62,426 nucleotides of DNA. It comes from Phyllobacteriaceae bacterium (GTDB taxonomy: Bacteria; Pseudomonadota; Alphaproteobacteria; Rhizobiales; Rhizobiaceae). Position 1 is the stretch's first letter, and every line of letters begins with the position of its first letter. Below the pieces are notes generated by a model, which saw only the letters and a list, made by a program, of their open reading frames with translations, was not told the DNA's origin and did no database searches. The translations under genes and the position numbers were made by a program. This document shows positions 1-62,426 of this stretch, piece by piece. Location: the NCBI GenBank assembly GCA_031423755.1, contig JANPGC010000174.1, positions 1 to 62,426 on the forward strand. The letters run 5' to 3'.

Positions 1-325
1 CTTGCAGGCCGGCCACGCGCTTCTCGGTGAGGCCAATGCCCGAAGTGATCAGGTTTGTGTAGAGCCCGGCTTCGGCCGCGCCTCTTGTGAGATCTTCCAA
101 ATCCCGGCGCGAGGCAGGTTCGCCGCCGGACAGATGCAGATGCAACACACCGAGCGCTGCGGCCTGCTGAAAGACGTATATCCACTCAGCCGTGGTGAGC
201 TCGTCCGCGTGGGATTTCAGCTCCATCGGGTTGGAGCAATAGGGGCACGCCAGCGGGCAGCGATGGGTCAGTTCGGCAAGCAGCGAATCGGGCAGCGGCA
301 GGCGCGACGCGGCGGAGGCATTCAT
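1..325 (-). CDS. pqqE: PqqE, PQQ biosynthesis radical-SAM protein (N-terminal 108 codons only; gene runs off left edge)
   Basis: Minus-strand translation from ATG at 325 gives [33 protein letters not shown]..., with the CxxxCxxC radical-SAM motif. ATGA overlap with the pqqD stop. Position after pqqABCD. Absent from the ORF track because there is no stop in the window. Confidence 0.9.
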
Positions 326-609
326 GGCCCGATCTCCAGCATGCGCCGATCCGAGAGGTCCAGCAGAAATTTTACGACATCCGTTCTGATCAGCTCCGGG
401 TCTGCCGCGTATTTCGCTGCGAGAGAGGCGACAATCGCATCAAGTGTATTGGCTCCGTCAATCTCGCCCAGAATGGCTACGGCAATCGGGTCCACCACGA
501 CGGCCCGCTCAGGTGCAAGCAGCACCATGCGACCGCGTACCTTGTCCTCTTTAAGCCGGACGCCAGTGGGAAGATGCACAACAGAGCCGCCCGATATCTT
601 AACGCTCAT
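322..609 (-). CDS. pqqD: PqqD, PQQ biosynthesis peptide chaperone
   Basis: 95-aa ORF of PqqD size and sequence type. ATGA overlaps with both the pqqC stop and the pqqE start. Conserved pqq gene order. Confidence 0.9.
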
Positions 610-1358
610 GATGCAGCGCCCTTCATCAAGCCATCGCTGCCGTTCCAGCTGCCGGGCGGGATGCGGCCGGGCTCCACATAGGCTGAATGCAGCGCGTCAA
701 TCTGCGCCCACAAGACGTCCGTCTTGAACGTCAGGGCTGCTGCAGCTGCGTCCTGCCGCTCCTCATTGTCTGCCCGATCCAGCACCCATGACAGGCCGAA
801 CGCGACGTCCTTCGGTGCTTCGCGCAGACGGGTTTTGAAATAGGCCAGCGATTGTTCATTGGCGAAATCATAATGCTGCAACAGGCCTTCAATGCGCTCG
901 GCATGGATGTTGGCGGCGAAAAGCTCGGTGAGCGAGGAGGCCACCGCCTCCAGAAGGCTCTTCTCTCGGACAAAGTGCACATAGGCATCCACCGCAAAGC
1001 GCGTGGCGGGCAGGACGCCGCCGCAGGAGGCGACGTAGGCCGGGTCGAGCCCGACCGCTTCCGCCAGCTTGAGCCAGCGCCTGATGCCGCCGCCTTCGCT
1101 AATCCCCCCGTCATGATCCTCGATGCGCGAGCGCCAGACGCGGCGCAGGTCCGCATCCTCGCAGCGCGAGAGAATGCCAGCGTCCTTGAGCGGTATCCGG
1201 CTCTGGTAATAATAGCGGTTGATGACCCATGCGCGCACCTGGGTTGGGGTGCACTTGCCGCCATGCAGCAATTTGTGAAACGGATGCTTGTCGTGATAGC
1301 GCGCCGCGCCGATGGAGCGCAGCCGCTCTTCAAACCGATCGCGGGAAAGCGCGGTCAC
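606..1358 (-). CDS. pqqC: PqqC, pyrroloquinoline-quinone synthase
   Basis: 250 aa with typical PqqC segments (RYHDKHPFHKLLHGG, WVINRYYYQ). GTG start overlapping the pqqB stop (GTGA). Confidence 0.95.
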   Translation of the reverse strand: MTALSRDRFEERLRSIGAARYHDKHPFHKLLHGGKCTPTQVRAWVINRYYYQSRIPLKDAGILSRCEDADLRRVWRSRIEDHDGGISEGGGIRRWLKLAEAVGLDPAYVASCGGVLPATRFAVDAYVHFVREKSLLEAVASSLTELFAANIHAERIEGLLQHYDFANEQSLAYFKTRLREAPKDVAFGLSWVLDRADNEERQDAAAAALTFKTDVLWAQIDALHSAYVEPGRIPPGSWNGSDGLMKGAAS

Positions 1359-2251
1359 AGCGTGATCTCCATGCCGTCATGGCCGATTTCCCAGCCGCAG
1401 TCTTGCGCATGCGACCGCTCAGCGCTGTCCGGCAGCCAGACCGGGTTTGTGTTGTTCATGTGGACATAGATTTTGCGCACATGGTCGTAGGGCTTGAATG
1501 TTTCCAGCGAGCCGCCTGCCCCGCTCATCGGCATATGGCCCATGCGCCGCCCGGTTTTCTGGCCAAGTCCCGCTATGATCATTTCATCATCGGCATAAAG
1601 CGTTCCGTCAAAGAACAGCAGGTCAGCGTCGCCGATTTTGGCGTCAATCACGTCAGTCATCGCCGCGCATCCCGGAATGTAGACAAGCCTTGCGCCGTTC
1701 GCCTCATATTCAACGCCAACCGTCTGTTCGCCGAGCATCTGTGTGTCAACCGTGCCGCTTTCCATGAACAGCGGCACTTTGCCGGGCACCGCAAAAAGCC
1801 GCGCCCGTGATGTCCTGTTCAGCTCGAACCACTCGTCCAACTTGCACATCCTTCGCTCTACCAGCGCGTTGTCCATGGTGAGGAACACGGGATTGGCCCG
1901 CAGCACCGCGTCAATCGCCTCGGTCAGATAGATGGTGAACGGCTGTTTTTCGCGCAGCGTCAACAGGCCGCCGATATGATCGATGTCGCCGTTGGTGATG
2001 ATGAGCGAGTGCAGCGGCGAGCTTCTCGGGCCGGTGGGCCACATCTGCGCGTTTGCTGCCAGTTGCGCGCGGATATCCGGCGATGCGTTCAGGACGGTCC
2101 AATGTGCGCCGTCAGCGGTAACAGCCAGCGAAGATTGGGTTTGCGTCGCGATCACGCCCTTGCGTGCCGACTCGCAGTTTGCGCAGCCGCAATTCCACTG
2201 TGGCAATCCGCCACCTGCGGCAGCGCCAAGAACAAGGGCGCGCATTCGCAT
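1355..2251 (-). CDS. pqqB: PqqB, PQQ biosynthesis MBL-fold protein
   Basis: 298 aa. The N-terminus LGAAAGGGLPQWNCGC is characteristic of PqqB. Lies between pqqA and pqqC. Confidence 0.9.
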   Translation of the reverse strand: MRMRALVLGAAAGGGLPQWNCGCANCESARKGVIATQTQSSLAVTADGAHWTVLNASPDIRAQLAANAQMWPTGPRSSPLHSLIITNGDIDHIGGLLTLREKQPFTIYLTEAIDAVLRANPVFLTMDNALVERRMCKLDEWFELNRTSRARLFAVPGKVPLFMESGTVDTQMLGEQTVGVEYEANGARLVYIPGCAAMTDVIDAKIGDADLLFFDGTLYADDEMIIAGLGQKTGRRMGHMPMSGAGGSLETFKPYDHVRKIYVHMNNTNPVWLPDSAERSHAQDCGWEIGHDGMEITL

Positions 2252-2279
2252 CGAGAAACGCGCCCCTGATTGCTGTTAA

Positions 2280-2375
2280 TCAGAACTGAACCGGATCAGT
2301 GCCGTCAGCCGGCGCATAGCGGTTGATTTCCATGCCGCAGCTGATTTCGAGAATTTTTGGTGCAGACCAAGCCAT
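2280..2375 (-). CDS. pqqA: PqqA, PQQ precursor peptide (31 aa)
   Basis: Manual translation gives MAWSAPKILEISCGMEINRYAPADGTDPVQF*, with the E-x3-Y precursor motif (EINRY). Located 28 nt upstream of pqqB. Too short for the ORF track. Confidence 0.85.
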   Translation of the reverse strand: MAWSAPKILEISCGMEINRYAPADGTDPVQF

Positions 2376-2549
2376 GACTTCCTCCATTGACCGTTAAATC
2401 CGGCATCAAACGGGAAAAGAACCCGAAATTTCGCTGGATCAGGAAAATGAAGAAATCACAGTTATCGGGGGGCGGCAATTGCACTTAGGTGCATAGGCTG
2501 GCGGTTGGCATCAGCGCGGAAGTTTGTCAGGACAAGGCACGCTGGCGGC

Positions 2550-3752
2550 TTAAACCCGCTCGAGTACAATGGCGATGCCCTGCCCGACGCCGATGCACAT
2601 GGTGGCGAGGCCGTATTTCGCGCCGGACAGCTGCATCTCGATCGCTGCGGTCCCCGTAATGCGCGCCCCGCTCATGCCAAGCGGATGGCCGAGCGCAATG
2701 GCCCCGCCGTTGCGGTTCACACGTTCATCATAATCAGCAATTCCAAGATCGCGCAATGTGGCAAGACCTTGGCTGGCGAATGCCTCGTTGAGTTCGATCA
2801 CGCCGATAGCATCCATGTTCAAATTGAGACGTGTCATCAGCTTTCTCGTCGCGGGGGCCGGGCCAAAGCCCATGATGCGCGGTGCAACGCCTGTTGCCGC
2901 ACCACCAAGAATGCGGGCAATCGGGGTCAGCCCATGGCGCTTTGCCGCCGCTTCCGAGGCGATGATCAAGGCTGCGGCACCATCATTGACACCGGACGAA
3001 TTGCCGGCGGTCACCGACCCGCCTGCGCGGAATGGCGCTTTCAGTTTGGCCAGCGCTTCAATGCTTGTCGCACGCGGATGCTCATCTTTGTCGACTACGG
3101 TCACTTCGCCCTTGCGCTGCGCAATCGAAACCGGTGTTATTTCCTGCGCCAGACGGCCGTTCTCCTGCGCCTTTGCCGCAGCGTTCTGGCTGCGAACGGC
3201 AAACGCATCCTGATCAGAGCGGCTGATGTTGAAATCCGCCGCGACATTCTCGGCGGTTTCCGGCATCGAGTCGACGCCATACATCTCGCGCATTAATGGA
3301 TTGACGAAGCGCCAGCCGATTGTTGTGTCGTAGATTTCGGCAGCACGCGAAAACGCCGCCTCAGCTTTGGGCATAACGAATGGCGCGCGGCTCATGCTCT
3401 CGACACCACCGGCAATCATCAATTCCGCCTCGCCGGATTTGATCACCCGCGCCGCGTCGATGACCGCATTCATGCCCGAACCGCACAAGCGGTTGACTGT
3501 TGCGCCGGGCACTTCCTTGGGAAAACCTGCCAGCAAAAGGCTCATCCGCGCGATATTGCGATTGTCCTCGCCCGCCTGGTTGGCACAACCGAAGATCACG
3601 TCATCAATGGCACCAAAATCCATCGATGGATTGCGGCCTATTAGCGCCTTCAGCGGCACAGCACCGAGATCATCCGCCCGGACAGAAGACAGCGTACCGC
3701 CAAACCGTCCGATTGGCGTGCGGATGTAATCACAGATAAACGCCTCAACCAT
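2550..3752 (-). CDS. pcaF: 3-oxoadipyl-CoA thiolase / acetyl-CoA C-acyltransferase
   Basis: 400 aa. The thiolase N-terminus MVEAFICDYIRTPIGRFGG...ADDLGA is typical of PcaF/PaaJ. Last gene of the hydroxyquinol/3-oxoadipate operon; overlaps the CoA-transferase B stop. Confidence 0.85.
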   Translation of the reverse strand: MVEAFICDYIRTPIGRFGGTLSSVRADDLGAVPLKALIGRNPSMDFGAIDDVIFGCANQAGEDNRNIARMSLLLAGFPKEVPGATVNRLCGSGMNAVIDAARVIKSGEAELMIAGGVESMSRAPFVMPKAEAAFSRAAEIYDTTIGWRFVNPLMREMYGVDSMPETAENVAADFNISRSDQDAFAVRSQNAAAKAQENGRLAQEITPVSIAQRKGEVTVVDKDEHPRATSIEALAKLKAPFRAGGSVTAGNSSGVNDGAAALIIASEAAAKRHGLTPIARILGGAATGVAPRIMGFGPAPATRKLMTRLNLNMDAIGVIELNEAFASQGLATLRDLGIADYDERVNRNGGAIALGHPLGMSGARITGTAAIEMQLSGAKYGLATMCIGVGQGIAIVLERV

Positions 3753-4533
3753 CGGCAGCCACCTTCGCTCCGCTGTGGGCCGCCCTCGTCCGGGCCTGCA
3801 AGTCCCGAAGCGTTGTCAGTTCCAAAGCCGTTGGCGCTGGCGTCACATCCAACGCATCAGCAAATTTGACCACCCAGCCGCAACTCGCCTGCACGTCTTC
3901 ACGGCTTACGCCCGGGTGCAGCGAAACAACGATAAACTCCTTGGTCACCGGATCCGGTTTCCAGATGGCCAGATCCGTGATCAGCAGCGTCGGACCTTTG
4001 GTTGTCATGCCGAGGCGCTTTCGATGGTCGCCGCCCGTCCCGTGTCCGAACGAGGTGAAGAAGTCGATGGTCTCGACCATGCCGCGCTTCGACTGTGCCA
4101 TGGTGATGTAAATCTCCTGCGCCGATGACGCGATCTCCGGTGCGCCGCCACCTCCGGGAAGCCGGGTTTTCGGCTTGGCATAGTCGCCGATCACCGTGGT
4201 GTTGATGTTGCCGAACTTGTCCAACTGCGCAGCGCCAAGAAAGCCGATGGTGACATGGCCGCCTTGCAGCCAGTAGCGGAACATTTCCGGGACACTGACC
4301 GTGGTGAGCGCCGTGTCGCAAAGCTCTCCGTCGCCAATTGACAGTGGCAGGACATCAGGTGCGGTGCCAAGCGTGCCGCTCTCGTAGATCAGCGTGATGT
4401 CCGGCGCATGGGTGAGGCGCGCGACATTACAGGCAGCCGATGGCGCGCCGATGCCGACAAAGCAAACGTCGCTGGATTTCAGCACACGCGATGCGGCAAT
4501 TGTCATCATTTCATTGGGTGTGAACTCACTCAT
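3745..4533 (-). CDS. pcaJ: CoA-transferase subunit B (GctB-like); probable 3-oxoadipate:succinyl-CoA transferase beta
   Basis: Start trimmed to ATG 4533 (MSEFTPNEMMTIAASR...), which forms an ATGA overlap with the subunit A stop. Contains the ESG catalytic-Glu motif (LIYESGTLG). Context lies between the thiolase and ring-cleavage genes. Confidence 0.75.
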   Translation of the reverse strand: MSEFTPNEMMTIAASRVLKSSDVCFVGIGAPSAACNVARLTHAPDITLIYESGTLGTAPDVLPLSIGDGELCDTALTTVSVPEMFRYWLQGGHVTIGFLGAAQLDKFGNINTTVIGDYAKPKTRLPGGGGAPEIASSAQEIYITMAQSKRGMVETIDFFTSFGHGTGGDHRKRLGMTTKGPTLLITDLAIWKPDPVTKEFIVVSLHPGVSREDVQASCGWVVKFADALDVTPAPTALELTTLRDLQARTRAAHSGAKVAADG

Positions 4534-5387
4534 CGCGCAATCCTCAAAGGCGCAACGCGCGATGCAAATGCATCGGCATCTGACTGCATGACATTGGTCT
4601 CCATCCACGCAAGAAAGCTCTCCCGCTCGGCGGCGATCTTGTCCCATTCGAGATATGCCGCGTTGTCGCGCGCATAGTAGCCGTGCGTATAGGACGGATG
4701 CGCTCCGCCCGGCACAACAGCAATCGCCTCAGGAATGAAATGTGGAAGAATGGTCAGGTTCGGATGCAGGTCATCAAAGTTCTCGACCACCTCTTCCACC
4801 GTCACGACACATCGTTTTGCGGCCAGCGCCGCTTCCTTCTGAATGCCGATGATGCCTTCGATCAGGATATCGCCGCGCTTTGTGGCCTTCTGCGCGTGGA
4901 TGAACGTCACGTCCGGGCGCAGCGCCGGGACTGCTGACAGCACTTCGCCGGTGAAGGGGCAGGCGACACTTTTGATGTTTGCGTTGACAGCGGGAAGTCC
5001 CGCGCCAAGATAGCCGCGGAACACGGCGAACGGCATGCCGGCCGCGCCCGCCTCCCATGCATTGGCCATCGCCGAATGGCTGTGCTCTTCGATCTTGATG
5101 GCATGCGGATGATTATTTTCTATGGCGTCTCGCATGCGGCGCAGAAGACCAACGCCCGGGTTTCCGGCATAAGAAAACACGACCTTTTTCGCCATGCCCA
5201 TGCCGACCATCTGATCGTAGATGAGATCCGGCGTCATGCGGATCAGCGTCAGGTCACGAAAGCCCTGGCGGATGGCTTCATGGGCTGCCGCAGTCGGAAT
5301 GAGATGCGTGAACCCTTCAAAGGCCACGCTGTCGCCATTGTTGAGATTTTGCCGGACAGCCTCTGCCAGGCTCATGAATTTGCTCAT
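4530..5387 (-). CDS. pcaI: CoA-transferase subunit A (GctA-like); probable 3-oxoadipate:succinyl-CoA transferase alpha
   Basis: The ORF-track start at 5405 is GTG. The ATG at 5387 (MSKFMSLAEAV...) has an AGGA RBS 8 nt upstream. Family recognised from sequence, function inferred from context. Confidence 0.75.
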   Translation of the reverse strand: MSKFMSLAEAVRQNLNNGDSVAFEGFTHLIPTAAAHEAIRQGFRDLTLIRMTPDLIYDQMVGMGMAKKVVFSYAGNPGVGLLRRMRDAIENNHPHAIKIEEHSHSAMANAWEAGAAGMPFAVFRGYLGAGLPAVNANIKSVACPFTGEVLSAVPALRPDVTFIHAQKATKRGDILIEGIIGIQKEAALAAKRCVVTVEEVVENFDDLHPNLTILPHFIPEAIAVVPGGAHPSYTHGYYARDNAAYLEWDKIAAERESFLAWMETNVMQSDADAFASRVAPLRIAR

Positions 5388-5401
5388 CGAATCGTCCTGC
5401 T

Positions 5402-6292
5402 TCACTCGGCCTTGGCCAGACGGAAATCCCAGTCCACTGACCAGAACGGCCCGTCAAAACCCGCCTTGGCTGCGGCATCGGGATCAGTATTGTGTTTGAA
5501 ATCACCGACAAGGCTTTCCTTCACGCCAAACACCGCATCGACCTCCAGATACGGACAGTCCGGAGGGAAAACATGGGTAATGACGGTCTCAAAGCCTTCT
5601 GCTTTGACAATGAAATGGATATGCGCGGCACGGTTGATACCCCGGCCCATCGCCGCAAGCATTTCGCCAACAGGGCCGTCGCCGGGGATGGGATAGAAGC
5701 GTGGCTTGACCGAGCGGAACCAAAAGTTCCCGTCTGCGTCCGATTTGAAAATACCACGCAGGTTCATGTCAGGCTGAACATCTTTTTGTTGAACGTCATA
5801 GAACCCGTCGTCGTTGGTTTGCCAGGCATCAACCGTCGCACCGGCAATCGGTTTTCCATGCGTGTCCAGTACACGGCCGCGCACGATCAGCGGCTCGCCT
5901 TTGCCGTCCAGACAGATGTTTGCACCGTTCTCCCGGTGCGGCGGGTTCTCGACATAGAACGGTCCGAGAATGGTGTTCTCTGTCGCCTCCGAGCCGTGAT
6001 CATTGTTGATGGCATCGACCAGCATCGTCACGCCGATGGTGTCGGACAAGAGAATAAACTCCTGCCGCCAGTCGTTGCACATCTGGCCCGTGCGGGTCAG
6101 GAACTGGATCGCCTGCAGCCACTCTTCATGGCTCGGCCTGATTTCCTTGACCGCCGCATGCAGATGGCGGATGACCGCGCTCATCACCTCGCGCGTGCGC
6201 GGCGCGACATCCTCGCCCATGCGGGCAATGACCACGTCAGCGGAGGTTTCTTCCTCAAAGTACGGATATTTGGTCCAGGTTCGTTTTGCCAT
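5402..6292 (-). CDS. Intradiol ring-cleavage dioxygenase, hydroxyquinol 1,2-dioxygenase type
   Basis: 296 aa. Intradiol dioxygenase core (GRVLD..G.P..GA.VD.WQ....G.Y...; RAAHIHF) with a catechol-dioxygenase N-terminal domain. GAGGAG RBS. Co-operonic with maleylacetate reductase, and no muconate cycloisomerase is present, which favours hydroxyquinol over catechol. Confidence 0.8.
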   Translation of the reverse strand: MAKRTWTKYPYFEEETSADVVIARMGEDVAPRTREVMSAVIRHLHAAVKEIRPSHEEWLQAIQFLTRTGQMCNDWRQEFILLSDTIGVTMLVDAINNDHGSEATENTILGPFYVENPPHRENGANICLDGKGEPLIVRGRVLDTHGKPIAGATVDAWQTNDDGFYDVQQKDVQPDMNLRGIFKSDADGNFWFRSVKPRFYPIPGDGPVGEMLAAMGRGINRAAHIHFIVKAEGFETVITHVFPPDCPYLEVDAVFGVKESLVGDFKHNTDPDAAAKAGFDGPFWSVDWDFRLAKAE

Positions 6293-6304
6293 GATCTGCG
6301 CTCC

Positions 6305-8059
6305 TCACCGTGCCAGAATTAATGTCAGAACGTGGCGCAGATCGTTCGTTTCGTCTCCGGTACCCGTCTTGCTGCGCCATCCAACATGCTGGTCCGGGCG
6401 GACGAGCACGCAGCCGCTGTCGGCAATTTCCCGTGCGCGCGCCCAATCGCCGGTGTGATCTTCATAATCGCGGCGCGGTCCGATCACGGTGGCAACAAGA
6501 TCAATTTTCAACTCAGCTGCAATCGCCTGCGCTGCCTTGACCCAGGCCTCACCGCCGATGCCGGTGAGCAAGGTGAAGCGCCCCTTGCCGGTGATATCCA
6601 GTGTCGAATGCTGCTTGCCGGATTTGTCGAACACCCAGACATGCGGCAACCGCGCGCCGGCCCATGTTGTCGGCGCATAATGCAGTTCCTTGTCTTTCGA
6701 GAACGCCGGCTCGGGCTCGCCATCCGTGATCGCAGCGCTTGAGGTGTAACGCTGGTTCATCTCTACGCCGTGGCAATCGAATTCGTACTTTTTGAATTCG
6801 ATAGCCTTGCGCAAGGCCTCGCGCTGCTTCTCAGCCGCCGGAGTCGCATCGCAGCGCGCATCCATGTTGCGCTGGATTTTCTCGTGATCAACGCCGCCAT
6901 CCATGCCGAGCGCCTCGAAGATCGGACCGAACTCACCGATGGATTGGTTGGCGCGCGTGACGATCTGCTTGGCAATCGGAGCGCGCTCGGCAGTGTAGCT
7001 GTCGAGCAGCTTTTCCCCTGCCTGACCCTTCACCACCATGGCCAGTTTCCAGGCGAGGTTGAACCCATCCTGAATGGAGGTGTTGGAGCCAAGGCCGTTC
7101 GACGGCGGGTGGCGGTGCGCGGCATCGCCCATCACGAACACACGCCGGTTCTGCATGTTGGTGGCGTAACAGTTGTTGACTGTCCAGGTGTTGGCAGAGA
7201 TGAGATCAATCTCAAGTTCGGGATCGCCGACCAACTGCCGGGCAACCTGCGTTGCCATGGCAGCGTCAACTTCCGGCGCCGGCTGGTTGATGTCATAGCC
7301 CCAGACAATCAGCCACTCGTTCCACGGCCGGATCATCCGTACGAGGCCCATGCCGATGCCGCCGACATCTGCGCCGGGCTGCATCACCCAATAGAGCACC
7401 GACGGGCGGTGCGCGACATAGCGCGACAGGTCGGCGCGGAACAGGATGTTCATCGATCCGCCGACGCCCATCTTGCCCTCGAGCGGAATGCCCGCATGGT
7501 CGGCGACAAGCGAATTGCCGCCGTCGGCGCCGATGAGATAGTCAGACCGGATCGTGATGTGCTTGCCGGTCAGCCGGTCAAGACATGTGGTCGTCACGCC
7601 GGTTTCGTCCTGGACGTGACTGACATATTCCGTGCTCATGCGCGCCTGCGTCCCGCGCGAGCAGGCGGTCTTGAACAGGATGGGCTCCATGAATGTCTGC
7701 GGCAGGTCATTCATCATGGTGGGAGAGGACAATTGGTGCTCGGCGCGGCTGAGCGGGTGCTTGCCCCAGCTTTTCATGCGGCCGATTTCTTCACCCGCAA
7801 GGCTTTCGCAGAACACGTTCTCGCCCATCAGGTCTTGTTCGGCTGCGTGCATGTAGGCTTCGGCCTCAACATTTTTGCCAAGGTCGCGCAGGACCTCCAT
7901 GGTGCGCTGGTTGGTGATGTGGGCGCGCGGCGTGTTGGCAAGCCAGCGGTAGCGGTTCACGACCATGTTTTCGACACCATAGGTCGAAAGAAGCGCGGCT
8001 GTGGACGAACCGGCGGGGCCGGTCCCGATGATCAGCACTTTGGTTGTGATATCAGCCAT
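6305..8059 (-). CDS. FAD-dependent aromatic monooxygenase (PheA/TfdB phenol-hydroxylase family)
   Basis: 584 aa. N-terminal GxGxxG fold (VLIIGTGPAGSS), a DAAH motif (MGDAAHRHPPSNGLG) and a C-terminal thioredoxin-like domain length typical of single-component phenol/resorcinol hydroxylases. Confidence 0.8.
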   Translation of the reverse strand: MADITTKVLIIGTGPAGSSTAALLSTYGVENMVVNRYRWLANTPRAHITNQRTMEVLRDLGKNVEAEAYMHAAEQDLMGENVFCESLAGEEIGRMKSWGKHPLSRAEHQLSSPTMMNDLPQTFMEPILFKTACSRGTQARMSTEYVSHVQDETGVTTTCLDRLTGKHITIRSDYLIGADGGNSLVADHAGIPLEGKMGVGGSMNILFRADLSRYVAHRPSVLYWVMQPGADVGGIGMGLVRMIRPWNEWLIVWGYDINQPAPEVDAAMATQVARQLVGDPELEIDLISANTWTVNNCYATNMQNRRVFVMGDAAHRHPPSNGLGSNTSIQDGFNLAWKLAMVVKGQAGEKLLDSYTAERAPIAKQIVTRANQSIGEFGPIFEALGMDGGVDHEKIQRNMDARCDATPAAEKQREALRKAIEFKKYEFDCHGVEMNQRYTSSAAITDGEPEPAFSKDKELHYAPTTWAGARLPHVWVFDKSGKQHSTLDITGKGRFTLLTGIGGEAWVKAAQAIAAELKIDLVATVIGPRRDYEDHTGDWARAREIADSGCVLVRPDQHVGWRSKTGTGDETNDLRHVLTLILAR

Positions 8060-9137
8060 TTTTGTCTCCGGTTTTCGCTTTGGTGATGAGACGGCGCTGC
8101 AACGGAAAGAGTTGCCAGCCGGTCCGTTTGGAAATCAGGCCCCAGATACCATTCGGGGCAAAGAGCATGGTCAGGATGCCGAGAATCCCGAGCGCCATCA
8201 AATACCAGCTGCCATAGTCGGCAAACAGGCTCTGTAGAATGTAGAACAGGATGATGCCGACAATCGGCCCTTCAATGGTGCCGATGCCGCCGATGACGAC
8301 GATGAAAATCACATAGGCAGTCCAGTCCTGCACACTGAACGCAGCGTCCGGCGAGATGCGCGCTTTTTGCACGTAGATCAACGCTCCGGTCAGGCCGGTG
8401 CCGAATGCAGCCGTCAGGTAGACAAACCAGCGCATCGCCCGTGCATCAACGCCAACTGATCTGGCAGCCTCCATATTGTCGCGCACTGCTGAAAGCGCGA
8501 GGCCGCGTTTGGTGCGCAGCAGCCAGTAGATGCCGGCTATTGTTCCCGCCGCCAAAACCAGTGCCAGCCAATAGGCCAGAATATCGCGTGCCGCCGCATC
8601 GCGGACACTGAACAGATCGCCGATTGCGCGGGTAAACATCATGTCGCTTGTGGCACTGCGAGGCAGCGATGTTCCGGTGCCGCCGCCGAGTGTCTTCCAT
8701 TGCGCAACAAGGAGCCGCACGACTTCGGCGATCACCCATGTACCGATAGCGAAATAGGCACCCTGCAGCCGGAAGGCGAAGAACCCGGTCGGGATGGCAA
8801 GGAGCAGTGCCGCAATACCGCCCGCCAATATCGCCGGAACGGGATCGAGGCCGAGCAGGATAACGCAAGCAAACATCGCATAGGCACCAAGACCGACAAA
8901 TGCCTGCTGCCCGACCGAAACCAGCCCGCCGAAGCCGGCCAGCAGGTTCCATAGCTGTGCCAGCGTCAGCATGGTGAGAATGAAGAACATGTCCTGGATC
9001 ACGCTTCGCCCGACAAACGCGGGCAGGGCAATGCCGATCACCAGTAGGATGAGCGAAACAACGAGAGCAACGCTCGAAACCTTGGTGCGGGTTTCAACGC
9101 GGTACTTGTTTCCGAAGTTTTGAGAAAGTGCGCTCAT
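8052..9137 (-). CDS. Branched-chain-type ABC transporter permease (LivM-like)
   Basis: Polytopic membrane protein of the LivM family. Start trimmed to ATG 9137 (MSALSQNFG...), giving an ATGA overlap with the LivH-like stop. Confidence 0.85.
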   Translation of the reverse strand: MSALSQNFGNKYRVETRTKVSSVALVVSLILLVIGIALPAFVGRSVIQDMFFILTMLTLAQLWNLLAGFGGLVSVGQQAFVGLGAYAMFACVILLGLDPVPAILAGGIAALLLAIPTGFFAFRLQGAYFAIGTWVIAEVVRLLVAQWKTLGGGTGTSLPRSATSDMMFTRAIGDLFSVRDAAARDILAYWLALVLAAGTIAGIYWLLRTKRGLALSAVRDNMEAARSVGVDARAMRWFVYLTAAFGTGLTGALIYVQKARISPDAAFSVQDWTAYVIFIVVIGGIGTIEGPIVGIILFYILQSLFADYGSWYLMALGILGILTMLFAPNGIWGLISKRTGWQLFPLQRRLITKAKTGDKNG

Positions 9138-10000
9138 CAGTCGTAAGCCCTCGGGAAAAGGCCGCGCGGACGCACGATAAGGACGATCAGGAACGCGATA
9201 TGCCCTGACAAAATCTGCCATTCCGGATTGATCGATGCGCCAAGCGTTTGCGCCACGCCGATGATGATGCCGCCTGCCAAAGTGCCCCAAAGGCTGCCAA
9301 GCCCGCCGATAATGACCGCTTCAAATGCATATATCAGACGGGCCGGACCGATGGACGGGTCAAAATTGGCGCGCATGCCGAGATACAGGGCGGCGAGTGT
9401 CACGACCAGCATCGCTATGGCAGTGGCCTGCGAGAAGATGGTCTGCGGCCTGATGCCCATGAGGCGGGCAGTCACCGGATCGTCCGAAGTGGCGCGAAAG
9501 GCGCGGCCCAGCGATGTGCGATAAAAAACCTGATTGAGCGCGACGATCACAAGAATGGCCGAGGCAAATGTCAAAAGCGGCAGGATGCCGACCGTGACGC
9601 CGCCAAGATTGACCGATGCGGTTTCAAGCGCCCCGCCGGGGAGTTTCCGGCTGTCGGCGGTAAAGCTCTGCAACAGCAGATTCTGAAGGGCAATCGAAAG
9701 TCCGAATGTAACCAACAATGGCGGCAAGATATCCTTGCCGAGCGTGCGGTTGAGAACAAAATGCTGCAACGCAAATCCGAGGCCGAACATCAAGGGTGCC
9801 GCGATCAGTACGGCCAGAAACGGATCAATTCCAAGCACTGTGACGAACAGCAAAATCAGATAGGCACCCATCACAATGAGGTCGCCATGTGCCAAGTTGA
9901 CCAGCCGCATGATGCCGAAGGTCAGTGACAGGCCGGCAGCGAAAAGCGCGTAGAGACCACCCAGCAAAACCCCTTGGACGATGGTGTCGATGACCGTCAT
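9137..10000 (-). CDS. Branched-chain-type ABC transporter permease (LivH-like)
   Basis: 287-aa hydrophobic LivH-type sequence. ATGA overlap with the upstream ATPase gene. Confidence 0.9.
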   Translation of the reverse strand: MTVIDTIVQGVLLGGLYALFAAGLSLTFGIMRLVNLAHGDLIVMGAYLILLFVTVLGIDPFLAVLIAAPLMFGLGFALQHFVLNRTLGKDILPPLLVTFGLSIALQNLLLQSFTADSRKLPGGALETASVNLGGVTVGILPLLTFASAILVIVALNQVFYRTSLGRAFRATSDDPVTARLMGIRPQTIFSQATAIAMLVVTLAALYLGMRANFDPSIGPARLIYAFEAVIIGGLGSLWGTLAGGIIIGVAQTLGASINPEWQILSGHIAFLIVLIVRPRGLFPRAYD

Positions 10001-10701
10001 GCCGCGACCCCGAAATAGGCGGCATGCACCTCTTCGCGCGTGATTTCCGATGGCTTGCCGGAGAGCGAAATGCGTCCCTCCATCATGCAGTAGACGCGGT
10101 CCGCCACCTTCAGCGCCTGCCCGACATCCTGCTCGATAATCACGATGCTGGCGCCAGTCGCCTTGATCTTCGGCATGTTGGCGTAAATGTCCTTGATGAC
10201 GACCGGGGCGAGGCCGAGCGAGATTTCATCGCACAGTAGGATGCGCGGGTTGCTCATCAGCGCCCGCCCGATCGCAACCATCTGCTGCTGGCCGCCGGAC
10301 AGCGATGTCGACGGATTTCCCCGCTTTTCCTTGAGGATCGGGAACAGGTCATAGACGGCTGCAAGGTTCCAATACTTGCCAGCCCGGCCGGAGTAGGCGC
10401 CGATCAGCAGGTTCTCTTCGACTGATAAAGACGGGAACAGTTTGCGCCCCTCCGGCACCATCGCAATACCTCGTGCCACGAGCGCATCAGCGGGCACATC
10501 GCCAACCGGATTGTCGTCGTAAAGGACCATGCCGGGAGCATTGGCGAGCACACCGGAAATTGAGCGCAGCAATGTTGTCTTGCCCGCACCATTGGCACCG
10601 ATGATGGCAATTGTCTCGCCTTCGCTCAGCGCAATATTGACGCCGAACAGTGCCTGAAAGTCGCCGTAAAAGGCCGTGAGGTCGCGGGTTTCGAGCAGCA
10701 T
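9997..10701 (-). CDS. ABC transporter ATP-binding protein (LivF-like)
   Basis: 234 aa. Walker A GANGAGKTT, signature LSGGQQQ, Walker B LLCDE. Confidence 0.9.
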   Translation of the reverse strand: MLLETRDLTAFYGDFQALFGVNIALSEGETIAIIGANGAGKTTLLRSISGVLANAPGMVLYDDNPVGDVPADALVARGIAMVPEGRKLFPSLSVEENLLIGAYSGRAGKYWNLAAVYDLFPILKEKRGNPSTSLSGGQQQMVAIGRALMSNPRILLCDEISLGLAPVVIKDIYANMPKIKATGASIVIIEQDVGQALKVADRVYCMMEGRISLSGKPSEITREEVHAAYFGVAA

Positions 10702-11420
10702 CAGACATCGACCCCGAGATAGATTTCCTTGACCGATTGCATGGCCATCACCTCGTCAGGTTTGCCGGTGGCAATCAGCTTGCCGAAATCAAGCACTACG
10801 AGCCTTTCGACGACACTCGTCAAGGCATGCAGCACATGTTCGATCCAGACAATCGTGATGCCGCGGGCATGAATGGATTTTATGGTTGCGACCAGCGACT
10901 GGCATTCGCCTTCGGTCAGCCCGCCAGCGATTTCATCCAAGAGCAGAATGCGCGGACCGGTCGCCAATGCCCTCGCCAGTTCAAGCCGCTTGCGATCCAG
11001 CAATGGCAAAGCGCCGGCCAGCATGTTGGCGCGATGCATCAATTCTGTTTGTTCAAGGATCGCAGCACAATCATCGGCAACATCCTTTTCCGACGCGCCG
11101 CGCCCAAAGCTGGCTGCAACCAGCAGATTCTCGAAGACCGACAGTTTTTCAAACGGCTGCGGGATCTGAAACGACCGTCCGACACCATCGCGCACCCGCG
11201 CCATTGCCGAAGCGCGGGTCACATCCTTGCCAAAGAGCGTGATTGTCCCAGCCTGCGGCTGCACATTGCCATTGATCAGATTGAACAGCGTCGACTTGCC
11301 CGCGCCGTTGGGACCGATAATGCCCAAAGCTTCGCCCTCGGCAACATCGAAGGTGACGTTATCCGTCACCTTCAAGGCACCGTAGCTTTTGGACACATTG
11401 GCAAGTGAAAGCGCAGTCAA
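10701..11420 (-). CDS. ABC transporter ATP-binding protein (LivG-like)
   Basis: 239 aa. Walker A GPNGAGKST, Walker B LLLDE. TTG start as given by the ORF track; no nearby ATG. Confidence 0.85.
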   Translation of the reverse strand: MTALSLANVSKSYGALKVTDNVTFDVAEGEALGIIGPNGAGKSTLFNLINGNVQPQAGTITLFGKDVTRASAMARVRDGVGRSFQIPQPFEKLSVFENLLVAASFGRGASEKDVADDCAAILEQTELMHRANMLAGALPLLDRKRLELARALATGPRILLLDEIAGGLTEGECQSLVATIKSIHARGITIVWIEHVLHALTSVVERLVVLDFGKLIATGKPDEVMAMQSVKEIYLGVDV

Positions 11421-11444
11421 ATCTTCAATCCGTTAAAGCAGGAA

Positions 11445-11469
11445 ATGCCCGGCGCTTGTCGCCGGGCAT
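11445..11469 (-). terminator. Intra-operon stem-loop (10-bp GC-rich stem) between the SBP gene and the ATPase genes
   Basis: ATGCCCGGCG-cttgt-CGCCGGGCAT, 26 nt after the SBP stop. On the minus strand it is followed by TTCCTGCTTT. Pattern typical of partial terminators or mRNA stabilisers after ABC binding-protein genes. Confidence 0.45.
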
Positions 11470-11494
11470 CTGTGTTGAACTCCGGCATCTGGCC

Positions 11495-12769
11495 TTACAT
11501 CAAGGCTTCCATGGTGCCGCCGGTTGGAATGTTCGGCGCTGTCTTGTTGTCGACGATGACAAGATCAAACTTGCCGTCAGCGCTGCGCCGCCATTGGCCG
11601 CCGACGAGCTGCGTCTTGCAGACATTCTTGGCCGCAAATGGCGGCAGGCCTGCACCATCCCATGCGATCTTGCCGACCATCGTATCCATGCTGGTGGCGG
11701 CAATCGCTGCGGCGACAGCGTCCGCGTCCTTCACGTCGGTGACGCGTCCCATGACGTTGGAGGCAACCTCGAACAGCGAATGGACAAAGCCGATCGGCTG
11801 CGTCCACTGGCGTCCGGATTGCGCGGTATAGTCTGCTGCCAGTTCGGCAGCGGTCTTTCCGGTGAGCGATGACTTGAACGGATGGTTTGGCGACCACCAG
11901 ACTTCCGACGAAAGGTTGTGTCCGGCCTCGCCCAAGGCCTCGACGGACTGCGGGAACAGGATGGCCTTGGCAACGGTGATCGCTTTCGGGTTCAGGCCCT
12001 GCTGTTTGGACTGGTTGCGGAACGTGGTGAAATCCGGCGGAATGACAACGCCGGTGATGATGTCGACGCTGCCATTCTTGAAGGCGTTGATCTGTGCCGA
12101 AAAATCATCGGTCAGGTTCTGGTAGCGGCCCGGATCGAGAAGTTCAAAGCCGGCTGCTGCCAGTCCTGGCTTGAGCCCGACATTCGGATCACCCCAGGCA
12201 TTGCCGTCGCCATCATTGGGGAACAGGCCGCCAACTTTCTTGTTCGTCTCAAGCTGCGCCCACATGTTGGTGAAGACGGCGATGACATCCTCAAGGCCCC
12301 AGAAATAGTGGAACGCATAGTTGAACGGCTTCCAGCTGGCCGGATCGCCCGGGTTGCCCTGCTGGCCGATGAACCATGGCTGCCATGGAGCCTTGGTCGA
12401 GATGACCGGCATGCCCTCTGCTTCGCAGGTGGTTGCAACCGGATTGGTGGTTTCCGGCGTCGAGGCAACCAGCATCAGGTCGATCTCGTCTGAAACAATT
12501 AATTCCTTGGCAACCTCAGCTGCACGGTTCGGATTGGACTGCGAATCCTTGACGATCACCTCGAAGTTCTTGCCCACTTCCGTCGCGAGGAATGCGGCAA
12601 TATTGTAGGCGTCGCTCTCGGCAAAACCCGCCAGCGGGCCCGATTGCGGGCTGACATAACCGAGCTTGATTTTTGCGCCCTGTGCAATGGCAGGGCTGGC
12701 CAAGCCGCCCGTGATCGCAACCAGACCCGTGGCACCTGCCGATTGAAGTAATTTGCGTCTCGTAAGCAT
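11495..12769 (-). CDS. ABC transporter periplasmic substrate-binding protein (LivK/Amino-acid-type, Tat/Sec signal)
   Basis: ATG at 12769 preceded by GGAGGAG (the ORF-track start at 12775 is GTG). N-terminus MLTRRKLLQSAGATGLVAITGGLASPAIAQG. Type-1 periplasmic binding fold, recognised by sequence type. Confidence 0.85.
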   Translation of the reverse strand: MLTRRKLLQSAGATGLVAITGGLASPAIAQGAKIKLGYVSPQSGPLAGFAESDAYNIAAFLATEVGKNFEVIVKDSQSNPNRAAEVAKELIVSDEIDLMLVASTPETTNPVATTCEAEGMPVISTKAPWQPWFIGQQGNPGDPASWKPFNYAFHYFWGLEDVIAVFTNMWAQLETNKKVGGLFPNDGDGNAWGDPNVGLKPGLAAAGFELLDPGRYQNLTDDFSAQINAFKNGSVDIITGVVIPPDFTTFRNQSKQQGLNPKAITVAKAILFPQSVEALGEAGHNLSSEVWWSPNHPFKSSLTGKTAAELAADYTAQSGRQWTQPIGFVHSLFEVASNVMGRVTDVKDADAVAAAIAATSMDTMVGKIAWDGAGLPPFAAKNVCKTQLVGGQWRRSADGKFDLVIVDNKTAPNIPTGGTMEALM

Positions 12770-12808
12770 GTCCACTCCTCCGTTGACATCGTGGTTTTCA
12801 TCGAAACT

Positions 12809-13876
12809 TCAGCTGCGCGGGCGCTCCCCCGACCATGCATCCTGAAGCAAAGCGCGTATCTCGTCGCGGCCAAAAGGCCGCGGGTTTGTGTAGGGGTTGA
12901 GCGTGGCGATATCGGCAGCCTTGTCAATGTCAGCCTCGGCAAACCCAAGTTCGGCGAGGCTCATCGGCGCGCCGAGCGATTTGGCAAAATCATAAATTCC
13001 GCCACCGGGACTGCTGCCGAAAATGTAACTGACCGGCCTGAGCAATTCCGGCACGGCAACCGAATTAAAGGCGGTTGTGTGCGGAATCATCACCGCATGT
13101 GTCTCTGCATGTGGCATCCCGAACGATCCGCCAAGCACATGGCAGAGCTTGTGGTGCAAAGCCATCGACACGTAACCGAGCGCAGTTGAACACAGCCATG
13201 CTCCATAGAGCACCTGTCCCCGCGCTTCGGTGTTGGAAGGCTCTTTTACAACAACCGGAAGCGCTTCATAAAACGACCGGAATGCCGCAATGCACATCTG
13301 CTCGATAACCGGGTTCCGGTCTGGCGCGTACAGGGCCTCGACACCGTGCGCAATGGCATTGAGCGCAGATGTCACTGTCATGGGGACCGGCAGCGTCAAG
13401 GTCAGGTCAACATCATAGATCACGGTTTCCGGGCGGATGGCGGCGTCGCGCTTGGTAATCTTTGCCCCATCGGCGGTCTCACCCAGAATGTCGGTCATCT
13501 CGGAACCGGCGTAGGTCGTCGGGATGACAATCTGGTCGGCCCCGCTGCGCAAGGCGATGGCTTTGCCGAGACCCGTTGTCGAGCCGCCGCCAAGCGACAC
13601 AACTGCTGTAGCGCCGCTGGACTTGAACGCTGCCAATGCCGTTTCCGTCACATCGGTCGGCGTATGCATGACGGCACCGGTAAAGACGCCTGCGGATAGA
13701 CCGCCAATCTGTGCTGCCAGCGCTTCCGCTTCCGCCTTCTGATGCGAAGTGGAGAGGACCAAGGCTTTCTTGTGGTTCAGCCGTTCAATCTCATGTCCGG
13801 TCTGCACAATCGTTCCACGGCCAAAGATGACACGCGTTGAAATCCCCGGGAAAGTGAAGTCACGGATCGCGGTCAT
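12809..13876 (-). CDS. Maleylacetate reductase (iron-containing alcohol dehydrogenase family)
   Basis: 355 aa. The N-terminus FTFPGISTRVIFGRGT and length are typical of maleylacetate reductases. Same operon as the hydroxyquinol-type dioxygenase. Confidence 0.8.
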   Translation of the reverse strand: MTAIRDFTFPGISTRVIFGRGTIVQTGHEIERLNHKKALVLSTSHQKAEAEALAAQIGGLSAGVFTGAVMHTPTDVTETALAAFKSSGATAVVSLGGGSTTGLGKAIALRSGADQIVIPTTYAGSEMTDILGETADGAKITKRDAAIRPETVIYDVDLTLTLPVPMTVTSALNAIAHGVEALYAPDRNPVIEQMCIAAFRSFYEALPVVVKEPSNTEARGQVLYGAWLCSTALGYVSMALHHKLCHVLGGSFGMPHAETHAVMIPHTTAFNSVAVPELLRPVSYIFGSSPGGGIYDFAKSLGAPMSLAELGFAEADIDKAADIATLNPYTNPRPFGRDEIRALLQDAWSGERPRS

Positions 13877-14532
13877 GCCGCAGCGTCCGCTTGAGCGTGT
13901 TGGTCTGCCTGCAATCGGGACAAGATCAACTTGAGCTCGACAATTTCGGCATCGCTGATGGAATGGTCACGCCCCGGAAACAGTTCTGTCTTGAGCCGGG
14001 CCCGCGCACGACCGAATGCGTGTGAAGCTTCCGCGTATGCGCTCACTGGAATCCACGGGTCATTGTCCGATCCGGTGAGATAAACCGGCAGTGCTGCAAG
14101 GTCGGCCAAAGGGAGATTGTCAGCCTGCGTGCCAACCCTGCAACCGGTGAGGCACGCCAAGGCCCCATGCCAGGGCCCGCTGCTGAACGCGTACTCCATG
14201 GAAAGGCATGCGCCTTGGCTGAAACCGATCAACATAAGCGGTTTTTCAGTACCGGCTTCTTTGCGCAGGTGATCAATCGTCGAACCAAGATAGGCCAATG
14301 AATCATTCAGCTGCGCCCGTGTCGTTTCATTGAGCGGGTCGATAGCCTTTGCATTGTACCAAGTGTTTCCGGCCGCGCGTGGCAAGGCAAATGCCACGCC
14401 CTGCACGGCCAGCCTGTCGACAATCCAATCCTTCATGATTTCCGGGGACTGCGTCCGGCCATGAACGACAACGCAAAGCACGGACGCTTGCTGTGGCGTC
14501 GCTCCCAGTAGCAAAGCGGTTTCATGAGCCAA
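13873..14532 (-). CDS. Phospholipase/carboxylesterase-family alpha/beta hydrolase (MhqD-like)
   Basis: Hydrolase core with nucleophile elbow GFSQGA. The ORF-track N-terminal 88 aa overlap the upstream dioxygenase gene and look non-protein-like. I propose a TTG start at 14532 with a GGGGGA RBS; the start is uncertain. Confidence 0.6.
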   Translation of the reverse strand: MAHETALLLGATPQQASVLCVVVHGRTQSPEIMKDWIVDRLAVQGVAFALPRAAGNTWYNAKAIDPLNETTRAQLNDSLAYLGSTIDHLRKEAGTEKPLMLIGFSQGACLSMEYAFSSGPWHGALACLTGCRVGTQADNLPLADLAALPVYLTGSDNDPWIPVSAYAEASHAFGRARARLKTELFPGRDHSISDAEIVELKLILSRLQADQHAQADAAA

Positions 14533-14557
14533 TTTCGCAGTCCCCCGATTACTGAGC

Positions 14558-15514
14558 TCAGAATTCCGCCGCTTCAAGTCCGGCAACCATCTCGTCCTTG
14601 CGGTCGGCGAACCAGGGCGGGAACACGAGCGTGGATCCGATGGCGTCTGCCGGTTCATCGAGCGCCCAGCCGCCGGGCACTGACCACGCGATCTCAAACA
14701 GTGCCCCGCCAGGCGATCGGACATAGCAGGACTTGAAATACATCCGGTCCTTCTGCTCGGAAATGTCGGTGAAACCGAGGCCCTCGATGTGGGCACGCAG
14801 TTTCAACTGGTTTTCCTCGTTGCCGGTGTTCAGCGCCAGATGGTGGATGGTGCCGCCTGCCAGTGTCCAAGTGCCCTGCGCGCGTTCGGGTTCGTGCAAG
14901 ACCTCCACCATGGATCGCGGCCCGTCACCATTCGGGACTGAAAAGGCCAATCCTTCATGGTTATCGGCCTCTTTCTTCATCGGTATGGCGATGGTGAAAA
15001 AATCATCCATGGCTGTCCGGTCCGCGACCGAGATGGCGGCCCCGTAGATCCCCTTGATGCCGTGCTCGTTGGTAATGCCTTGCGCGTCATTGGTGATCGG
15101 CTGGCGTGTATCGCCGGGGTTTTCCACAAGCTCGTGCGGGATGCCGCACGGATGCTCGAACGACACGCGCGTCATGCCAAAACGCGAGATTTTGCTTGCC
15201 TTTATGCCTCTGCCGTTGAGCCGGTTCACCCAGAATTCGGATGCGCCGACGGGTATTGCCTGCTGGATGATTTTGGACTGATTGGTGCCGCGGCGGCCAT
15301 AGATTGCGGGCTTGCGGAAAGGAAACGTCGTAATGATTGTCGAAGCATCGCCGTTTCTTGAGCCATAGTACAAATGATACACCGGCAAGACGCCATCAAA
15401 AAGCACTGTGCGCTTGACCGAATGCAGCCCGAGCGTCTTGGTGTAAAAGTCATAGTCCTCCTGCACGCCGTCGGTGCTGAGCGTCAGGTGATGATATCCG
15501 CTGATCAACGCCAT
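14558..15514 (-). CDS. VOC-fold ring-cleaving dioxygenase, hydroquinone type (PcpA/LinE/MhqO-like)
   Basis: 318 aa. The N-terminus GYHHLTLSTDG.QEDYDFYTKTLGL, a tandem glyoxalase/VOC repeat and the length match hydroquinone-type dioxygenases. GGGAGG RBS. Confidence 0.75.
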   Translation of the reverse strand: MALISGYHHLTLSTDGVQEDYDFYTKTLGLHSVKRTVLFDGVLPVYHLYYGSRNGDASTIITTFPFRKPAIYGRRGTNQSKIIQQAIPVGASEFWVNRLNGRGIKASKISRFGMTRVSFEHPCGIPHELVENPGDTRQPITNDAQGITNEHGIKGIYGAAISVADRTAMDDFFTIAIPMKKEADNHEGLAFSVPNGDGPRSMVEVLHEPERAQGTWTLAGGTIHHLALNTGNEENQLKLRAHIEGLGFTDISEQKDRMYFKSCYVRSPGGALFEIAWSVPGGWALDEPADAIGSTLVFPPWFADRKDEMVAGLEAAEF

Positions 15515-15602
15515 TGGTTTTTCCTCCCGTCAAGAAGCGCATTCTTGCGTTTTTCCTGACACCGAATGTAGCGGGAGAAAAAATTTCATTGATATTTTCT
15601 TT

Positions 15603-15615
15603 TATGTCCAACATA
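15603..15615. promoter_or_regulatory. Candidate LysR-type T-N11-A box (TATGT-CCA-ACATA)
   Basis: 13-bp dyad in the 111-bp divergent region between the dioxygenase operon and the LysR gene, 11 nt upstream of the LysR ATG. Confidence 0.3.
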
Positions 15616-15625
15616 CCATTTTGTT

Positions 15626-16576
15626 ATGAAAATTGACGAACGCCATCTCGTCCAGCTTGCTGCCGTGATTGAAGCCGGCGGTGTCACCGAAGGCGCTGCG
15701 ATGCTGGGCATGAGCCAGCCCGGCATCTCGCGCACGCTGTCGATGCTCGAAAAACGCCTTGGCGAACCGCTGTTCACGCCCGGCCGGCGTCCGCTGCAGC
15801 CAACGGTGCTTGGCCGACAGCTTGGGCTGCATGGCAAGTCCATTCTGGCGGCATCACGCAAGGCCAGCGAGACCGTGCAGGGTTACAAGTCCGGCGTTTC
15901 GGGCCGGGTCCGGATTGGTGGCGTCCCGTTTTTCATGGATGCCGTGGTTTCAACCATGATCGCCTCGTTCCAAGTCAAGGAGCCGGACATACAAGTCGAT
16001 CAATCCTACGGCCATTTGTCCGAATTGATCCAGGAAGTGAACGCCAACCAGATCGACCTTGCCATCACTCCCGCCGGAACTGCCGATCTCGGCCCGGAAG
16101 TCCAGTTTGACGCCATCCTGCCCGGTCACAATATTATCGCCTGCGGTGTCGGCCATCCTCTGCTGCGCAAGCGCCGCCTCACTCCAAACGATGTGATGAG
16201 TTACCCGTGGGTCGCGCCGTTGCCGGGCTCACCACTGATGCTCGATCTGCATTCGCTGCTCTTGTCGCTCGGAATCAGTGAACTCGCCATCCGCTATTCC
16301 GGCGGCTCGCTGTTGAGTGTTGTCAACTACATCGCATCGACAAACGCGCTTGCCATTCTGCCGCATTCGGTCGTGTTCAGCCTGCGCCGCGAGAACAAAG
16401 TTTCGGTCGTGCCGCTTGAAATCCCGCAACCGGAACGCACGCTTGGCATTATCACCAAACAGCGCGGCACGATTAATCCCGCAGCCCGCAAACTGGGCGC
16501 GCATATTGCGCAGGAGTTTACCAACCTCAAGGCGATCATTTCGCGCCACGAGCGCTCAATCGCTTGGGGTACGTAA
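15626..16576 (+). CDS. LysR-family transcriptional regulator
   Basis: 316 aa. N-terminal wHTH (LVQLAAVIEAGGVTEGAAMLGMSQPGISRTLSMLEKRLG). Divergent from the aromatic operon. Confidence 0.9.
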   Translation: MKIDERHLVQLAAVIEAGGVTEGAAMLGMSQPGISRTLSMLEKRLGEPLFTPGRRPLQPTVLGRQLGLHGKSILAASRKASETVQGYKSGVSGRVRIGGVPFFMDAVVSTMIASFQVKEPDIQVDQSYGHLSELIQEVNANQIDLAITPAGTADLGPEVQFDAILPGHNIIACGVGHPLLRKRRLTPNDVMSYPWVAPLPGSPLMLDLHSLLLSLGISELAIRYSGGSLLSVVNYIASTNALAILPHSVVFSLRRENKVSVVPLEIPQPERTLGIITKQRGTINPAARKLGAHIAQEFTNLKAIISRHERSIAWGT

Positions 16577-16644
16577 GGGATTTAGGGTTGGTGGGTAATG
16601 ACCCGAAGCTCAACCGCACCAGACCGGACGGTTATAAGCAAGAC

Positions 16645-16667
16645 GGCCCCGCTTTATGGGCGGGGCC
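16645..16667 (-). terminator. GC-rich hairpin after the HU-like gene
   Basis: GGCCCCGC-tttatgg-GCGGGGCC, 10 nt after the hup stop. On the minus strand it is followed by GTCTTGCTT, an imperfect U-tract. Confidence 0.45.
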
Positions 16668-16676
16668 AAAATGATG

Positions 16677-16955
16677 TCAGCCGTTCAACGCATCCTTGAG
16701 CGCTTTGGCAGGACCGAACGTCAGCTTGCGGGACGCGGCGATTTTGATTGTGGCACCGGTGGCCGGATTACGACCGTCGCGGGCCGGCGTCTCCTTGACC
16801 TTGAACTTGCCAAAGCCGGGGACATTGATTTCATCGCCGCCCTTGGCTGCGTCGGCAATGGCCTTGAACACGCCATCGACAATTGTCTTGGCCTGGGACT
16901 TTGTGAGGTTGTTCTGATCTGCGAGCTTGTCGGCGATGTCGCTGGCTGTGGTCAT
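16677..16955 (-). CDS. hup: HU-family DNA-binding protein
   Basis: 92 aa. Classic HU sequence (...FGKFKVKETPARDGRNPATGATIKIAASRKLTFGPAKALKDAL). GGGAG RBS. Confidence 0.9.
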   Translation of the reverse strand: MTTASDIADKLADQNNLTKSQAKTIVDGVFKAIADAAKGGDEINVPGFGKFKVKETPARDGRNPATGATIKIAASRKLTFGPAKALKDALNG

Positions 16956-17055
16956 TGGATGCTCCCTTTAATTGATGTGCCGCTCCGTATCGCAGCGGAA
17001 ACGCAGATTGTCCAGCGGTGCGGGTCAACCAGACAGCTTGGACGGTTCCAAAAGA

Positions 17056-17080
17056 AACGTTTTGATGCGCAAATTGTTCC
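17056..17080 (-). promoter_or_regulatory. EcfG-type GSR promoter (GGAAC-N16-CGTT) upstream of hup
   Basis: Plus strand reads AACG-ttttgatgcgcaaatt-GTTCC, an exact match on the minus strand. Sits 10 nt after the vapC stop and about 100 nt upstream of the hup ATG. Confidence 0.6.
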
Positions 17081-17089
17081 TACGGGACG

Positions 17090-17539
17090 CTACAGCGGAA
17101 AGCGAGCCGGGTCATCGTTCCATGGGTCAAAGACGATCGCTCCCGATTCCCCGGTGTCCCTGACGTTCCTCGTCACCAGATAGAGCTGATGCTCGATAGC
17201 CGAGGCAGCAAGAAGAGTGTCGATCACCGGGGGTGCATGACTGGTCTGCCGCTTTACCCTGCCTGAGATTTCTCCCCAACGACGGACAATGCGATCACCA
17301 ACGGAAATCACGCGGCCCTTGAATCTCTCCTCCAGGGCGTCGCGATTGGCCATGTGCCGTTGCCGGTCAGGATGGTCTGCATCAAGGTTATGAATGCCCT
17401 TGTCATATTCGCCGAGGGTAAGGACACTGATAAAGAAATGGTTTTCGTTCTGGTTCTGCGCCCACATCTTCACTGATGGCGCGCCATTGGGGTTGATCAA
17501 TGCGGATATGACATTTGTGTCGAGCAACCAGCCTTTCAC
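17090..17539 (-). CDS. vapC: Type II toxin VapC (PIN-domain ribonuclease)
   Basis: 149 aa. The WLLDTNVIS N-terminus and conserved acidic residues are PIN features. GTGA overlap with the antitoxin stop. Confidence 0.85.
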   Translation of the reverse strand: MKGWLLDTNVISALINPNGAPSVKMWAQNQNENHFFISVLTLGEYDKGIHNLDADHPDRQRHMANRDALEERFKGRVISVGDRIVRRWGEISGRVKRQTSHAPPVIDTLLAASAIEHQLYLVTRNVRDTGESGAIVFDPWNDDPARFPL

Positions 17540-17844
17540 AGTTGAACGTCCCGCCCGCGGTCTTGTTCGCGCGCAAGATCAAGTTCGCCTAAGTGAAGGC
17601 CTTCCATGAATTGGATGAAGGGAACCTGCGGTTTGCGGGGCGCCAGCTGTTCGAGCTGTTCAACGCTGATAACAACAACCGCTTCACGTCCACGAACGGA
17701 GACCCGTTGCGGTCCCTCGCTGCGCGCAAGCCGGACGACTTCACTGAAGCGCGCCTTGGCGTCTTCGAGCTTCCATCCGCCACTTGCCAATCGCGTTGCG
17801 GCATCACCCTTGCCTGTCCCGGCACTTTTAACTGTCTTTCGCAT
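17536..17844 (-). CDS. Type II antitoxin, Phd/YefM-like
   Basis: Start trimmed to ATG 17844 (the ORF-track start is TTG). The core KLEDAKARFSEVVRLA...PQRVSVRGREAVVVISVEQLEQL is a Phd/YefM-type fold. Overlaps vapC. Confidence 0.75.
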   Translation of the reverse strand: MRKTVKSAGTGKGDAATRLASGGWKLEDAKARFSEVVRLARSEGPQRVSVRGREAVVVISVEQLEQLAPRKPQVPFIQFMEGLHLGELDLAREQDRGRDVQL

Positions 17845-17934
17845 CGCTTTTCCCAATCTAGTCAGATGGTCAGATAATAGCGCAAACGCGATTGAATTGC
17901 CAGATGGGTTTAGAGGTTCGAGAAAACGCTGAAA

Positions 17935-20454
17935 TCAGGTCAGATCCACTTCAATTCTGCAACGCAGTCCGTCTGACAAAAACTCCCGTGCGACAATGGC
18001 GCCAGCCAGGCTCTTGTCGATCAGTTTTGCGCCATAGGCGTCTTGACCGTGTGGCTGTGAGATCCCCGCGCCGTGCTCCTGCCAAAGGACGACAAGCCTG
18101 CGCTTCCCTCCGGCGGCCCCAGCCATGGTCCATGACAGGCAGACGGTTCCCGTCTCTCCGGACAGAGCGCCATGTCTCATCGCATTGGAAGCAAGTTCAT
18201 TAAAAATCAGGCTGAATGGCACCGAATGCTCCGGGGGCAGCCTGACCTCAGGCCCTTCGATATCGACCCTGTGACGAATGCGCGACATGTATGGTGCCAG
18301 TTGCCGCCGTGCCAGATCGCCAAGCTCAGCGCCCTTCCAGTCATTGTCAGTCAAAACGTCTTGCGCGACGGAGAGACTGTGCACACGGCCGGAGAATGCC
18401 ACAGCAAACTCTTCCGGGTTCGAAGATGATTTGAGTGTGGAGCGTAGGATCGATTGAAGAACGGCAAACGAATTCTTCACGCGATGCGCCAGCTCGCGCG
18501 ACATCAGGATCTGGCGCGCCTCCCATTCCTTGCGGTCTGAAATATCGCGCACAGTGGCGGCTATCCCGGTCACAGTCCCGTCAGAGGCGCGCACGGGAGA
18601 CACTGACAATGACGCGAAAAAGCTGGTTCCGTCCTTGCGCAGCCTTTTGGTTTCCAAAGGACCCGCAATTTCGCCGGACCTGACTTTGACCATGATCCCG
18701 GCCTGTTCGGCACTGAATTCATCTGCCGCGAGAAGCGATATGTCACAGCCGACTATCTCTTCGGCAGAATAGCCAAACAGCCTTTCTGCAGCCGGATTCC
18801 ACGCCTCGATCTTTCCGTTCAACTTTACGCCGAACAAGGCGTCCTGGGATGCAGAGGCGACTGCCGCCATGCGGGCGGTGCCTGCTTCCGCGCGCTTTCT
18901 CTCAGTCACGTCATGGTTGGTTTCAAGAATGAAAATCTCGCCCTGCAATTCCATTATCTGATGCCGGCTCTCGACGAAAATGGTGTCTCCGGTTTTGGTG
19001 GTCTGACGAAGTTCCCCGGACCATGAGCCTTCTTTCAAAAGCTGTGCCATGATGTCGGTCCAAGGCATGGGGTGATGCGACTTCAAAAGCCCGTGGCTTT
19101 GCCGCCCCAGCGCCTCCTCGCGCGAAAAGCCGTAGAGCTGTTCGGCGCCCTTGTTCCAATCGACAATGCCGTGTTGGGGGTTCCAGACAAATATCGGCTC
19201 AAACGAAAGCTCAATCAGGCTTGCCTTCCGGTGGAGGGACTGTTCAGCTTCCTTGCGCGCCGAAATGTCGATGGTGGAACCCAGATAGCGCGTGATTTGG
19301 CCGCTTTCGTTGCGGAAAACCCGCCCTGAATCCATTACCCAGACATAATGGCCATCCTTGTGCGCCACGCGGTATTCAACCGTATAGTGATCGCTGGCGG
19401 ACACGTATGAATTCGTGTTCAGACCGCTGGTTGGCAGACGGTCATCGGGATGTTTGAGCGCAGCCCAGCCCTCAGGCGTTGCTGGTATCTCATCAGCGCC
19501 CCAACCGAGCAGCCTGGTCATGCCGCTGCTGCGCCAGACGGTGCCATTTTCAATGTCCGTGTCGTAGCTAAGCGTGCCAGCCGCAGCCTCGGTGGCGGCA
19601 AAACGCTCCGCGCTGATGCGCAAAGCATTCTCGAACCGCTTTTGCCGCGTGATGTTTTCCGTCACGCCAATAGCCCGTTCAACGACGCCGGTTGCGCCGC
19701 GCATGAACTTTCCGCTCACCCGCCAGAATGCCCGGTCGCCTCGCGGATCAATGCCGCGATACTCCAATGTGTAAGTGTCGCCGCGTGTCTGCGCCTCCTC
19801 GAAGGCTTGCAGGAGTTTGGGGCGGTCCTCCGGCAAGACAAAAAAGGCGCCATCTTCCGGGCGGTCGGTCAAGCTGCCTTCCGGGCAGCCTATGATCAGG
19901 GCCGAATTTTCCGCCCAATGCATTTTGTGGCCGACGAGATCTATTTCCCAAGCGAACATGCCCGCTGTTTCGGTCGCAAGACGCAAGCGTTCTTCTGCCT
20001 GTAGCTTGGCCTCATGTGATTCCTTCAGTTGTGTTATGTCCCATGCGACACCGACCAGGCGCGTCGGCCCTTCAGATGTGCGGTCAAGCACGCTGCCGCG
20101 CGCGGCAATCCAGTGCGTCTTGCCTCCCCAGACCGTACGGTATTCGAATTCATAGGAATCAAGACCGGCCCGCAGTTGCTCATGCAGGGCCCGCTGCCGC
20201 TGCCTGTCTTCCGGATGTATCAGCGCATCCGTCAATTCGACATTTTCCACATCAATCTTGTCTGGGCTGACGCCGTGCAGGGCGCACGTCTGATCCGACC
20301 AGCGCCGCTGACCGGTGACCAGATTCATCTCCCAGGTGCCCATTCCATTGGCAGAAAGCGAGAGCTTGAGTGTCTCCAGTTGCTTGCGCAGCCAGAAATC
20401 ATCGTTTGCCGATACCGATGTGCCGCCTGAAAAACCGTCAGAAGATGAGTCCAT
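17935..20454 (-). CDS. Multi-PAS HWE-family sensor histidine kinase (839 aa)
   Basis: Several PAS/PAC repeats. C-terminal H-box AHRVKNSFAVLQSIL and W-x-E motif (LWQEHG) define the HWE family. Start moved to ATG 20454 (GAGGG RBS), because an EcfG-type promoter lies inside the ORF-track extension. Confidence 0.85.
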   Translation of the reverse strand: MDSSSDGFSGGTSVSANDDFWLRKQLETLKLSLSANGMGTWEMNLVTGQRRWSDQTCALHGVSPDKIDVENVELTDALIHPEDRQRQRALHEQLRAGLDSYEFEYRTVWGGKTHWIAARGSVLDRTSEGPTRLVGVAWDITQLKESHEAKLQAEERLRLATETAGMFAWEIDLVGHKMHWAENSALIIGCPEGSLTDRPEDGAFFVLPEDRPKLLQAFEEAQTRGDTYTLEYRGIDPRGDRAFWRVSGKFMRGATGVVERAIGVTENITRQKRFENALRISAERFAATEAAAGTLSYDTDIENGTVWRSSGMTRLLGWGADEIPATPEGWAALKHPDDRLPTSGLNTNSYVSASDHYTVEYRVAHKDGHYVWVMDSGRVFRNESGQITRYLGSTIDISARKEAEQSLHRKASLIELSFEPIFVWNPQHGIVDWNKGAEQLYGFSREEALGRQSHGLLKSHHPMPWTDIMAQLLKEGSWSGELRQTTKTGDTIFVESRHQIMELQGEIFILETNHDVTERKRAEAGTARMAAVASASQDALFGVKLNGKIEAWNPAAERLFGYSAEEIVGCDISLLAADEFSAEQAGIMVKVRSGEIAGPLETKRLRKDGTSFFASLSVSPVRASDGTVTGIAATVRDISDRKEWEARQILMSRELAHRVKNSFAVLQSILRSTLKSSSNPEEFAVAFSGRVHSLSVAQDVLTDNDWKGAELGDLARRQLAPYMSRIRHRVDIEGPEVRLPPEHSVPFSLIFNELASNAMRHGALSGETGTVCLSWTMAGAAGGKRRLVVLWQEHGAGISQPHGQDAYGAKLIDKSLAGAIVAREFLSDGLRCRIEVDLT

Positions 20455-20565
20455 TAGCTGACCCTCGTCTTCCAACACTGAATGCAATCCAACCGCATCT
20501 CTAACCCATGTGACCAGTTCGGAGTTTCTGTTTGGCACAATTTGGAGCATGCCCGCCGACCGGAC

Positions 20566-20591
20566 AACGCTGCAATGCCCATAATTGTTCC
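20566..20591 (-). promoter_or_regulatory. EcfG-type GSR promoter (GGAAC-N17-CGTT) for the HWE kinase
   Basis: Plus strand reads AACG-ctgcaatgcccataatt-GTTCC, an exact match on the minus strand. Back-to-back with the phyR promoter. Confidence 0.6.
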
Positions 20592-20658
20592 ACATTTTCA
20601 AAGAGCTGCGCCAAGATCAATACTGGCGCATATCCGTCTCATCCGCATCTGCGACAAC

Positions 20659-20683
20659 GGAACTTTTTCAAATTTGCGGCGTT
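20659..20683 (+). promoter_or_regulatory. EcfG-type GSR promoter (GGAAC-N16-CGTT) for phyR
   Basis: GGAAC-tttttcaaatttgcgg-CGTT, 75 nt upstream of the phyR ATG. phyR autoregulation via EcfG is the known arrangement. Confidence 0.7.
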
Positions 20684-20757
20684 CGTGCTAAAATACGCTT
20701 AAAATGACGTTTTGTATGAAGCCGCATACTGGTCCTGAACATAAGGCGCAGCCGGCA

Positions 20758-21552
20758 ATGAACCTTTCGTCGACAGTTTCGCCACACCTGCCCTTTTTGC
20801 GGCGGTTTTCGCGTGCGCTCACGGGCAGCCAGCATAGCGGCGATTCTTACGTTGCGGCGGTTCTCGATTCGATCATCGCAGACCCCGCGTGCCTTAAATC
20901 CGCGACGGACATCCGTGTTTCCCTTTACCGGCAGTATTGCAGGATTTGGCAATCCGTTTCGTTCAACATGAAATCCAATGAGATTGCCGATCCGTTTGGC
21001 GGGCGGGCGCATCAAACGATGGCCCCGATATCACCCAAAGCACGCGAAGCATTTCTGCTTTCAGGCGTTGAAGGCTTTGGCGTTGACGATATCGGCCTGA
21101 TTTTGGACTGCAGTGCCGAGCAGGTCGAATTGCTGCTCGCCGAGTCTGCGGCCTCCTTTGCTTCTCAAGCAGCCACCGATGTTCTTGTGATCGAAGATGA
21201 GCCGATCATCGCAATGGACATTGAAGACATACTGCAATCCCTTGGCCATCGCATCACCGGCATTGCGCGCACGGAAAATCAGGCGCTTGAGCTCGCGGCC
21301 CGCGAACCGCCGGGCCTCATTCTTGCCGATATCCAGCTTGCAGACGGCAGTTCCGGCTTGGACGCGGTGACCAAAATCCTGCAGCGGTTTTCCGTGCCGG
21401 TCATTTTCATCACCGCATTTCCGGAGAGCGTCCTGACCGGAGAGCGCCCTGAACCGGCATTCCTGATCAGCAAGCCTTATTTGCCCGGCATGGTCAAGGC
21501 GGTTATCAGCCAAGCGCTTCTCACGCATGTCGAGTCAAGAGCAGCGGCTTAA
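20758..21552 (+). CDS. phyR: PhyR, anti-anti-sigma factor / response regulator of the general stress response
   Basis: 264 aa from ATG 20758. N-terminal sigma-like domain (PHLPFLRRFSRALTGSQHSGDSYV) and C-terminal receiver (VLVIEDEPIIAMDIEDIL...LILADIQLADGSSG), which is the diagnostic PhyR architecture. Confidence 0.9.
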   Translation: MNLSSTVSPHLPFLRRFSRALTGSQHSGDSYVAAVLDSIIADPACLKSATDIRVSLYRQYCRIWQSVSFNMKSNEIADPFGGRAHQTMAPISPKAREAFLLSGVEGFGVDDIGLILDCSAEQVELLLAESAASFASQAATDVLVIEDEPIIAMDIEDILQSLGHRITGIARTENQALELAAREPPGLILADIQLADGSSGLDAVTKILQRFSVPVIFITAFPESVLTGERPEPAFLISKPYLPGMVKAVISQALLTHVESRAAA

Positions 21553-21571
21553 GGCGCGCAGCGTGTCTGTT

Positions 21572-21597
21572 GGAACCTTTGGCATGTCTGCCGCGTT
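21572..21597 (+). promoter_or_regulatory. EcfG-type GSR promoter (GGAAC-N17-CGTT) for the 98-aa ORF
   Basis: GGAAC-ctttggcatgtctgccg-CGTT, starting 20 nt after the phyR stop and 59 nt upstream of ATG 21656. Confidence 0.65.
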
Positions 21598-21655
21598 ACA
21601 AATGGTGCTGCGTTCAAGCGCGCGCGAACCCAAGATGCTGTTGAAGGAGAACGCC

Positions 21656-21952
21656 ATGTATTCTGCCAAAGACTATGATCAGGCGCTTCTGACGCCCGAG
21701 AGCATTTTCAATGATCCGATGGATGTGGTGACGACAGAGTCGCTTACGCCCGAGCAGAAAATGACTGTTCTGAAACGTTGGGAGGCCAACGCGCGGGATC
21801 TGGAGGTCGCCTCCAGCGAGAGCATGACGGGCGGCGCCCTGTCGAAACTGGATGAAGTCGGCGCTGCGATCGCTGTGCTGATGGAGCGCGAGCCGGTTGA
21901 CGAGAACACTGTCGTTCAGGTGCAGGCGAGCCCGTCGAGCACCGCTGCATGA
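21656..21952 (+). CDS. Small acidic hypothetical protein (98 aa), predicted GSR target
   Basis: ATG 21656 has a strong GAAGGAGAA RBS. The ORF-track upstream extension overlaps the promoter. I recognise no family. Confidence 0.6.
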   Translation: MYSAKDYDQALLTPESIFNDPMDVVTTESLTPEQKMTVLKRWEANARDLEVASSESMTGGALSKLDEVGAAIAVLMEREPVDENTVVQVQASPSSTAA

Positions 21953-21980
21953 CATCACCGAGACGGTTTGACTGACTTCG

Positions 21981-22005
21981 AGGCGGACCTGCGGGCCCGC
22001 CTTTC
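21981..22005. terminator. Possible hairpin between the convergent small ORF and galU
   Basis: AGGCGG-acctgcgggc-CCGCCT followed by TTC. Weak U-tract. Confidence 0.3.
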
Positions 22006-22052
22006 ATGCATGCCGCACTTTCCGCGCTTGCAGCAGCTTCCGGCAGGTCTGG

Positions 22053-23015
22053 TCAGGCCGCAGCGGGCTGTTTTCTTGTAACCGGCATCCCCGCCCGCTC
22101 GTTGGCGTTGACGACACGCAGCGCCTCAGACGCGAGGGACCGCTGCAACAGTTTCTCAAGTCCAACCCTGAATGCGGGGCCGATGTCATCGCGCATCAAT
22201 CCATGAGCCACGTTTGCCATCAGGAACCCGAGCTTGTCGCCGCAGTCGAAGGTCACGCCTTCGAACTTGCAGCCCCAGAACGGCTGCTCGGCCATCAGCG
22301 CAATCATAGCATCAGTCAGCTGAATTTCGCCGCCGGCGCCTGGCTTTGCAGTCTCTATTTTGCCAAAGATTTCCGGCTGCAAAATGTAGCGGCCGGATAT
22401 GATGTGATTGGAAGGTGCTTGCTCGCGCTCCGGCTTCTCGATCATGCCTTTGATCGCCAGCGCCAAACCATCAGTTTTGCTGAAATCGACCACACCATAG
22501 CGGCTGACCTCTGCCCAAGGCACTTCTTCAACGGCAATGATGTTGCCGCCGCCTGTCTCGGCGTAGATGTCCATCATCTGTTTGAGGCAGCCGGGCTCGG
22601 ATTGCATCACCATATCAGGCAGCAACAGCGCGAAGGGCTCATCGCCAATCATGTTGCGCGCGCACCACACTGCATGCCCGAGCCCCAGCGGCTCCTGCTG
22701 CCGGGTGAAACTGGTCTGGCCCGCGCTAGGCAGATCATTTTCCAACAGGCCAAGCTCTTCCGATTTGCCGCGCTTGCGCAGGACAGATTCAAGCTCGGTC
22801 TGCTTGTCGAAGTGATCTTCAATCGCATTCTTGTTGCGCCCGGTGACAAAAACAAAATGCTCGATGCCCGCCTCGCGCGCCTCATCGACCGCCATCTGAA
22901 TGACGGGCCGGTCGACAATTGTCAGCATTTCCTTGGGGATAGCCTTTGTCGCGGGAAGGAACCTCGTTCCAAGTCCTGCCACGGGAAAAACGGCTTTGCG
23001 GATGCGCTTGCGCAT
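22053..23015 (-). CDS. galU: UTP--glucose-1-phosphate uridylyltransferase
   Basis: 320 aa. The N-terminus [34 protein letters not shown] is the canonical GalU motif. Confidence 0.9.
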
Positions 23016-23102
23016 GGAGCGGCTCCTGAATTTGAACGGGCGGCTTCAAGGTTGATTGAGTACTCGCAAACCGCTTGAGCGACACACTGCCCACGCTACC
23101 GA

Positions 23103-23127
23103 AACGCGTTTGAAGCGACTTCGTTCC
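23103..23127 (-). promoter_or_regulatory. EcfG-type GSR promoter (GGAAC-N16-CGTT) for galU
   Basis: Plus strand reads AACG-cgtttgaagcgacttc-GTTCC, exact on the minus strand, 88 nt upstream of the galU ATG. Confidence 0.6.
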
Positions 23128-23174
23128 TGCTGTCCGTCACATTCGTGAAATGCGACAAGATCAGGAAACGGACT

Positions 23175-24215
23175 TCATGCAGCCGTTGCCAGGATGGATG
23201 TGAACGTTGCCCGCGTGATGGTGATCGTCGTGCCACCGCTGCTCGTTTCGGTCTCAACCCTGCCATCCAGCTGCTTGGCCAAAGCTTGAACAAGCGTTGT
23301 GCCAAGGCCGCCTTTTTTGCCGACGGCTCTTTCCTTGATACCGCCGCCATTGTCGGACACGGACAGTTTCCAGTCTTCGCCGCTCACCTCATATCCGACC
23401 ACAACGCGGCCATCCTGCACGTCTAGCGGAAAGGCGTGCTTGAGCGCATTCATCACAAGCTCTGTAACGATCAAACCGATGCTGACCGCCTGCTGCGACG
23501 GCACCGCGCCGTCGTCTGCGACAACGGTGAGGGAAATTGGTCTGCGCTCCCGGATCATGGAGTCTTTGAGCGTCTCGCACAGCGTCGTCAAATAGTCGCT
23601 GACTTTGATATTATCGCCCGTTCCGGACGCCCGCAGGTGCTGCTGCAGCGTCGCGATGGACATCACCCTGCGATGCGCATCCTCAAGATGGCCGCGCGAT
23701 TCCTCCGAACTGACAGAGCGCGCCTTGAGCATCAGTATGCTGGCGACGATCTGCAGGCTGTTGGCCACCCGGTGGCTCATCTCGGAGAGAAGCGTGTCTT
23801 TTTGCTCGCTGAGAGTGATAAGCTGCCGCTCTGCTGCCCGGCGGGTGGTGACGTCCTCAATCGCGAGCAGAAGAGTGCTGTTGAGGTCGCCCTCGTAAAA
23901 GACTTTGCGCGCATTCAGCATCATCGTGCGCTGGCCGATGTGCGGAAAGTTTTGCTCGATCTCAAAATGGTCCATTACGCCGTGTTCGGGCAGGATCCGG
24001 TCAAGCAGATCGCGCAAATCGGGGTTGTTCCATTCACCTGAGCCAAGGTCATAAATTTTGTGACCCAATGTCTCGCCAGCGGTGGTCTGGAAAGTTGAAT
24101 AGAAGGAACGGCTGGCGGAAACCACGCGCAGGTCGCCGTCAAGCACGAGCAGAGAATCCCGCACTGTATCGACCATGGCCTGTGCCAATGCACGTCCGTC
24201 CTCAATGGTGTCCAT
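23175..24215 (-). CDS. PAS + HisKA_2 sensor histidine kinase (PhyK/LovK-like)
   Basis: 346 aa. N-terminal PAS domain, H-box SHRVANSLQIVASIL (HisKA_2), and a HATPase_c G-boxes region (DNGGGI, GGLGTTLV). Confidence 0.85.
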   Translation of the reverse strand: MDTIEDGRALAQAMVDTVRDSLLVLDGDLRVVSASRSFYSTFQTTAGETLGHKIYDLGSGEWNNPDLRDLLDRILPEHGVMDHFEIEQNFPHIGQRTMMLNARKVFYEGDLNSTLLLAIEDVTTRRAAERQLITLSEQKDTLLSEMSHRVANSLQIVASILMLKARSVSSEESRGHLEDAHRRVMSIATLQQHLRASGTGDNIKVSDYLTTLCETLKDSMIRERRPISLTVVADDGAVPSQQAVSIGLIVTELVMNALKHAFPLDVQDGRVVVGYEVSGEDWKLSVSDNGGGIKERAVGKKGGLGTTLVQALAKQLDGRVETETSSGGTTITITRATFTSILATAA

Positions 24216-24246
24216 AAGGTTCTTTCAGATCTGCGCATTCCCGAAT

Positions 24247-24271
24247 TGAACCACTTTACAGCTATTGCGTT
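24247..24271 (+). promoter_or_regulatory. Near-consensus EcfG-type motif (TGAAC-N16-CGTT) upstream of the RHH gene
   Basis: One mismatch in the -35 element. Located 80 nt upstream of ATG 24352. Weaker than the eight exact sites. Confidence 0.3.
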
Positions 24272-24351
24272 ACATTGACAGAACTAATCGCGCACCCATT
24301 GAAATTAGAATTAAAACATCCATATACCATCCACACAGATGGAAAGTTGTC

Positions 24352-24771
24352 ATGTCAGCAGAAATTTTGCGCCTTCACGACCGCATCAGCGAAAGCGAAA
24401 AGATCACGATCAACCTTGGATATGTTGATCTCGGTCACATCGACCTTTTGGTGCAGGACGGCTTCTACTCCAACCGGACCGATTTCATCCGCACAGCGAT
24501 CCGCCACCAATTGGCAAACCACGCCGATCAGGCGAAAAAGCTGATTGTGCGTCAGACGCTTGATCTTGGCCTCCGCCGCTACACCAAGGCAGATCTGGAA
24601 GCAGTGAAGGCGTCGGGAGAAACCCTGAGCATCAAGGTGCTTGGCTTGGTTACCATTGACACAGATGTGCCGCCAGCGCTCGCAGCAGAGACCATTCAAT
24701 CCATAACAGTCCTTGGCGCGCTGCATGCGGCCAAAGACGTGAAGGCCGCCCTGTCCGGGCGGATCAGCTGA
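24352..24771 (+). CDS. Ribbon-helix-helix (CopG-like) domain protein, 139 aa
   Basis: Start trimmed to ATG 24352. The RHH pattern is KITINLGYVDLGHIDLLVQDGFYSNRTDFIRTAIRHQL. Confidence 0.65.
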   Translation: MSAEILRLHDRISESEKITINLGYVDLGHIDLLVQDGFYSNRTDFIRTAIRHQLANHADQAKKLIVRQTLDLGLRRYTKADLEAVKASGETLSIKVLGLVTIDTDVPPALAAETIQSITVLGALHAAKDVKAALSGRIS

Positions 24772-24809
24772 ACCGCAACCCGACTTAACCCCACTTAAGG
24801 CAATAATTC

Positions 24810-25883
24810 ATGACCTTTGACATCAAATCCACCATGGCTGAGGCCTTGCGTCTCACGAAAGCTGGCCGTCTTGACGACGCGACCTCGGCGATCCAGCAGG
24901 CATTAACCGGCAAACACACCGAGCCGGACAAATCGCGCCAGCGCCGTCCGCTGGCCGATACAGTCAAGGCGCTTGGCACATTGCGAAAAGCCGCAACGGT
25001 GCGCAAAACCACGCCAATTGACGCGCCTGTCTCTCTCAAAACGCCCGGCGGCGCGCAATTCCTGACCAAGACCTTCTCCTGCCATGCCGGCAAGCGCGAG
25101 TATAAGCTCTACATCCCCTCCCATCAGCCCCAAGGCCGACGCCCGCTGCTGATCATGCTGCATGGCTGCACCCAGAACGCCGATGACTTTGCTGCCGGCA
25201 CCCGCATGAATGCGCTGGCTGAGGAGCACGGCATGCTTGTCGCCTACCCGGTCCAGCCAAAGACCGCCAATGTGTCCGCCTGCTGGAACTGGTTCAATCC
25301 GGGCGACCAGCAACGCGGTGCTGGCGAACCGGCTATTCTTGCCGGGATCACCCAAGAGATTGCCGCAGGGCACAAGATTGATCCAACCCGGATCTACGTC
25401 GCGGGTCTGTCTGCTGGCGGAGCGATGGCGATGGTCATGGGCGCGGCCTACCCCGCGCTCTATGCCGCCGTCGGCGTGCATTCCGGCCTGCCCTATCAGT
25501 CGGCTAATGACGTGATGTCCGCACTCAACGTCATGCGCAGCGGTACGGCCAATGCCCGTCCGCAGCCGAATATCCGCACCATTGTCTTTCACGGCGACGC
25601 TGACACAACCGTCCACCCGGCAAATGCCGAAAAGATCGCGGACAGAGTGAAAATGCGCCAAAGCGTCACGCAAGGCCAAGCACGGGTTCCCGGCGGGCGA
25701 AGCTATGCCCGGACGGTTATTGAAAGCGCAGAAGATCAAACTGCCACGGTTGAACTCTGGATGATCAAGGGCGCAGGCCACGCATGGGCGGGTGGCAGTG
25801 CTGACGGCAGTTACACCGACCCCAAAGGACCGGACGCCTCTGCTGAAATGCTGCGCTTCTTTCTGTCGGACTACACATCCTGA
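24810..25883 (+). CDS. Esterase, PHB-depolymerase family (LpqC-like alpha/beta hydrolase)
   Basis: 357 aa. Motifs LLIMLHGCTQNADDFA, WNWF and nucleophile elbow GLSAGGAM are typical of the extracellular PHB-depolymerase esterase family. Confidence 0.8.
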   Translation: MTFDIKSTMAEALRLTKAGRLDDATSAIQQALTGKHTEPDKSRQRRPLADTVKALGTLRKAATVRKTTPIDAPVSLKTPGGAQFLTKTFSCHAGKREYKLYIPSHQPQGRRPLLIMLHGCTQNADDFAAGTRMNALAEEHGMLVAYPVQPKTANVSACWNWFNPGDQQRGAGEPAILAGITQEIAAGHKIDPTRIYVAGLSAGGAMAMVMGAAYPALYAAVGVHSGLPYQSANDVMSALNVMRSGTANARPQPNIRTIVFHGDADTTVHPANAEKIADRVKMRQSVTQGQARVPGGRSYARTVIESAEDQTATVELWMIKGAGHAWAGGSADGSYTDPKGPDASAEMLRFFLSDYTS

Positions 25884-25936
25884 GTTTGGTGCAATTGTTC
25901 GGACGCACGCTCAGAGCCAACGTTACCAAGACAAAT

Positions 25937-25967
25937 CGCCGCCGGTTGACCGGCGGCGTGTTGTTAT
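25937..25967 (+). terminator. Rho-independent terminator after the esterase gene
   Basis: CGCCGCCGG-ttga-CCGGCGGCG (9-bp GC stem) followed by TGTTGTTAT. Lies between convergent genes. Confidence 0.55.
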
Positions 25968-26018
25968 AACCGTGTTGCGTCGGCTGCCACGTAGCGAGCG
26001 CAGCGCCTGCTGCCACCG

Positions 26019-26510
26019 CTACATTGCCACTCTTGCATGCTGCGCGGCGTCTGTCTCCGAGGGCCTCTCGCCCTTGATATAGGCCTTGAGCGCCGTCATC
26101 GCATAGCTTACGCCTTCCAAACCGGAATTGTCCCAATACTCGGCGTCTGTCGGATCGATCTTCATGATGACCAGCGATGGATCCTCTTTCCCCTCCGGGA
26201 ACCACACTTTCCACGCTTCCGACCACAGCCTGTCGATCAAGGCGGGGTCGGTCGAAAGTTCCGCGGTGCCCTGCAGCGAAACATAGACGGACCCGTCCTG
26301 CATGATCAGCGTCACGTCCGGATTGATGGCGATATCGCGCAGCTTTGCAGAATCGAGTGATGTGGCAAAATACAGTCCGCCGTCCTCGCCGATTTCGGCA
26401 ATGGCCATCGGCCGCGCATGCATTGATCTGTCGCCTGAGGTGGTAATCATCATGGCGGTCGAAAAGCCCTTGAGGAGATCAACAAGGTGGCGTTTTGGCT
26501 GATGGTTCAT
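26019..26510 (-). CDS. Pyridoxamine-5'-phosphate-oxidase-like general stress protein 26 family
   Basis: 163 aa. PNPOx-like split-barrel sequence type (FSTAMMITTSGD...HARPM...YFATS..S.K...I..NP.V). Confidence 0.75.
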   Translation of the reverse strand: MNHQPKRHLVDLLKGFSTAMMITTSGDRSMHARPMAIAEIGEDGGLYFATSLDSAKLRDIAINPDVTLIMQDGSVYVSLQGTAELSTDPALIDRLWSEAWKVWFPEGKEDPSLVIMKIDPTDAEYWDNSGLEGVSYAMTALKAYIKGERPSETDAAQHARVAM

Positions 26511-26547
26511 GGTTCAAAATCCTGCTTCAGTTGGCTACTGCAAGTGA

Positions 26548-26572
26548 AACGGACTCGGCTCGATATGGTTCC
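26548..26572 (-). promoter_or_regulatory. EcfG-type GSR promoter (GGAAC-N16-CGTT) for the Gsp26-like gene
   Basis: Plus strand reads AACG-gactcggctcgatatg-GTTCC, exact on the minus strand, 38 nt upstream of ATG 26510 and 21 nt after the ndvB stop. Confidence 0.65.
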
Positions 26573-26592
26573 GAAGACCGCCTGTCACACCG

Positions 26593-29500
26593 CTAGGCTG
26601 TGGCCAGTGGCAAGCCAATTGCATGGACTTTTCCATCGTTAGCCAACGTGATCAGAAACTCGCCCGGCCCGGCCATCTCGACACCCGCAGGCAGCGCAAT
26701 ATCCTGTGCGAGGTCGCGCGAAATGCTGATGTCGTAACGGGACTCGCCAATCTTTACACTGACGTCGAAGCCCGGCCATTCGGCAGGAATGCACGGCTTG
26801 ACGCGCAGCTTTCCGCCTTCTCGTGTGACTCCCAGTATCGCCTCAAGCCCGGCGCGATGCATCCAGCTGGCGGAACCCGTGTACCAGGTCCAACCGCCGC
26901 GCCCGATATGCGGCGCAACGGAATAGACGTCTGCCGCCATGACATAGGGCTCCACACGATATCGCGCGGCGTCTACCGGCGTGCGGGAATGGTTGATCGG
27001 ATTGAGCATCGAGAACAGCTGCATCGCGCGTTCAGACTGACCAAGTTTCGCATGGGCAAAAATCGACCAGATGACACCATGCGTATACTGTCCGCCATTC
27101 TCGCGGATGCCCGGCGGGTAGGCTTTGACGTAGCCCGGCTCTTGCGCTGATTTGTCGAACGGCGGCGTGAATAAAAGCGCCAGACCATCATCGGGGCGCA
27201 CGAGCTGGCGCCAGGATTGCTCCATCGCCGCCGCCGCGCGTTCCGGTGAAGCACCGCCAGAGATCACGGCCCATGATTGCGCAATGGCGTCGATGCGGCA
27301 CTCCTCGCTTTGCGCTGATCCGAGCGGTGAGCCGTCGTCGAAAAATCCCCGCCGGTACCACTCGCCGTCCCAGCCATCCCTCTCAAGAGAGACAGACAAG
27401 TCAGCCATCCGCAGCTTCCACGCCGTGGCCCGGGCTCTGTCCCTGCGCTTTTCAGCCACGGGAATAAATGCCCGCAGCGTTGACAGCAGGAACCAGCCGA
27501 GCCAGACGCTCTCGCCCTTGCCGCCCTCGCCGACACGGTTCATGCCGTCATTCCAGTCGCCGGTGCCCATCAGCGGCAATCCGTGCGCTCCCTGTGCCAG
27601 GCTGCGGTCCAAGGCGCGCGCGCAATGCTCATACAAGCTGCCGCTCTCTTCCGGGATAGAAGGGACAAAAAACGCATCATGCGCGCCGGGCTCGAGATGC
27701 TGGCCATCAATGAACAGTATTTGCTCTTCCAAAATCGCCCTGTCGCCGGTGACCGTGAGATATTGGCTCACGCAATTGGCGAGCCAGACCATGTCGTCTG
27801 ATATCCGCGTTCTGACGCCTGCGCCCGTCTCCGGGAGCCACCAATGCTGGAAGTCGCCTTCAACAAATTGCCGTGAAGCAGCGCGCAGTATCTGTTCGCG
27901 CGCATAGTCCGGGCGGGTTATCAGCAGCGACAGAGAATCCTGCAGCTGGTCACGGAAACCATAGGCGCCGCTCGCCTGATAAAAGCCCGACCTTGCCCAC
28001 ATCCTGCATGCAAGGGACTGATAGAGCAGCCAGCCGTTCATCATGATGTCAAATGACCGATCCGGCGTCCTGACTTGGACTGCGCCAAGCGTGTCGCGCC
28101 AGAAGGCTTTCACGTCGGCCCATACCGCGTCCGATGGCTTCTGCCGCGATTGCAGGATCAGCTCCTGGGCCGCGCCTTCGTTTGTCGCAGCGCCAAACAG
28201 TATGGTGACCTCGTCCGTCTCTCCGGGTGCAATCTCCAATGTCGTCTGCATTGCGCAGCACGGGTCCAGCCCCGCACCGGTGCGCTTGGACAGGACCACG
28301 CCAGCAGCCAGCGCCTTCGGGTTGGCCAGACTTCCGAACGCGCCGAGAAACTCGCGCCGGTCGCCCGTCCACGCTGTCTGACGCCCAAGCATGTCCGCAA
28401 AGGCAACCTGACCGCCAGACTGTATGCTCCACGGGTTCCTGGCAAACAGCGCCCCCGTCTTCTCATCTATCGCAGTGGTGATGAACGGAGCAGATGCCGC
28501 CCGCGGCGGGCCGAGCACCAGATCGGCATAAAATGTGACTGTGACACGCATCGTTGCGGCAGAACGGTTGGTCAGCTTGAGGCGCGAAATCTTGACCGAG
28601 CCCTCCAGTGGCACCGTCTGCAAAAGCTCAAGCTGAAGATCATCCCTCTCGCGTTCGAAGATTGAATAGCCGAAACCGTGCCGGGCCGTATGCGTTCCAT
28701 CCGCGGAATTCAGCGGTTTGAGCGTCGGCGATACCAAGCTTCCGTCGGCGTCATTCCTGACAAAGATCGCCTCACTCGCCGGGTTGCTGACCGGGTCATT
28801 CGTCCATTGCGTCAGCTGATTTTCGCGGCTGTTGCCAAACCATGTGTAGCCGCCGCCATCTGCCGAGCATTGAAATCCGAAGGTTTTGTTGGCAATCACG
28901 TTCAACCAGGGCGCAGGCGTTGGCATGGCGCTGCTCACTTGCGTGACATACTCGCGCCCATCATCCAGAAAGCTTCCGATGCCATTGTGAAATTCCCCGT
29001 TTTGCGTCTCTTTGCCCTGAAGCTTGAGGGATCGCCGCACTGGAAGCATGGCCGTGGCCGGAAGCGTCACAGGCTCCGGAGCGTCGGTAATCCGGCTCAA
29101 TTGACTGGCCAGACCGCCGCGCCGGGCAATCATCACCACGCGGGCCACGGCAGGCAGTACCCGCTGGCTTTCCGATGGCAGGAGATCGGCGCGCAGCGTG
29201 AACACATCGCCGGCTCCCGCATTTGATCCGTCCACCTTAGGGGTTGTGCTCTTTCGCACCAGCGCCTCAATCGCGACCTGCAAATCCTGCGTATACGAAG
29301 ACATGCGGTCGTTCACAATGATGACATCGACCGCCAGCCGCTTGGTTTTCCAGTACTCAAACGCGCGCAAAATATCGTGGACGAGATCGATATGCTCAAT
29401 GTCGTCGATCCGCACCAACAGGATCGGCCGGTCGCCGGAAATGCCATGCGGCCACAGCGATGACTGCGGCCCGATGTTGTCCTGCAGAAACCTTGATGAC

Positions 29501-32500
29501 GGCCGAAGCGCAGCGCTCGGATGGATCAAATGGCTCGCCAGCTGCTGATACAGATGTGCTTCTTCATGACTGATCGACAAATGACGCAGCTGGATTTGCG
29601 CTTGCGTCCACGCCAGCGTCAGCGCCCGCTCATACGCGGCTTCCTGACGATGACGGTCAACAAGATCGAGCACCGCCTCGCGCGAGGCGGCGGCGACCAT
29701 CCAAAGCGTGCATTTCACTTGCCTACCAGCAGGGATGCGCAGCCGCAGCTTGAACGCAAAAATCGGGTCAAGCACCGCGCCAAGGGTCTTGGACAGCGCT
29801 TGGCCGGTTACAAACGCCTGCGGGCTGCGGCGCGAATTTCCGATCCCGACAAAGCGCTCGCGATCGGTTTCATACTCAAGCTCGCCAACTTTCAACCCAT
29901 CCCAGACCAGAAACTGAGCCGTCCAGACTTCAGGTTCCGAAGGAGACCGCCTGCGACGCGTGGCGATCAGCGTCTCAAGCTCCGGCACATACTCCGTTTC
30001 AACAAACATCTTTGAGAATGCCGGATGGGCATTGTCGGCAGCGCGCGGCGCAAGGACCAATTCGGCATAAGAAGTCAGCTCGACATCCCTTGCTGACGAC
30101 GAACGGTTGGTGATGGTCACACGGCGCGCCTCAGCGTCGTCTTCGGGCGAAACCAGGCACTCCAGCGACGTGGTGAAGGAACCGTCCGTGCGGCCGATCT
30201 CGGCCTTGTCCTCGCTGAACGAAGCTTGGTAGAAATCCGGCTTGCGCCCAAGCGGCATGAAGCCCGCCGACCATTTCTGTTCGGTTCTGGCATCGCGCAC
30301 GTAAAAGAAACTGCCCCAGTCGTCGCTCACACTGTCTTCGCGCCAGCGGGTAAGCGCGATGTCGTTCCATGTGCTGTAACCCCCGCCTGCCGCGTTCAGC
30401 ATGACGCTGTAGCTGCCGTTTGACATCAGGTGGGTCACCGGTGTGCCCAACTCTGCGAAGCCAACGCGCCGGACCGTCGGCGCAAGCGGTCCGGCGGCGG
30501 CGTTGCCAGCGGACGTTTCCGCGCGTGCAAGCATGATCGGCACATCGCGCGGCGCGCGCTCCTGCAGCAAAAGCTCGGTCGCGCGGACAATCGGCTCGGC
30601 GTGGAACCGGTCCCGCATCTGGCCGTCTTTCACGGTGTTGAGTATCGCAGTGATCGTCATGCCCTGATGATGGGCAAAATAGGCCCGCACAATGGCTGCC
30701 GTCTCGCCCATTTGCAGGCGCGAGGGTGTGAAGTCCAGCGCTTCGTAAAATCCATAAATGCCATCGGCGCCAAGGGCTGCAAGGCGTTCATAATTCCTGA
30801 CGGCCATTTTTGGCGAAACCATCGATGCCAGCCCGGTAGCATAGGGCGCGATCACGAGATTTTCCGACAGACCCCGCTTCAAGCCAAGGCCGGGAATGCC
30901 GAAGTTGGAATACTGATAGGTGAATTCAATATCACGGGCGTTGAAGGCAGATTCCGAAACACCCCAGGGAACCCCGTGGCTGTTTCCATAGTCGATCTGA
31001 CGCCGCACGATGAGCCGTGTTGTCTGGTCAAGCAGGCTGCCGAACGGCGCGCGCATCACGAGTGATGGCATGAGATACTCGAACATCGAGCCGGACCACG
31101 AGACAAGCGCCGCCCCGCCCTTGACCGCCGTCACCGTCCTGCCCAGCCGGAACCAATGGCGGGTGCGAAGGTCGCCCTTGGCGATGGCAAAGAAGCTGCC
31201 AAGCCGCGCCTCGGACGCCAGCATGTCGTAACAGCTTTCGTCCCGCATCGCCTCTGGAACGCGGAACCCGATGGAAAAGAGCAGGCGTTGGGGATCAAGC
31301 AGAAATCCGAACTCCATTCGATCGGCAAGCGAGCGCGATTCGTGCGCCAGTTCTTCCAACCGCTCGCGCTGTTTGAGCAGCGCTTCATGGCCTATCGAAC
31401 CATCACGGAAATGGCTTTCAATTGTCTGCTGCAGAGTCTCGGCCCACGCAGGCAATTGCCGCCCTGCCGGCGAAGCCAGCGCGGTGTCGAACTCTTTCAC
31501 CGCATCGAGAATTCCATTTGCCTGAACGGCAAATTCAATCAGCCGCATCGGCAACAGCTCGGGCGTCTGCCTGGCGTTGTTGATCCTGTCACGCAATGCG
31601 GCAAGCTTTGTTTCAATACCTTTGCGCATGGCCCGCAAATTGCGGCGGTCATCCGGAATGGCAGCCAGACCGTCTGCCAGAATATCAACAACGTCACTCA
31701 AGCCGTCGAGCTTTGACAGATTGTCTGGCGGCTCGCTTTTCCATTGGTCGCAATAGTTCGCCAGTGCAATGAAATGCCCGGCAAGATTGCCGCTGTCGAC
31801 AGTCGAGACATACTTTGGCTCAAGCGGCAGAAGCGTCTGCGTGTCGTACCAATTATAGAGATGCCCCCTGTAGGCCTCCATGCGCCGCACGGTGTCGATG
31901 GTCTTCTCCAAACGCGAGACCGCATCGCCAAGCCCAAGCCAGCCAAACTCCTTGGCGCTGGCGACGGCGAGAAGGTAAAGGCCGATGTTGGTAGGCGACG
32001 TCCGGTGCGCGATTCTCGGATCGGGATCTTCCTGGAAATTGTCCGGCGGAAGCATCGAATCTTCGCTGGTGACAAATGTCTCGAAAAACCGCCAGGTCTT
32101 GCGCGCCACGCGGCGCAGCGCCTTGATGTCTTGCGGAGCAATTGTTTCAGCGTCCACCAGCTTGGGACGCTGACTGAGCCAATGGGCGCAAGCGGGCGCC
32201 AGGAGCCAAGCCAGGGCAAAGGGTGTGATCGCAATTGACGTGGCGTCCGCTCGCAATACGGCAATGGCAAGAGCAATGAGGCCGAGCAGAATGCTGCCGG
32301 TCATCATCCGGAACAGAACGCCTATTCCTGGCGTCGGGCTGGAAGCGGCTTGCGCTGCGGTTGTCCATTCGAGCATGTTCTTGCCGCTGATCTTCAGCCG
32401 GTAGATTGTGCGCAACACCGCGTCGCCCATCAGCCAAGCCTGATGGCCAAGGAACACCAAGGTGGCAAGCGCATAGGCCAGCGCATGGCCGAAATCGTCC

Positions 32501-35112
32501 AGATTCGCCCGGACCTGACTGTCGATGGTTACACCTTTGCGTTTCGGCACTGATCCGAGAACGGAGGGTAGAAAGACAGGAAACGCACCGATCAATGCCA
32601 TCGCCATCGTCCAGCGGACGGCAGTTTCTGCGGGCAGCAGAAGCCAGCCAAGCATAAAGCTCAAGACAAGCGCGATAGGCGTTAACGACCGCCTCAGATT
32701 ATCCGCCATCTTCCAGACGCCCAACGCCGGAATGGCCGCCGTTGAAACGCCCTTCGTTCCAAACCATTGCGAGCCGAGCCAAGGCAGCAGTTGCCAGTCG
32801 CCACGAACCCAGCGGTGCTGGCGGGACGCTGCAACGGTGTAACGGTCCGGGTATTCCTCGACAACTTCGATGTCCGTGACCAGAGCGGAGCGCGCAAAAA
32901 CGCCTTCAAACAGATCGTGGCTCAGCATCGCGTTCTCAGGGATTTTGCCCTTGATCGCAGCTTCAAATGCCTCAATGTCGTAGATGCCTTTGCCGGCGAA
33001 TGACCCCTCTCCAAACAGGTCCTGATAGACATCCGACACGGCGAACACATAAGGATCAGTCCCGCGCGGCGTGGAAAATATGCGCTGGAACAAAGATCCA
33101 TTGTGGCCAGTCGGCAAGGAAGGCGTGACGCGGGGCTGCAACACGCCATAACCGCTCGTGACCCGCCCCAGATCAGCATCGAACACAGGCCGGTTGAGTG
33201 GATGCGCCAGCTTGCCGACGAGCCTGCGCGCGGCGTCTCGCGGCAGCTTTGTATCAGCATCAAGCGTCAGCACGAACCTGACCGCGTCCGGAATTTCGCC
33301 GCCAATTGTCGTGAAGCTTGTGTCTGCTGCACCCGTGAGCAGGCGGTTCAGCTCATGCAGTTTCCCGCGCTTGCGCTCCCAGCCCATCCACTTGTTTTCG
33401 AGGTCGTTCCATTTTCTGGAGCGGTGCAGCAAAAGGAAGCAATTGGTGTTGTGGTCTGCGTTAAGCCGGGCAATGCCAGCCAAGGCTTCGTTCAAAAGCT
33501 CATCGTCGCCGCCCCTTGTCTCGGTCGCGGAATCGGTCCAGTCGGTGACAAGCGCAAAGTAGAGCTCGCCGGCCGAATTGGAGAGATAATGCACCTCCAG
33601 CCGGTCGATCATTTCAGCAATGTCGTCGCGTGATGTCAAAAGTGTTGGAACCGCAACGAGGGTCCGATAATGCGCCGGCACGCCATCGCGCAAGGCCAGA
33701 CCTGGAATGACCGAGGCCTCCAACATTCGCGTCACGGCGAAATTCACCAGCGAAAGTGCAGTCTCAACAAGCGGCAGAAGCGCTGCAACGGCGAGTGCGA
33801 TAAGAAGCACGGTTGAGGTTTCAACTGCAAAAACTTTGCTGAACAACGCCCAGAACACTGCCAGCGTCACCAAAATGATCGCGCCGCCATAACCAGCCAG
33901 TCCCAGCGACTTCAGTGTTGTTCTGACGCGCCGAAGCAGTGGCGGCTTGAAATTCAACTGCTGTTCAAATTCTGCGCGCCCCGCGCCAATGAGAAAATAA
34001 CCCGGATCCCGCTGCGCCGAACCGCCGTTTCCGGCAGCGTTTGCGGCTTTGGCCAACGCCGTGCGCGCAACGTCAAGTTCATCCGAGGCGGAACCGCGCG
34101 AAAGCTCTTCAACGGCGGTGCGGTAGAGAGTCCTGCTTGGAAAATCCATCTCGCCGAAATCAGACTTGTCCCGCAGCTCGCGGTCGACAAGGCTCACCTC
34201 GTCAAACCAGTTCTCCCAGTTGACGTCCGACACGTAACGCATGCTGGTGATGATGTTGCGGACGGTCACATTGGCAGAACTCTGACGATGATGCTCATCA
34301 GTGACGGTAGACTCGAGTGAGTGGCCTTGCATTTCAACGCGGCGTTTGAGCCATTCCAGCGAATGGGCGGCCAAACCGTCCTGATCGCGCAGCCTGTGGA
34401 TGAGCTGGACAGCAAATGCGTTGGAAAGATCCTTGCCTTCCAGCTGCCGGTACTGCTCCTCTGCTGCGGCCGGGATGGCTTGCGGCTGCAAGACCATGTC
34501 TGCAAGCCTGTCCGCCTGTTCGCGGGCGCGCCGGGCGGCCGTTATCCGCACCGATATCCGGCGAAGATTCTCGATCAGGATCAGCCGCAAACTGATCGCT
34601 ACCGCCCATAGCTCGCCAATGGTAAGCGGCTGCACCTGCTGATACTCATTGACGAAATCGCTCAGCAGTGCGGGATTGAAGGCGCTGTCCGTGTGCGCCA
34701 CATGGGCCCAGACCAAGCCGAAAATCCGTGGATGTCCGGCAAGGGGACCGGTGCCAAGTTTCGGCAACTGGCTATAGTAGCCTGGAGGCAAATCGGCTCT
34801 GGTCTGGCGTATCTGCTCTTCGACGAGATGATAGTTGTCGATCAGCCATTCGGCAGCAGGTGTTATCGGCTTGCCCTCACCGATTGCCACGGTGATTTCC
34901 CGGACGCATTTCAGCAACTCGGCAGCGTTGTCGTTCAGGCGGTTGATAATGGAGTGGACCCGCTGCGGATTATCGGTCACCGTCTGCGATTCAGCCAGTG
35001 TGCGGGCGTGCTGCTTTGAGCGTTCGGGACCGAATATTTCCGCGCTGATAGGCTGGCTGTCGTCCCACTGCGCCTTTGGCCGGTCAATTTGCTGCATAAG
35101 CTTTTGAAACAT
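26593..35112 (-). CDS. ndvB: Cyclic beta-1,2-glucan synthase (GT84 + GH94 domains), 2839 aa
   Basis: Giant ORF with NdvB/ChvB/Cgs organisation and size: N-terminal TM-flanked glycosyltransferase and C-terminal GH94 phosphorylase-like region. Start set to ATG 35112, because the ORF-track TTG at 35193 lies 8 nt from the -10 of the promoter. Confidence 0.93.
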   Translation of the reverse strand: MFQKLMQQIDRPKAQWDDSQPISAEIFGPERSKQHARTLAESQTVTDNPQRVHSIINRLNDNAAELLKCVREITVAIGEGKPITPAAEWLIDNYHLVEEQIRQTRADLPPGYYSQLPKLGTGPLAGHPRIFGLVWAHVAHTDSAFNPALLSDFVNEYQQVQPLTIGELWAVAISLRLILIENLRRISVRITAARRAREQADRLADMVLQPQAIPAAAEEQYRQLEGKDLSNAFAVQLIHRLRDQDGLAAHSLEWLKRRVEMQGHSLESTVTDEHHRQSSANVTVRNIITSMRYVSDVNWENWFDEVSLVDRELRDKSDFGEMDFPSRTLYRTAVEELSRGSASDELDVARTALAKAANAAGNGGSAQRDPGYFLIGAGRAEFEQQLNFKPPLLRRVRTTLKSLGLAGYGGAIILVTLAVFWALFSKVFAVETSTVLLIALAVAALLPLVETALSLVNFAVTRMLEASVIPGLALRDGVPAHYRTLVAVPTLLTSRDDIAEMIDRLEVHYLSNSAGELYFALVTDWTDSATETRGGDDELLNEALAGIARLNADHNTNCFLLLHRSRKWNDLENKWMGWERKRGKLHELNRLLTGAADTSFTTIGGEIPDAVRFVLTLDADTKLPRDAARRLVGKLAHPLNRPVFDADLGRVTSGYGVLQPRVTPSLPTGHNGSLFQRIFSTPRGTDPYVFAVSDVYQDLFGEGSFAGKGIYDIEAFEAAIKGKIPENAMLSHDLFEGVFARSALVTDIEVVEEYPDRYTVAASRQHRWVRGDWQLLPWLGSQWFGTKGVSTAAIPALGVWKMADNLRRSLTPIALVLSFMLGWLLLPAETAVRWTMAMALIGAFPVFLPSVLGSVPKRKGVTIDSQVRANLDDFGHALAYALATLVFLGHQAWLMGDAVLRTIYRLKISGKNMLEWTTAAQAASSPTPGIGVLFRMMTGSILLGLIALAIAVLRADATSIAITPFALAWLLAPACAHWLSQRPKLVDAETIAPQDIKALRRVARKTWRFFETFVTSEDSMLPPDNFQEDPDPRIAHRTSPTNIGLYLLAVASAKEFGWLGLGDAVSRLEKTIDTVRRMEAYRGHLYNWYDTQTLLPLEPKYVSTVDSGNLAGHFIALANYCDQWKSEPPDNLSKLDGLSDVVDILADGLAAIPDDRRNLRAMRKGIETKLAALRDRINNARQTPELLPMRLIEFAVQANGILDAVKEFDTALASPAGRQLPAWAETLQQTIESHFRDGSIGHEALLKQRERLEELAHESRSLADRMEFGFLLDPQRLLFSIGFRVPEAMRDESCYDMLASEARLGSFFAIAKGDLRTRHWFRLGRTVTAVKGGAALVSWSGSMFEYLMPSLVMRAPFGSLLDQTTRLIVRRQIDYGNSHGVPWGVSESAFNARDIEFTYQYSNFGIPGLGLKRGLSENLVIAPYATGLASMVSPKMAVRNYERLAALGADGIYGFYEALDFTPSRLQMGETAAIVRAYFAHHQGMTITAILNTVKDGQMRDRFHAEPIVRATELLLQERAPRDVPIMLARAETSAGNAAAGPLAPTVRRVGFAELGTPVTHLMSNGSYSVMLNAAGGGYSTWNDIALTRWREDSVSDDWGSFFYVRDARTEQKWSAGFMPLGRKPDFYQASFSEDKAEIGRTDGSFTTSLECLVSPEDDAEARRVTITNRSSSARDVELTSYAELVLAPRAADNAHPAFSKMFVETEYVPELETLIATRRRRSPSEPEVWTAQFLVWDGLKVGELEYETDRERFVGIGNSRRSPQAFVTGQALSKTLGAVLDPIFAFKLRLRIPAGRQVKCTLWMVAAASREAVLDLVDRHRQEAAYERALTLAWTQAQIQLRHLSISHEEAHLYQQLASHLIHPSAALRPSSRFLQDNIGPQSSLWPHGISGDRPILLVRIDDIEHIDLVHDILRAFEYWKTKRLAVDVIIVNDRMSSYTQDLQVAIEALVRKSTTPKVDGSNAGAGDVFTLRADLLPSESQRVLPAVARVVMIARRGGLASQLSRITDAPEPVTLPATAMLPVRRSLKLQGKETQNGEFHNGIGSFLDDGREYVTQVSSAMPTPAPWLNVIANKTFGFQCSADGGGYTWFGNSRENQLTQWTNDPVSNPASEAIFVRNDADGSLVSPTLKPLNSADGTHTARHGFGYSIFERERDDLQLELLQTVPLEGSVKISRLKLTNRSAATMRVTVTFYADLVLGPPRAASAPFITTAIDEKTGALFARNPWSIQSGGQVAFADMLGRQTAWTGDRREFLGAFGSLANPKALAAGVVLSKRTGAGLDPCCAMQTTLEIAPGETDEVTILFGAATNEGAAQELILQSRQKPSDAVWADVKAFWRDTLGAVQVRTPDRSFDIMMNGWLLYQSLACRMWARSGFYQASGAYGFRDQLQDSLSLLITRPDYAREQILRAASRQFVEGDFQHWWLPETGAGVRTRISDDMVWLANCVSQYLTVTGDRAILEEQILFIDGQHLEPGAHDAFFVPSIPEESGSLYEHCARALDRSLAQGAHGLPLMGTGDWNDGMNRVGEGGKGESVWLGWFLLSTLRAFIPVAEKRRDRARATAWKLRMADLSVSLERDGWDGEWYRRGFFDDGSPLGSAQSEECRIDAIAQSWAVISGGASPERAAAAMEQSWRQLVRPDDGLALLFTPPFDKSAQEPGYVKAYPPGIRENGGQYTHGVIWSIFAHAKLGQSERAMQLFSMLNPINHSRTPVDAARYRVEPYVMAADVYSVAPHIGRGGWTWYTGSASWMHRAGLEAILGVTREGGKLRVKPCIPAEWPGFDVSVKIGESRYDISISRDLAQDIALPAGVEMAGPGEFLITLANDGKVHAIGLPLATA

Positions 35113-35200
35113 GGACAGCGGCTTTCCCTTCAAGTGGAAACTGATGAGGCCGCAAATCCAGTCGCGCCTATGGACGAGGGTTTCCCAGCTCAATCCGATT

Positions 35201-35225
35201 AACGGTTGAGCGCGCTATTGGTTCC
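35201..35225 (-). promoter_or_regulatory. EcfG-type GSR promoter (GGAAC-N16-CGTT) for ndvB
   Basis: Plus strand reads AACG-gttgagcgcgctattg-GTTCC, exact on the minus strand, 89 nt upstream of ATG 35112. Confidence 0.65.
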
Positions 35226-35375
35226 GGCAACCAGGAAAGCCGCCTCCTGAATCTGCGTTTGCGGGTTCAACAGTCTGCCAGACGGCGGCACGTGCTTTCG
35301 TCCTGCCCGATCAAGCGAAAACCGGCGCACCAGGTAAATTGGCGCGCCGGGCCATACAAGTATGAATTGCAATCA

Positions 35376-35957
35376 TCAGATGACGCGGCGGGTTCGTTCG
35401 ATCTCAGCTTCTTTGTCCGCCATGGACTCTTCGGCTGTTTCAAACTTGGTCCATCCGCTGTTGCGGTACTCGGTGCCGAGTTCAGTCGGATCAAGCGGGC
35501 GATGCTCATCAAGGATTGAATGGACCTGATCAAGTTGACCGTCACCTGATCGCACGGAAAGCAGCGTGCCGCCGCGGCGAACGGCTTCAGAGTAGACCTG
35601 CGCATGCTCGTCATCAAGACCGGAACTGACCAGCGATCCCACTATTCCGCCCGTCGCACCACCTGCAACAGCGCCAACGGCGGTGCTCACGAGCCAGCCG
35701 GCGGCGACAACCGGTCCGACACCGGGAATAGCCATAAGTCCAAGGCCAGTCAGCAGGCCAGCTGCACCACCGACTGCCGCGCCGATGCCCGCTCCGGTTC
35801 CAGCTTCTGAAACGCCGTCGTCATTTGCAGGGCGTTCGTCATTTTTGTTGTTGGCAATCATGCTGATCTCGGACGAGTGGATGCCCGCCGCTTCAAGCGC
35901 TCTGACAGCGCGCTTTGCCTGATCGTAATTGTCGAAAACTTTGGTAATGGTTTGCAT
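35376..35957 (-). CDS. General stress protein 17M (YflT)-like domain protein with glycine-zipper membrane segment
   Basis: 193 aa. N-terminus VFDNYDQAKRAVRALEAAGIHSSEISMIANN followed by a Gly/Ala-rich zipper (GAGIGAAVGGAAGLLTGLGL...). Confidence 0.7.
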   Translation of the reverse strand: MQTITKVFDNYDQAKRAVRALEAAGIHSSEISMIANNKNDERPANDDGVSEAGTGAGIGAAVGGAAGLLTGLGLMAIPGVGPVVAAGWLVSTAVGAVAGGATGGIVGSLVSSGLDDEHAQVYSEAVRRGGTLLSVRSGDGQLDQVHSILDEHRPLDPTELGTEYRNSGWTKFETAEESMADKEAEIERTRRVI

Positions 35958-35992
35958 TTTTCGTGCCTTTCATAAGATTGAAGTGATGGAAT

Positions 35993-36442
35993 TTACTGCG
36001 CGACGACGTTGCCCTTGAAATCAACGGCGACATTCACTGACTTGCCGTCTTTCATGGCAGTGCCACGCCAAATGCCCTTGTCGTCTTTCGCCAATGCCGT
36101 CGGAGCGATCATTCCGGCTGCCACAATGCGGTCACCGGCTTGGCCTTCTGTAAAGCTGTTTGCACCCTCGAGCGGCGCGCCTTCATCCACCGCAGCGGTG
36201 GCGAAAACATCAGCCTTGCAATTTTCCTGGAACATCGCCTCATTCAGCATCGTGCCCTCGGCCAACGGCTTCTCCGAAAGCCTCAGCCACGCCGCATAGC
36301 GGTCGCCCTCGCTCCCGTTAAGCATTCCATCGCCATTTGTGTCAGCTTGTTTCCACATTGCAGAACAGTCAGCATCCGTCATGGCGAACGCAGGCGCGCT
36401 GATGAATAGGCAAGCGGCCGCGGTGAGAAGTAACTTCTTCAT
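35993..36442 (-). CDS. Secreted EF-hand-like protein (149 aa)
   Basis: ATG 36442 (AAGGA RBS) gives the signal peptide MKKLLLTAAACLFISAPAFA. Contains the Ca-binding-like loop DTNGDGMLNGSE. An alternative ATG exists at 36460. The ORF-track start lies upstream of the promoter. Confidence 0.6.
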   Translation of the reverse strand: MKKLLLTAAACLFISAPAFAMTDADCSAMWKQADTNGDGMLNGSEGDRYAAWLRLSEKPLAEGTMLNEAMFQENCKADVFATAAVDEGAPLEGANSFTEGQAGDRIVAAGMIAPTALAKDDKGIWRGTAMKDGKSVNVAVDFKGNVVAQ

Positions 36443-36498
36443 GAGGTTCATCCTTGTCATTGGTTCGTTGATCGCAGCATTGTGCGGCTCAGCAGAAC

Positions 36499-36523
36499 AA
36501 CGCCGCTGACGGCACACGGTTCC
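36499..36523 (-). promoter_or_regulatory. EcfG-type GSR promoter (GGAAC-N16-CGTT) for the EF-hand / YflT-like gene pair
   Basis: Plus strand reads AACG-ccgctgacggcacacg-GTTCC, exact on the minus strand, 57 nt upstream of ATG 36442. Confidence 0.65.
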
Positions 36524-36833
36524 ACCTGCATTTTGAGGGATCCACAACTCGAAGCGCGAGTTTGACGCGGTTCACTGTCAACCATTGGATCGCGCAAGTT
36601 TGAAAACCGCAAGGCAAGTGCTGCTCTTCAGCCAAGTCGCCAATTGCAGTGCTTGTCATCTGGACCACAGCGCAGCGCAATTTGTCCGTAGCGACAGCAC
36701 TGGATATGTTCAACTCAGGTACACCGCTTGGCCCGGTAGAGCAGACGGCAAGCTATGGAACAATGCGCTTGAGCTGAAACTGCGGAAATCAGCCAAATCA
36801 TGTATGAAATTGATATCTTTTTGGATCTTCAAA

Positions 36834-36851
36834 AGTTGACAGCTGTCAACT
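36834..36851. repeat. 18-bp perfect palindrome AGTTGACAGCTGTCAACT (possible hpa-operon terminator or operator)
   Basis: Perfect dyad 65 nt downstream of the hpaI stop. On the minus strand it is followed by TTTG. AT-rich short stem with a 4-nt loop. Confidence 0.35.
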
Positions 36852-36915
36852 ATTGCGGGCGCGCCTGCTTATCCCGGAACTCATTCGATGGTCTCAACAG
36901 GCCGACCCCATCATT

Positions 36916-37719
36916 TCAATAGCCGGCGTCACGTTTGACTTGACCATCGCCACCTTGACGGACACTGCGCGCCAGATTGGCCATTGCGTTGCTGAACAGT
37001 GTCACGTCGTTGCCGACTGCCACGAACGTGCAGCCAAGCGACAGGTAGCGTTGCACCAGAGATTGGTCTGAGGTCAGAATCCCGGCAGCCTTGCTGCAGG
37101 CGATGATGCGCAAGATCGCGTCCTCGACCGCTGCCTGCACCTCCGGCGCGCCGGGCCTGCCGAGGTAACCCATATCGGCGGCAAGATCGGCCGGGCCGAT
37201 AAACACACCATCGACGCCCTCGGTATTGGCAATGTCCTCGAGCGCCGCCAGACCCGCGCGGCTTTCGATTTGCAGGAGGAGGCAGACCTGTTCGTTTGCC
37301 GTTTGCAGATAGTCAGGAATGGCATTGAACCTCGACGCCCGTGCCAACGCAGCGCCGACGCCGCGCATTCCGCGTGGCGGATAGAGCATCGCTCTTACCA
37401 GTTCCTCGGCTTGCGCACCGCTTTCCACCATCGGGACCAGAATGGTCTGCGCCCCGATATCGAGAACCTGCTTGATCATCCAGCTCTCGCCGATTGGAAG
37501 ACGCGCCACCGGATGCGACGGCGAGGCGGACAGGGCCTGAAGTTGAGCCAAAAGCAAAGGAATGTCATTGGGCGCATGCTCGCCGTCGAGCAGCAGCCAA
37601 TCAAACCCGGCACCACCAGAAATTTCAGCGGTGTAGGCATTGGCCAGTGCCAGCCAGAAGCCGATCTGCGGCTTTCCGGCCTTCAGCGCGGCTTTGAATG
37701 GATTGACGGGAGCGGGCAT
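36916..37719 (-). CDS. hpaI: 4-hydroxy-2-oxoheptanedioate (HKHD) aldolase
   Basis: 267 aa from ATG 37719. Near-colinear with E. coli HpaI ([16 protein letters not shown]...[15 protein letters not shown]...[17 protein letters not shown]). Confidence 0.88.
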
Positions 37720-37726
37720 TCTGGCC

Positions 37727-38527
37727 TCAAACAAATGTGCATGACACGGAGCCGAACGGACCGAAGTCTGCTTCGACAAGACTGCCGGACGGCGCTTCGA
37801 CGGGACGGATAAACGAGCCTGACAGCACGACATCCCCGGCGTTGATCGAACCGCCGTAGACTTCAAGACGGTTTGCCAGCCACGCGATGCCCATGGCCGG
37901 ATCGTTCAGCACCCCGGCGCCAAGGCCGGTTTCCTCGACCTCGCCATTGCGCGATACGATTGCGCCCACCCAGCGCAAATCCATTGCGCGTGGGTCGTGC
38001 TTCTGGCGGCCAAGCACGATGCCGGCATTGGCGGCATTGTCGGAAATGGTGTCGAAGATGGTGCGGGCTTTCTTGGTTTCCGGGTCCGTGCGCACAATGC
38101 GCGTATCAAGAATTTCGAGAGACGGCGCGACGTAATCCGTGGCTGCCAGCACCTGCTCTGTCGTACAATCCGGACCTGACAGGTCTGATTTCATCACGAA
38201 CGCAATTTCGGCTTCGATGCGCGGCTGGATGAAGCGGTGCTTCGGGATCGCCTCGCCATCCTGGAAGAACATGTCATCAAGCAAAACGCCGGAATCCGGG
38301 ATGTCAATGTTGAGCGCATATTGCATCGCCTTCGATGTCAGTCCGATTTTCCAGCCTTTGACGATGCGGCCACGCGCAATCTTGCGGCGCACCCATGCTG
38401 CCTGAATGGCATAAGCGTCGTCCATGGTGATTGACGGATGGGCAAGGCTGAGCAGGCCAATTTGCTTGCGGCAGCGTTCAGCGCTGTCCAGCGAGGCCGC
38501 CGCAACTTCGATGTCTTGGGGCGTCAT
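37727..38527 (-). CDS. hpaH: 2-oxo-hept-4-ene-1,7-dioate hydratase
   Basis: 266 aa. Strong resemblance to E. coli HpaH ([32 protein letters not shown]; [12 protein letters not shown]; GVLN.PA.G.AWLAN). Confidence 0.88.
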
Positions 38528-39399
38528 TTGAGCACCTCGTCGACCACGGTATTGGACAATTTCCCGATGCCCTCGGCTTCCACCTCAACCACATCGCCGG
38601 GCTTCAGCCAGATCGGCGGATCAAACCGCGCACCTGCCCCTGTTGGCGTGCCGCAAACAATCGTGTCGCCAGGAGCCAGCGTCGCGAAGGTCGAGATGTA
38701 ATTGATGATTTTGCGGAAGGAAAAAATCATCCTGCTGGTGCGGTCGTCTTGCCGAAGCTCCCTGTTTACGCGGGTGGTCAAACGGATATCCGCCAGCTGG
38801 CTTTCATGGACGAAAGGCACCAGCCATGGACCGATGGCACCGGAGCGGTCAAAATTTTTGCCTTGTGTGACGTTGAATTTGGCGTGGCGTACCCAGTCGC
38901 GAAGCGTGCCTTCGTTGCACAGCGAGAGCGCGGCGATGTGCGTGAGTGCATCGTTTTCGGGGATGCGCCGTCCGCCTTTGCCGATGATGATGACAATCTC
39001 GCCTTCGTAGTCGAACTGTGGCGATTCAGGCGGGCGGATGATCGCTTCTGCGTGCCCGACAAATGAGCGCGGAAAGCGGATGAACAGCGACATGTTGTTC
39101 GGCGCTTCCTGTCCGTCCTTGTATTCCTCATTACGGTCCAGAAAGTTGACGCCGACGCATATGATTTTTTCCGGATTTGGCACGGGAATATCAAAGGCCA
39201 CCTCCTCCAGCCCAAAGTCCGTTGCGTGGCGCTGGCCTTCGTGGAACAGCTCCTTCAGCGCGTCAGCCTCGATCACATTGCGCACGGTCGGCCATTTGTT
39301 GCCAAGCCGCGCTGACAGATCGACAACCCCGCCCTCTTTGGCAAGGCCGTAGCCCGGCTTGCCATTGCGGATGAAGGAAAGGAGACGCAGCTGGGTCAT
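38524..39399 (-). CDS. FAH-family protein, probable OPET decarboxylase / HHDD isomerase (HpaG-like, single domain)
   Basis: 291 aa. FAH fold motifs (KIICVGVNF, DYEGEIVIIIGKGG, GD.I..GTP.G). ATGA overlaps on both sides within the hpa operon. Confidence 0.75.
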   Translation of the reverse strand: MTQLRLLSFIRNGKPGYGLAKEGGVVDLSARLGNKWPTVRNVIEADALKELFHEGQRHATDFGLEEVAFDIPVPNPEKIICVGVNFLDRNEEYKDGQEAPNNMSLFIRFPRSFVGHAEAIIRPPESPQFDYEGEIVIIIGKGGRRIPENDALTHIAALSLCNEGTLRDWVRHAKFNVTQGKNFDRSGAIGPWLVPFVHESQLADIRLTTRVNRELRQDDRTSRMIFSFRKIINYISTFATLAPGDTIVCGTPTGAGARFDPPIWLKPGDVVEVEAEGIGKLSNTVVDEVLK

Positions 39400-40820
39400 G
39401 GGTTGTTCCGTTGCATGCGGGAGGCGATTTTGGTGATGGCGACAAAGGCGATTTCGGCATCAGCTTCTGCCATGGCAAACGAGCCGGCCTGAAAGCGGAT
39501 GACGATGCGGCCATCGAGATTTGTCTGGGTCAGATAAATCCGGCCATCGGCGTTTATGGCGTTGACCAAATCGAGATTGTGCCCGTCAAGGTCCATCACA
39601 CCTTTTGGCTCGTGCCGGAACGAGAACAGCGACAGCATTGGCTGGCTGGCAACGCGGAAATCCGGAGTGGCGGCCAGTCGGCCGGCAAGTTTCTGCGACC
39701 AGCGAACATGGTTGCGGATCATGGACCTTAATCCGTCGAGACCGTAGGCCCGCAACAGGAACCAGATTTTCAGTGCGCGGAATCGGCGGCCAAGCGGCAC
39801 TGACCACTCCGAATAATTGATGATGCCGTCGGTGCCGTGGGTTTTCAGATATTCGGGCTTGATGGCGAGCGTGCGCACCAGATCATCCGGATCGCGGATG
39901 AAATGGGCGGCACAGTCAAACTGTGCGCCAAGCCATTTGTGGGGGTTGAAGACGATGGAATCGACCTTCTCAATACCGCACCAATAGTGCCTGAATTCCG
40001 CGCAGATCATTGCCGAGCCCGCCCAAGCCGCGTCAACATGTACGAACAACCCATGCTTTGCCGCCACCGCGCAAACAGCGGCAATGTCGTCGGTCGCGCC
40101 GACGCTGGTGCCACCGACACAGGCGATGATGCCCGCAGGCAAGTATCCGGCCGCCTTGTCAGCGGTGATCACGGCCTCCAGTGCGGCAACATCCATGCCA
40201 CGCAACTCGCCTTGGACGGCGATACGCACCAGATTGTCTGCGCCAATGCCTGACACCCAGATAGCGCGGTCAATCGATGTGTGCACCTGACCGGAGCAAT
40301 AGACGCGCAGCGTCTTTTGCCCTGCCAAACCTTGGCTGTTGCCGCGCCATGCAAGCGCCCGTTCGCGCATCACCAGCACGGCGGCCAGTGTTGCAGATGA
40401 GGCGGAATCCTGAATGACGCCGGCGAAGCCTTCCGGCAATCCGATGGCTTGGCGCAGCCAGTCTAGCACGCGGGTTTCAAGCTCCGTCGCGGCTGGCGAG
40501 GTCTGCCAGAGCATGCACTGCGCGGCCATCGCATTGACCAGATGTTCGGCAACCACGGAAGCAGGCGCGGCGTTGGCTGGAAAGTAAGCAAAGAAGCGCG
40601 GATGCTGCCAATGGGTCATGCCCGGAACGATGGTGCGCTCAAAATCCGCGAAGATCGCATCCATCGGCTCGGCAGATTCCGGCGGCGTAGCGGGCACGGC
40701 GTTGAAAATTTCACCCGGCTTCACACTGGCCCTCACAGGCCGCTCACCAAGCGAGGCGCGGTAATCGACGCCCCAGTCAGCGGCCTTGCGGGCCCAAGTG
40801 CGAAACTCGTTCTCGTTCAT
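39396..40820 (-). CDS. PLP-dependent aromatic-L-amino-acid (DOPA/tyrosine-type) decarboxylase
   Basis: 474 aa group II decarboxylase. Motifs HWQHPRFFAYFP, PLP-lysine motif NPHKW, and LPLGRRFRALKIWF. Catalytic-loop Tyr (GIINYSEW) and active-site His (QVHTSIDRA) are retained. Confidence 0.85.
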   Translation of the reverse strand: MNENEFRTWARKAADWGVDYRASLGERPVRASVKPGEIFNAVPATPPESAEPMDAIFADFERTIVPGMTHWQHPRFFAYFPANAAPASVVAEHLVNAMAAQCMLWQTSPAATELETRVLDWLRQAIGLPEGFAGVIQDSASSATLAAVLVMRERALAWRGNSQGLAGQKTLRVYCSGQVHTSIDRAIWVSGIGADNLVRIAVQGELRGMDVAALEAVITADKAAGYLPAGIIACVGGTSVGATDDIAAVCAVAAKHGLFVHVDAAWAGSAMICAEFRHYWCGIEKVDSIVFNPHKWLGAQFDCAAHFIRDPDDLVRTLAIKPEYLKTHGTDGIINYSEWSVPLGRRFRALKIWFLLRAYGLDGLRSMIRNHVRWSQKLAGRLAATPDFRVASQPMLSLFSFRHEPKGVMDLDGHNLDLVNAINADGRIYLTQTNLDGRIVIRFQAGSFAMAEADAEIAFVAITKIASRMQRNNP

Positions 40821-40831
40821 TTTAAATGTCC

Positions 40832-41812
40832 TTATGGCGCAACAATCGGCTGTGCTTTCAGTATCGCGTCTGCAGTCTCGACGCCATCAAACAGGCTGCC
40901 TTCTTCGAACCAGCTCTTGGGCGCAGGGGCGCCCCAGAGCGTCTGGCGTTGCGGGTCTTTGAGGTCCCATTTGATCGGATCGAGGTCCGGATCGACGGTC
41001 TGGTAATCTGAACAGTAGATTTCGATGCGATGGCCATCCGGGTCGCGGATGTAGAGGAAAAAGGCGTTGGAAATGCCATGCCGGCCCGGACCGCGCTCAA
41101 TGTTCTTGAGGTAACCGGTGGTGGACATCAGGTCGAGTAGATCGATTATATTGAGCGGTGTCGGCACCCAGAACGCGACGTGATGCAGCCGCGGGCCGTG
41201 GCCGTTGGTGAAGGCCATGTCATGCACGCCGCCCTTGCGGTGCATCCATGCGGCCCACAGTTTCTTGCTCTCGTCATCTTCGGTGTATTCGGTGACGCGG
41301 AAGCCCATGGAATTGTAGAACTCCACGGATGCATCGACGCTTTGCGTAAAGCAATTGAAGTGGTCAATGCGCAGCGGCTTGACGCCCCGATAGAGCTTGT
41401 ACTGCTGGTGGATGGGCGAAAGCTTGTCGATTGACGCATAGAATTCGAGTGGAATGCCCTGATGGTCTGACGTAAGGAGTGTGCGCCCTTGGTATGGGCG
41501 CTTTACCCATTCTGCCTTGCGCCCGCGTGCCTCAAACCAGCCCTTGGCGGCATCGAGGTCATCCTCGGAATAGACCTTGAAACCAAGCACCCGCACCAGC
41601 GGCTTGTCGCCCTTGGTCAGAATGATGCAATGATGGCCTCGCTCCTCCATGGCCCGAAGATAGATGCGTTTGTCGTCTTCGCCCGTGACTTGAAGGCCAA
41701 GTGTGTCCGCCCAAAAGGCCCTGCTCGCGGCGAGGTCTGTCACGACCAGCTCAACGTGGCTGAGGCGCACGACGTTGAAATCGGGATAGAGATTTGATGT
41801 TGGAACCGGCAT
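40832..41812 (-). CDS. hpaD: 3,4-dihydroxyphenylacetate (homoprotocatechuate) 2,3-dioxygenase, type I extradiol (VOC fold)
   Basis: 326 aa. Two VOC modules (RLSHVELVVTDL..., RIDHFNCF..., HHVAF, HGISNAFFLY.RDPDGHRIE), like the Brevibacterium/Arthrobacter HPCD type. Sits between hpaE and the decarboxylase. Confidence 0.85.
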   Translation of the reverse strand: MPVPTSNLYPDFNVVRLSHVELVVTDLAASRAFWADTLGLQVTGEDDKRIYLRAMEERGHHCIILTKGDKPLVRVLGFKVYSEDDLDAAKGWFEARGRKAEWVKRPYQGRTLLTSDHQGIPLEFYASIDKLSPIHQQYKLYRGVKPLRIDHFNCFTQSVDASVEFYNSMGFRVTEYTEDDESKKLWAAWMHRKGGVHDMAFTNGHGPRLHHVAFWVPTPLNIIDLLDLMSTTGYLKNIERGPGRHGISNAFFLYIRDPDGHRIEIYCSDYQTVDPDLDPIKWDLKDPQRQTLWGAPAPKSWFEEGSLFDGVETADAILKAQPIVAP

Positions 41813-41815
41813 TGT

Positions 41816-43333
41816 TCAGCCCCCCAGCTTCTGGATCGCGTGCGGCGCAGTGGCGAATGCAATGTTCTTGGTTTCCATGTAAAAATCGAACGAATGATCG
41901 CCGCCATCGCGGCCAATGCCGGAGTTTTTCACGCCGCCGAACGGCGTCGGCAAATGGCGGACGTTCTCGGAATTCACCCAGATCATTCCGGCCTCCAGCC
42001 CATCTGAGAAACGGAAGGCGCGGGTGACATCGCTGGTCCAGAGGTAGCCGGTCAGGCCGTATTGAACATCATTGGCCAGCGCCAGCGCCTCGGCTTCGTC
42101 CTTGAACGGAATGGCTGTCAGCACAGGTCCGAAAATTTCCTCTTGCGCGATGCGCATCTGGTTGTTGGCACCGGTGAAGAGCGTCGGCGAGACATAGCAG
42201 CCGCCTCCGGGGCCATCGAACTTGTTGCCACCAGCCGCGACAATCGCGCCCTCGCTTTTGCCGATTTCTATGTATTCCAAGACTTTCTTTTCGTGCACCG
42301 GATGGATCAACGGGCCGACAACTGTTGCAGGATCAAGCGGATGGCCAACCTTGATGCGTTTGGCCTTCTCCGCGACCATGGCGGTGAATTTCTCGTAGAT
42401 CGATGCCTCTACCAAAAGGCGAGACGAAGAGGTGCAGCGTTCGCCGTTGAGCGAGTAGATCATGAAGACGGCGGCATCGGCGGCGCGTTCGAGATCGGCG
42501 TCGGCAAACACGACGCACGGGTTTTTGCCACCAAGTTCGAAGTGGACGCGCTTCAATGTTGCCGCCCCCTGGCGCATGATCATCGAACCGGTACGGCTTT
42601 CACCGACGAAGCCGATGGCCTTGATATCCGGATGTTCGGTGAGCGCCTTGCCTGCCTCTTCGCCAAGCCCGTTGATCAGGTTCCAGACGCCCTTCGGCAG
42701 CCCGGCTTCCTCGGCGATCTCAACCAAGAGCCGCGCCGTTAATGGCGAGAATTCGGCAGGCTTGTGCACAATGGTACAGCCTGCCGCCAGTGCCGGAGCG
42801 ATCTTCCAAGTGGACAGCATGAACGGCGTGTTCCATGGCGTTATCACACCAACCGGGCCAATCGGCACCCGCGTGGTCATGTTGACCTGGCCCTCCGTGC
42901 GCAGTGTTTCACCATCGCGGGCTTGCGGCGCAAGATCGGCGAAATAGCGGAAATTTTCCGCCCCGCGCAGTGCGGCTTTGGCCATGAATTTCAGCGATTG
43001 GCCGGTGTCCATGCACTCGACGAACGCAAGCTCTTCGGCGCGGGCAGCGATGGCATCGGCGATCTGGTGCAAAAGCCTTTTGCGCGCTGTGCCCGGCATT
43101 GCCGCCCAATCCTTGAAGGCAGCCTTGGCAGCCTTGGCCGCGCGGTCGATGTCTTCCGCTTTGCCTCGCGCGACACGGGCCATGGGTTTCAGATCAATGG
43201 GCGAAATGATCTCGAACGTGGACCCGTCGGCGGCGGGCACAGCTTCGCCGCCGATCTGATTCAAGACGCCATGGTCGCGGAACCGCTTGAGATACAGGTT
43301 CGCTTTTGCAATGTTGGCTTCAAGTTGCGACAT
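41816..43333 (-). CDS. hpaE: 5-carboxymethyl-2-hydroxymuconate semialdehyde dehydrogenase
   Basis: 505-aa NAD aldehyde dehydrogenase (ELGGKNP, catalytic Cys in GERCTSSSR). hpa operon context. Confidence 0.85.
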   Translation of the reverse strand: MSQLEANIAKANLYLKRFRDHGVLNQIGGEAVPAADGSTFEIISPIDLKPMARVARGKAEDIDRAAKAAKAAFKDWAAMPGTARKRLLHQIADAIAARAEELAFVECMDTGQSLKFMAKAALRGAENFRYFADLAPQARDGETLRTEGQVNMTTRVPIGPVGVITPWNTPFMLSTWKIAPALAAGCTIVHKPAEFSPLTARLLVEIAEEAGLPKGVWNLINGLGEEAGKALTEHPDIKAIGFVGESRTGSMIMRQGAATLKRVHFELGGKNPCVVFADADLERAADAAVFMIYSLNGERCTSSSRLLVEASIYEKFTAMVAEKAKRIKVGHPLDPATVVGPLIHPVHEKKVLEYIEIGKSEGAIVAAGGNKFDGPGGGCYVSPTLFTGANNQMRIAQEEIFGPVLTAIPFKDEAEALALANDVQYGLTGYLWTSDVTRAFRFSDGLEAGMIWVNSENVRHLPTPFGGVKNSGIGRDGGDHSFDFYMETKNIAFATAPHAIQKLGG

Positions 43334-43344
43334 GGTTGCTCCCG

Positions 43345-43731
43345 TCAGGATCCGCGCAGCCGCGCGTGGATGGCATTTTTCTTCCAGCTCAATGCCGGAT
43401 CGTTTTCGACAAGGTCAACTGAAAGAGCAAAGTGAGGCGTCGCAAACAGCGGCGCGAGCATTTGCGAAAGTGTCGAATGCAATGTCTCTCCGACGCGCTT
43501 CTTTTCCTCAAGCGTACGCCCTGCCCCGATGCGAACAAGCACGGCGAGAAACGCATTCTCCCGCGCTTCGTCTGCAATCGCATAATGATCGCAACGAAGC
43601 GCCCGCACACGCACGGCGCCAAGCTCGAACAGGCCGGTGTCCATCATTGTGGCCTTGGCCGCCTTGCACAGCTCGGCGATATCAACCGTGGCCTCCAGAT
43701 TGGCTGAATATTCCATCGTCAGATGCGGCAA
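43345..43731 (-). CDS. hpaF: 5-carboxymethyl-2-hydroxymuconate isomerase (tautomerase superfamily)
   Basis: 128 aa. TTG start giving (M)PHLTMEYSANL, colinear with E. coli HpcD MPHFIVECSDNI. GGGGAGAG RBS. Confidence 0.85.
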   Translation of the reverse strand: MPHLTMEYSANLEATVDIAELCKAAKATMMDTGLFELGAVRVRALRCDHYAIADEARENAFLAVLVRIGAGRTLEEKKRVGETLHSTLSQMLAPLFATPHFALSVDLVENDPALSWKKNAIHARLRGS

Positions 43732-43756
43732 CGCTCTCTCCCCAACCGTTATTTGA

Positions 43757-43768
43757 TTAACATGTTAA
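43757..43768. promoter_or_regulatory. 12-bp perfect palindrome TTAACATGTTAA, candidate HpaR (MarR) operator
   Basis: Lies in the 105-bp divergent hpaF/hpaR region, 26 nt upstream of the hpaF start. Confidence 0.4.
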
Positions 43769-43836
43769 ATATAAGCGGTTCTGTCAAGCCGATTTTGCCG
43801 TTTGCGATGAGAATCGGAATCTGGAATAAGCGGCCC

Positions 43837-44319
43837 ATGGTTACAGGATCAGATCCCCTCGTTGGCGACAATTCCAACAACGCGCCTGTTGATGGCGTGC
43901 AGCCACGACTGACGCGCCGCTCACTGCCAATTGCTCTGCTTCGTGCGCGTGAATCCGTGATGGCCAAGTTCCGCCCGATGCTTGCCAGACATGACATGAA
44001 CGAACAGCAATGGCGCGTCATCCGCATTCTTGGCGAGGCCGGAGAGTTGGACGCAACGGAACTGGCGGACCGGGCGCTGGTGCTGGCCCCGAGCCTGACC
44101 CGCATGATCAAATCGCTGAAAACCCGCAAGTTGATCACGCTGCGCAAAGACAAGGAGGACGGCCGCCGGACGCTGATTTCAATCACGCCAGCAGCACGGA
44201 AGCTGATCGCAGAAATTTCTCCGGAAAGCATGCAGATCTACCGCGATCTCGAAAAGTCCTTCGGCAAGGACGAAATGGAACGGCTGCTTGATCTGCTCGA
44301 GGCTGTATCGAAGCTTTAG
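43837..44319 (+). CDS. hpaR: Homoprotocatechuate degradation operon regulator, MarR family
   Basis: 160 aa from ATG 43837 (alternative ATG at 43807). Colinear with E. coli HpaR (IALLRARESVMAKFRPMLARHDMNEQQWRVIRIL). Confidence 0.8.
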   Translation: MVTGSDPLVGDNSNNAPVDGVQPRLTRRSLPIALLRARESVMAKFRPMLARHDMNEQQWRVIRILGEAGELDATELADRALVLAPSLTRMIKSLKTRKLITLRKDKEDGRRTLISITPAARKLIAEISPESMQIYRDLEKSFGKDEMERLLDLLEAVSKL

Positions 44320-44321
44320 CA

Positions 44322-45539
44322 TTAGCTTGTCAGGAACGCCTTCAGGCTGAATCCGGACTGTCCGGCCTGTTCACGGGTCAGCACCTTGCCGCTGTCCAGA
44401 AGCTTGCGTGACATGGCAAAAGTAACCGGATCATTGAAACAATCCGCAGCAAGGAACGCTCCGTCACGGAAATAAAGATGCGCCCGCGTCGAGCCGGTGC
44501 CGGATTGAACCAGAATATCATCATAGCCCGTATTCAAGCCGGCAATTTGCAGCTTCATGTCAAACTGGTCCGACCAGAACCACGGTGTGGAGCGGTAGAC
44601 GAGTTCTTGTCCGGTAATATTTGCGGCGGCAACGGCACCTTGGTCATTGGCATTTTGGACCGACTCAAGGCGGATGTGACCGCCTTCATAGGGAAAGCTG
44701 GCGCAGTCACCGACAGCATAGACGCAAGGGTCGGAGGTGCGCATGCAGCTATCAACGACAACACCGTTGCCGATTGAAAGCCCGGCGTTCTCGGCGACGT
44801 GTGTGTTGGGCGAAATGCCGATGCCCACCACCACAAAGTCCGCAGGAACTGTCTCGCCGCCCTCAAGTTCAACGCCGACCGCTGATCCGTTGCTGCCGGC
44901 AATCCGGTCAATATGCACACCCTCGCGAATTGTCACGCCGTGGCCCTGATGCAGGGCGCGCAAATGGTCCGAGGTTTGGCGGGCAGCCACACGTTTGACG
45001 ATGCGGTCGGCCGCTTCCAACACCGTCACCTGCACGCCTTTCTTGGCCGCCTCTGATGCCGCCTCAAGCCCGATATAGCCGCCACCGATAACCACCAGAC
45101 GTCTGCCTTCGACCATCTCGTGCTTGAGCCGATCCGCATCGCCCAGATCGCGCATGGTATGAACGCCCTTGAGCGCACCGCCCCTGTCCGCCGGAAATTG
45201 GCGGGGCGACGCGCCGGTTGCCAGCACGAGTGCGTCGTAGGACAGGTTCTGGCCGGACGAGAGCGAGACTGTCTGGGCCGCGCGGTCAATCGTTGTGGCA
45301 GTCATACCGCGCAGCAAATTGATACTGTTTTCGGCAAACCAGCTTGCAGGTCGCAAAGCGATAGTCTCAAGCGCCGCCTTGCCGGACAGGTAAGCCTTGG
45401 AGAGAACCGGGCGCTGGTATGGATGGGCATCCTCTGCGCTGACGACGGTGATTTGGGCCAATGGATCTAGCGCGCGCAACCTGGCGGCAGCGGCAATGCC
45501 GCCGTGGCTTGCTCCAACAATGACCGTATGGCGCGCCAT
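44322..45539 (-). CDS. NAD(P)H-dependent ferredoxin reductase (putidaredoxin-reductase type FAD oxidoreductase)
   Basis: 405 aa from ATG 45539 (MARHTVIVGASHGG). Two Rossmann GxGxxG motifs (VIGGGYIGLE). Located immediately downstream of the ferredoxin gene. Confidence 0.85.
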   Translation of the reverse strand: MARHTVIVGASHGGIAAAARLRALDPLAQITVVSAEDAHPYQRPVLSKAYLSGKAALETIALRPASWFAENSINLLRGMTATTIDRAAQTVSLSSGQNLSYDALVLATGASPRQFPADRGGALKGVHTMRDLGDADRLKHEMVEGRRLVVIGGGYIGLEAASEAAKKGVQVTVLEAADRIVKRVAARQTSDHLRALHQGHGVTIREGVHIDRIAGSNGSAVGVELEGGETVPADFVVVGIGISPNTHVAENAGLSIGNGVVVDSCMRTSDPCVYAVGDCASFPYEGGHIRLESVQNANDQGAVAAANITGQELVYRSTPWFWSDQFDMKLQIAGLNTGYDDILVQSGTGSTRAHLYFRDGAFLAADCFNDPVTFAMSRKLLDSGKVLTREQAGQSGFSLKAFLTS

Positions 45540-45543
45540 CAAA

Positions 45544-45864
45544 TCAGCCTTGAGGAACGATGAGTACGAGGCCATCCAGCGCCGGAGAGACGATGACCTG
45601 GCAGCTCAAGCGGCTGAACTCCGTCTTCGGGGCTTCCGTGATTTCAAGCATCGCATCCTCAATGTCGCCTGGCTTTCCTGCGCGGTCGGTCCAGTCTTCA
45701 TCGACATAGACATGACACGTTGCGCAAGAAAGGCACCCGCCGCATTCGCCGACAACGCCGGCGACATTGTTGGCCACTGCGGCGTTCATCAGGTTCATTC
45801 CGTCAGCAACTTCGGCGCTGATTATCGAACCGTTCGCCAGGTTCCAGGTGATCTTGGCCATCAT
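45544..45864 (-). CDS. [2Fe-2S] ferredoxin, adrenodoxin/putidaredoxin type
   Basis: 106 aa. Cys ligand pattern ECGGCLSCATCH...LSCQ. Confidence 0.85.
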   Translation of the reverse strand: MMAKITWNLANGSIISAEVADGMNLMNAAVANNVAGVVGECGGCLSCATCHVYVDEDWTDRAGKPGDIEDAMLEITEAPKTEFSRLSCQVIVSPALDGLVLIVPQG

Positions 45865-45880
45865 GTTTGTTCCGAATCTG

Positions 45881-47155
45881 TCAGATGTAATGGATGTAGA
45901 AGTCGCGCAGCGCGTCGCCTTCCAGCTGGGATGTCTTTTCGATTTCGTCGCGCTTGATGAAGACATGATTTTCACAAAGCAGCCGACCGACGGCCTCCAT
46001 CAGGGCGCCATCTGCCTCCAGCGCATCGAGTGCGCCGCCCAGCGTTTCAGTAACGCCATCAACGGCTTCGTGTTCGGTCAGGCAATTGGCTGTTTCCATC
46101 GGTGGCAGCGGATATTTGTTGACGAAACCCAGCCGCGCCGCCTGCAGCGTCGTCGCCACCAGCGTATAGGGATTGGACGCGCCATCGCCCATCCGGTGCT
46201 CGATGCGCGCCTTGGGACCGCGTTCGGCGGAGATCCGCGTGGTGACGCCGCGATGGTCACCGCCCCAGTTGCGCCAGTAGCCGGACAGCGATGATGGTTT
46301 GAGGCGCTGGTAGGAGTTGACCGTCGGCGCAACCAGCGCTGCCATCGCCTGATGATGGTGCATGAGCCCGGCAATGCAGCCCTGCGCCACCGGGCTCAGA
46401 CTATCCGGTTCGCCAACCGCATTGTTGCCGTGCTCGTCCTTGAATGAGAAGTTCACGTGCAGCCCGCTGCCACCTTTGGACAGGATGGGTTTGGGCATGA
46501 ATGTCAGCACAATTCCGAATTCCAACGCCGTTTCCCGTGCCAATTGGCGGAACAGGAAAATGTCATCCACGGCCTTCAGGGCACGGTCATAGGTCAGCGT
46601 AAACTCGTATTGCGGCGTGTCAAACTCGGAGGTCATGGAGTCGATGGCAAAGCCGAGCGCCGTGGCCCGCTCCCATATCTCGTCCATGAACCCGCGCGGA
46701 TCAGCAAATGGGCCGGTGGCGTAGACATAGCCTTTGGGCGTCTCATATGGCACGAGCTTGCCGTCATCGTCGTGCTGGAAGGCGAAGCACTCCAGCTCCA
46801 GCCCGATCATCGGGTCAAATCCAATCGTATTCCAATCGCTGATCGCCTTCTTCAGCGCCTGACGCCCGCACGCGCCGAACGGCTGGCCTTCTTCATAGAG
46901 ATCACCGACGACGATCCTGGTGTTGTCTTCCCAGCCGTCGCGCACATCCGCGCCAAGGTAGCGCACTTCCAAGTCTGGCAGGCCTTCCAGAACCTTGGAG
47001 CCCGGCGACGGGATGAGATCCCTGTCGTAGGTCACTCCAAAGGTGCTCTGGCAAACGCGCGTGCTGTTCGTGCCAATTTTTGAGGCGGGCAGATACTTTC
47101 CGCGCGCCAGATTCAAATGGTCACAGAACAAGACCCGCAATCGTTCGTTGGACAT
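45881..47155 (-). CDS. Glutamine-synthetase-family gamma-glutamyl-amine ligase (PuuA/IpuC-like)
   Basis: 424 aa from ATG 47155 (GGGAGGGG RBS; the ORF-track start is GTG). GS catalytic-domain motifs (GLELECF, KP...GSGLHVNFS, NSYQRL, RIEHR). Confidence 0.8.
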   Translation of the reverse strand: MSNERLRVLFCDHLNLARGKYLPASKIGTNSTRVCQSTFGVTYDRDLIPSPGSKVLEGLPDLEVRYLGADVRDGWEDNTRIVVGDLYEEGQPFGACGRQALKKAISDWNTIGFDPMIGLELECFAFQHDDDGKLVPYETPKGYVYATGPFADPRGFMDEIWERATALGFAIDSMTSEFDTPQYEFTLTYDRALKAVDDIFLFRQLARETALEFGIVLTFMPKPILSKGGSGLHVNFSFKDEHGNNAVGEPDSLSPVAQGCIAGLMHHHQAMAALVAPTVNSYQRLKPSSLSGYWRNWGGDHRGVTTRISAERGPKARIEHRMGDGASNPYTLVATTLQAARLGFVNKYPLPPMETANCLTEHEAVDGVTETLGGALDALEADGALMEAVGRLLCENHVFIKRDEIEKTSQLEGDALRDFYIHYI

Positions 47156-47177
47156 CGCTACCCCTCCCACAGTCTAT

Positions 47178-48440
47178 TCAATTCAGCTCAATCTTGACCG
47201 GCATGCTCTTGATGCCGCCGACAAAATTGGAGCGCAGATAATGCTGTTCGCCGGTCTGCTTGATCGATTTGACCCGCTTGGCGAATTCCTGAAACAACAG
47301 CCGGATTTCAAGTCGTGCCAGCCACATGCCGAGGCACACATGCGCCCCGCCCTGCCCGAAAGCCACGTGCCGGTTTGGCGAGCGGCGGAAATCCACCTTG
47401 AATGGATTGTCGAACACCGCTTCATCTCGGTTCCCGGACACAAACCACAAAAGCACCTTGTCGCCCTCGCGCAGTGTTTTGCCATGCAGCTCGTGATCGC
47501 GCGTCACCGTGCGGCGGAAATACATGGCAGGCGACGCCCAGCGGATCACTTCGTCCGGCATGGTGTCCCAGATGGTTTCATCATTGCCCTGAAGGTCTTC
47601 CAGCAATCCCGGCTGGTTGGCGAGCGCCTGCAATCCGGCTGCGATCGAATAGCGCGTCGTGTCGTTGCCCGCCGCCACCAGTAGGCAGAAGAAATTGCGG
47701 AACTCTTCCTCGGAAATCACATTGCCTAGGGAATCCGGCTGCATGATCAGATTGAGCACGCCTGTCGTGTCGCCCTTGCGCCGCTTGTCTGCCATCAGCT
47801 TCTTTGCGTAGTCGAAAAGGTCCGCGCCAGCCGGCGAGCGGAACGGCATCAGCCGGTAGGCATCCGTGTCAGCCTTGTCGAGCACATGGTCGGTGAAGTC
47901 GGAATCCGTGTTTGCGATGAGCGCGTCGCCCTTTTCGACCAGCCAGTTCAAATCCTCGTCCGGCGTGCCCATGATCTGCCCAAGCATCCGCATCGGCAAT
48001 TGCCGCGCCAGACTTTTGACCGCATCGAATTCGCCAAGCGGTAGAACGTCGTCGAGTATCTCGTCGCATAGCTGGCGGATTTGCGTTTCAAACAGCGCGA
48101 CGACCGGCTTGGAAAATGCCTTGGCAACCAGAATGCGCATGCGGGTATGGTCTGGCGGATCGGTTTCCTGAAAGGTCCGCCGCGCCAGATATTCCTCGTA
48201 GGTCTGGTCTTCCATGCGAATGCCGTGCGCCGAGGAATAGAGCGCATTGTTGCGGTTGCACTCGTGGATGTCTTCGTTGCGCGTGATCGACCAGAAGCCC
48301 TGTCCCGCCGGATAGTCGCACCAGGCAACCGGTTCCTCGCTTCTCAGCCGTGCAAACGTGTTGTGCGGCGCACCGGACACGAACGCATCGTGGCTCGAGA
48401 GATCGGCGTGGCCGTCGTCATTGGGAACCCAGACCGTCAC
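47178..48440 (-). CDS. Cytochrome P450 monooxygenase
   Basis: Heme-binding loop FGQGGAHVCLG, ExxR motif and I-helix AGNDTT. GTG 48440 is preferred (GGAGAA RBS) over the ORF-track TTG at 48455. Confidence 0.85.
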   Translation of the reverse strand: MTVWVPNDDGHADLSSHDAFVSGAPHNTFARLRSEEPVAWCDYPAGQGFWSITRNEDIHECNRNNALYSSAHGIRMEDQTYEEYLARRTFQETDPPDHTRMRILVAKAFSKPVVALFETQIRQLCDEILDDVLPLGEFDAVKSLARQLPMRMLGQIMGTPDEDLNWLVEKGDALIANTDSDFTDHVLDKADTDAYRLMPFRSPAGADLFDYAKKLMADKRRKGDTTGVLNLIMQPDSLGNVISEEEFRNFFCLLVAAGNDTTRYSIAAGLQALANQPGLLEDLQGNDETIWDTMPDEVIRWASPAMYFRRTVTRDHELHGKTLREGDKVLLWFVSGNRDEAVFDNPFKVDFRRSPNRHVAFGQGGAHVCLGMWLARLEIRLLFQEFAKRVKSIKQTGEQHYLRSNFVGGIKSMPVKIELN

Positions 48441-48552
48441 GAACTTTCTCCTCAAAAACTTCGTTGCAAAATGTAGAACACATGTTAAATATATTTACAA
48501 GCCTCATTTGCACACATATAAAATATTCCTGCATGCACAATTGGAGAAAGTC

Positions 48553-49269
48553 ATGAAACGACGCATTGGAATTCTGCTGACCTGCGTCGACGATTCGGAA
48601 TTCGCCAAGCGCTTCCCGGACGACGGCGAAAAGTTCCGCCGTCTGTTGCAGCCGCTGCGGCCGGAATGGAAATTTGTGACGGTGCCGGTCAAGGATGGTG
48701 TGTTTCCTGAACAAGCCAGTGATTTTGACGGCTATATTATCACCGGCAGTCCGGTTTCGGTGAATGCAAATTCCAAATGGATCAAGCAGCTGTTTGGCTT
48801 CATCCGCGAGCTGGACGCCAAGAAAGTTCCGACGTTCGGCGCCTGCTTCGGACATCAGGCTATTGCCATGGCGCTGGGTGGCACAGTCGAAAAATCAGAT
48901 AAGGGTTGGGGACTGGGCACGGCCAAAACCGAGTTCGACAACTTCGCCCCTTGGATGGAGCCGCAACAGAAGAAGATGACGCTGTTCGCGGCGCATGAGG
49001 ACCAAGTGACGACGCTGCCGAAAGACGCCGTGGTTTTGGGTGGCAGCGAATTCTGTCCCTATGGGTCCTACCGCATCGGTTCGCACATTTTTACCACTGA
49101 ATATCACCCTGAGATGACGCAGGAGTTTGTATCGGCGCTTTTGGATGAGCTTGAATCCGGGCTTGACGTTGAGACGATTGCCGCAAGTCGCCGATCCCTG
49201 AGCGCGCCGGCGGAAGGTCCGGCATTTGCACAGTGGATCGTTAATTTTCTCGATAAATCAGCTTGTTAG
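48553..49269 (+). CDS. Class I glutamine amidotransferase-like hydrolase (candidate gamma-glutamyl-amide hydrolase, PuuD/IpuF role)
   Basis: 238 aa from ATG 48553 (GGAGAAAG RBS). Nucleophile GACFGHQ and His-Glu pair YHPE. Confidence 0.75.
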   Translation: MKRRIGILLTCVDDSEFAKRFPDDGEKFRRLLQPLRPEWKFVTVPVKDGVFPEQASDFDGYIITGSPVSVNANSKWIKQLFGFIRELDAKKVPTFGACFGHQAIAMALGGTVEKSDKGWGLGTAKTEFDNFAPWMEPQQKKMTLFAAHEDQVTTLPKDAVVLGGSEFCPYGSYRIGSHIFTTEYHPEMTQEFVSALLDELESGLDVETIAASRRSLSAPAEGPAFAQWIVNFLDKSAC

Positions 49270-49929
49270 ATGACGAGACTTTGACAGCATGGCGATGAGG
49301 TCCATGGCGGTCACACTGTCAAAGGTCACATGCTTGACCATGGCTTCCTCTGCACCCGTTACGTCCCGGTCCACAATCAGCGCGGCGATTTTGCTGTGCT
49401 CGATTGCTGACTGCGGAATGCTGCCCTTGTAGGCATAGCGGGCGCGATAGTAGGCGAGGAGCTTGCGGCCATTGGTGCGGATCATCTCCATCAAAAACGG
49501 ATTGTGCGCGGCAAGGCCGACAGTTTTGTGGAAGGCCAGATTGTGCTGATAGTAGGCATTGGGCATGGTGTCAGCGAGCGTTGCCACATGGTGATCGCAA
49601 GCAGCGCAGGCGCGTTCCAGCGCGGCAGCGTCATCGACGGAAAGGCGGCGCGCAGCCAATGCCGCGGCGTGGCCCTCGAGCTTGGCATGGACTTCGAGAA
49701 TGGCGAGGAATTCCTCCAGCGTCGGCTGAAACACTTCCGCCCCGCCACGGGCCTTGCGCCGCAAAATACCAACCGCATCAAGTTGCAGCAGCGCTTCGCG
49801 CACAGGCGTTCTGGAGAGGCCAAATTCGCTGACCAGCGCCTTCTCCTCCAGCACATCGCCGGGCGACAGCGTGCCGTCTTCGATGCGTTTGACGATGTGC
49901 TCAACGATCATGTCAGTTTGATTGCTCAT
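49258..49929 (-). CDS. GntR-family (FadR/FCD subfamily) transcriptional regulator
   Basis: 223 aa. wHTH (LVSEFGLSRTPVREALLQLDAVGIL) plus an all-helical FCD-like C-terminal domain. Confidence 0.85.
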   Translation of the reverse strand: MSNQTDMIVEHIVKRIEDGTLSPGDVLEEKALVSEFGLSRTPVREALLQLDAVGILRRKARGGAEVFQPTLEEFLAILEVHAKLEGHAAALAARRLSVDDAAALERACAACDHHVATLADTMPNAYYQHNLAFHKTVGLAAHNPFLMEMIRTNGRKLLAYYRARYAYKGSIPQSAIEHSKIAALIVDRDVTGAEEAMVKHVTFDSVTAMDLIAMLSKSRHLTS

Positions 49930-49938
49930 GCTGCATCA

Positions 49939-49971
49939 TATGTATTTTCAACATGCTTGTGAATATACATA
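49939..49971. promoter_or_regulatory. 33-bp imperfect palindrome (TATGTATTTTCA-N9-TGAATATACATA), candidate GntR operator
   Basis: 12-bp arms matching 11/12. Located 10-42 nt upstream of the GntR ATG, in the 50-bp gap after the aldehyde dehydrogenase gene. Confidence 0.35.
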
Positions 49972-49979
49972 CTTTCCGG

Positions 49980-51464
49980 TCAGAGCTGTATCCACGCCGT
50001 TTTCAGGTCGGAAAACTTGTCCAGCGCATGCAGCGACTTGTCATGGCCATTGCCGGATTGACCGACGCCGCCGAGCGGCACCGTGTTGTCCGACCCGCCG
50101 TAGGTGTTCACATGCACCACCCCTGCGCGGATGTTGCGCACCATGCGGTGTGCCTTGGAAAGGTTTGACGTCCAAACCGCTGAAGCCAATCCATAGACTG
50201 TAGAATTGGCAATCCGCACCGCATCCGCCTCGTCCTTGAACTTCATCACGCCCAGCACCGGTCCGAACACTTCCTCTTGAGCCAGATGCATCTTCGGCTC
50301 AATGCCGGAAAAGACGGTCGGCGACATGTAGAAACCACCGGTCTCCTCAAGAATGCGCTTGCCGCCGGTCTGCAAAAATCCGACTTCCACTTCGGCGCGA
50401 TGGACGAATTCCAGATCTTTTTCCAACTGGTCCAGACTGGTCACCGCACCGGCTTCGGTGCTGAGATCAAGCGGGTCGCCAACTTTGATCTTCGATGCGA
50501 TGGAAGAAACCCTGGCCACAAACTCGTCATGGATGCTCTCTTCCACCAACAGCCGCGATCCTGCCACACACACCTGCCCGGAATTGCGGAAGATGCCATA
50601 GGCGGAAATCTTCGCGGCTTGGTCCAAGTCGGGCGCGTCGGCGAAGACAACGTTTGGAGACTTGCCGCCAAGTTCGAGATAGCAGCGCTTCATGTTTGAG
50701 CGGGCGGAATATTCCATCAGCTTGCGGCCGACAAAGCCGGACCCCGTGAACGCCATCACGTCGACATCCATGTGGAGGCCGAGCGCCTCACCGCAGACCG
50801 AGCCTTTGCCCGTGACGACATTCAATACTCCGTCCGGAAGCCCTGCTTCTGAACACAGTTCTGTCAAACGCAACAATGACAGCGAAGCGGCTTCGGCAGG
50901 TTTCAGCACCACAGAATTTCCAGCCGCAAGCGCTGGTGCAATTTTCCAGGAGCCGATCATCATCGGAAAATTCCACGGCACAATTGCCGCGACGACGCCA
51001 ACAGGTTCGCGGTGGATCAGGCCGAGTATATTGGGCGCAGTCGGGGCGATTTCTCCATAAACCTTGTCGATGGCTTCAGCATAATAGCGGAACGTGCCCG
51101 CTGCACTGCCCGGCTCTGCCTTCAGCGCCATGGAAATTTCCGTACCATTGTCGCGTACGCCAAGCACCGCGAGTTCAACCGCATGCTTCTCGATCAGGTC
51201 GGCGATGCGGTGCATCACCCTTTTGCGTTCGGCAGGCGCCGCGCGCGACCAGACGCCGCTGTCGAATGCCTTGCGTGCGGCAGCAACTGCACGATCCGCG
51301 TCCGCCGCTGATGCGCGGGCGATACTGGTGAACACCTTGCCATCAATAGGCGAAATGACATCCAGTCTGCCTCCGTCTTCAGCCTTGGACCAAGCGCCGT
51401 CGATGAACAGGTCGCGCCCGGATACGGGCAGCACGCGCAGGCGATCGATTTCGGATTGACTCAT
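49980..51464 (-). CDS. NAD-dependent aldehyde dehydrogenase, PuuC-like (gamma-glutamyl-aminoaldehyde type)
   Basis: 494 aa from ATG 51464 (GAGGA RBS). Motifs ELGGKSP, catalytic Cys GQVCVAGSR, and the RYYAEAIDKVYGE segment resembling E. coli PuuC. Confidence 0.8.
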   Translation of the reverse strand: MSQSEIDRLRVLPVSGRDLFIDGAWSKAEDGGRLDVISPIDGKVFTSIARASAADADRAVAAARKAFDSGVWSRAAPAERKRVMHRIADLIEKHAVELAVLGVRDNGTEISMALKAEPGSAAGTFRYYAEAIDKVYGEIAPTAPNILGLIHREPVGVVAAIVPWNFPMMIGSWKIAPALAAGNSVVLKPAEAASLSLLRLTELCSEAGLPDGVLNVVTGKGSVCGEALGLHMDVDVMAFTGSGFVGRKLMEYSARSNMKRCYLELGGKSPNVVFADAPDLDQAAKISAYGIFRNSGQVCVAGSRLLVEESIHDEFVARVSSIASKIKVGDPLDLSTEAGAVTSLDQLEKDLEFVHRAEVEVGFLQTGGKRILEETGGFYMSPTVFSGIEPKMHLAQEEVFGPVLGVMKFKDEADAVRIANSTVYGLASAVWTSNLSKAHRMVRNIRAGVVHVNTYGGSDNTVPLGGVGQSGNGHDKSLHALDKFSDLKTAWIQL

Positions 51465-51525
51465 TTTGTCCTCGTTTGAAATGGCAAGGGCGGCAGTCTC
51501 CCGCCGCCCTCGATAGCTCAATGTA

Positions 51526-52965
51526 TCAAGTGTTGCGGCCGAGTTCGCTGAACTTGACCGGGTTGCGTCTTTCTAGGCTGCCTGCTGACAGGTAGCCGAT
51601 GATTGCCGCGACAAGCACCAGCGACGGCAGCGCCACGCCGAGCGTGCCAGACGCGCCGGTGAGATCGCCAAACTTCGCGAAGATGTAGACAAACAGCAAT
51701 GCGAGGATGGCACCGGTGATCATCGGCAATATCTTGGTGGCAAGCGCCGTTTCGCCCAAGTCGCTCTTGCCGAAGAACGACACCACGGCAAAGGACGTGA
51801 TGCCCATCAGGCCGAGAATACCCAGCGTGCCGAGCTGCGTCAGCCAAGTGAACAGCTGCAGCACCGGATCCATGCCCATGATGGCAAAGAAGCCGACGAC
51901 AACAACCGCAAGCACGGTCTGGATGATGGAGCCGACATGCGGGCTTTGGTAAGTGTCATGAGTCACGCCGACAGATGCCGGAAGAATGCCCTCGCGACCA
52001 GCCACATATTTGTAGCGCGCCACACCATTGTGGAAGGCCAGAACGCCGGCAAAGAGACTCGATACGAACAGGAAGCCCATGATCGTTGGAACCGGTCCGC
52101 CGACGTAACGACCGGCAAGTTCAAACAGGAACGTCGTCGGATCAGCCAGCGACTGCAATGTCGGAACCAGCTTGTCCACACCCGCGCCGTTGGCCATCAG
52201 CCAAGCGGTGACCATGTAGAACACGCCGATCAGAATTACCGAGAGATAAGTCGCCTTCGGCACCGTTGTGTGGGGATCGCGCGCTTCTTCGGAATAGATG
52301 GTTGTCGCTTCAAAGCCGATAAAGGCGGCGAAGCAGAACAGTATGCCGATGGCGGGTGAGCCGCTCATGATCTGGCTGATGCTGAATGGTGCCATTGAAA
52401 GGCCGCTGTCGCCGCCTTTGACGAAAATCGCCACGTCGACAATCAAAACGATGACATATTCAAGCAATACCAGCGCCATCAATATCTTGGCCGAAAGGTC
52501 CACCTGCCGATAACCCAGAACGGCGCAGAACGCGATGCCGACGAAGCTCCACACCCACCAGGGCAGATCGATTCCGATGGAGGCAAATGTCCCTGCCGAC
52601 GCTGCGCCCAAAAGGCCGAGAATGCCGATCTGCATCGCGTTGTAGCTGAGGATGGCAATCAGCGCGGCGGCACCGCCGATTTTGCCGCCAAGGCCGCGCG
52701 CTGCAAATGCGTAGAAGCCGCCCGCGCTTGATATATGCCTTGCCATCGCAACGTAGCCGACTGCGAAGGCGATCAGGATGATTGTTGTGAGCAGAAATGA
52801 TCCGGCAATGCCGGCACCGTTTCCGAGCAGCATGCTGATTGGCACACCGCCCGCCACTGCGGTCAGAGGCGCTGCCGCCGATATGACCAGAAATGTGACA
52901 GCGCCGACCCCGAGGCTGTTTTTGCGCAGCTGGTTTGCCCCCGCCGCATTTGTTGAATTTGCCAT
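51526..52965 (-). CDS. APC-superfamily amino acid/amine permease
   Basis: 479 aa from ATG 52965 (GGAGGG RBS; the ORF-track start is TTG). About 12 TM helices with an APC-type N-terminus. Confidence 0.85.
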   Translation of the reverse strand: MANSTNAAGANQLRKNSLGVGAVTFLVISAAAPLTAVAGGVPISMLLGNGAGIAGSFLLTTIILIAFAVGYVAMARHISSAGGFYAFAARGLGGKIGGAAALIAILSYNAMQIGILGLLGAASAGTFASIGIDLPWWVWSFVGIAFCAVLGYRQVDLSAKILMALVLLEYVIVLIVDVAIFVKGGDSGLSMAPFSISQIMSGSPAIGILFCFAAFIGFEATTIYSEEARDPHTTVPKATYLSVILIGVFYMVTAWLMANGAGVDKLVPTLQSLADPTTFLFELAGRYVGGPVPTIMGFLFVSSLFAGVLAFHNGVARYKYVAGREGILPASVGVTHDTYQSPHVGSIIQTVLAVVVVGFFAIMGMDPVLQLFTWLTQLGTLGILGLMGITSFAVVSFFGKSDLGETALATKILPMITGAILALLFVYIFAKFGDLTGASGTLGVALPSLVLVAAIIGYLSAGSLERRNPVKFSELGRNT

Positions 52966-53104
52966 TGTACCCTCCAATTTGCAATTCGCCCCAACAGATC
53001 CCCTGTTTCATTATTTGAACCATCGGTGCAAATAGAGACTTGCAAAATTCCAAATGTGATGTCAAGTTATTTCACATGTTAAGCGACTAGGGAGTTCGAC
53101 CTTG

Positions 53105-53878
53105 ATGGGCACTGTCAGCAAAGCGCTTGGATTGATTGAGCTTTTGCGTGGAAGCGGCCATCCGCTCGGCCTGACCGAACTTGCCCGCCTTGCCGGGTTC
53201 GACAAGGCGACAACGCGCCGCCTGCTGTTGGAACTTGCCGCAAACGGCTATGTCGAGCAGGACGGAGAGTCGCGCGGCTATGCGCTTGGTCCTGCGTTGC
53301 AAATGCTTGGGCGCGCCCGGGAAAACCGATTTCCGCTGAACCGCGCCATTCAGCCAGCCGTCCGCTCCCTGTCTGAACTCACCGGCGAAACTGTCCATGC
53401 TACCGAATATTGCGCCGGGTCTCTCGCTTCAATCTTCACGGTCGAGTCGGGCAAGGCGAACCGGGTGATCCTCGAGCATGGCCAGAAGCTTCCCCTTCAC
53501 GCCACAGCATCGGGCTACGCGTTTCTTGCCGCTTCTTCGGACGCATTCGTTGAAAGCGTTTGCCGCAGACAGTTTGAGGTTTACACGCCAACCACGCCAA
53601 CGGACAGCAATGCATTGCTGGACATCGTGCGCGCAACGCGCGAGCGCGGCTACTCCATCTCCAACCAATCAATGGAAGAAGGCGTTTCGAGTGTCGCTGC
53701 AGCCATTCGCGGCGTTGGCGGCAAGCCTGTCGGAACAATGGCAATCGCCATGCCGGCGAGCCGTGTCACGCCTGATGTGATCCGTGAGTATGGCGAGCTG
53801 GTGCGCCAAAGCGCGGCCCAAGTCTCTGCGCGCCTCTTTGGCAAATCAACCGTCCAACCCTTCCGCAAGGCTTCTTGA
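53105..53878 (+). CDS. IclR-family transcriptional regulator
   Basis: 257 aa. N-terminal wHTH (VSKALGLIELLRGSGHPLGLTELARLAGFDKATTRRLLLEL) and a C-terminal IclR effector domain. Confidence 0.85.
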   Translation: MGTVSKALGLIELLRGSGHPLGLTELARLAGFDKATTRRLLLELAANGYVEQDGESRGYALGPALQMLGRARENRFPLNRAIQPAVRSLSELTGETVHATEYCAGSLASIFTVESGKANRVILEHGQKLPLHATASGYAFLAASSDAFVESVCRRQFEVYTPTTPTDSNALLDIVRATRERGYSISNQSMEEGVSSVAAAIRGVGGKPVGTMAIAMPASRVTPDVIREYGELVRQSAAQVSARLFGKSTVQPFRKAS

Positions 53879-53881
53879 CAC

Positions 53882-55132
53882 ATGGCTGCTTCCACACCCC
53901 GCATTCTGCTGATCGGCACTGGTGATACCAAGTCCGATGAGCTCAATTTCATGAAGTCCTGCATTGAAGACGCAGGTGGCATTGCTGTGATGATGGACGT
54001 TTCCGTCCTCGGCAACCCGCAATATGTGCCGGACTATTCCAAGCATGACATCGCCGCTGCAGCGGGCACGACCATTGAAGGCATCATCAATTCCGGTGAC
54101 GAAAACTCGGCCATGGCGTTGATGGCATCCGGCGCATCAAAACTTGCGCGCAAGCTTTATGATGACGGCAAGATGGATGGCACGATCATTCTTGGCGGTT
54201 CCATGGGTACGGATCTGGCGCTGGATGTCGCCGCCGCGCTGCCGCTCGGGGTGCCGAAATTTGTGGTGTCGACCATCTCCTTCTCGCACCTCATCCCGCC
54301 TGACCGCATCTCGACGGACTTGATGATGATCCTTTGGGCGGGTGGGCTTTATGGCCTCAACAGCATCTGCAAATCCGTGCTCAGCCAAGCCTGCGGCGCG
54401 GTCGTTGGGGCGGCGAAAGCCAGTGTCCGGCCGCAGACCGAACGTCCCATCATCGGCATGACCTCGCTCGGCAAGAGCTGCCTGAAATACATGGTGCCGA
54501 TTAAACCGGCGCTGGAAGCGCGCGGCTATGAAGTGGCGGTCTTTCATACAACAGGCATGGGCGGGCGGGCATTTGAATCCGTTGCCTCACAGAACGGGTT
54601 CGCCGCAGTGATGGATTTTTCGTTGCAGGAAATCGTCAACCACGAGAACGGCGTGCTTGCCACTTCGTCCGGCTGGGACCGGTTGGAGAACGCAGCAAAA
54701 CTTGGCATCCCGCAGATCGTCGCGCCGGGCGCGGTCGATATGGTGGATATCCAATCCTGGGCACCGCTGCCACAGCACTTTGCCGACCGGCCATACCATG
54801 CGCACAACCGGCTGATCGGCTCGATCACCACCGACCCTGAAGGACGCCGCCAGACGGCGCGCACCATTGGCCACAAGCTGGAACGGGCATGGGGTCCGGT
54901 CGCGTTCATCCTGCCTGCAGGTGGCATTGAAGAATGGGATCAGGAGGGCGAGCCGCTGCATGATCCCGAAGGTTTGCGCGCTTTCAGCGAAGCGATGCGG
55001 CTGGCCATCAAACCGCCCGTCGAGTTCCACGAAATTCCGGACCATATCAACAGCCCGGCGTTTGCAACCAAGGCGCTTGAGGTCTTTGACGCGTGGGTCG
55101 CGGATGGCATCATACCGGCAGGCGTCAAATGA
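53882..55132 (+). CDS. UPF0261 / Tm-1-like ATP-binding protein (function unknown)
   Basis: 416 aa. The N-terminus RILLIGTGDTKSDELNFMKSCIEDAGG and the length match the UPF0261 family as I remember it. Confidence 0.65.
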   Translation: MAASTPRILLIGTGDTKSDELNFMKSCIEDAGGIAVMMDVSVLGNPQYVPDYSKHDIAAAAGTTIEGIINSGDENSAMALMASGASKLARKLYDDGKMDGTIILGGSMGTDLALDVAAALPLGVPKFVVSTISFSHLIPPDRISTDLMMILWAGGLYGLNSICKSVLSQACGAVVGAAKASVRPQTERPIIGMTSLGKSCLKYMVPIKPALEARGYEVAVFHTTGMGGRAFESVASQNGFAAVMDFSLQEIVNHENGVLATSSGWDRLENAAKLGIPQIVAPGAVDMVDIQSWAPLPQHFADRPYHAHNRLIGSITTDPEGRRQTARTIGHKLERAWGPVAFILPAGGIEEWDQEGEPLHDPEGLRAFSEAMRLAIKPPVEFHEIPDHINSPAFATKALEVFDAWVADGIIPAGVK

Positions 55133-55803
55133 CTTTGCAGAAAGCGCTGATCCTCGACTTCGGCGGCGTCGTCACGCGCACATTGTTTGAGACACATGAC
55201 CTCACCGAGAGGGCGCTTGGCCTTGATCCCGGTACGCTGACTTGGCGCGGTCCATTTGCGCCGGAGACTGATCCGCTCTGGGTGTCGATGCAAAACCGGG
55301 AGATCACCGAGCGTGACTATTGGATGACCCGCACGCGCGAAGTCGGAAGGCTTGTGGGTGAGGAATGGACATCGATGATGCAGTTCGTGCAAAGCGCGCG
55401 TGGGGCGGAACCTGCTCTGGTGCTGCGAACGGAGGCACGCGAAGCGATTCTGGCAACCAAGGCGTCGGGGCTGAAACTTGCGATATTGTCCAACGAACTC
55501 GACCTATTTTACGGCGTCGAGTTTCGCAAGCGCTTCCCGTTGATCGAACTGTTCGACGTGATCATCGACGCCACATACACGCAAATTCTCAAGCCTGATC
55601 CACAAGCCTACCAGCTTTGTCTCGATGCTTTGAACCTGAAAGCATCCGACTGTGTGTTTGTGGATGACCAGATGAAGAATGTGGAGGGCGCGCTCGCCCT
55701 AGGCATTCCCACCGTCCATTTTGATGTGACAGATCCCGGCAAGAGCTACGCTGAAGCGTTGGCTTTGCTGGGTTTATATGACAAGGAAAAAGCCCATGCG
55801 TGA
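55129..55803 (+). CDS. HAD-superfamily hydrolase (subfamily IA-like phosphatase)
   Basis: 224 aa from ATG 55129 (ATGA overlap). Motif I LILDFGGVV, motif III/IV K...FVDD. Confidence 0.8.
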   Translation: MTLQKALILDFGGVVTRTLFETHDLTERALGLDPGTLTWRGPFAPETDPLWVSMQNREITERDYWMTRTREVGRLVGEEWTSMMQFVQSARGAEPALVLRTEAREAILATKASGLKLAILSNELDLFYGVEFRKRFPLIELFDVIIDATYTQILKPDPQAYQLCLDALNLKASDCVFVDDQMKNVEGALALGIPTVHFDVTDPGKSYAEALALLGLYDKEKAHA

Positions 55804-57148
55804 AGCCAATTTTCTGACTGAAAACAACGCCAAACATCTCTGGCACCCGATGGCGCACGCAGGCGAAATGCGCAGCAATCCACCGAAAATCATCAAGGCC
55901 GCATCCGGTGTCGAGATTACCGACTTGAACGGCAAGACTGTGCTCGATGCTGTAGGCGGCCTTTGGAATGTCAACCTTGGCTATTCTTGCGAGCCGGTGA
56001 AGAAGGCGATCCGCGACCAACTGGATCTGCTGCCGTATTACTCATCGTTCCGAGGAACCACAAATCCGCCCATGATCGAATTGTCCTGGGAGCTGTCCGA
56101 ATTCTTCAAGCCTGATGGCCTTACCCGCGCGTTCTTCACATCCGGTGGCTCGGACTCAGTGGAGAGCGCATTGCGCCTTGCCCGCCAGTATCACAAGCTC
56201 AAGGGGCAGCCCGAGCGCACCAAGTTCATTGCCTTGAAAAAGGGCTATCACGGCACCCATTTCGGTGGCGCGTCCGTCAATGGCAACGCCAATTTCCGCC
56301 GCGCCTACGAGCCGCTGTTGCCCGGCGTGTTTCATCTGCCTGCGCCATGGGATTACCGCAACCCGTTCAACACCACGGACGGCGCTGAGATCGCCACGCG
56401 GATTGCCGCGTTGTTTGAAGAGGAGGTCGCCTTCCAGGGTGCCGACACAATTGCCGCGTTCATCATGGAGCCAGTGCTTGGAGCGGGCGGCGTCATCGTT
56501 CCGCATGAAACCTTCATGTCGCTGATGCGGAAAATTTGTGACAAGCACGGAATTTTGCTGATCGCCGATGAAGTCATCACAGCTTTCGGCCGCGCTGGCG
56601 CATGGTCAGGCTCGCGACTTTGGGGCGTGCAGCCTGACATGATGTGCACGGCAAAAGCGGTCACCAACGGCTACTATCCATTCGGCGCAGTGATGATCCA
56701 CGAGAAGCTGACGGAAGTTTTCGAAACTTCGAAATCCCCGCTTGCGTCCATCGGTCACGGTTACACCTACTCAGGTCACCCGGTCGGCGCTGCGGCGGCA
56801 ATCGCCACTCTGGCAGAAACGAAACGCCTCAATGTTGCGTCAAATGCCGAGATGCGTGGGGTAGAATTGATGGCTGGATTGCAAGGCCTCTTTGCCAAGC
56901 ATGAACTTGTCGGAAACGCCCGGGGCATTGGCTTGATGTGTGCGTTGGAACTGGTCTCGAACCGCGACACGAAATCGGCACCTGCCAAAGAGGCCGTTCA
57001 GAAAGTGCAGGATGTGGCCTATGATGCCGGTGTCATGGTGCGCACATCCGGTCCCAACATCATCATCTCGCCGCCGCTGATCATCACAGCAAACGATGTG
57101 CACAAAATCGTCTCCGCTCTCGATGCGGGGTTGGCCGCAGCATCATGA
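55796..57148 (+). CDS. Class-III (omega) aminotransferase
   Basis: 450 aa from ATG 55796 (AAGGAAAAAG RBS; overlaps the HAD stop). Motifs HLWHP, GSDSVE and LIADEV, with the PLP-Lys region CTAKAVTNGY. Confidence 0.85.
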   Translation: MREANFLTENNAKHLWHPMAHAGEMRSNPPKIIKAASGVEITDLNGKTVLDAVGGLWNVNLGYSCEPVKKAIRDQLDLLPYYSSFRGTTNPPMIELSWELSEFFKPDGLTRAFFTSGGSDSVESALRLARQYHKLKGQPERTKFIALKKGYHGTHFGGASVNGNANFRRAYEPLLPGVFHLPAPWDYRNPFNTTDGAEIATRIAALFEEEVAFQGADTIAAFIMEPVLGAGGVIVPHETFMSLMRKICDKHGILLIADEVITAFGRAGAWSGSRLWGVQPDMMCTAKAVTNGYYPFGAVMIHEKLTEVFETSKSPLASIGHGYTYSGHPVGAAAAIATLAETKRLNVASNAEMRGVELMAGLQGLFAKHELVGNARGIGLMCALELVSNRDTKSAPAKEAVQKVQDVAYDAGVMVRTSGPNIIISPPLIITANDVHKIVSALDAGLAAAS

Positions 57149-58434
57149 TATCGGCGCAAACCAGAGCTTTGATGGATCGCCGCGACCGGCTGCTCGGACC
57201 GGGTGCACGGTTGTTTTACGATGAGCCGGTGCAGCTTGTTTCCGGCAAAGGCGTTCGTGTGAAAGATGCTGCCGGGCGCGAATATCTTGATTGCTACAAC
57301 AATGTTCCGCACGTCGGCCATTGCCATCCGCGTGTCGTAGAGGCGATCTGCCGCCAAGCCTCCATTATCAATACGCACACGCGCTATCTGCACGAGGGCA
57401 TTCTTGACTATGTCGAGCGGCTGACGGCGACATTTGGCGACAACATCACCTCGGCAATCATGGTCTGCACCGGCAGCGAGGCCAATGATGTCGCGCTTCG
57501 TATGGCGCAGGCCGTCACTGGCAAGACGGGGATCATCGCTTCTGATCACACCTACCACGGCAACACCACGGCCGTTTCCCAACTCTCAACCACCATGCCG
57601 CCCATCGGCGGCCATGGCGGACACGTGCGCCATGTCGCAGCGCCGGACAGTTACCGCCCGCTGGGTGGAACCGGCGGTGAAGCGCATGCGGCGGCGTTTG
57701 CGGCGGAAGTGGAGAAGGCCTGCCAGTCGCTCATCGAAAGCGGTCACGGTGTCTCCGGCATGATCCTTTGCCCGGCCTTCGTCAACGAGGGCTTTCCCGA
57801 TCTTCATGCCGGCTTCCTTGATGAGACTGTTGCAGTGGTGCGCAAGCATGGCGGCGTTATAATCGCCGACGAAGTGCAGCCAGGCTTTGGGCGCATCGGG
57901 TCGCACTTCTGGGGGCATCAAAAAATGGGCTTTGCGCCCGATATTGTCACCATGGGCAAACCGATGGGCAATGGCCACCCGGTTGCCGCCGTTGCCACCA
58001 GCCTCGATATCCTGACTTCATTCCGCAAAGCATTCCGCTATTTCAACACGTTTGGCGGCAATCCGGTTTCTTGCGCCGCAGCAAATGCGGTGCTCGATGT
58101 TCTGGAAGGCGAGCGGCTTCAAGCCAATGCGGCAAATGTTGGCGCATATGTCCGCGATGGACTGAAGCGGCTTGCCGACAAGCATGTCATCATTGGCGAC
58201 GTGCGCGGTTCAGGACTGGCGATTGGTGCCGAGCTGGTGATCGACCGCACGACGAGAGAGCCGGCACGAGAGATTGCAGCACGTGTCATAAACCTCTTGC
58301 GCGCGCGCGGTGTGCTCGCGGGGGCGAATGGCATCTCATACAATGTGCTCAAGATCCGCCCACCGATGCCATTCTCCAGGACTGATGGTGAGGAGCTGTT
58401 GTCTGCCTTGGATGACAGTCTGTCAGCGCTATGA
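57145..58434 (+). CDS. Class-III aminotransferase-fold enzyme of the AGXT2L / O-phospho-amino-alcohol phospho-lyase type
   Basis: 429 aa. Motifs DCYNNVPHVGHCHPRVV and DIVTMGKPMGNGHPVAAV resemble ethanolamine-phosphate / phosphohydroxylysine phospho-lyases. ATGA-coupled to the neighbouring genes. Confidence 0.7.
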   Translation: MISAQTRALMDRRDRLLGPGARLFYDEPVQLVSGKGVRVKDAAGREYLDCYNNVPHVGHCHPRVVEAICRQASIINTHTRYLHEGILDYVERLTATFGDNITSAIMVCTGSEANDVALRMAQAVTGKTGIIASDHTYHGNTTAVSQLSTTMPPIGGHGGHVRHVAAPDSYRPLGGTGGEAHAAAFAAEVEKACQSLIESGHGVSGMILCPAFVNEGFPDLHAGFLDETVAVVRKHGGVIIADEVQPGFGRIGSHFWGHQKMGFAPDIVTMGKPMGNGHPVAAVATSLDILTSFRKAFRYFNTFGGNPVSCAAANAVLDVLEGERLQANAANVGAYVRDGLKRLADKHVIIGDVRGSGLAIGAELVIDRTTREPAREIAARVINLLRARGVLAGANGISYNVLKIRPPMPFSRTDGEELLSALDDSLSAL

Positions 58435-59444
58435 TGGACCGTGCCAAGATGGCTGAAGAAGTGCTCGAAACGGTCACCAAAACGGCGCGCAAAGCGCTCG
58501 AATCCTGGTCGGACATTATCGGCGAGCCGCAACTCGTGATGCACCGGGAGAACTCGGTGTTTAGGGTCGAGACCAAGGCGGGGCCCGCCGCATTGCGCAT
58601 TCACCGGGCGGGCTATCATTCGCTGAATGCAATTCAATCCGAGCTCGACTGGATGGCGCATCTGGCAGCAAATGGTCTTGCAGTCCCTGCGCCGATCCCG
58701 ACATCAGATGGAGAATTGCTCGTCGAAATCAGCAATGGTTCCGGAAAGCGCTACGTCGCCGATCTGTTGACTTGGCTGGATGGCGCACCTCTCGGCAAGT
58801 CCGGTGTTCCACTCGCCGGGTCGGTTGATGAGCAGACAGAACTTTTCCGCGCGCTCGGCAAATCCATGGCGCAACTTCACCAAATCTCTGACAATTGGCG
58901 CGCCCCGCCGCACTTTGATCGCCATGCATGGGACCGGAATGGGTTAATTGGCGATACGCCGTTCTGGGGTCAATTCTGGACGATCTCGGATTGCTCTAAT
59001 GAGGAATTGACAACACTCACGGCAGTACGGCGACAGCTGGGGAATGATCTGGACCAATATTTTGCTGATGGCGCGGACTATGGACTCATTCATGCTGATC
59101 TCGTGCGGGAGAATGTGCTTGTGCATCAGGGTCAAATCCGGATGATTGACTTTGACGATGCAGGTTTCGGTTTCCGGATGTTCGACATCGCCACCGCGCT
59201 GATCAAGAACCGCAGCGAGCCGCACTATGAGGCGCTGAAGTTCGCTCTGCTTTCAGCCTATGGGTCGCAGCGCCAGATATCCCAACGTGATCTGGATACG
59301 CTTCCAATGTTCCTGCTGCTGCGAGCGCTTACCTATTTGGGGTGGGCCGAGTCGAGGAAGCACGAGCCCGACATGACGGCCCGCCGCCAGCGACACAAGA
59401 GCGAAGCGCTTGAGCTCGCCCGCACCTATCTTGCGCGGGAGTGA
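58431..59444 (+). CDS. APH-fold small-molecule kinase (homoserine-kinase-II / hydroxylysine-kinase-like)
   Basis: 337 aa. Brenner motif IHADLVRENVL and metal-binding IDFDD. Confidence 0.8.
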   Translation: MMDRAKMAEEVLETVTKTARKALESWSDIIGEPQLVMHRENSVFRVETKAGPAALRIHRAGYHSLNAIQSELDWMAHLAANGLAVPAPIPTSDGELLVEISNGSGKRYVADLLTWLDGAPLGKSGVPLAGSVDEQTELFRALGKSMAQLHQISDNWRAPPHFDRHAWDRNGLIGDTPFWGQFWTISDCSNEELTTLTAVRRQLGNDLDQYFADGADYGLIHADLVRENVLVHQGQIRMIDFDDAGFGFRMFDIATALIKNRSEPHYEALKFALLSAYGSQRQISQRDLDTLPMFLLLRALTYLGWAESRKHEPDMTARRQRHKSEALELARTYLARE

Positions 59445-59902
59445 CGACGGACATCCTCCGGCATGCGGATGGTTTCGATCCGCTCCAGCGAAGATAGCAG
59501 TTGCGCAGTCGCCCTGTTCCCAAGCGCCGCGACCAGATCGGCCTCGAACTGCCGCGCTGACTGCGAGAGTTTGGCAAATTGTACACGGCCTGTTTTCGTC
59601 AGTTGCAGCCACTCAACCCGCCGGTCTGCATCGTCAACTTTGCGCGCCAGCCACTTGCGCTCTTCCAGTGCGAACACCGCACGGCTGACCTTGGTCTTGT
59701 GCATATTGGCCTGCGCGCCAATGTCTGTCGCCGTCGTGCGGGCGAGCTGCGCGAGGATGGCCAGCACCCGCCATTCGGGACGGCTGAGCCCCTCCTGCTG
59801 TTTGTAAATTGCCGCGAACGCCAAGCTCACCTTTTCCGCGGCGTTGTGCAGCCTGTAGGGCAGAAAATCACGCAAGATCAATTCGGACTCTGCGGCGCAC
59901 AT
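59426..59902 (-). CDS. MarR-family transcriptional regulator (divergent from hmgA)
   Basis: 158 aa from ATG 59902. wHTH ([46 protein letters not shown]). Confidence 0.8.
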
Positions 59903-59952
59903 GGCAATTACCCCGTTGATAGTTACAAAATGGATCGTTACGAATGCAACCA

Positions 59953-59964
59953 TTAACGCGTTAA
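59953..59964. promoter_or_regulatory. 12-bp perfect palindrome TTAACGCGTTAA, candidate MarR operator at hmgA
   Basis: Lies in the 79-bp MarR/hmgA divergent region, 18 nt upstream of the hmgA ATG. Confidence 0.35.
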
Positions 59965-59981
59965 GCATGGGAGGGCCAGCC

Positions 59982-61298
59982 ATGACGTTGAAATATATGC
60001 CGGGCTTCGGCAATGATTTTGAGACGGAAAGCCTGCCCGGCGCGTTGCCGCAGGGCCAGAACTCGCCGCAACGCTGCGCCTACGGGCTCTATGCCGAGCA
60101 ATTGTCTGGCTCGCCATTTACCGCGCCGCGCGGCGCAAACGAGCGGTCATGGCTCTACCGCATCCGACCATCCGTACGCCACACCGGACGCTTCAAGCAG
60201 GTCGGGCACGCATTCTGGAAATCTGCGCCCAACACGGACGATCATGAGTTGCCGCTCGGCCAGTTGCGCTGGGACCCCGTGCCGATGCCCAAGGAGCGGA
60301 CGAATTTCATCGAAGGCATTCGCACAATCACCACGGCTGGCGATGTCAATGGACAAGCGGGCATGGCATCGCACATCTACGTTGCCAACTGCGACATGGT
60401 GGACGAGCATTTCTTCAACGCCGATGGCGAGCTGATGATAGTGCCCGAAACGGGCTGCCTGCGCATTGTCACAGAGATGGGCATTATCGAACTGGAGCCC
60501 TCGGAAATATGCATCATTCCGCGCGGAATGCTGTTCCGCGTTGAGCTTGTCGACACTGAAGCGCGCGGATATGTCTGTGAAAACTACGGCGCAAAATTCA
60601 CACTGCCGGAGCGCGGCCCGATCGGTGCGAATTGCCTTGCCAACCCGCGCGATTTCAAGACACCCGTGGCCTGGTTCGAGGAAAAAGACACGCCGACGCG
60701 GCTCCTGATTAAATGGTGCGGCAAGTTCCATGAAACCACGCTGCCACACTCGCCGATGGATGTCGTCGCTTGGCATGGCAATTATGTGCCATACAAATAT
60801 GATCTGCGCACTTTTTCGCCCGTTGGTGCCATTCTGTTTGATCATCCGGACCCGTCAATATTCACGGTGCTCTCAGCGCCATCAGGCGAAGAAGGCACTG
60901 CCAACATCGACTTCGTGATCTTTCCGCCGCGCTGGCTGGTGGCGGAGCATTCCTTCCGCCCGCCTTGGTATCACCGCAACATCATGTCCGAGTTCATGGG
61001 CCTTATCTATGGGCGCTACGATGCCAAGGAGGAAGGTTTCGTCCCTGGCGGCATGAGCCTGCACAACATGATGCTGGCACACGGCCCGGATGCGCCGGGC
61101 TATTGGAAGGCCTCGACGGTTGACCTGAAACCCGTCAAGCTCGACCACACAATGGCGTTCATGTTCGAAACACGTTTCCCGCAGCACATCACGCGCTTTG
61201 CCGCCGAACTTGAGACACTGCAGGACAATTACGCCGACTGCTGGAACGACCTGAAAAAGCGGTTCAACGGAACCATCGAAGGGGACTGGAGCGAATGA
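59982..61298 (+). CDS. hmgA: Homogentisate 1,2-dioxygenase
   Basis: 438 aa from ATG 59982 (GGGAGGG RBS). Canonical N-terminus [26 protein letters not shown]. Confidence 0.93.
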
Positions 61299-62317
61299 AG
61301 CTGGCGACACTCAAAAACGGCTCTCGTGACGGCAGGCTGGTGGTCGTCTCGCGCGATCTGACCCGTTGCACGGATGCCTCTTTCCTCGCGCCGACACTGC
61401 AGGCGGCGCTGGACAATTGGGCCAAATATGTCAGTCATCTCAAGAACCTTTCCGAGAGCCTTGAGCACGGATCTGTCCCCTCGGAGCGCTTTCACGAAAA
61501 TGACGCGCAATCGCCGCTGCCGCGCGCCTACCAATGGGCAGACGGCTCGGCCTATGTGAACCATGTCGAACTTGTTCGCAAAGCCCGCAATTCCGAAATG
61601 CCGGAAAGTTTCTGGACCGACCCACTGATCTATCAGGGCGGCTCGGACTCGTTTCTCAATCCGCGCGATCCGATTGTCATGGCCGACGAGGCCTACGGTA
61701 TCGACATGGAGGGCGAAGTGGCAGTGATTGTCGACGATGTGCCGATGGGTGCCTCGCCGGATCAGGCCGCCGCTGCTATCCGTCTCATCATGCTGGTCAA
61801 TGATGTCTCGTTGCGCAATCTCATTCCGGCGGAGCTTGCGAAAGGTTTCGGCTTCTTCCAGTCCAAGCCCTCTTCGGCCTTCTCCCCCGTGGCCGTGACG
61901 CCGGATGAACTTGGCGAGGCATGGAGGGATGGCAAGGTGCATCTGACCTTGTCCGTTGATCTCAACGGCAAGCCGTTCGGCCGCGCCAATGCGGGCATCG
62001 ATATGACGTTTGATTTCGGCCAGCTCGTCGCCCATGCCGCCAAGACCCGTCCGCTGTGCGCCGGCACAATCATCGGCTCCGGCACTGTGTCCAACAAGGA
62101 CAAGGATGGCGGGCCGGGCAAGCCGGTCGCGGCGGGGGGCCTCGGCTATTCCTGCATCGCCGAAATTCGCATGATCGAGACCATCGTCACCGGCAAACCG
62201 GAAACGCCGTTCATGCAATTCGGTGACACTGTGCGAATCGAAATGAAGGATGCCGCAGGCCGCTCGATCTTCGGCGCGATAGAACAGACTGTGCAAAAAT
62301 ATTCAGGGACCAATTGA
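61295..62317 (+). CDS. Fumarylacetoacetate-hydrolase-family protein (probable fumarylacetoacetase role)
   Basis: 340 aa. FAH fold ([20 protein letters not shown]). ATGA overlap with hmgA. Confidence 0.75.
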
Positions 62318-62426
62318 ATGGCCAAGCAATTTGCCTCGCAAGGCGACCTGTCGGAAAAGAACATCTCGTTTACGGAAATCGGCCGCGATCTCTGGGCATT
62401 CACCGCCGAGGGTGACCCGAACACTG
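62318..62426 (+). CDS. Partial CDS (36 codons), possibly MBL-fold hydrolase N-terminus
   Basis: The ATG directly follows the FAH stop (TGAATG). Translation is MAKQFASQGDLSEKNISFTEIGRDLWAFTAEGDPNT, and the gene runs off the window. The family guess is weak. Confidence 0.35.
   Translation, partial: MAKQFASQGDLSEKNISFTEIGRDLWAFTAEGDPNT

Follow-up and report, generated by a model that had tools for sequence, protein, structure and literature searches.

Gene content of the P450 cluster

The window, the whole stretch of DNA that was analysed, comprises 62,426 nt of contig JANPGC010000174.1 from a Phyllobacteriaceae bacterium, and all coordinates refer to it. Eight open reading frames with intact catalytic motifs were found at 44322–52965, where an earlier note on this DNA had placed them, and the motifs quoted there (FGQGGAHVCLG, CGGCLSCATCH, GACFGHQ, YHPE and GQVCVAGSR) were all located. 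A cytochrome P450 monooxygenase of 420 amino acids is encoded on the minus strand (47178–48440; p450, 5e-18) by a gene with a GTG start 7 nt downstream of GAGGAG. The heme-cysteine motif FGQGGAHVCLG lies at residues 361–371, and the I-helix AAGNDTT and ExxR motif EVIRW are also present; the nearest solved structures were an entry named CYP125MRCA (6e-93), then CYP268A2, CYP124, CYP125 and CYP153. The adjoining minus-strand gene (45881–47170; Gln-synt_C, 8.6e-68; likely start the ATG at 47155) encodes a glutamine synthetase (GS)-like ligase, predicted to be a gamma-glutamyl-amine synthetase, which scored under the NCBIfam cut-offs for PuuA (175 against 650), type III GS (183 against 470) and GlnA (163 against 429). 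Genes on the same strand encode a [2Fe-2S] ferredoxin of the putidaredoxin/adrenodoxin type (45544–45861, 105 amino acids; Fer2, 2.9e-8), with cysteine ligands in CGGCLSCATCH (residues 40–50) plus a later cysteine in LSCQV, and a ferredoxin-NAD(P)+ reductase (44322–45575, alternative start at 45539; Pyr_redox_2, 4.4e-69; Reductase_C, 4e-23), the predicted redox partner of the P450. The top NCBIfam matches of the reductase were ferredoxin reductases of dioxygenase systems, every one below cut-off.

A stand-alone class-I GATase-type hydrolase with a Cys-His-Glu triad is encoded on the plus strand (48553–49269; GATase PF00117, 3e-15), with GACFGHQ at residues 96–102 and YHPE at residues 184–187. 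It is predicted to be a gamma-glutamyl-amide hydrolase or glutaminase; its nearest solved structure was Arabidopsis gamma-glutamyl peptidase 1 (2.9e-20), and Peptidase_C26 was not matched in the domain search. Three further minus-strand genes encode a regulator of the GntR/FCD subfamily (49258–49929; GntR, 1e-16; FCD, 1.6e-23), an NAD(P)+ aldehyde dehydrogenase (ALDH; 49980–51521, ATG start at 51464; Aldedh, 4.8e-161) and an APC-superfamily permease (51526–52965; AA_permease_2, 6e-21) predicted to import an amine or amino acid. The ALDH, a predicted arylacetaldehyde dehydrogenase, has its catalytic cysteine in GQVCVAGSR (residues 296–304) and its catalytic glutamate in ELGGKS; PuuC was its top NCBIfam model (573 bits against a cut-off of 850), and it scored 431–443 bits with the StyD phenylacetaldehyde dehydrogenase models. 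An FAD amine oxidase and an alcohol dehydrogenase are both absent from 44322–52965, as claimed earlier, and the part list and pathway logic proposed in the earlier note (gamma-glutamylation, P450 oxidation, hydrolase, ALDH, permease and regulator) agree with the gene content.

Genomic context

The cluster adjoins, again as claimed earlier, a homoprotocatechuate meta-cleavage operon with an embedded aromatic-amino-acid decarboxylase gene (36916–43731, minus strand). The operon consists of hpaF (43345–43731; Pfam CHMI, 7e-46), hpaE (41816–43333), hpaD (40832–41812), the decarboxylase gene (39396–40820), a FAH/HpaG-like gene (38524–39399), hpaH (37727–38527) and hpaI (36916–37866), all on the minus strand, with NCBIfam equivalog scores above cut-off for HpaE (770 against 638), HpaD (416 against 321), HpaH (411 against 352) and HpaI (390 against 369). 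The PLP-dependent aromatic-L-amino-acid (DOPA-type) decarboxylase (Pyridoxal_deC, 7e-93) had as its best solved structure 7xin, an entry named DOPA decarboxylase (1.7e-115), and it keeps the catalytic-loop tyrosine (KPEYLK) and the histidine (QVHTSIDRA), indicating activity of the decarboxylase rather than the aldehyde synthase type. The MarR-family regulator of the operon, HpaR, is encoded on the plus strand (43837–44319, probable start 43837; TIGR02337, 158 bits against a cut-off of 121). An HpaB-type 4-HPA hydroxylase was not found anywhere in the window; hpaBC could sit elsewhere in the genome.

On the other side lies a plus-strand module of uncertain membership (53102–59444), encoding an IclR regulator (53102–53878), a UPF0261/Tm-1-like ATP-binding protein (53882–55132), a HAD hydrolase (55093–55803), an omega-transaminase (55778–57148), a phospho-lyase-type class-III aminotransferase (57145–58434) and an APH/homoserine-kinase-like kinase (58431–59444). 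Plus-strand genes for homogentisate 1,2-dioxygenase (hmgA; 59901–61298; TIGR01015, 700 bits against a cut-off of 511) and a FAH-family hydrolase (61295–62317; FAA_hydrolase, 9e-39) are located beyond it.

Conservation in related genomes

A relative of the P450, confirmed by tblastn at E<=1e-3, is encoded at 238 genome loci, of which 80, with 68–97% identity, were kept. The core of GntR, GATase, P450, GS-like and ferredoxin genes recurs in 80 species-level alphaproteobacterial genomes; the cluster is a real, widely conserved alphaproteobacterial gene set. Ruegeria sp. TM1040, Shimia thalassica and Gellertiella hungarica are among its cultured carriers. The P450 gene always precedes the GS-like gene in the loci compared, with the ferredoxin gene downstream of the latter in most; divergence of the GATase gene from the P450 gene was seen in about 70 of 81 loci, while the GntR gene adjoins the GATase gene in most. 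Orthologues of the ferredoxin reductase were found in Phyllobacteriaceae, Dongia and two further loci (L059 and L072), Phyllobacteriaceae, Rhizobiaceae and Dongia have a permease orthologue next to the cluster, and about 40 loci have an ALDH orthologue (66–91% identity) no more than 10 kb away. The omega-transaminase and IclR genes recur at the P450 cluster in 31–35 loci, among them that of Ruegeria sp. TM1040, decarboxylase orthologues adjoin it in 21 loci, and hmgA and FAH genes flank it in 12–14 Rhodobacteraceae loci.

Synteny was counted on long loci (>=15 kb, n=62), with aromatic genes sought within 10 kb; many of the loci stem from related genomes, so that locus counts are not independent. 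An hpa, hmgA/FAH, paa or DOPA-decarboxylase-like gene was present at that distance in about 34 of the 62, and in about 28 no aromatic gene was seen within it. The arrangement of these genes relative to the P450 cluster takes at least seven forms. In Dongia, a single operon carries genes for ALDH, an HpcB-type dioxygenase, FAH, ADC, decarboxylase, P450, GS-like ligase, ferredoxin and ferredoxin reductase, and in Novosphingobium an HpcB-type dioxygenase gene is divergent from P450, GS-like and ALDH genes. Neither cluster has a GATase or transaminase gene in the ~10–14 kb of flank examined, leaving the ligase/P450 pair as the sole candidate there for the deaminating step. Next to the permease gene of the closest relative (L002), and likewise in Dongia, lies a gene for a GcoA-like aromatic O-demethylase P450 (1e-85), which points to catechol-forming chemistry.

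Operator-like sites

The motif TTAACATGT occurs at just three sites in the window, the promoters of the P450/GATase, permease-ALDH-GntR and hpa-decarboxylase operons; 0.08 occurrences were expected, and the observed count was reached in 0 of 100 shuffles. The divergent promoter region of the P450 operon and GATase gene (48441–48552) holds the operator-like 22-mer TTGTAAATATATTTAACATGTG (48479–48500), present once in the window, and the core motif is kept in this intergenic region in 44 related loci. The second site, TTCACATGTTAA / TTAACATGTG (53071–53082), lies 5' of the permease-ALDH-GntR operon, which is divergent from the IclR gene, and has counterparts in relatives: in L002, L006, L007, L008 and L017 they precede the APC gene by 68–119 bp, and in L015 the ALDH gene is preceded by one at 80 bp. 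The third is a perfect palindrome, TTAACATGTTAA (43757–43768), between hpaR and hpaF, 26 nt upstream of the latter, with which the hpa-decarboxylase operon opens. This site and the P450 promoter have the 14-mer TATATTTAACATGT in common, and counterparts of the site lie 27–46 bp upstream of CHMI, HpaD or decarboxylase genes in 11 related loci. Altogether, 17 of 23 operator sites found in relatives away from the P450 gene lie 27–119 bp upstream of CHMI, HpaD, decarboxylase, APC or ALDH genes. The GntR/FCD protein, the only regulator that appears to co-occur with the motif across lineages, is the probable repressor of this regulon; the operator could in this organism be that of HpaR instead. The unit limits drawn in the earlier note were too narrow, as the hpa-decarboxylase operon shares the operator motif and the IclR/omega-transaminase module is usually alongside.

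Comparison with known systems

The part list is identical to that of the Ipu systems of Pseudomonas sp. KIE171 and Paenarthrobacter aurescens TC1 (annotated clusters on pTC1 and pTC2), having in common a GS-like gamma-glutamylamide synthetase, P450 with ferredoxin and ferredoxin reductase, class-I GATase-type hydrolase, ALDHs and permease. A P450 system at the oxidation step does not set the window apart from Ipu: the annotated TC1 clusters carry exactly these P450, ferredoxin and reductase components. Ipu works by a protect-hydroxylate-deprotect scheme with distal hydroxylation (PMC6776027), whereas the P450 of the window is predicted to act next to the nitrogen, with release of an aldehyde. 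The window cluster also differs from Ipu in having no alcohol dehydrogenase, in its GntR/FCD regulator and in its genomic and regulatory link to arylacetate ring cleavage and a DOPA-type decarboxylase rather than to s-triazine or alkylamine genes. Ligase (29% against IpuC), P450, reductase and hydrolase were 27–29% identical to their TC1 counterparts, and the ALDH 39%. The gamma-glutamylation logic of ligase, oxidation, ALDH and hydrolase is likewise common to the E. coli Puu pathway (PuuP, PuuA, PuuB, PuuC, PuuD, PuuE and PuuR), which the window further resembles in its APC-type permease and in the top model of its ALDH. The PuuB flavin oxidase is missing, however, its step presumably being taken by the P450 system, and orthology to PuuA, PuuC and PuuD is not borne out: ligase and ALDH lie far under the NCBIfam cut-offs, and the PF00117 GATase domain of the hydrolase contrasts with PuuD, a member of the Peptidase_C26 family. 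Identity to the ipu parts is 27–39%, and the PuuA, PuuC and GlnA cut-offs were missed; the cluster proteins make up a separate, uncharacterised family. Overall, the earlier reading was borne out in part.

Aniline dioxygenase systems (AtdA1-A5/TdnQTA1A2B) combine a GS-like ligase, a GATase-like protein and oxygenase/electron-transfer partners near catechol cleavage genes, but the oxygenase is a Rieske dioxygenase, not a P450, and the substrate nitrogen is on the ring; they are not known to include an ALDH or decarboxylase. Pseudomonas putida U reportedly converts tyramine or dopamine via arylacetaldehyde to (di)hydroxyphenylacetate, which then enters Hpa meta-cleavage; the free amine is deaminated directly, and HpaBC is used. 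In the window neither such an oxidase nor an HpaB-type hydroxylase was found, the ligase/P450 pair standing in that position; the physiological task equals that proposed here. This 3,4-dihydroxyphenylacetate catabolon (tyn and hpa) is that of Arcos et al. 2010, cited in PMC10606097. Cyclic-secondary-amine P450 systems (PipA/MorA CYP151 of mycobacteria; Gulosibacter), compared by description only, share P450, ferredoxin, reductase and GS-like genes with the window, but act on N-heterocycles; no link is known between them and hpa, hmgA or paa genes or an aromatic amino-acid decarboxylase gene. A GntR-type regulator, PipR, also occurs among them, and the pip cluster of Pseudomonas sp. KU43P reportedly has P450 and ferredoxin/reductase genes beside a GS-like gene, a gamma-glutamylpiperidide synthetase. 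Piperidine/morpholine/azepane-type degraders are reported to carry P450 and ferredoxin/reductase genes with an adjacent glutamine-synthetase gene (PMC9477822).

Proposed function

Most likely, an amine is tagged with glutamate and then oxidised by the cytochrome P450 of the cluster, and the neighbouring genes and common control site suggest an amine of the dopamine/tyramine type; chemical steps, substrate and operator-binding regulator are here read from gene content, motifs, synteny and the common motif. The aromatic amine raised in the earlier note gained comparative support from hpa/hmgA/paa/DOPA-decarboxylase-like synteny and from the operator motif. We tentatively prefer an ATP-dependent gamma-glutamylation/P450 route from arylethylamine via arylacetaldehyde to arylacetate, the co-regulated hpa operon degrading the homoprotocatechuate product. 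The amine would most likely be dopamine, formed from L-DOPA by the operon-encoded decarboxylase, tyramine-type amines being possible. The general logic is already known from ipu clusters, but such a route has not yet been described for dopamine/tyramine-type amines. Amine or amino acid would enter through the APC permease, the GS-like ligase would couple the amine to the gamma-carboxyl of glutamate, and the P450, with electrons arriving via ferredoxin and reductase, would hydroxylate the carbon adjoining the amide nitrogen. Collapse of the carbinolamide, or hydrolysis by the GATase-type enzyme, would yield the aldehyde together with glutamine, or glutamate and ammonia, and the ALDH would convert the aldehyde to arylacetate. 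The GntR/FCD protein would repress the P450, permease-ALDH and hpa-decarboxylase promoters via the TTAACATGT operator.

It seems rather unlikely that the gamma-glutamylated arylethylamine is instead hydroxylated distally, at ring C3 (tyramine to dopamine) or at the benzylic carbon (yielding an amine of octopamine/noradrenaline type). In that scheme the GATase would free the hydroxylated amine, and the omega-transaminase, or kinase and phospho-lyase, would make the aldehyde for the ALDH. Ipu operates likewise (PMC6776027), and the frequent GATase fits such a scheme at least equally; the recurrence of the omega-transaminase/IclR pair is consistent with it. The ring-cleavage substrate is a catechol, yet the window has no HpaB-type hydroxylase, and its omega-transaminase, phospho-lyase-type aminotransferase and kinase match the logic known for vicinal amino-alcohols. 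Moreover, the solved P450s nearest that of the window hydroxylate elongated substrates at their distal end, acting on aliphatic chain termini and not on amide alpha-carbons. Hydroxylation next to the nitrogen was nevertheless favoured because the hydrolase is absent from the Dongia and Novosphingobium clusters, where P450, GS-like and ALDH genes lie beside a dioxygenase gene with no transaminase or kinase/lyase nearby. The association with three arylacetate pathways (hpa, hmgA and paa) speaks for a reaction on the side chain more than for one specific to the ring, linkage of the kinase/lyase pair was seen in 4 loci only, and in some relatives the separate GcoA-like P450 supplies catechol-forming chemistry. 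The omega-transaminase/IclR neighbour could itself deaminate arylethylamines, which would leave the P450 module with a different job.

A non-aromatic substrate, the aromatic neighbours merely sharing a catabolic island, is improbable. Cyclic secondary amines (pyrrolidine, piperidine) or, Puu-like, alkylamines or polyamines would pass through gamma-glutamyl amide, P450 alpha-hydroxylation with ring opening, the PuuC-like ALDH and the hydrolase to an omega-amino acid for the transaminase, which would play the PuuE role. PuuC as top model of the ALDH and PuuA as second-best of the ligase are consistent with this, as are the gene set of the cyclic-amine degraders (PMC9477822) and the long loci without aromatic genes nearby; every Puu score, however, is far under cut-off. 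In several lineages the common operator ties the module to the promoters of hpa and decarboxylase genes, the Dongia operon unites decarboxylase and HPC dioxygenase with P450 and GS-like genes, and chance poorly explains recurrence beside three arylacetate pathways in differing arrangements. Very improbable is an aniline-type reaction, in which a ring-N arylamine would be gamma-glutamylated as in Atd/Tdn and a P450 would replace the Rieske dioxygenase, so that glutamine would be freed and a phenol or catechol formed, with the GATase left as a safety valve. The GS-like ligase, GATase-like protein, oxygenase and redox partners do resemble aniline clusters, and ring-cleavage dioxygenases adjoin the cluster, but no Rieske oxygenase was found in domain and NCBIfam searches, the conserved ALDH and aromatic-amino-acid decarboxylase would be left unexplained, and ipso-substitution would be an unusual reaction for a P450.

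Cluster genes and catalytic motifs

The cluster that an earlier note had described at 44322-52965 is present as described, with all eight genes recovered in place by ORF listing and profile searches. The minus strand encodes a ferredoxin reductase (FdR; 44322-45575, Pyr_redox_2/Reductase_C), a [2Fe-2S] ferredoxin (Fdx; 45544-45861, Fer2), a glutamine synthetase (GS)-like ligase (45881-47155/47170, Gln-synt_C) and a cytochrome P450 (47178-48440) with a GTG start 7 nt past GAGGAG. A class-I amidotransferase (GATase; 48553-49269, PF00117) is encoded on the plus strand, followed on the minus strand by a GntR/FCD regulator (49258-49929), an aldehyde dehydrogenase (ALDH; 49980-51464/51521, with PuuC as its top model) and an APC permease (51526-52965). 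The catalytic motifs quoted previously were all located in the cluster proteins, including the heme-thiolate Cys motif of the P450, FGQGGAHVCLG, which is accompanied by the O2-activating I-helix motif AAGNDTT and by EVIRW as the ExxR motif. These motifs, with the [2Fe-2S] Fdx and FAD-containing reductase encoded alongside, are those of a class I bacterial P450 system, and the genes for P450, Fdx and FdR lie in one contiguous block (44322-48440). The closest solved structures to the P450 were a protein named CYP125MRCA (6e-93), then CYP268A2, CYP124, CYP125 and CYP153, which we take to be aliphatic C-H hydroxylases. The GATase matched PF00117 with an intact Cys-His-Glu triad, its nearest solved relative being Arabidopsis gamma-glutamyl peptidase 1. 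Neither a flavin amine oxidase nor an alcohol dehydrogenase was found inside 44322-52965, in line with the initial reading.

Comparison with known gamma-glutamylation systems

Membership of the ligase in the PuuA, GlnA or type III GS families, and of the ALDH in PuuC, was rejected because the curated cut-offs were missed. The ligase scored 174.8 bits against the PuuA gamma-glutamylputrescine synthetase model (NF045547, cut-off 650), 183.3 against type III GS (TIGR03105, cut-off 470) and 162.5 against GlnA (TIGR00653, cut-off 429), and the ALDH scored 573 bits against PuuC (NF007352, cut-off 850). Profile searches found no gene for the FAD-dependent gamma-glutamylputrescine oxidase PuuB in the cluster; the DAO and Amino_oxidase models gave nothing beyond weak Rossmann matches inside the ferredoxin reductase. 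The hydrolase matched PF00117 alone and gave no match at E<=1e-3 to Peptidase_C26, the family of the gamma-glutamyl-GABA hydrolase PuuD. The cluster differs from the putrescine pathway at each of PuuA, PuuB, PuuC and PuuD.

In Paenarthrobacter aurescens TC1 the ipu clusters encode a permease, IpuC, a multicomponent P450 (P450, ferredoxin and ferredoxin reductase), aldehyde dehydrogenases and a hydrolase of the amidotransferase type (PMC6776027), and the gene set of the annotated pTC1 region agrees with that description. The Ipu/Puu-like pathway logic proposed in the earlier note is sound, but it is not new, since the TC1 clusters also have a P450 at the oxidation step. The P450, ferredoxin and ferredoxin reductase trio is encoded in both. 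Identities to the TC1 proteins were 29% over 425 aa for the ligase against IpuC (shared family Gln-synt_C), 28% each for the P450 and the reductase, 27% over 156 aa for the GATase against a TC1 GATase and 39% for the ALDH against a TC1 ALDH. At 27-39% identity Ipu orthology was rejected, and the window proteins are family-level homologues of the Ipu parts. In the Ipu pathway a small alkylamine is hydroxylated distally to an amino alcohol that is then oxidised by an alcohol dehydrogenase, which 44322-52965 lacks; the genomic context of the window cluster points to aromatic substrates.

A related arrangement may be seen in the degradation of N-heterocycles. Piperidine is reportedly glutamylated ahead of P450 hydroxylation in Pseudomonas sp. 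KU43P. In other N-heterocycle degraders, PipA/MorA-type P450 and Fdx/FdR clusters adjoin a co-induced glutamine synthetase gene (Gulosibacter paper, PMC9477822). Literature searches for bacterial catabolism of gamma-glutamyl-tyramine, -dopamine, -phenylethylamine or -piperidide returned nothing relevant, with matches limited to methanofuran biosynthesis and animal metabolites.

Conservation across Alphaproteobacteria

The P450 has many relatives at >72% identity, every one generically named, and no characterised member of the module was found in the sources searched. A tblastn search (E<=1e-3; one genome per species) gave 238 loci with a P450 relative, and the best 80 of these, 68-97% identical to the query, were fetched for synteny. 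Phyllobacteriaceae were closest (93-97%) within this set, which also included Rhizobiaceae, Hyphomicrobiales, Dongia and many Rhodobacteraceae (Shimia, Thalassovita, Aliiroseovarius, Seohaeicola and others). With genes called heuristically by a codon-position GC score, the order GntR> GATase< P450> GS-like> Fdx> was nearly invariant in the fetched loci. An orthologous ALDH (66-91%) lay within 10 kb of this core in about 40 loci, either in the GntR operon or in a TctCBA-ALDH operon under IclR, and an omega-transaminase with IclR lay beside the core in 31-35 loci, including the annotated megaplasmid of Ruegeria sp. TM1040. Because the flanks examined end at 10 kb, gene absences in related loci may be apparent only. 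The locus counts represent non-independent events, as many loci come from related genomes, and the variety of gene arrangements is a stronger argument than the counts.

In the Ruegeria sp. TM1040 locus, the usual ferredoxin position after the GS-like gene is taken by a gene for an FkbM-family methyltransferase (L081, 15421-16167). Next to this cluster are paaABCD and a 2Fe-2S reductase-like gene, and its last genes encode a Tm-1-like protein and a PaaI thioesterase.

Aromatic catabolic genes beside the cluster

Downstream of the reductase gene lies a homoprotocatechuate operon (36916-43731, minus strand) whose products exceeded NCBIfam equivalog cut-offs: HpaE (770 against 638), HpaD (416 against 321), HpaH (411 against 352) and HpaI (390 against 369), with the divergently encoded MarR-family regulator HpaR at 158 against 121. 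None of the ORFs scanned along the window encodes an HpaB-type protein of the 4-hydroxyphenylacetate 3-hydroxylase HpaBC, the gene for which may lie elsewhere in the genome. Embedded in the operon is a gene for an aromatic-L-amino-acid decarboxylase (39396-40820; Pyridoxal_deC, 7e-93); among solved structures its product is closest to 7xin (1.7e-115), which is named DOPA decarboxylase. Alignment with 7xin and 6eei showed that it keeps the catalytic-loop Tyr in KPEYLK, where 6eei has Phe, and the active-site His in QVHTSIDRA. In aldehyde synthases these residues are replaced by Phe or Asn. The retained Tyr and His led us to reject an aldehyde synthase yielding DOPAL directly, and the predicted product should be the amine rather than the aldehyde.

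On the opposite side of the cluster, at the window edge, are genes for homogentisate 1,2-dioxygenase (hmgA; 700 against a cut-off of 511) and a FAH-family hydrolase (59901-62317), so that homoprotocatechuate and homogentisate ring cleavage both flank the amine cluster. An apparent operon at 53102-59444 includes genes for IclR and an omega-transaminase, for a UPF0261/Tm-1-like ATP-binding protein and a HAD hydrolase, and for an APH/homoserine-kinase-like kinase and a phospho-lyase-type class-III aminotransferase, the last of which matches PRK06148 in its C-terminal part. The kinase and lyase pair suggests handling of vicinal amino alcohols, for example of the octopamine/noradrenaline type. The omega-transaminase module may provide a parallel amine-to-aldehyde route using the same ALDH, by analogy with putrescine in E. 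coli, for which both Puu and transaminase routes are present.

Specific aromatic genes were found within 10 kb in about 34 of the 62 loci that were at least 15 kb long, in arrangements that vary by lineage; tblastn matches to HpaE (35-40% identity) were left out of this count because the cluster's own ALDH confounds them. Phyllobacteriaceae, a Hyphomicrobiaceae MAG, Aestuariivirga, Shimia and Salinihabitans have hpa sets, full or partial, beside the core. Thalassovita, Lutimaribacter, Seohaeicola and relatives have hmgA-FAH-MBL-FAD monooxygenase-decarboxylase-HpaI directly upstream of GntR, and in Ruegeria sp. TM1040 and Arenibacterium paaABCD(E) adjoins GntR. In Dongia the genes form one operon, ALDH-HpcB-type dioxygenase-FAH-ADC-(decarboxylase)-P450-GS-like-Fdx-FdR. 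On a Novosphingobium plasmid P450-GS-like-ALDH is divergent from an HpcB-type dioxygenase gene, and genes for ADC, FAH, Fdx and another ALDH are also present.

The Dongia and Novosphingobium loci form a second cluster type with a MarR regulator (L013, 4484-14107; L020, 4551-14092; L083, 11685-21135). Here P450, GS-like, Fdx and FdR genes are co-operonic with or divergent from that of the HpcB (LigB-type) dioxygenase, and FAH-family, acetoacetate-decarboxylase-family (weakly MppR-like) and ALDH proteins are also encoded, with GATase and GntR absent from the fetched loci. A second P450, closely homologous to GcoA, an aromatic O-demethylase (about 1e-85 against the solved GcoA structures), adjoins the permease in the closest relative (L002, about 5124-6305) and in Dongia (L020, 785-1972), and was also observed in L004, L012, L018 and L023. 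GcoA-type enzymes convert guaiacyl compounds to catechols. The window lacks this second P450, and its permease and ALDH genes are directly adjacent.

A shared operator-like motif

The GATase/P450 intergenic region contains a conserved AT-rich element, present in the window as a single copy, TTGTAAATATATTTAACATGTG (48479-48500). Its core, TTAACATGT, occurs at just three places in 62 kb (expected 0.08), a count reached in none of 100 shuffles. These are the P450/GATase promoter (48480-48488), the region upstream of the permease-ALDH-GntR operon (53071-53082) and a perfect palindrome, TTAACATGTTAA (43757-43768), 26 nt upstream of hpaF, the CHMI gene that opens the hpa-decarboxylase operon. The P450 and hpa promoters have the 14-mer TATATTTAACATGT in common.

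A loose version of the motif had 67 sites in 1.47 Mb of related loci, 44 of them at the P450(/GATase) promoter. Seventeen of the other 23 were located 27-119 bp upstream of genes for CHMI (5), HpaD (2), the decarboxylase (4), the APC permease (5) and ALDH (1), the remaining six being without an assigned gene. The hpa and decarboxylase sites were from Phyllobacteriaceae, the Hyphomicrobiaceae MAG, four Shimia species and four Thalassovita-type genomes. As the GntR/FCD protein is the only regulator that accompanies the motif across these lineages, we infer from this co-occurrence that it binds the motif, with HpaR as an alternative binder in the window organism.

Proposed pathway and alternative explanations

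Synteny and the common control site lend substantial, independent computational support to the suggestion, made in the earlier note, that the amine could be aromatic. With three different arylacetate pathways (hpa, hmgA and paa) as the conserved output and a DOPA-type decarboxylase as the conserved input-side enzyme, the common chemistry would therefore be conversion of an arylethylamine side chain to an aldehyde and then an acid. The module is best read as a gamma-glutamylation/P450 amine oxidation system recruited to arylethylamine catabolism, most likely of L-DOPA/dopamine, and it is widespread in Alphaproteobacteria. In the scheme that we favour, the GS-like ligase would make the gamma-glutamyl amide of the amine in an ATP-dependent reaction and the P450 would hydroxylate the carbon adjoining the amide nitrogen. 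The resulting carbinolamide would fall apart to aldehyde and glutamine, or GATase hydrolysis would give glutamate, ammonia and the aldehyde, which the ALDH would take to the acid. L-DOPA/dopamine input would thereby yield homoprotocatechuate, the substrate of the co-regulated operon, and for this reason an HpaB-type hydroxylase would be unneeded. On general chemical grounds, N-acylation would protect a catecholamine from cyclising upon oxidation. Substrate, regiochemistry and regulator are all proposed from sequence context. We put forward only tentatively the complete claim, namely an alphaproteobacterial L-DOPA/dopamine/arylethylamine route in which gamma-glutamylation, P450 oxidative deamination and homoprotocatechuate cleavage are co-regulated via one GntR operator, carried by marine Rhodobacteraceae, soil/plant Rhizobiales, Dongia and Sphingomonadales.

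Hydroxylation could instead be Ipu-like, with the P450 acting on the benzylic carbon or on ring C3, the GATase freeing the product and the transaminase or the kinase/phospho-lyase pair from the window operon forming the aldehyde. This would give the nearly universal GATase and transaminase a role and account for the missing hpaBC, but it fits poorly with the hydrolase-free Dongia and Novosphingobium clusters, and we consider it rather unlikely. As those clusters leave the ligase/P450 pair as the sole deaminating candidate that they encode, hydroxylation next to the nitrogen is favoured. A non-aromatic substrate, such as a cyclic amine, alkylamine or polyamine, would be compatible with the weak Puu-like scores and with the approximately 28 long loci without aromatic neighbours; it seems improbable, however, as it leaves the common operator and the Dongia operon unexplained. 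An aniline-type route, which would explain neither the ALDH nor the decarboxylase, is very improbable indeed.

Catecholamines and L-DOPA serve plants as allelochemicals, algae as defence compounds and animals as signals, and in the bacterial routes known to us the free amine is deaminated by an oxidase, dehydrogenase or transaminase. If the arylethylamine route proposed here is correct, ligase/P450 enzymology would replace these enzymes and the catecholamine would stay N-acylated during handling. This would be a second solution, driven by ATP and free of peroxide, and encoded in hundreds of alphaproteobacterial genomes, those of abundant marine Roseobacter-group genera among them. The route would also assign functions to a highly conserved, generically annotated P450, GS-like ligase and stand-alone amidotransferase, and P450-catalysed amide N-dealkylation would join the gamma-glutamylation pathway repertoire. 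The question is directly testable in carriers that are in culture and open to genetic work (Ruegeria sp. TM1040, Shimia, Thalassovita and Gellertiella).

Other genes in the window

Base composition was uniform (0.56-0.61 GC) and gave no support to an origin of the region as a foreign island or plasmid. The 2866-aa product of 26593-35193 combines GH94 supersandwich and catalytic domains with a glucoamylase-like domain and is read as a cyclic beta-1,2-glucan synthase of the NdvB/ChvB/Cgs type, which is typical of and consistent with a Rhizobiales chromosome. A separate aromatic cluster (2550-16576) encodes an intradiol dioxygenase (5402-6292), a FAD aromatic-ring hydroxylase (6305-8059), a thiolase, both a Liv-type ABC transporter and a LysR regulator, two CoA-transferase subunits, a VOC protein and a protein of the Fe-ADH family (12809-13876), which includes maleylacetate reductases. 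The cluster looks like a hydroxyquinol/resorcinol-type pathway. At the start of the window, genes for PqqD-family (322-609), TENA/THI-4/PQQC-family (606-1358) and beta-lactamase-superfamily (1355-2251) proteins are read as pqqD, pqqC and pqqB. A general-stress-response locus (17935-24771) encodes a HWE/PAS histidine kinase (17935-20601), PhyR (20704-21552), a HisKA_2 kinase (23175-24215) and a RHH_8 regulator, and near it are a PIN-domain gene (17090-17539) and a small upstream partner ORF (17536-17856).

Follow-up and report, generated by a model that had tools for sequence, protein, structure and literature searches.

A widespread UPF0261-HAD-transaminase core with an optional kinase/phospho-lyase cassette, possibly serving phenolic amine catabolism

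The analysed window, a 62,426-nucleotide stretch of DNA from a Phyllobacteriaceae bacterium, carries a six-gene operon on its plus strand (53105-59444), which together with its surroundings comprises the following features:

36916..43731, minus strand: hpaI, hpaH, hpaG, a PLP-dependent decarboxylase gene, hpaD, hpaE and hpaF (homoprotocatechuate meta-cleavage genes)
44322..49269, mixed strands: Ipu-like module, an optional neighbour outside the operon (family matches)
49980..51521, minus strand: PuuC/StyD-like aldehyde dehydrogenase (ALDH; Pfam Aldedh, NCBIfam), proposed to act on arylacetaldehyde
51526..52977, minus strand: divergent APC-family amino-acid/amine permease (Pfam AA_permease_2), proposed to take up amines
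53012..53034, unstranded: imperfect palindrome TATTTGAACC-N3-GGTGCAAATA (conserved inverted repeat I1)
53036..53086, plus strand: promoter-like block GACTTGCAAA ... TGTCAAGTTATTTCACATGTTAAG, conserved among related loci and holding the palindrome ATGTGA-N12-TCACAT (I5)
53105..53878, plus strand: IclR-family transcriptional regulator, operon gene 1 (HTH_IclR and IclR_C)
53882..55132, plus strand: UPF0261/Tm-1-like ATP-binding protein of the NF002676 group (Pfam, NCBIfam, PDB), proposed phenolic-OH kinase
55129..55803, plus strand: HAD-IA hydrolase with motif I DFGGV (Pfam Hydrolase and HAD_2), proposed aryl-phosphate phosphatase
55796..57148, plus strand: class-III omega-amine transaminase (NF005683, PDB), proposed to convert arylethylamine to arylacetaldehyde
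57145..58434, plus strand: ETNPPL-type PLP-dependent O-phospho-amino-alcohol phospho-lyase, cassette gene 1 (PDB matches)
58431..59444, plus strand: APH-fold amino-alcohol kinase, cassette gene 2 (Pfam APH, PDB 6EF6)

The six genes are joined by a single 3-nt gap (between the TGA stop of the IclR ORF and the UPF0261 ATG at 53882), three ATGA overlaps (UPF0261/HAD, with the stop at 55130-55132 and the HAD ATG at 55129; transaminase/lyase, 57145-57148; lyase/kinase, 58431-58434) and one 8-nt overlap (HAD stop 55801-55803, transaminase ATG 55796). Alternative starts are available at TTG 53102 for the regulator and at ATG 55778 for the transaminase. Upon translation, the fifth protein carries DIVTMGKPMGNGHPVAAV, and the sixth HADLVRENVL and IDFDD. 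The coupled plus-strand genes, junctions and motifs listed in a preliminary description of this DNA are all present, the 55803/55796 junction being the 8-nt overlap. Each ORF shows a strong Pfam match (HTH_IclR and IclR_C, 1e-30; UPF0261 N-terminal domain, 7e-45, and C-terminal domain, 2e-62; HAD, 1e-16; Aminotran_3, 1e-92 and 2e-67; APH, 6e-31), and they are therefore real genes rather than chance ORFs; the gene string also recurs in many genomes. The operon is bounded upstream by the divergent permease gene, across a 127-nt intergenic region, and downstream by a convergent MarR-like ORF followed by hmgA. This downstream hmgA and the hpa cluster provide an aromatic context within the window. 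Sequencing runs holding the window sequence were exclusively DNA metagenomes of freshwater sediment, and no RNA run containing it was found.

In the divergent intergenic region, the palindrome at 53012..53034 is almost unchanged across 12 related loci, although protein identity among these loci is only 55-96%. We regard it as a putative operator, perhaps one bound by the IclR regulator, which scored under every NCBIfam equivalog cut-off. The adjacent block at 53036..53086 was not called by a consensus sigma-70 scan, and the consensus sites scanned for as internal promoters or terminators were no more numerous than in shuffled sequence.

The UPF0261 protein exceeded the cut-off of NF002676 (650 versus 556 bits) and matched MarK (PDB 9MPY) at 2.5e-46. 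Although the family had been described as lacking an assigned function and normally accompanied by a TIM-barrel partner, MarK was identified in 2025 as an ATP-dependent phenolic-OH kinase that stands alone, without such a partner, and its substrates are keto- or aldehyde-substituted phenols, not amines (PMC12624787). Residues of the window protein were mapped onto MarK in 70 cluster orthologues, those called invariant being identical wherever the residue is present. The ATP site D15-T16-K17 (MarK D14-T15-K16), H222 (the phenol-oxygen ligand H219 of MarK), G197 and H308 (the pi-stacking H304) are invariant. In contrast, the ketone ligand H348 of MarK is always Trp and its hydrophobic pocket residue I285 is always Asp (Asp289), a substitution that would therefore fit a cationic rather than a keto substrate. 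For one branch of the UPF0261 kinase family that has yet to be named, the operon points to a first function.

The HAD protein retains the nucleophile Asp, Ser/Thr, Lys and DD motifs across 64 orthologues, at least 95% of which lack the Asp+2 general acid/base (motif I DFGGV), and its solved relatives are remote only (1e-8 or weaker). HAD superfamily members without Asp+2 include non-phosphatases. Hence the earlier label of HAD phosphatase holds as to family, by Pfam, while the phosphatase role is not assured. The fourth gene does encode the conventional omega-transaminase anticipated earlier, scoring 737 bits against NF005683 (cut-off 575), with omega-transaminases 5LH9 (best) and 6S54 as top PDB matches.

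Genes 5 and 6 are well supported by sequence as an amino-alcohol kinase/O-phospho-amino-alcohol phospho-lyase pair, as had been surmised. When the second aminotransferase-like protein was compared with ETNPPL-type enzymes and true transaminases, it matched phospholyase 5G4I (359 bits, 4e-106) and human ETNPPL 6TOR (351 bits, 1e-103), being approximately 43% identical to both, whereas no solved transaminase, racemase or decarboxylase exceeded 180 bits and the next match stood at 1e-51. Its lysine motif GKPMGNGHP aligns with those of the solved phospho-lyases. The closest solved relative of the kinase is 6EF6 (1e-40), which we take to be the (S)-1-amino-2-propanol kinase of M. smegmatis, and the motifs H221-x-D223...N228 and D240-F-D242 are unchanged in 83 homologues. 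Furthermore, in 55 of 57 lyase loci the kinase gene directly neighbours the lyase gene, and NCBIfam includes fusions of approximately 1000 aa that unite both domains (PRK06148, PRK06149). The closest characterised relatives of both enzymes use small aliphatic amino alcohols as substrates.

Gene neighbourhoods were surveyed in 52 loci found through UPF0261 and in 57 lyase-anchored loci sampled independently. Around UPF0261, the transaminase was present in 49 loci, ALDH in 47, the HAD gene in 43, hpa genes in 34 and the APC permease in 27, and the lyase pair in just five. The operon is thus not built around the kinase/lyase pair, as previously portrayed. The UPF0261-HAD pairing raised in the same description is common, the two genes lying side by side with coupled translation in most loci, but not universal, with HAD absent from nine of the 52. 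UPF0261, HAD and transaminase form a conserved core tied to aromatic hpa genes, a widespread and hitherto undescribed kinase/hydrolase/transaminase arrangement, and the lyase/kinase pair is an optional 3' cassette upon it: homology to two related loci (L010 and L011) ends at window position 57138 and restarts at 59594, and close relatives cleanly lack the pair. Among the lyase-anchored loci, 55 contained the APH kinase, 25 the transaminase, 25 ALDH and 29 UPF0261, the last within approximately 10 kb of the lyase and in varied gene orders. Consecutive lyase-kinase-UPF0261 genes are one of these; Ruegeria pomeroyi DSS-3 has ALDH, lyase, kinase and UPF0261 in that order and a transaminase gene divergent from them, and in Rhodobacterales operons ALDH lies directly upstream of the lyase.

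The hpa genes are the proposed downstream ring-cleavage pathway. HpaD, HpaE and HpaH score above NCBIfam equivalog cut-offs and the others are assigned by Pfam, with hpaF being an HpaF-like ORF; the decarboxylase gene sits inside the cluster, and no hpaBC hydroxylase lies within the window. The Ipu-like module comprises ferredoxin reductase, [2Fe-2S] ferredoxin, a glutamine-synthetase (GS)-like ligase and P450 on the minus strand, and a GATase-type hydrolase on the plus strand.

We proposed, with about even confidence, that the operon processes the amines within an island of genes that break down phenolic arylethylamines and arylethanolamines and feed the hpa pathway via transiently phosphorylated intermediates. 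It would most likely enable a soil or sediment bacterium to live on tyramine-, dopamine- or octopamine-type amines, the plain substrates presumably being of the tyramine/dopamine type and the beta-hydroxylated ones of the octopamine/noradrenaline type. The amine would be imported by the divergent APC permease, and its ring hydroxyl phosphorylated at the expense of ATP by the MarK-related UPF0261 kinase. Plain arylethylamines would then be converted to the arylacetaldehyde by the omega-transaminase; in beta-hydroxy amines, the benzylic hydroxyl would be phosphorylated by the APH-fold kinase, and the ETNPPL-type lyase would eliminate phosphate and ammonia, yielding the arylacetaldehyde. Finally, the HAD protein would remove the ring phosphate and the neighbouring aldehyde dehydrogenase would supply the arylacetate for ring cleavage, two steps that may occur in either order. 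The ring phosphate may protect or trap for a limited time; it would prevent a quinone methide arising from p-hydroxybenzyl phosphate, catechol oxidation and Pictet-Spengler side reactions, and would hold the toxic aldehyde charged, within the cell. Tyramine could be handled by a transaminase and an aldehyde dehydrogenase with no further enzyme, so precedent does not explain why a kinase and a phosphatase would be needed, and the literature searched did not mention tyramine or dopamine in phosphorylated form among bacterial intermediates.

In the model initially put forward, which we regard as quite improbable, kinase and lyase dispose of an alaninol-type aliphatic amino alcohol produced by the Ipu-like module, and the other genes are auxiliary. 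A full Ipu-like set indeed lies 4-9 kb upstream, the closest characterised kinase and lyase relatives accept small amino alcohols, and in one locus (L096) lyase and kinase adjoin GS-like/P450/GATase genes without UPF0261 or transaminase. Apart from that direct pairing, the link is weak: the module is found with the core in only four of 52 loci and with the lyase in two of 57, two loci (L012 and L067) possess it without the lyase, and here it belongs to a distinct unit of opposite orientation on the far side of a GntR regulator gene, whereas the conserved partners of the operon are UPF0261, transaminase, ALDH and aromatic hpa genes.

A mosaic operon, in which a cassette degrading ethanolamine or 1-amino-2-propanol was captured beside an unrelated aromatic-amine transaminase core, appears rather unlikely. 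It accords with the best solved relatives of the lyase (phosphoethanolamine lyases) and of the kinase (6EF6, presumably an aminopropanol kinase), with the gain or loss of the cassette as one unit, with the placement of about half of the lyase/kinase pairs in unrelated contexts, and with the finding of no residues in lyase or kinase that separate cluster-linked from stand-alone copies. However, about half of the 57 loci have UPF0261, ALDH and transaminase close to the lyase, in several gene orders, which would not be expected of repeated chance capture, and in a neighbour-joining tree the cluster-linked lyases occupy several distinct branches. Alternatively, and fairly unlikely in our estimate, the aromatic-amine context is right but UPF0261 and HAD are not the enzymes by which the amine gains and loses a ring phosphate. 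UPF0261 may instead phosphorylate a later intermediate, for example 4-hydroxyphenylacetaldehyde or the arylacetate, or the HAD protein, which lacks Asp+2, could be a phosphotransferase or some hydrolase other than a phosphatase. The DFGGV motif I, with non-phosphatases known among HAD members that lack Asp+2, and the dispensability of HAD in nine of 52 loci agree with this, as does the action of MarK on phenolic aldehydes and ketones (PMC12624787). Against it, the coupling of UPF0261 with HAD is frequent, and Asp289 and the lost ketone-binding His point away from a carbonyl and towards a cation.

Several known systems come closest to the window operon and its neighbourhood. Among amino-alcohol kinase/PLP phospho-lyase pairs (ETNPPL; PHYKPL, which works alongside hydroxylysine kinase; A1RDF1 of Arthrobacter, 5G4I; and the presumed M. 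smegmatis aminopropanol kinase, 6EF6, with its phospho-lyase), both folds, adjacency or fusion, the catalytic Lys and the kinase motifs are common to the window pair. Unlike them, it is embedded in a gene cluster for aromatic amines that encodes a further kinase of unrelated type, and its predicted substrate would have an aryl-substituted carbinol carbon. In Pseudomonas sp. KIE171, isopropylamine is reportedly degraded through the Ipu pathway, which combines a GS-like ligase, a P450 served by ferredoxin and a reductase, and a hydrolase of the GATase type; this pathway is said to oxidise alaninol without kinase and lyase. The neighbouring module has equal architecture, compared at family level only, and is optional.

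The classical routes for tyramine and dopamine (TynA-FeaB-HpaBC of E. coli and the 3,4-dihydroxyphenylacetate catabolon of Pseudomonas putida U) likewise lead from amine through arylacetaldehyde and arylacetate to homoprotocatechuate meta-cleavage, and hpa genes are adjacent here too. Those routes deaminate by an amine oxidase, whereas the window would employ a cytoplasmic omega-transaminase or phospho-lyase, and its ATP-dependent kinase and HAD steps are without counterpart there. Octopamine hydro-lyase (EC 4.2.1.87) and synephrine dehydratase (EC 4.2.1.88), activities of Pseudomonas and Arthrobacter to which, to our knowledge, no gene is assigned, convert beta-hydroxy arylethylamines to 4-hydroxyphenylacetaldehyde plus ammonia or amine, as proposed for the cassette. 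They are described as direct dehydratases, whereas the cassette would act through an ATP-dependent phosphate-ester route; the likeness lies in the net conversion alone. Novosphingobium aromaticivorans degrades acetovanillone by the MarK/AcvF pathway, whose aromatic catabolic operon begins with a stand-alone UPF0261 kinase and in which a phosphatase ends the phosphorylated stretch (PMC12624787), as proposed for the window operon, whose protein shares the D-T-K ATP motif, phenol-oxygen His, Gly and pi-stacking His. It differs from MarK in NCBIfam group (NF002676 versus NF002674) and in the exchanges of His348 for Trp and Ile285 for Asp; moreover, unlike the MarK and AcvAB/HpeHI systems, the operon includes no biotin carboxylase, and the steps between kinase and proposed phosphatase would fall to a transaminase and a phospho-lyase, with amines as substrates.

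The six plus-strand genes at 53105–59444 form a tightly coupled string whose junctions lie exactly where the preliminary description had placed them: a 3-nt gap separates iclR from the UPF0261 gene, an 8-nt overlap (55796–55803) joins the HAD and transaminase genes, and ATGA overlaps are found at 55129, 57145 and 58431. The peptide motifs quoted in that description were also present in the predicted proteins, and all six products gave strong family matches. The operon is bordered upstream by a divergent APC permease gene, with a 127-nt intergenic region between them, and downstream by a convergent MarR-like ORF lying ahead of hmgA. The intergenic region contains a palindrome at 53012–53034 (TATTTGAACC-N3-GGTGCAAATA) and, also within the stretch 53012–53086, a promoter-like block (TGTCAAGTTATTTCACATGTTAAG). 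Across 12 related loci with proteins 55–96% identical, the two elements have stayed nearly unchanged, and they are likely operator and promoter candidates for the two divergent units. Promoter and terminator scans of the operon itself gave no signal above shuffled background. Among genomes, a Phyllobacteriaceae MAG comes closest, with 96% protein identity, and the public runs containing the operon sequence were freshwater-sediment DNA metagenomes only. The features of the operon and its surroundings to which we refer are as follows:

39396–40820, minus strand: PLP-dependent (group II) decarboxylase, within the hpaDEFGHI cluster and flanked by hpaD and hpaG
upstream of the operon, minus strand: hpaI, hpaH, hpaG, the PLP-dependent decarboxylase, hpaD, hpaE and hpaF (family matches)
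about 45544–45861, minus strand: small [2Fe-2S] ferredoxin ORF, flanked by the genes for ferredoxin reductase and GS-like ligase
from 53105, plus strand: IclR regulator, first gene of the operon (family match)

The UPF0261 family had been described as lacking an assigned function, a statement that is now outdated, as MarK of Novosphingobium aromaticivorans is an ATP-dependent kinase that acts as a homodimer with no partner protein and phosphorylates acetovanillone and related compounds at the phenolic hydroxyl (PMC12624787). Since MarK works alone (PMC12624787), a UPF0261 protein needs no TIM-barrel partner, and the missing partner is thereby ruled out as an anomaly of this operon. MarK opens its operon, a phosphatase is the last enzyme of that operon, and the N-terminal lysine of the ATP motif was decisive in MarK E16K (PMC12624787). 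The two-domain window protein matched the MarK structure entry 9MPY at 2.5e-46; however, it is not a MarK orthologue, its NCBIfam group being NF002676 (650 bits, above cut-off; still labelled 'hypothetical protein' by NCBI), whereas MarK best matches NF002674. Genes of the AcvCDEF-type carboxylase, which belong to the MarK context, were not found in the window.

The substrate pocket was read from a sequence alignment, not a structure, of 70 cluster orthologues with MarK. The ATP motif D15-T16-K17 was found in 69 of them, the remaining one having a gap, and G197, H222 and H308 (MarK G195, H219 and H304) were invariant wherever an orthologue has a residue at these positions. The window protein keeps the phenol-oxygen ligands (Gly, His) and the pi-stacking His of MarK. 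In contrast, the ketone ligand His348 of MarK is replaced by Trp (W352) and the hydrophobic I285 by Asp (D289) in 70/70 window-type orthologues, and the pocket-wall residue F283 corresponds to M287 in the window protein. This pattern suggests that the UPF0261 protein is probably a phenol kinase whose substrate is unlike that of MarK and cationic.

The last two genes, joined in the window by an ATGA overlap, had been read as an amino-alcohol kinase/phospho-lyase pair, and homology supports this reading well. The fifth protein has the class-III PLP fold (PF00202, Aminotran_3, 2e-67), and its PLP-lysine context GKPMGNGHP lined up position by position with that of 5G4I and 6TOR. The Arthrobacter phospholyase 5G4I gave 359 bits and the human ethanolamine-phosphate phospho-lyase 6TOR 351, compared with at most 180 bits for every solved transaminase, racemase and decarboxylase. 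In the APH-fold kinase (PF01636, 6e-31), the residues of the HxDxxxxN and Mg-binding DFD motifs (H221, D223, N228, D240 and D242) were invariant among 83 homologues. Its best solved relative was 6EF6 (1e-40), which we take to be the Mycobacterium smegmatis (S)-1-amino-2-propanol kinase, followed more weakly by amicoumacin kinase (2e-16) and homoserine kinase (3e-12). With the 6EF6 match far better, assignment as a homoserine kinase (58 bits against a cut-off of 271) or as an aminoglycoside resistance enzyme (APH(3'), 22 bits against a cut-off of 205) was rejected. Moreover, NCBIfam PRK06148 and PRK06149 describe fusions of about 1000 aa whose N-terminal part resembles the window kinase and whose C-terminal part resembles the lyase, and the kinase was the next gene after the lyase in 55 of the 57 loci collected with only the lyase as query. 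The assignment of the pair as a putative amino-alcohol kinase and O-phospho-amino-alcohol phospho-lyase is thus well supported by homology.

The characterised relatives of the pair act on small aliphatic amino alcohols. When cluster-linked copies were compared with stand-alone ones, no separating position was detected in the kinase, and none was detected in the lyase at strict thresholds; relaxed thresholds gave three weak lyase positions. Consequently, the substrate specificity of the two enzymes is not inferable from sequence, and an aryl-substrate preference of these lyases and kinases is unsupported at this level.

To place the pair in its genomic setting, all window proteins were mapped onto 73 loci retrieved via the UPF0261 protein, with counts taken over the 52 loci flanked by 6 kb or more on each side; for the 57 lyase-retrieved loci, genes within about 10 kb were counted.

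Table. Genes found in UPF0261-retrieved and lyase-retrieved loci
Transaminase: 49/52 UPF0261 loci; 25/57 lyase loci
Neighbouring aldehyde dehydrogenase (orthologue): 47/52 UPF0261 loci; 25/57 lyase loci
HAD protein: 43/52 UPF0261 loci; 19/57 lyase loci
hpa genes: 34/52 UPF0261 loci
APC permease: 27/52 UPF0261 loci
Lyase and kinase: 5/52 UPF0261 loci
UPF0261: 29/57 lyase loci

The kinase/lyase pair is therefore an optional extension of an undescribed, widespread UPF0261-HAD-transaminase core. Two close relatives (loci L010 and L011) align to the window up to 57138 and again from 59594, with less than 400 nt between; the window segment 57139–59593 is replaced by 6210–6387 in L010 and by 6456–6823 in L011. 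This alignment break shows that the lyase-kinase pair is present or absent as one clean cassette, placed at the operon's 3' end between the transaminase stop codon and the convergent MarR-like gene. In many Rhodobacterales the operon order is instead ALDH-lyase-kinase-UPF0261 with a divergent transaminase gene, as on the Ruegeria pomeroyi DSS-3 megaplasmid (6780–13208, SPO_RS21615 to SPO_RS21635), where RefSeq names the kinase 'homoserine kinase'. In a neighbour-joining tree, cluster-linked lyases fell into several separate branches and not into one clade, and pairs outside UPF0261 clusters occurred in unrelated contexts. At least one genome, that of Mesorhizobium sp. CU3, carries a UPF0261-HAD-transaminase-hpa cluster and, on another contig, an unlinked lyase-kinase pair, which indicates that 'stand-alone' pairs may still serve the same pathway. 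Despite its optional presence, the cassette nevertheless appears to be tied functionally to the core. At least about 100 of the sampled loci contain the gene set; they belong to rhizobia, Phyllobacteriaceae and marine Rhodobacterales, R. pomeroyi DSS-3 among them.

The surroundings of the operon are rich in aromatic catabolic genes. Among the upstream hpa (4-hydroxyphenylacetate/homoprotocatechuate pathway) products, HpaD, HpaE and HpaH scored above NCBIfam equivalog cut-offs. The hpa cluster is followed by a MarR regulator gene, an Ipu-like module, a GntR regulator gene, the aldehyde dehydrogenase gene and the permease gene, and hmgA and a fumarylacetoacetase-family gene lie downstream of the operon. 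A decarboxylase gene placed likewise inside the hpa cluster was also seen in loci L009, L012, L014 and L018 and in some Rhodobacterales; the enzyme could form the amine from L-DOPA or tyrosine. No hpaBC genes were found in the window; hpaBC adjoins the core in Mesorhizobium and Rhizobium loci. In many loci of these two genera, and in the 91%-identical relative L004 (6399–7580), the aldehyde dehydrogenase and permease genes are separated by a second P450 gene, whose product has about 395 aa; in the window these two genes adjoin directly (51521–51526) and this P450 is missing. The repeated association with hpa genes, across several bacterial orders and in differing arrangements, is the main basis for considering aromatic (phenolic) amines as the substrates. 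A biosynthetic role was ruled out by the permease, the IclR, GntR and MarR regulators and the complete ring-cleavage genes around the operon.

The window also holds a second aromatic catabolic cluster (1355–16576), with a CoA transferase, a thiolase, a branched-chain-type ABC transporter and a LysR regulator, a single ORF (26593–35193) resembling rhizobial cyclic beta-1,2-glucan synthases, and a typical alphaproteobacterial general stress response locus (17935–24215):

5402–6292: intradiol dioxygenase, second aromatic cluster
6305–8059: FAD ring hydroxylase, second aromatic cluster
12809–13876: Fe-ADH family protein, perhaps maleylacetate reductase, second aromatic cluster
17935–20601: PAS-rich HWE histidine kinase, flanking the PhyR-type regulator
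20704–21552: PhyR-type anti-anti-sigma response regulator
23175–24215: HisKA_2 kinase, flanking the PhyR-type regulator
26593–35193, minus strand: single 2866-aa ORF with GH94 supersandwich and catalytic domains and a glucoamylase-like domain

As a tentative proposal, which we regard as possible although rather unlikely, the operon might encode a 'protect, then cut' route for phenolic and catecholic biogenic amines that employs two unrelated kinases: the UPF0261 protein would mask the ring hydroxyl, the APH-fold kinase would activate the benzylic hydroxyl of octopamine- or noradrenaline-type amines, the ETNPPL-type lyase would expel phosphate and ammonia, and the non-canonical HAD protein would unmask the ring. 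The mechanism that we favour for the operon as a whole, to which we give about even odds, runs as follows. The amine would be taken up into the cell and receive a phosphate on its ring hydroxyl from the UPF0261 protein. The transaminase would then convert an arylethylamine side chain into the arylacetaldehyde, which beta-hydroxy arylethylamines would reach through benzylic phosphorylation followed by PLP-dependent elimination of phosphate and ammonia. The ring phosphate would be taken off by the HAD protein, the aldehyde oxidised to the arylacetate, and the ring cleaved by the hpa enzymes. For tyramine alone, a transaminase together with a dehydrogenase would be enough. A p-hydroxybenzyl phosphate easily expels its phosphate and forms a quinone methide, an outcome that a masked phenol prevents; in addition, masking would curb the oxidation of catechols as well as Pictet-Spengler condensation, and the toxic aldehyde would stay charged. 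In the literature searched, we found no mention of phosphorylated tyramine or dopamine as bacterial metabolites, nothing on a phospholyase with amino alcohols or on octopamine with a phospho-lyase, nothing useful on bacterial octopamine catabolism, and nothing for guessed R. pomeroyi locus tags.

The transaminase assignment of the preliminary description held: the fourth protein reached 737 bits against NF005683 (cut-off 575), its closest solved relatives were 5LH9 (3e-122) and 6S54 (4e-120), and it is assigned by homology to the class-III amine:pyruvate omega-transaminase subfamily. The third protein (gene 55129–55803) is a HAD-IA member with a C1 cap that scored above the cut-offs of Pfam Hydrolase, HAD_2 and TIGR01509, its solved relatives being remote. 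Motifs II (LSNE), III (LKPD) and IV (FVDDQ) are conserved among 64 orthologues. Motif I (residues 9–14) reads L-D-F-G-G-V, and a motif I lacking the Asp+2 general acid/base appears unusual in a presumed phosphatase. The nucleophile Asp is kept, and the replacement of Asp+2 by Gly in at least 95% of the 64 orthologues would fit a non-phosphatase role, which the protein may have; however, an aryl phosphate has a good leaving group, and Asp+2 may not be needed for unmasking the ring. The HAD gene is absent from 9/52 UPF0261 loci.

The preliminary description had further suggested that the operon could be a sink for an amino alcohol produced by the adjacent Ipu-like module (44322–49269), which brings together a ferredoxin reductase, a [2Fe-2S] ferredoxin, a GS-like ligase, a P450 and a GATase hydrolase. 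The similarity is at family level only, and no equivalog cut-off was reached. A single locus fits the sink idea and makes it conceivable, if unlikely: in a Geminicoccus MAG (L096, 9001–16500), the lyase and APH kinase genes adjoin GS-like, P450 and GATase genes, and UPF0261 and transaminase genes are absent. However, the module is rarely linked, being found in 4/52 core loci and 2/57 lyase loci, and it occurs without the lyase in L012 and L067. The module might hydroxylate a gamma-glutamylated arylethylamine.

Even if the hypothesis fails, the survey identifies the kinase/lyase pair as a mobile cassette of two genes. The UPF0261 family is very widespread (Archaea, Bacteria and, as Tm-1, plants) and has had a single demonstrated activity, only since 2025; for an orthologous group distinct from MarK's, the cluster provides a testable candidate for a second physiological role. 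If true, the proposed route would give the NF002676 branch a physiological function, extend phospho-lyase chemistry to arylethanolamines and possibly supply the missing genes for orphan 'octopamine/synephrine dehydratase' activities. Tyramine, dopamine, octopamine and noradrenaline are released by plants, algae and animals, and bacteria of soils, rhizospheres and the sea could commonly consume one or other of them by this route. For enzymology and biocatalysis, the use of phosphate as a temporary 'protecting group' for a phenol would be noteworthy, and so would the conversion of arylethanolamines into arylacetaldehydes by way of a phospho-lyase. The operon is readily testable in cultured carriers, R. 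pomeroyi DSS-3, a model marine bacterium, being convenient for genetics. In summary, we predict an aromatic biogenic-amine operon built on the UPF0261-HAD-transaminase core, which would resemble the MarK-type system in its presumed phosphorylation-bracketed aromatic catabolism and the ETNPPL-type kinase/lyase pairs in its last two genes.
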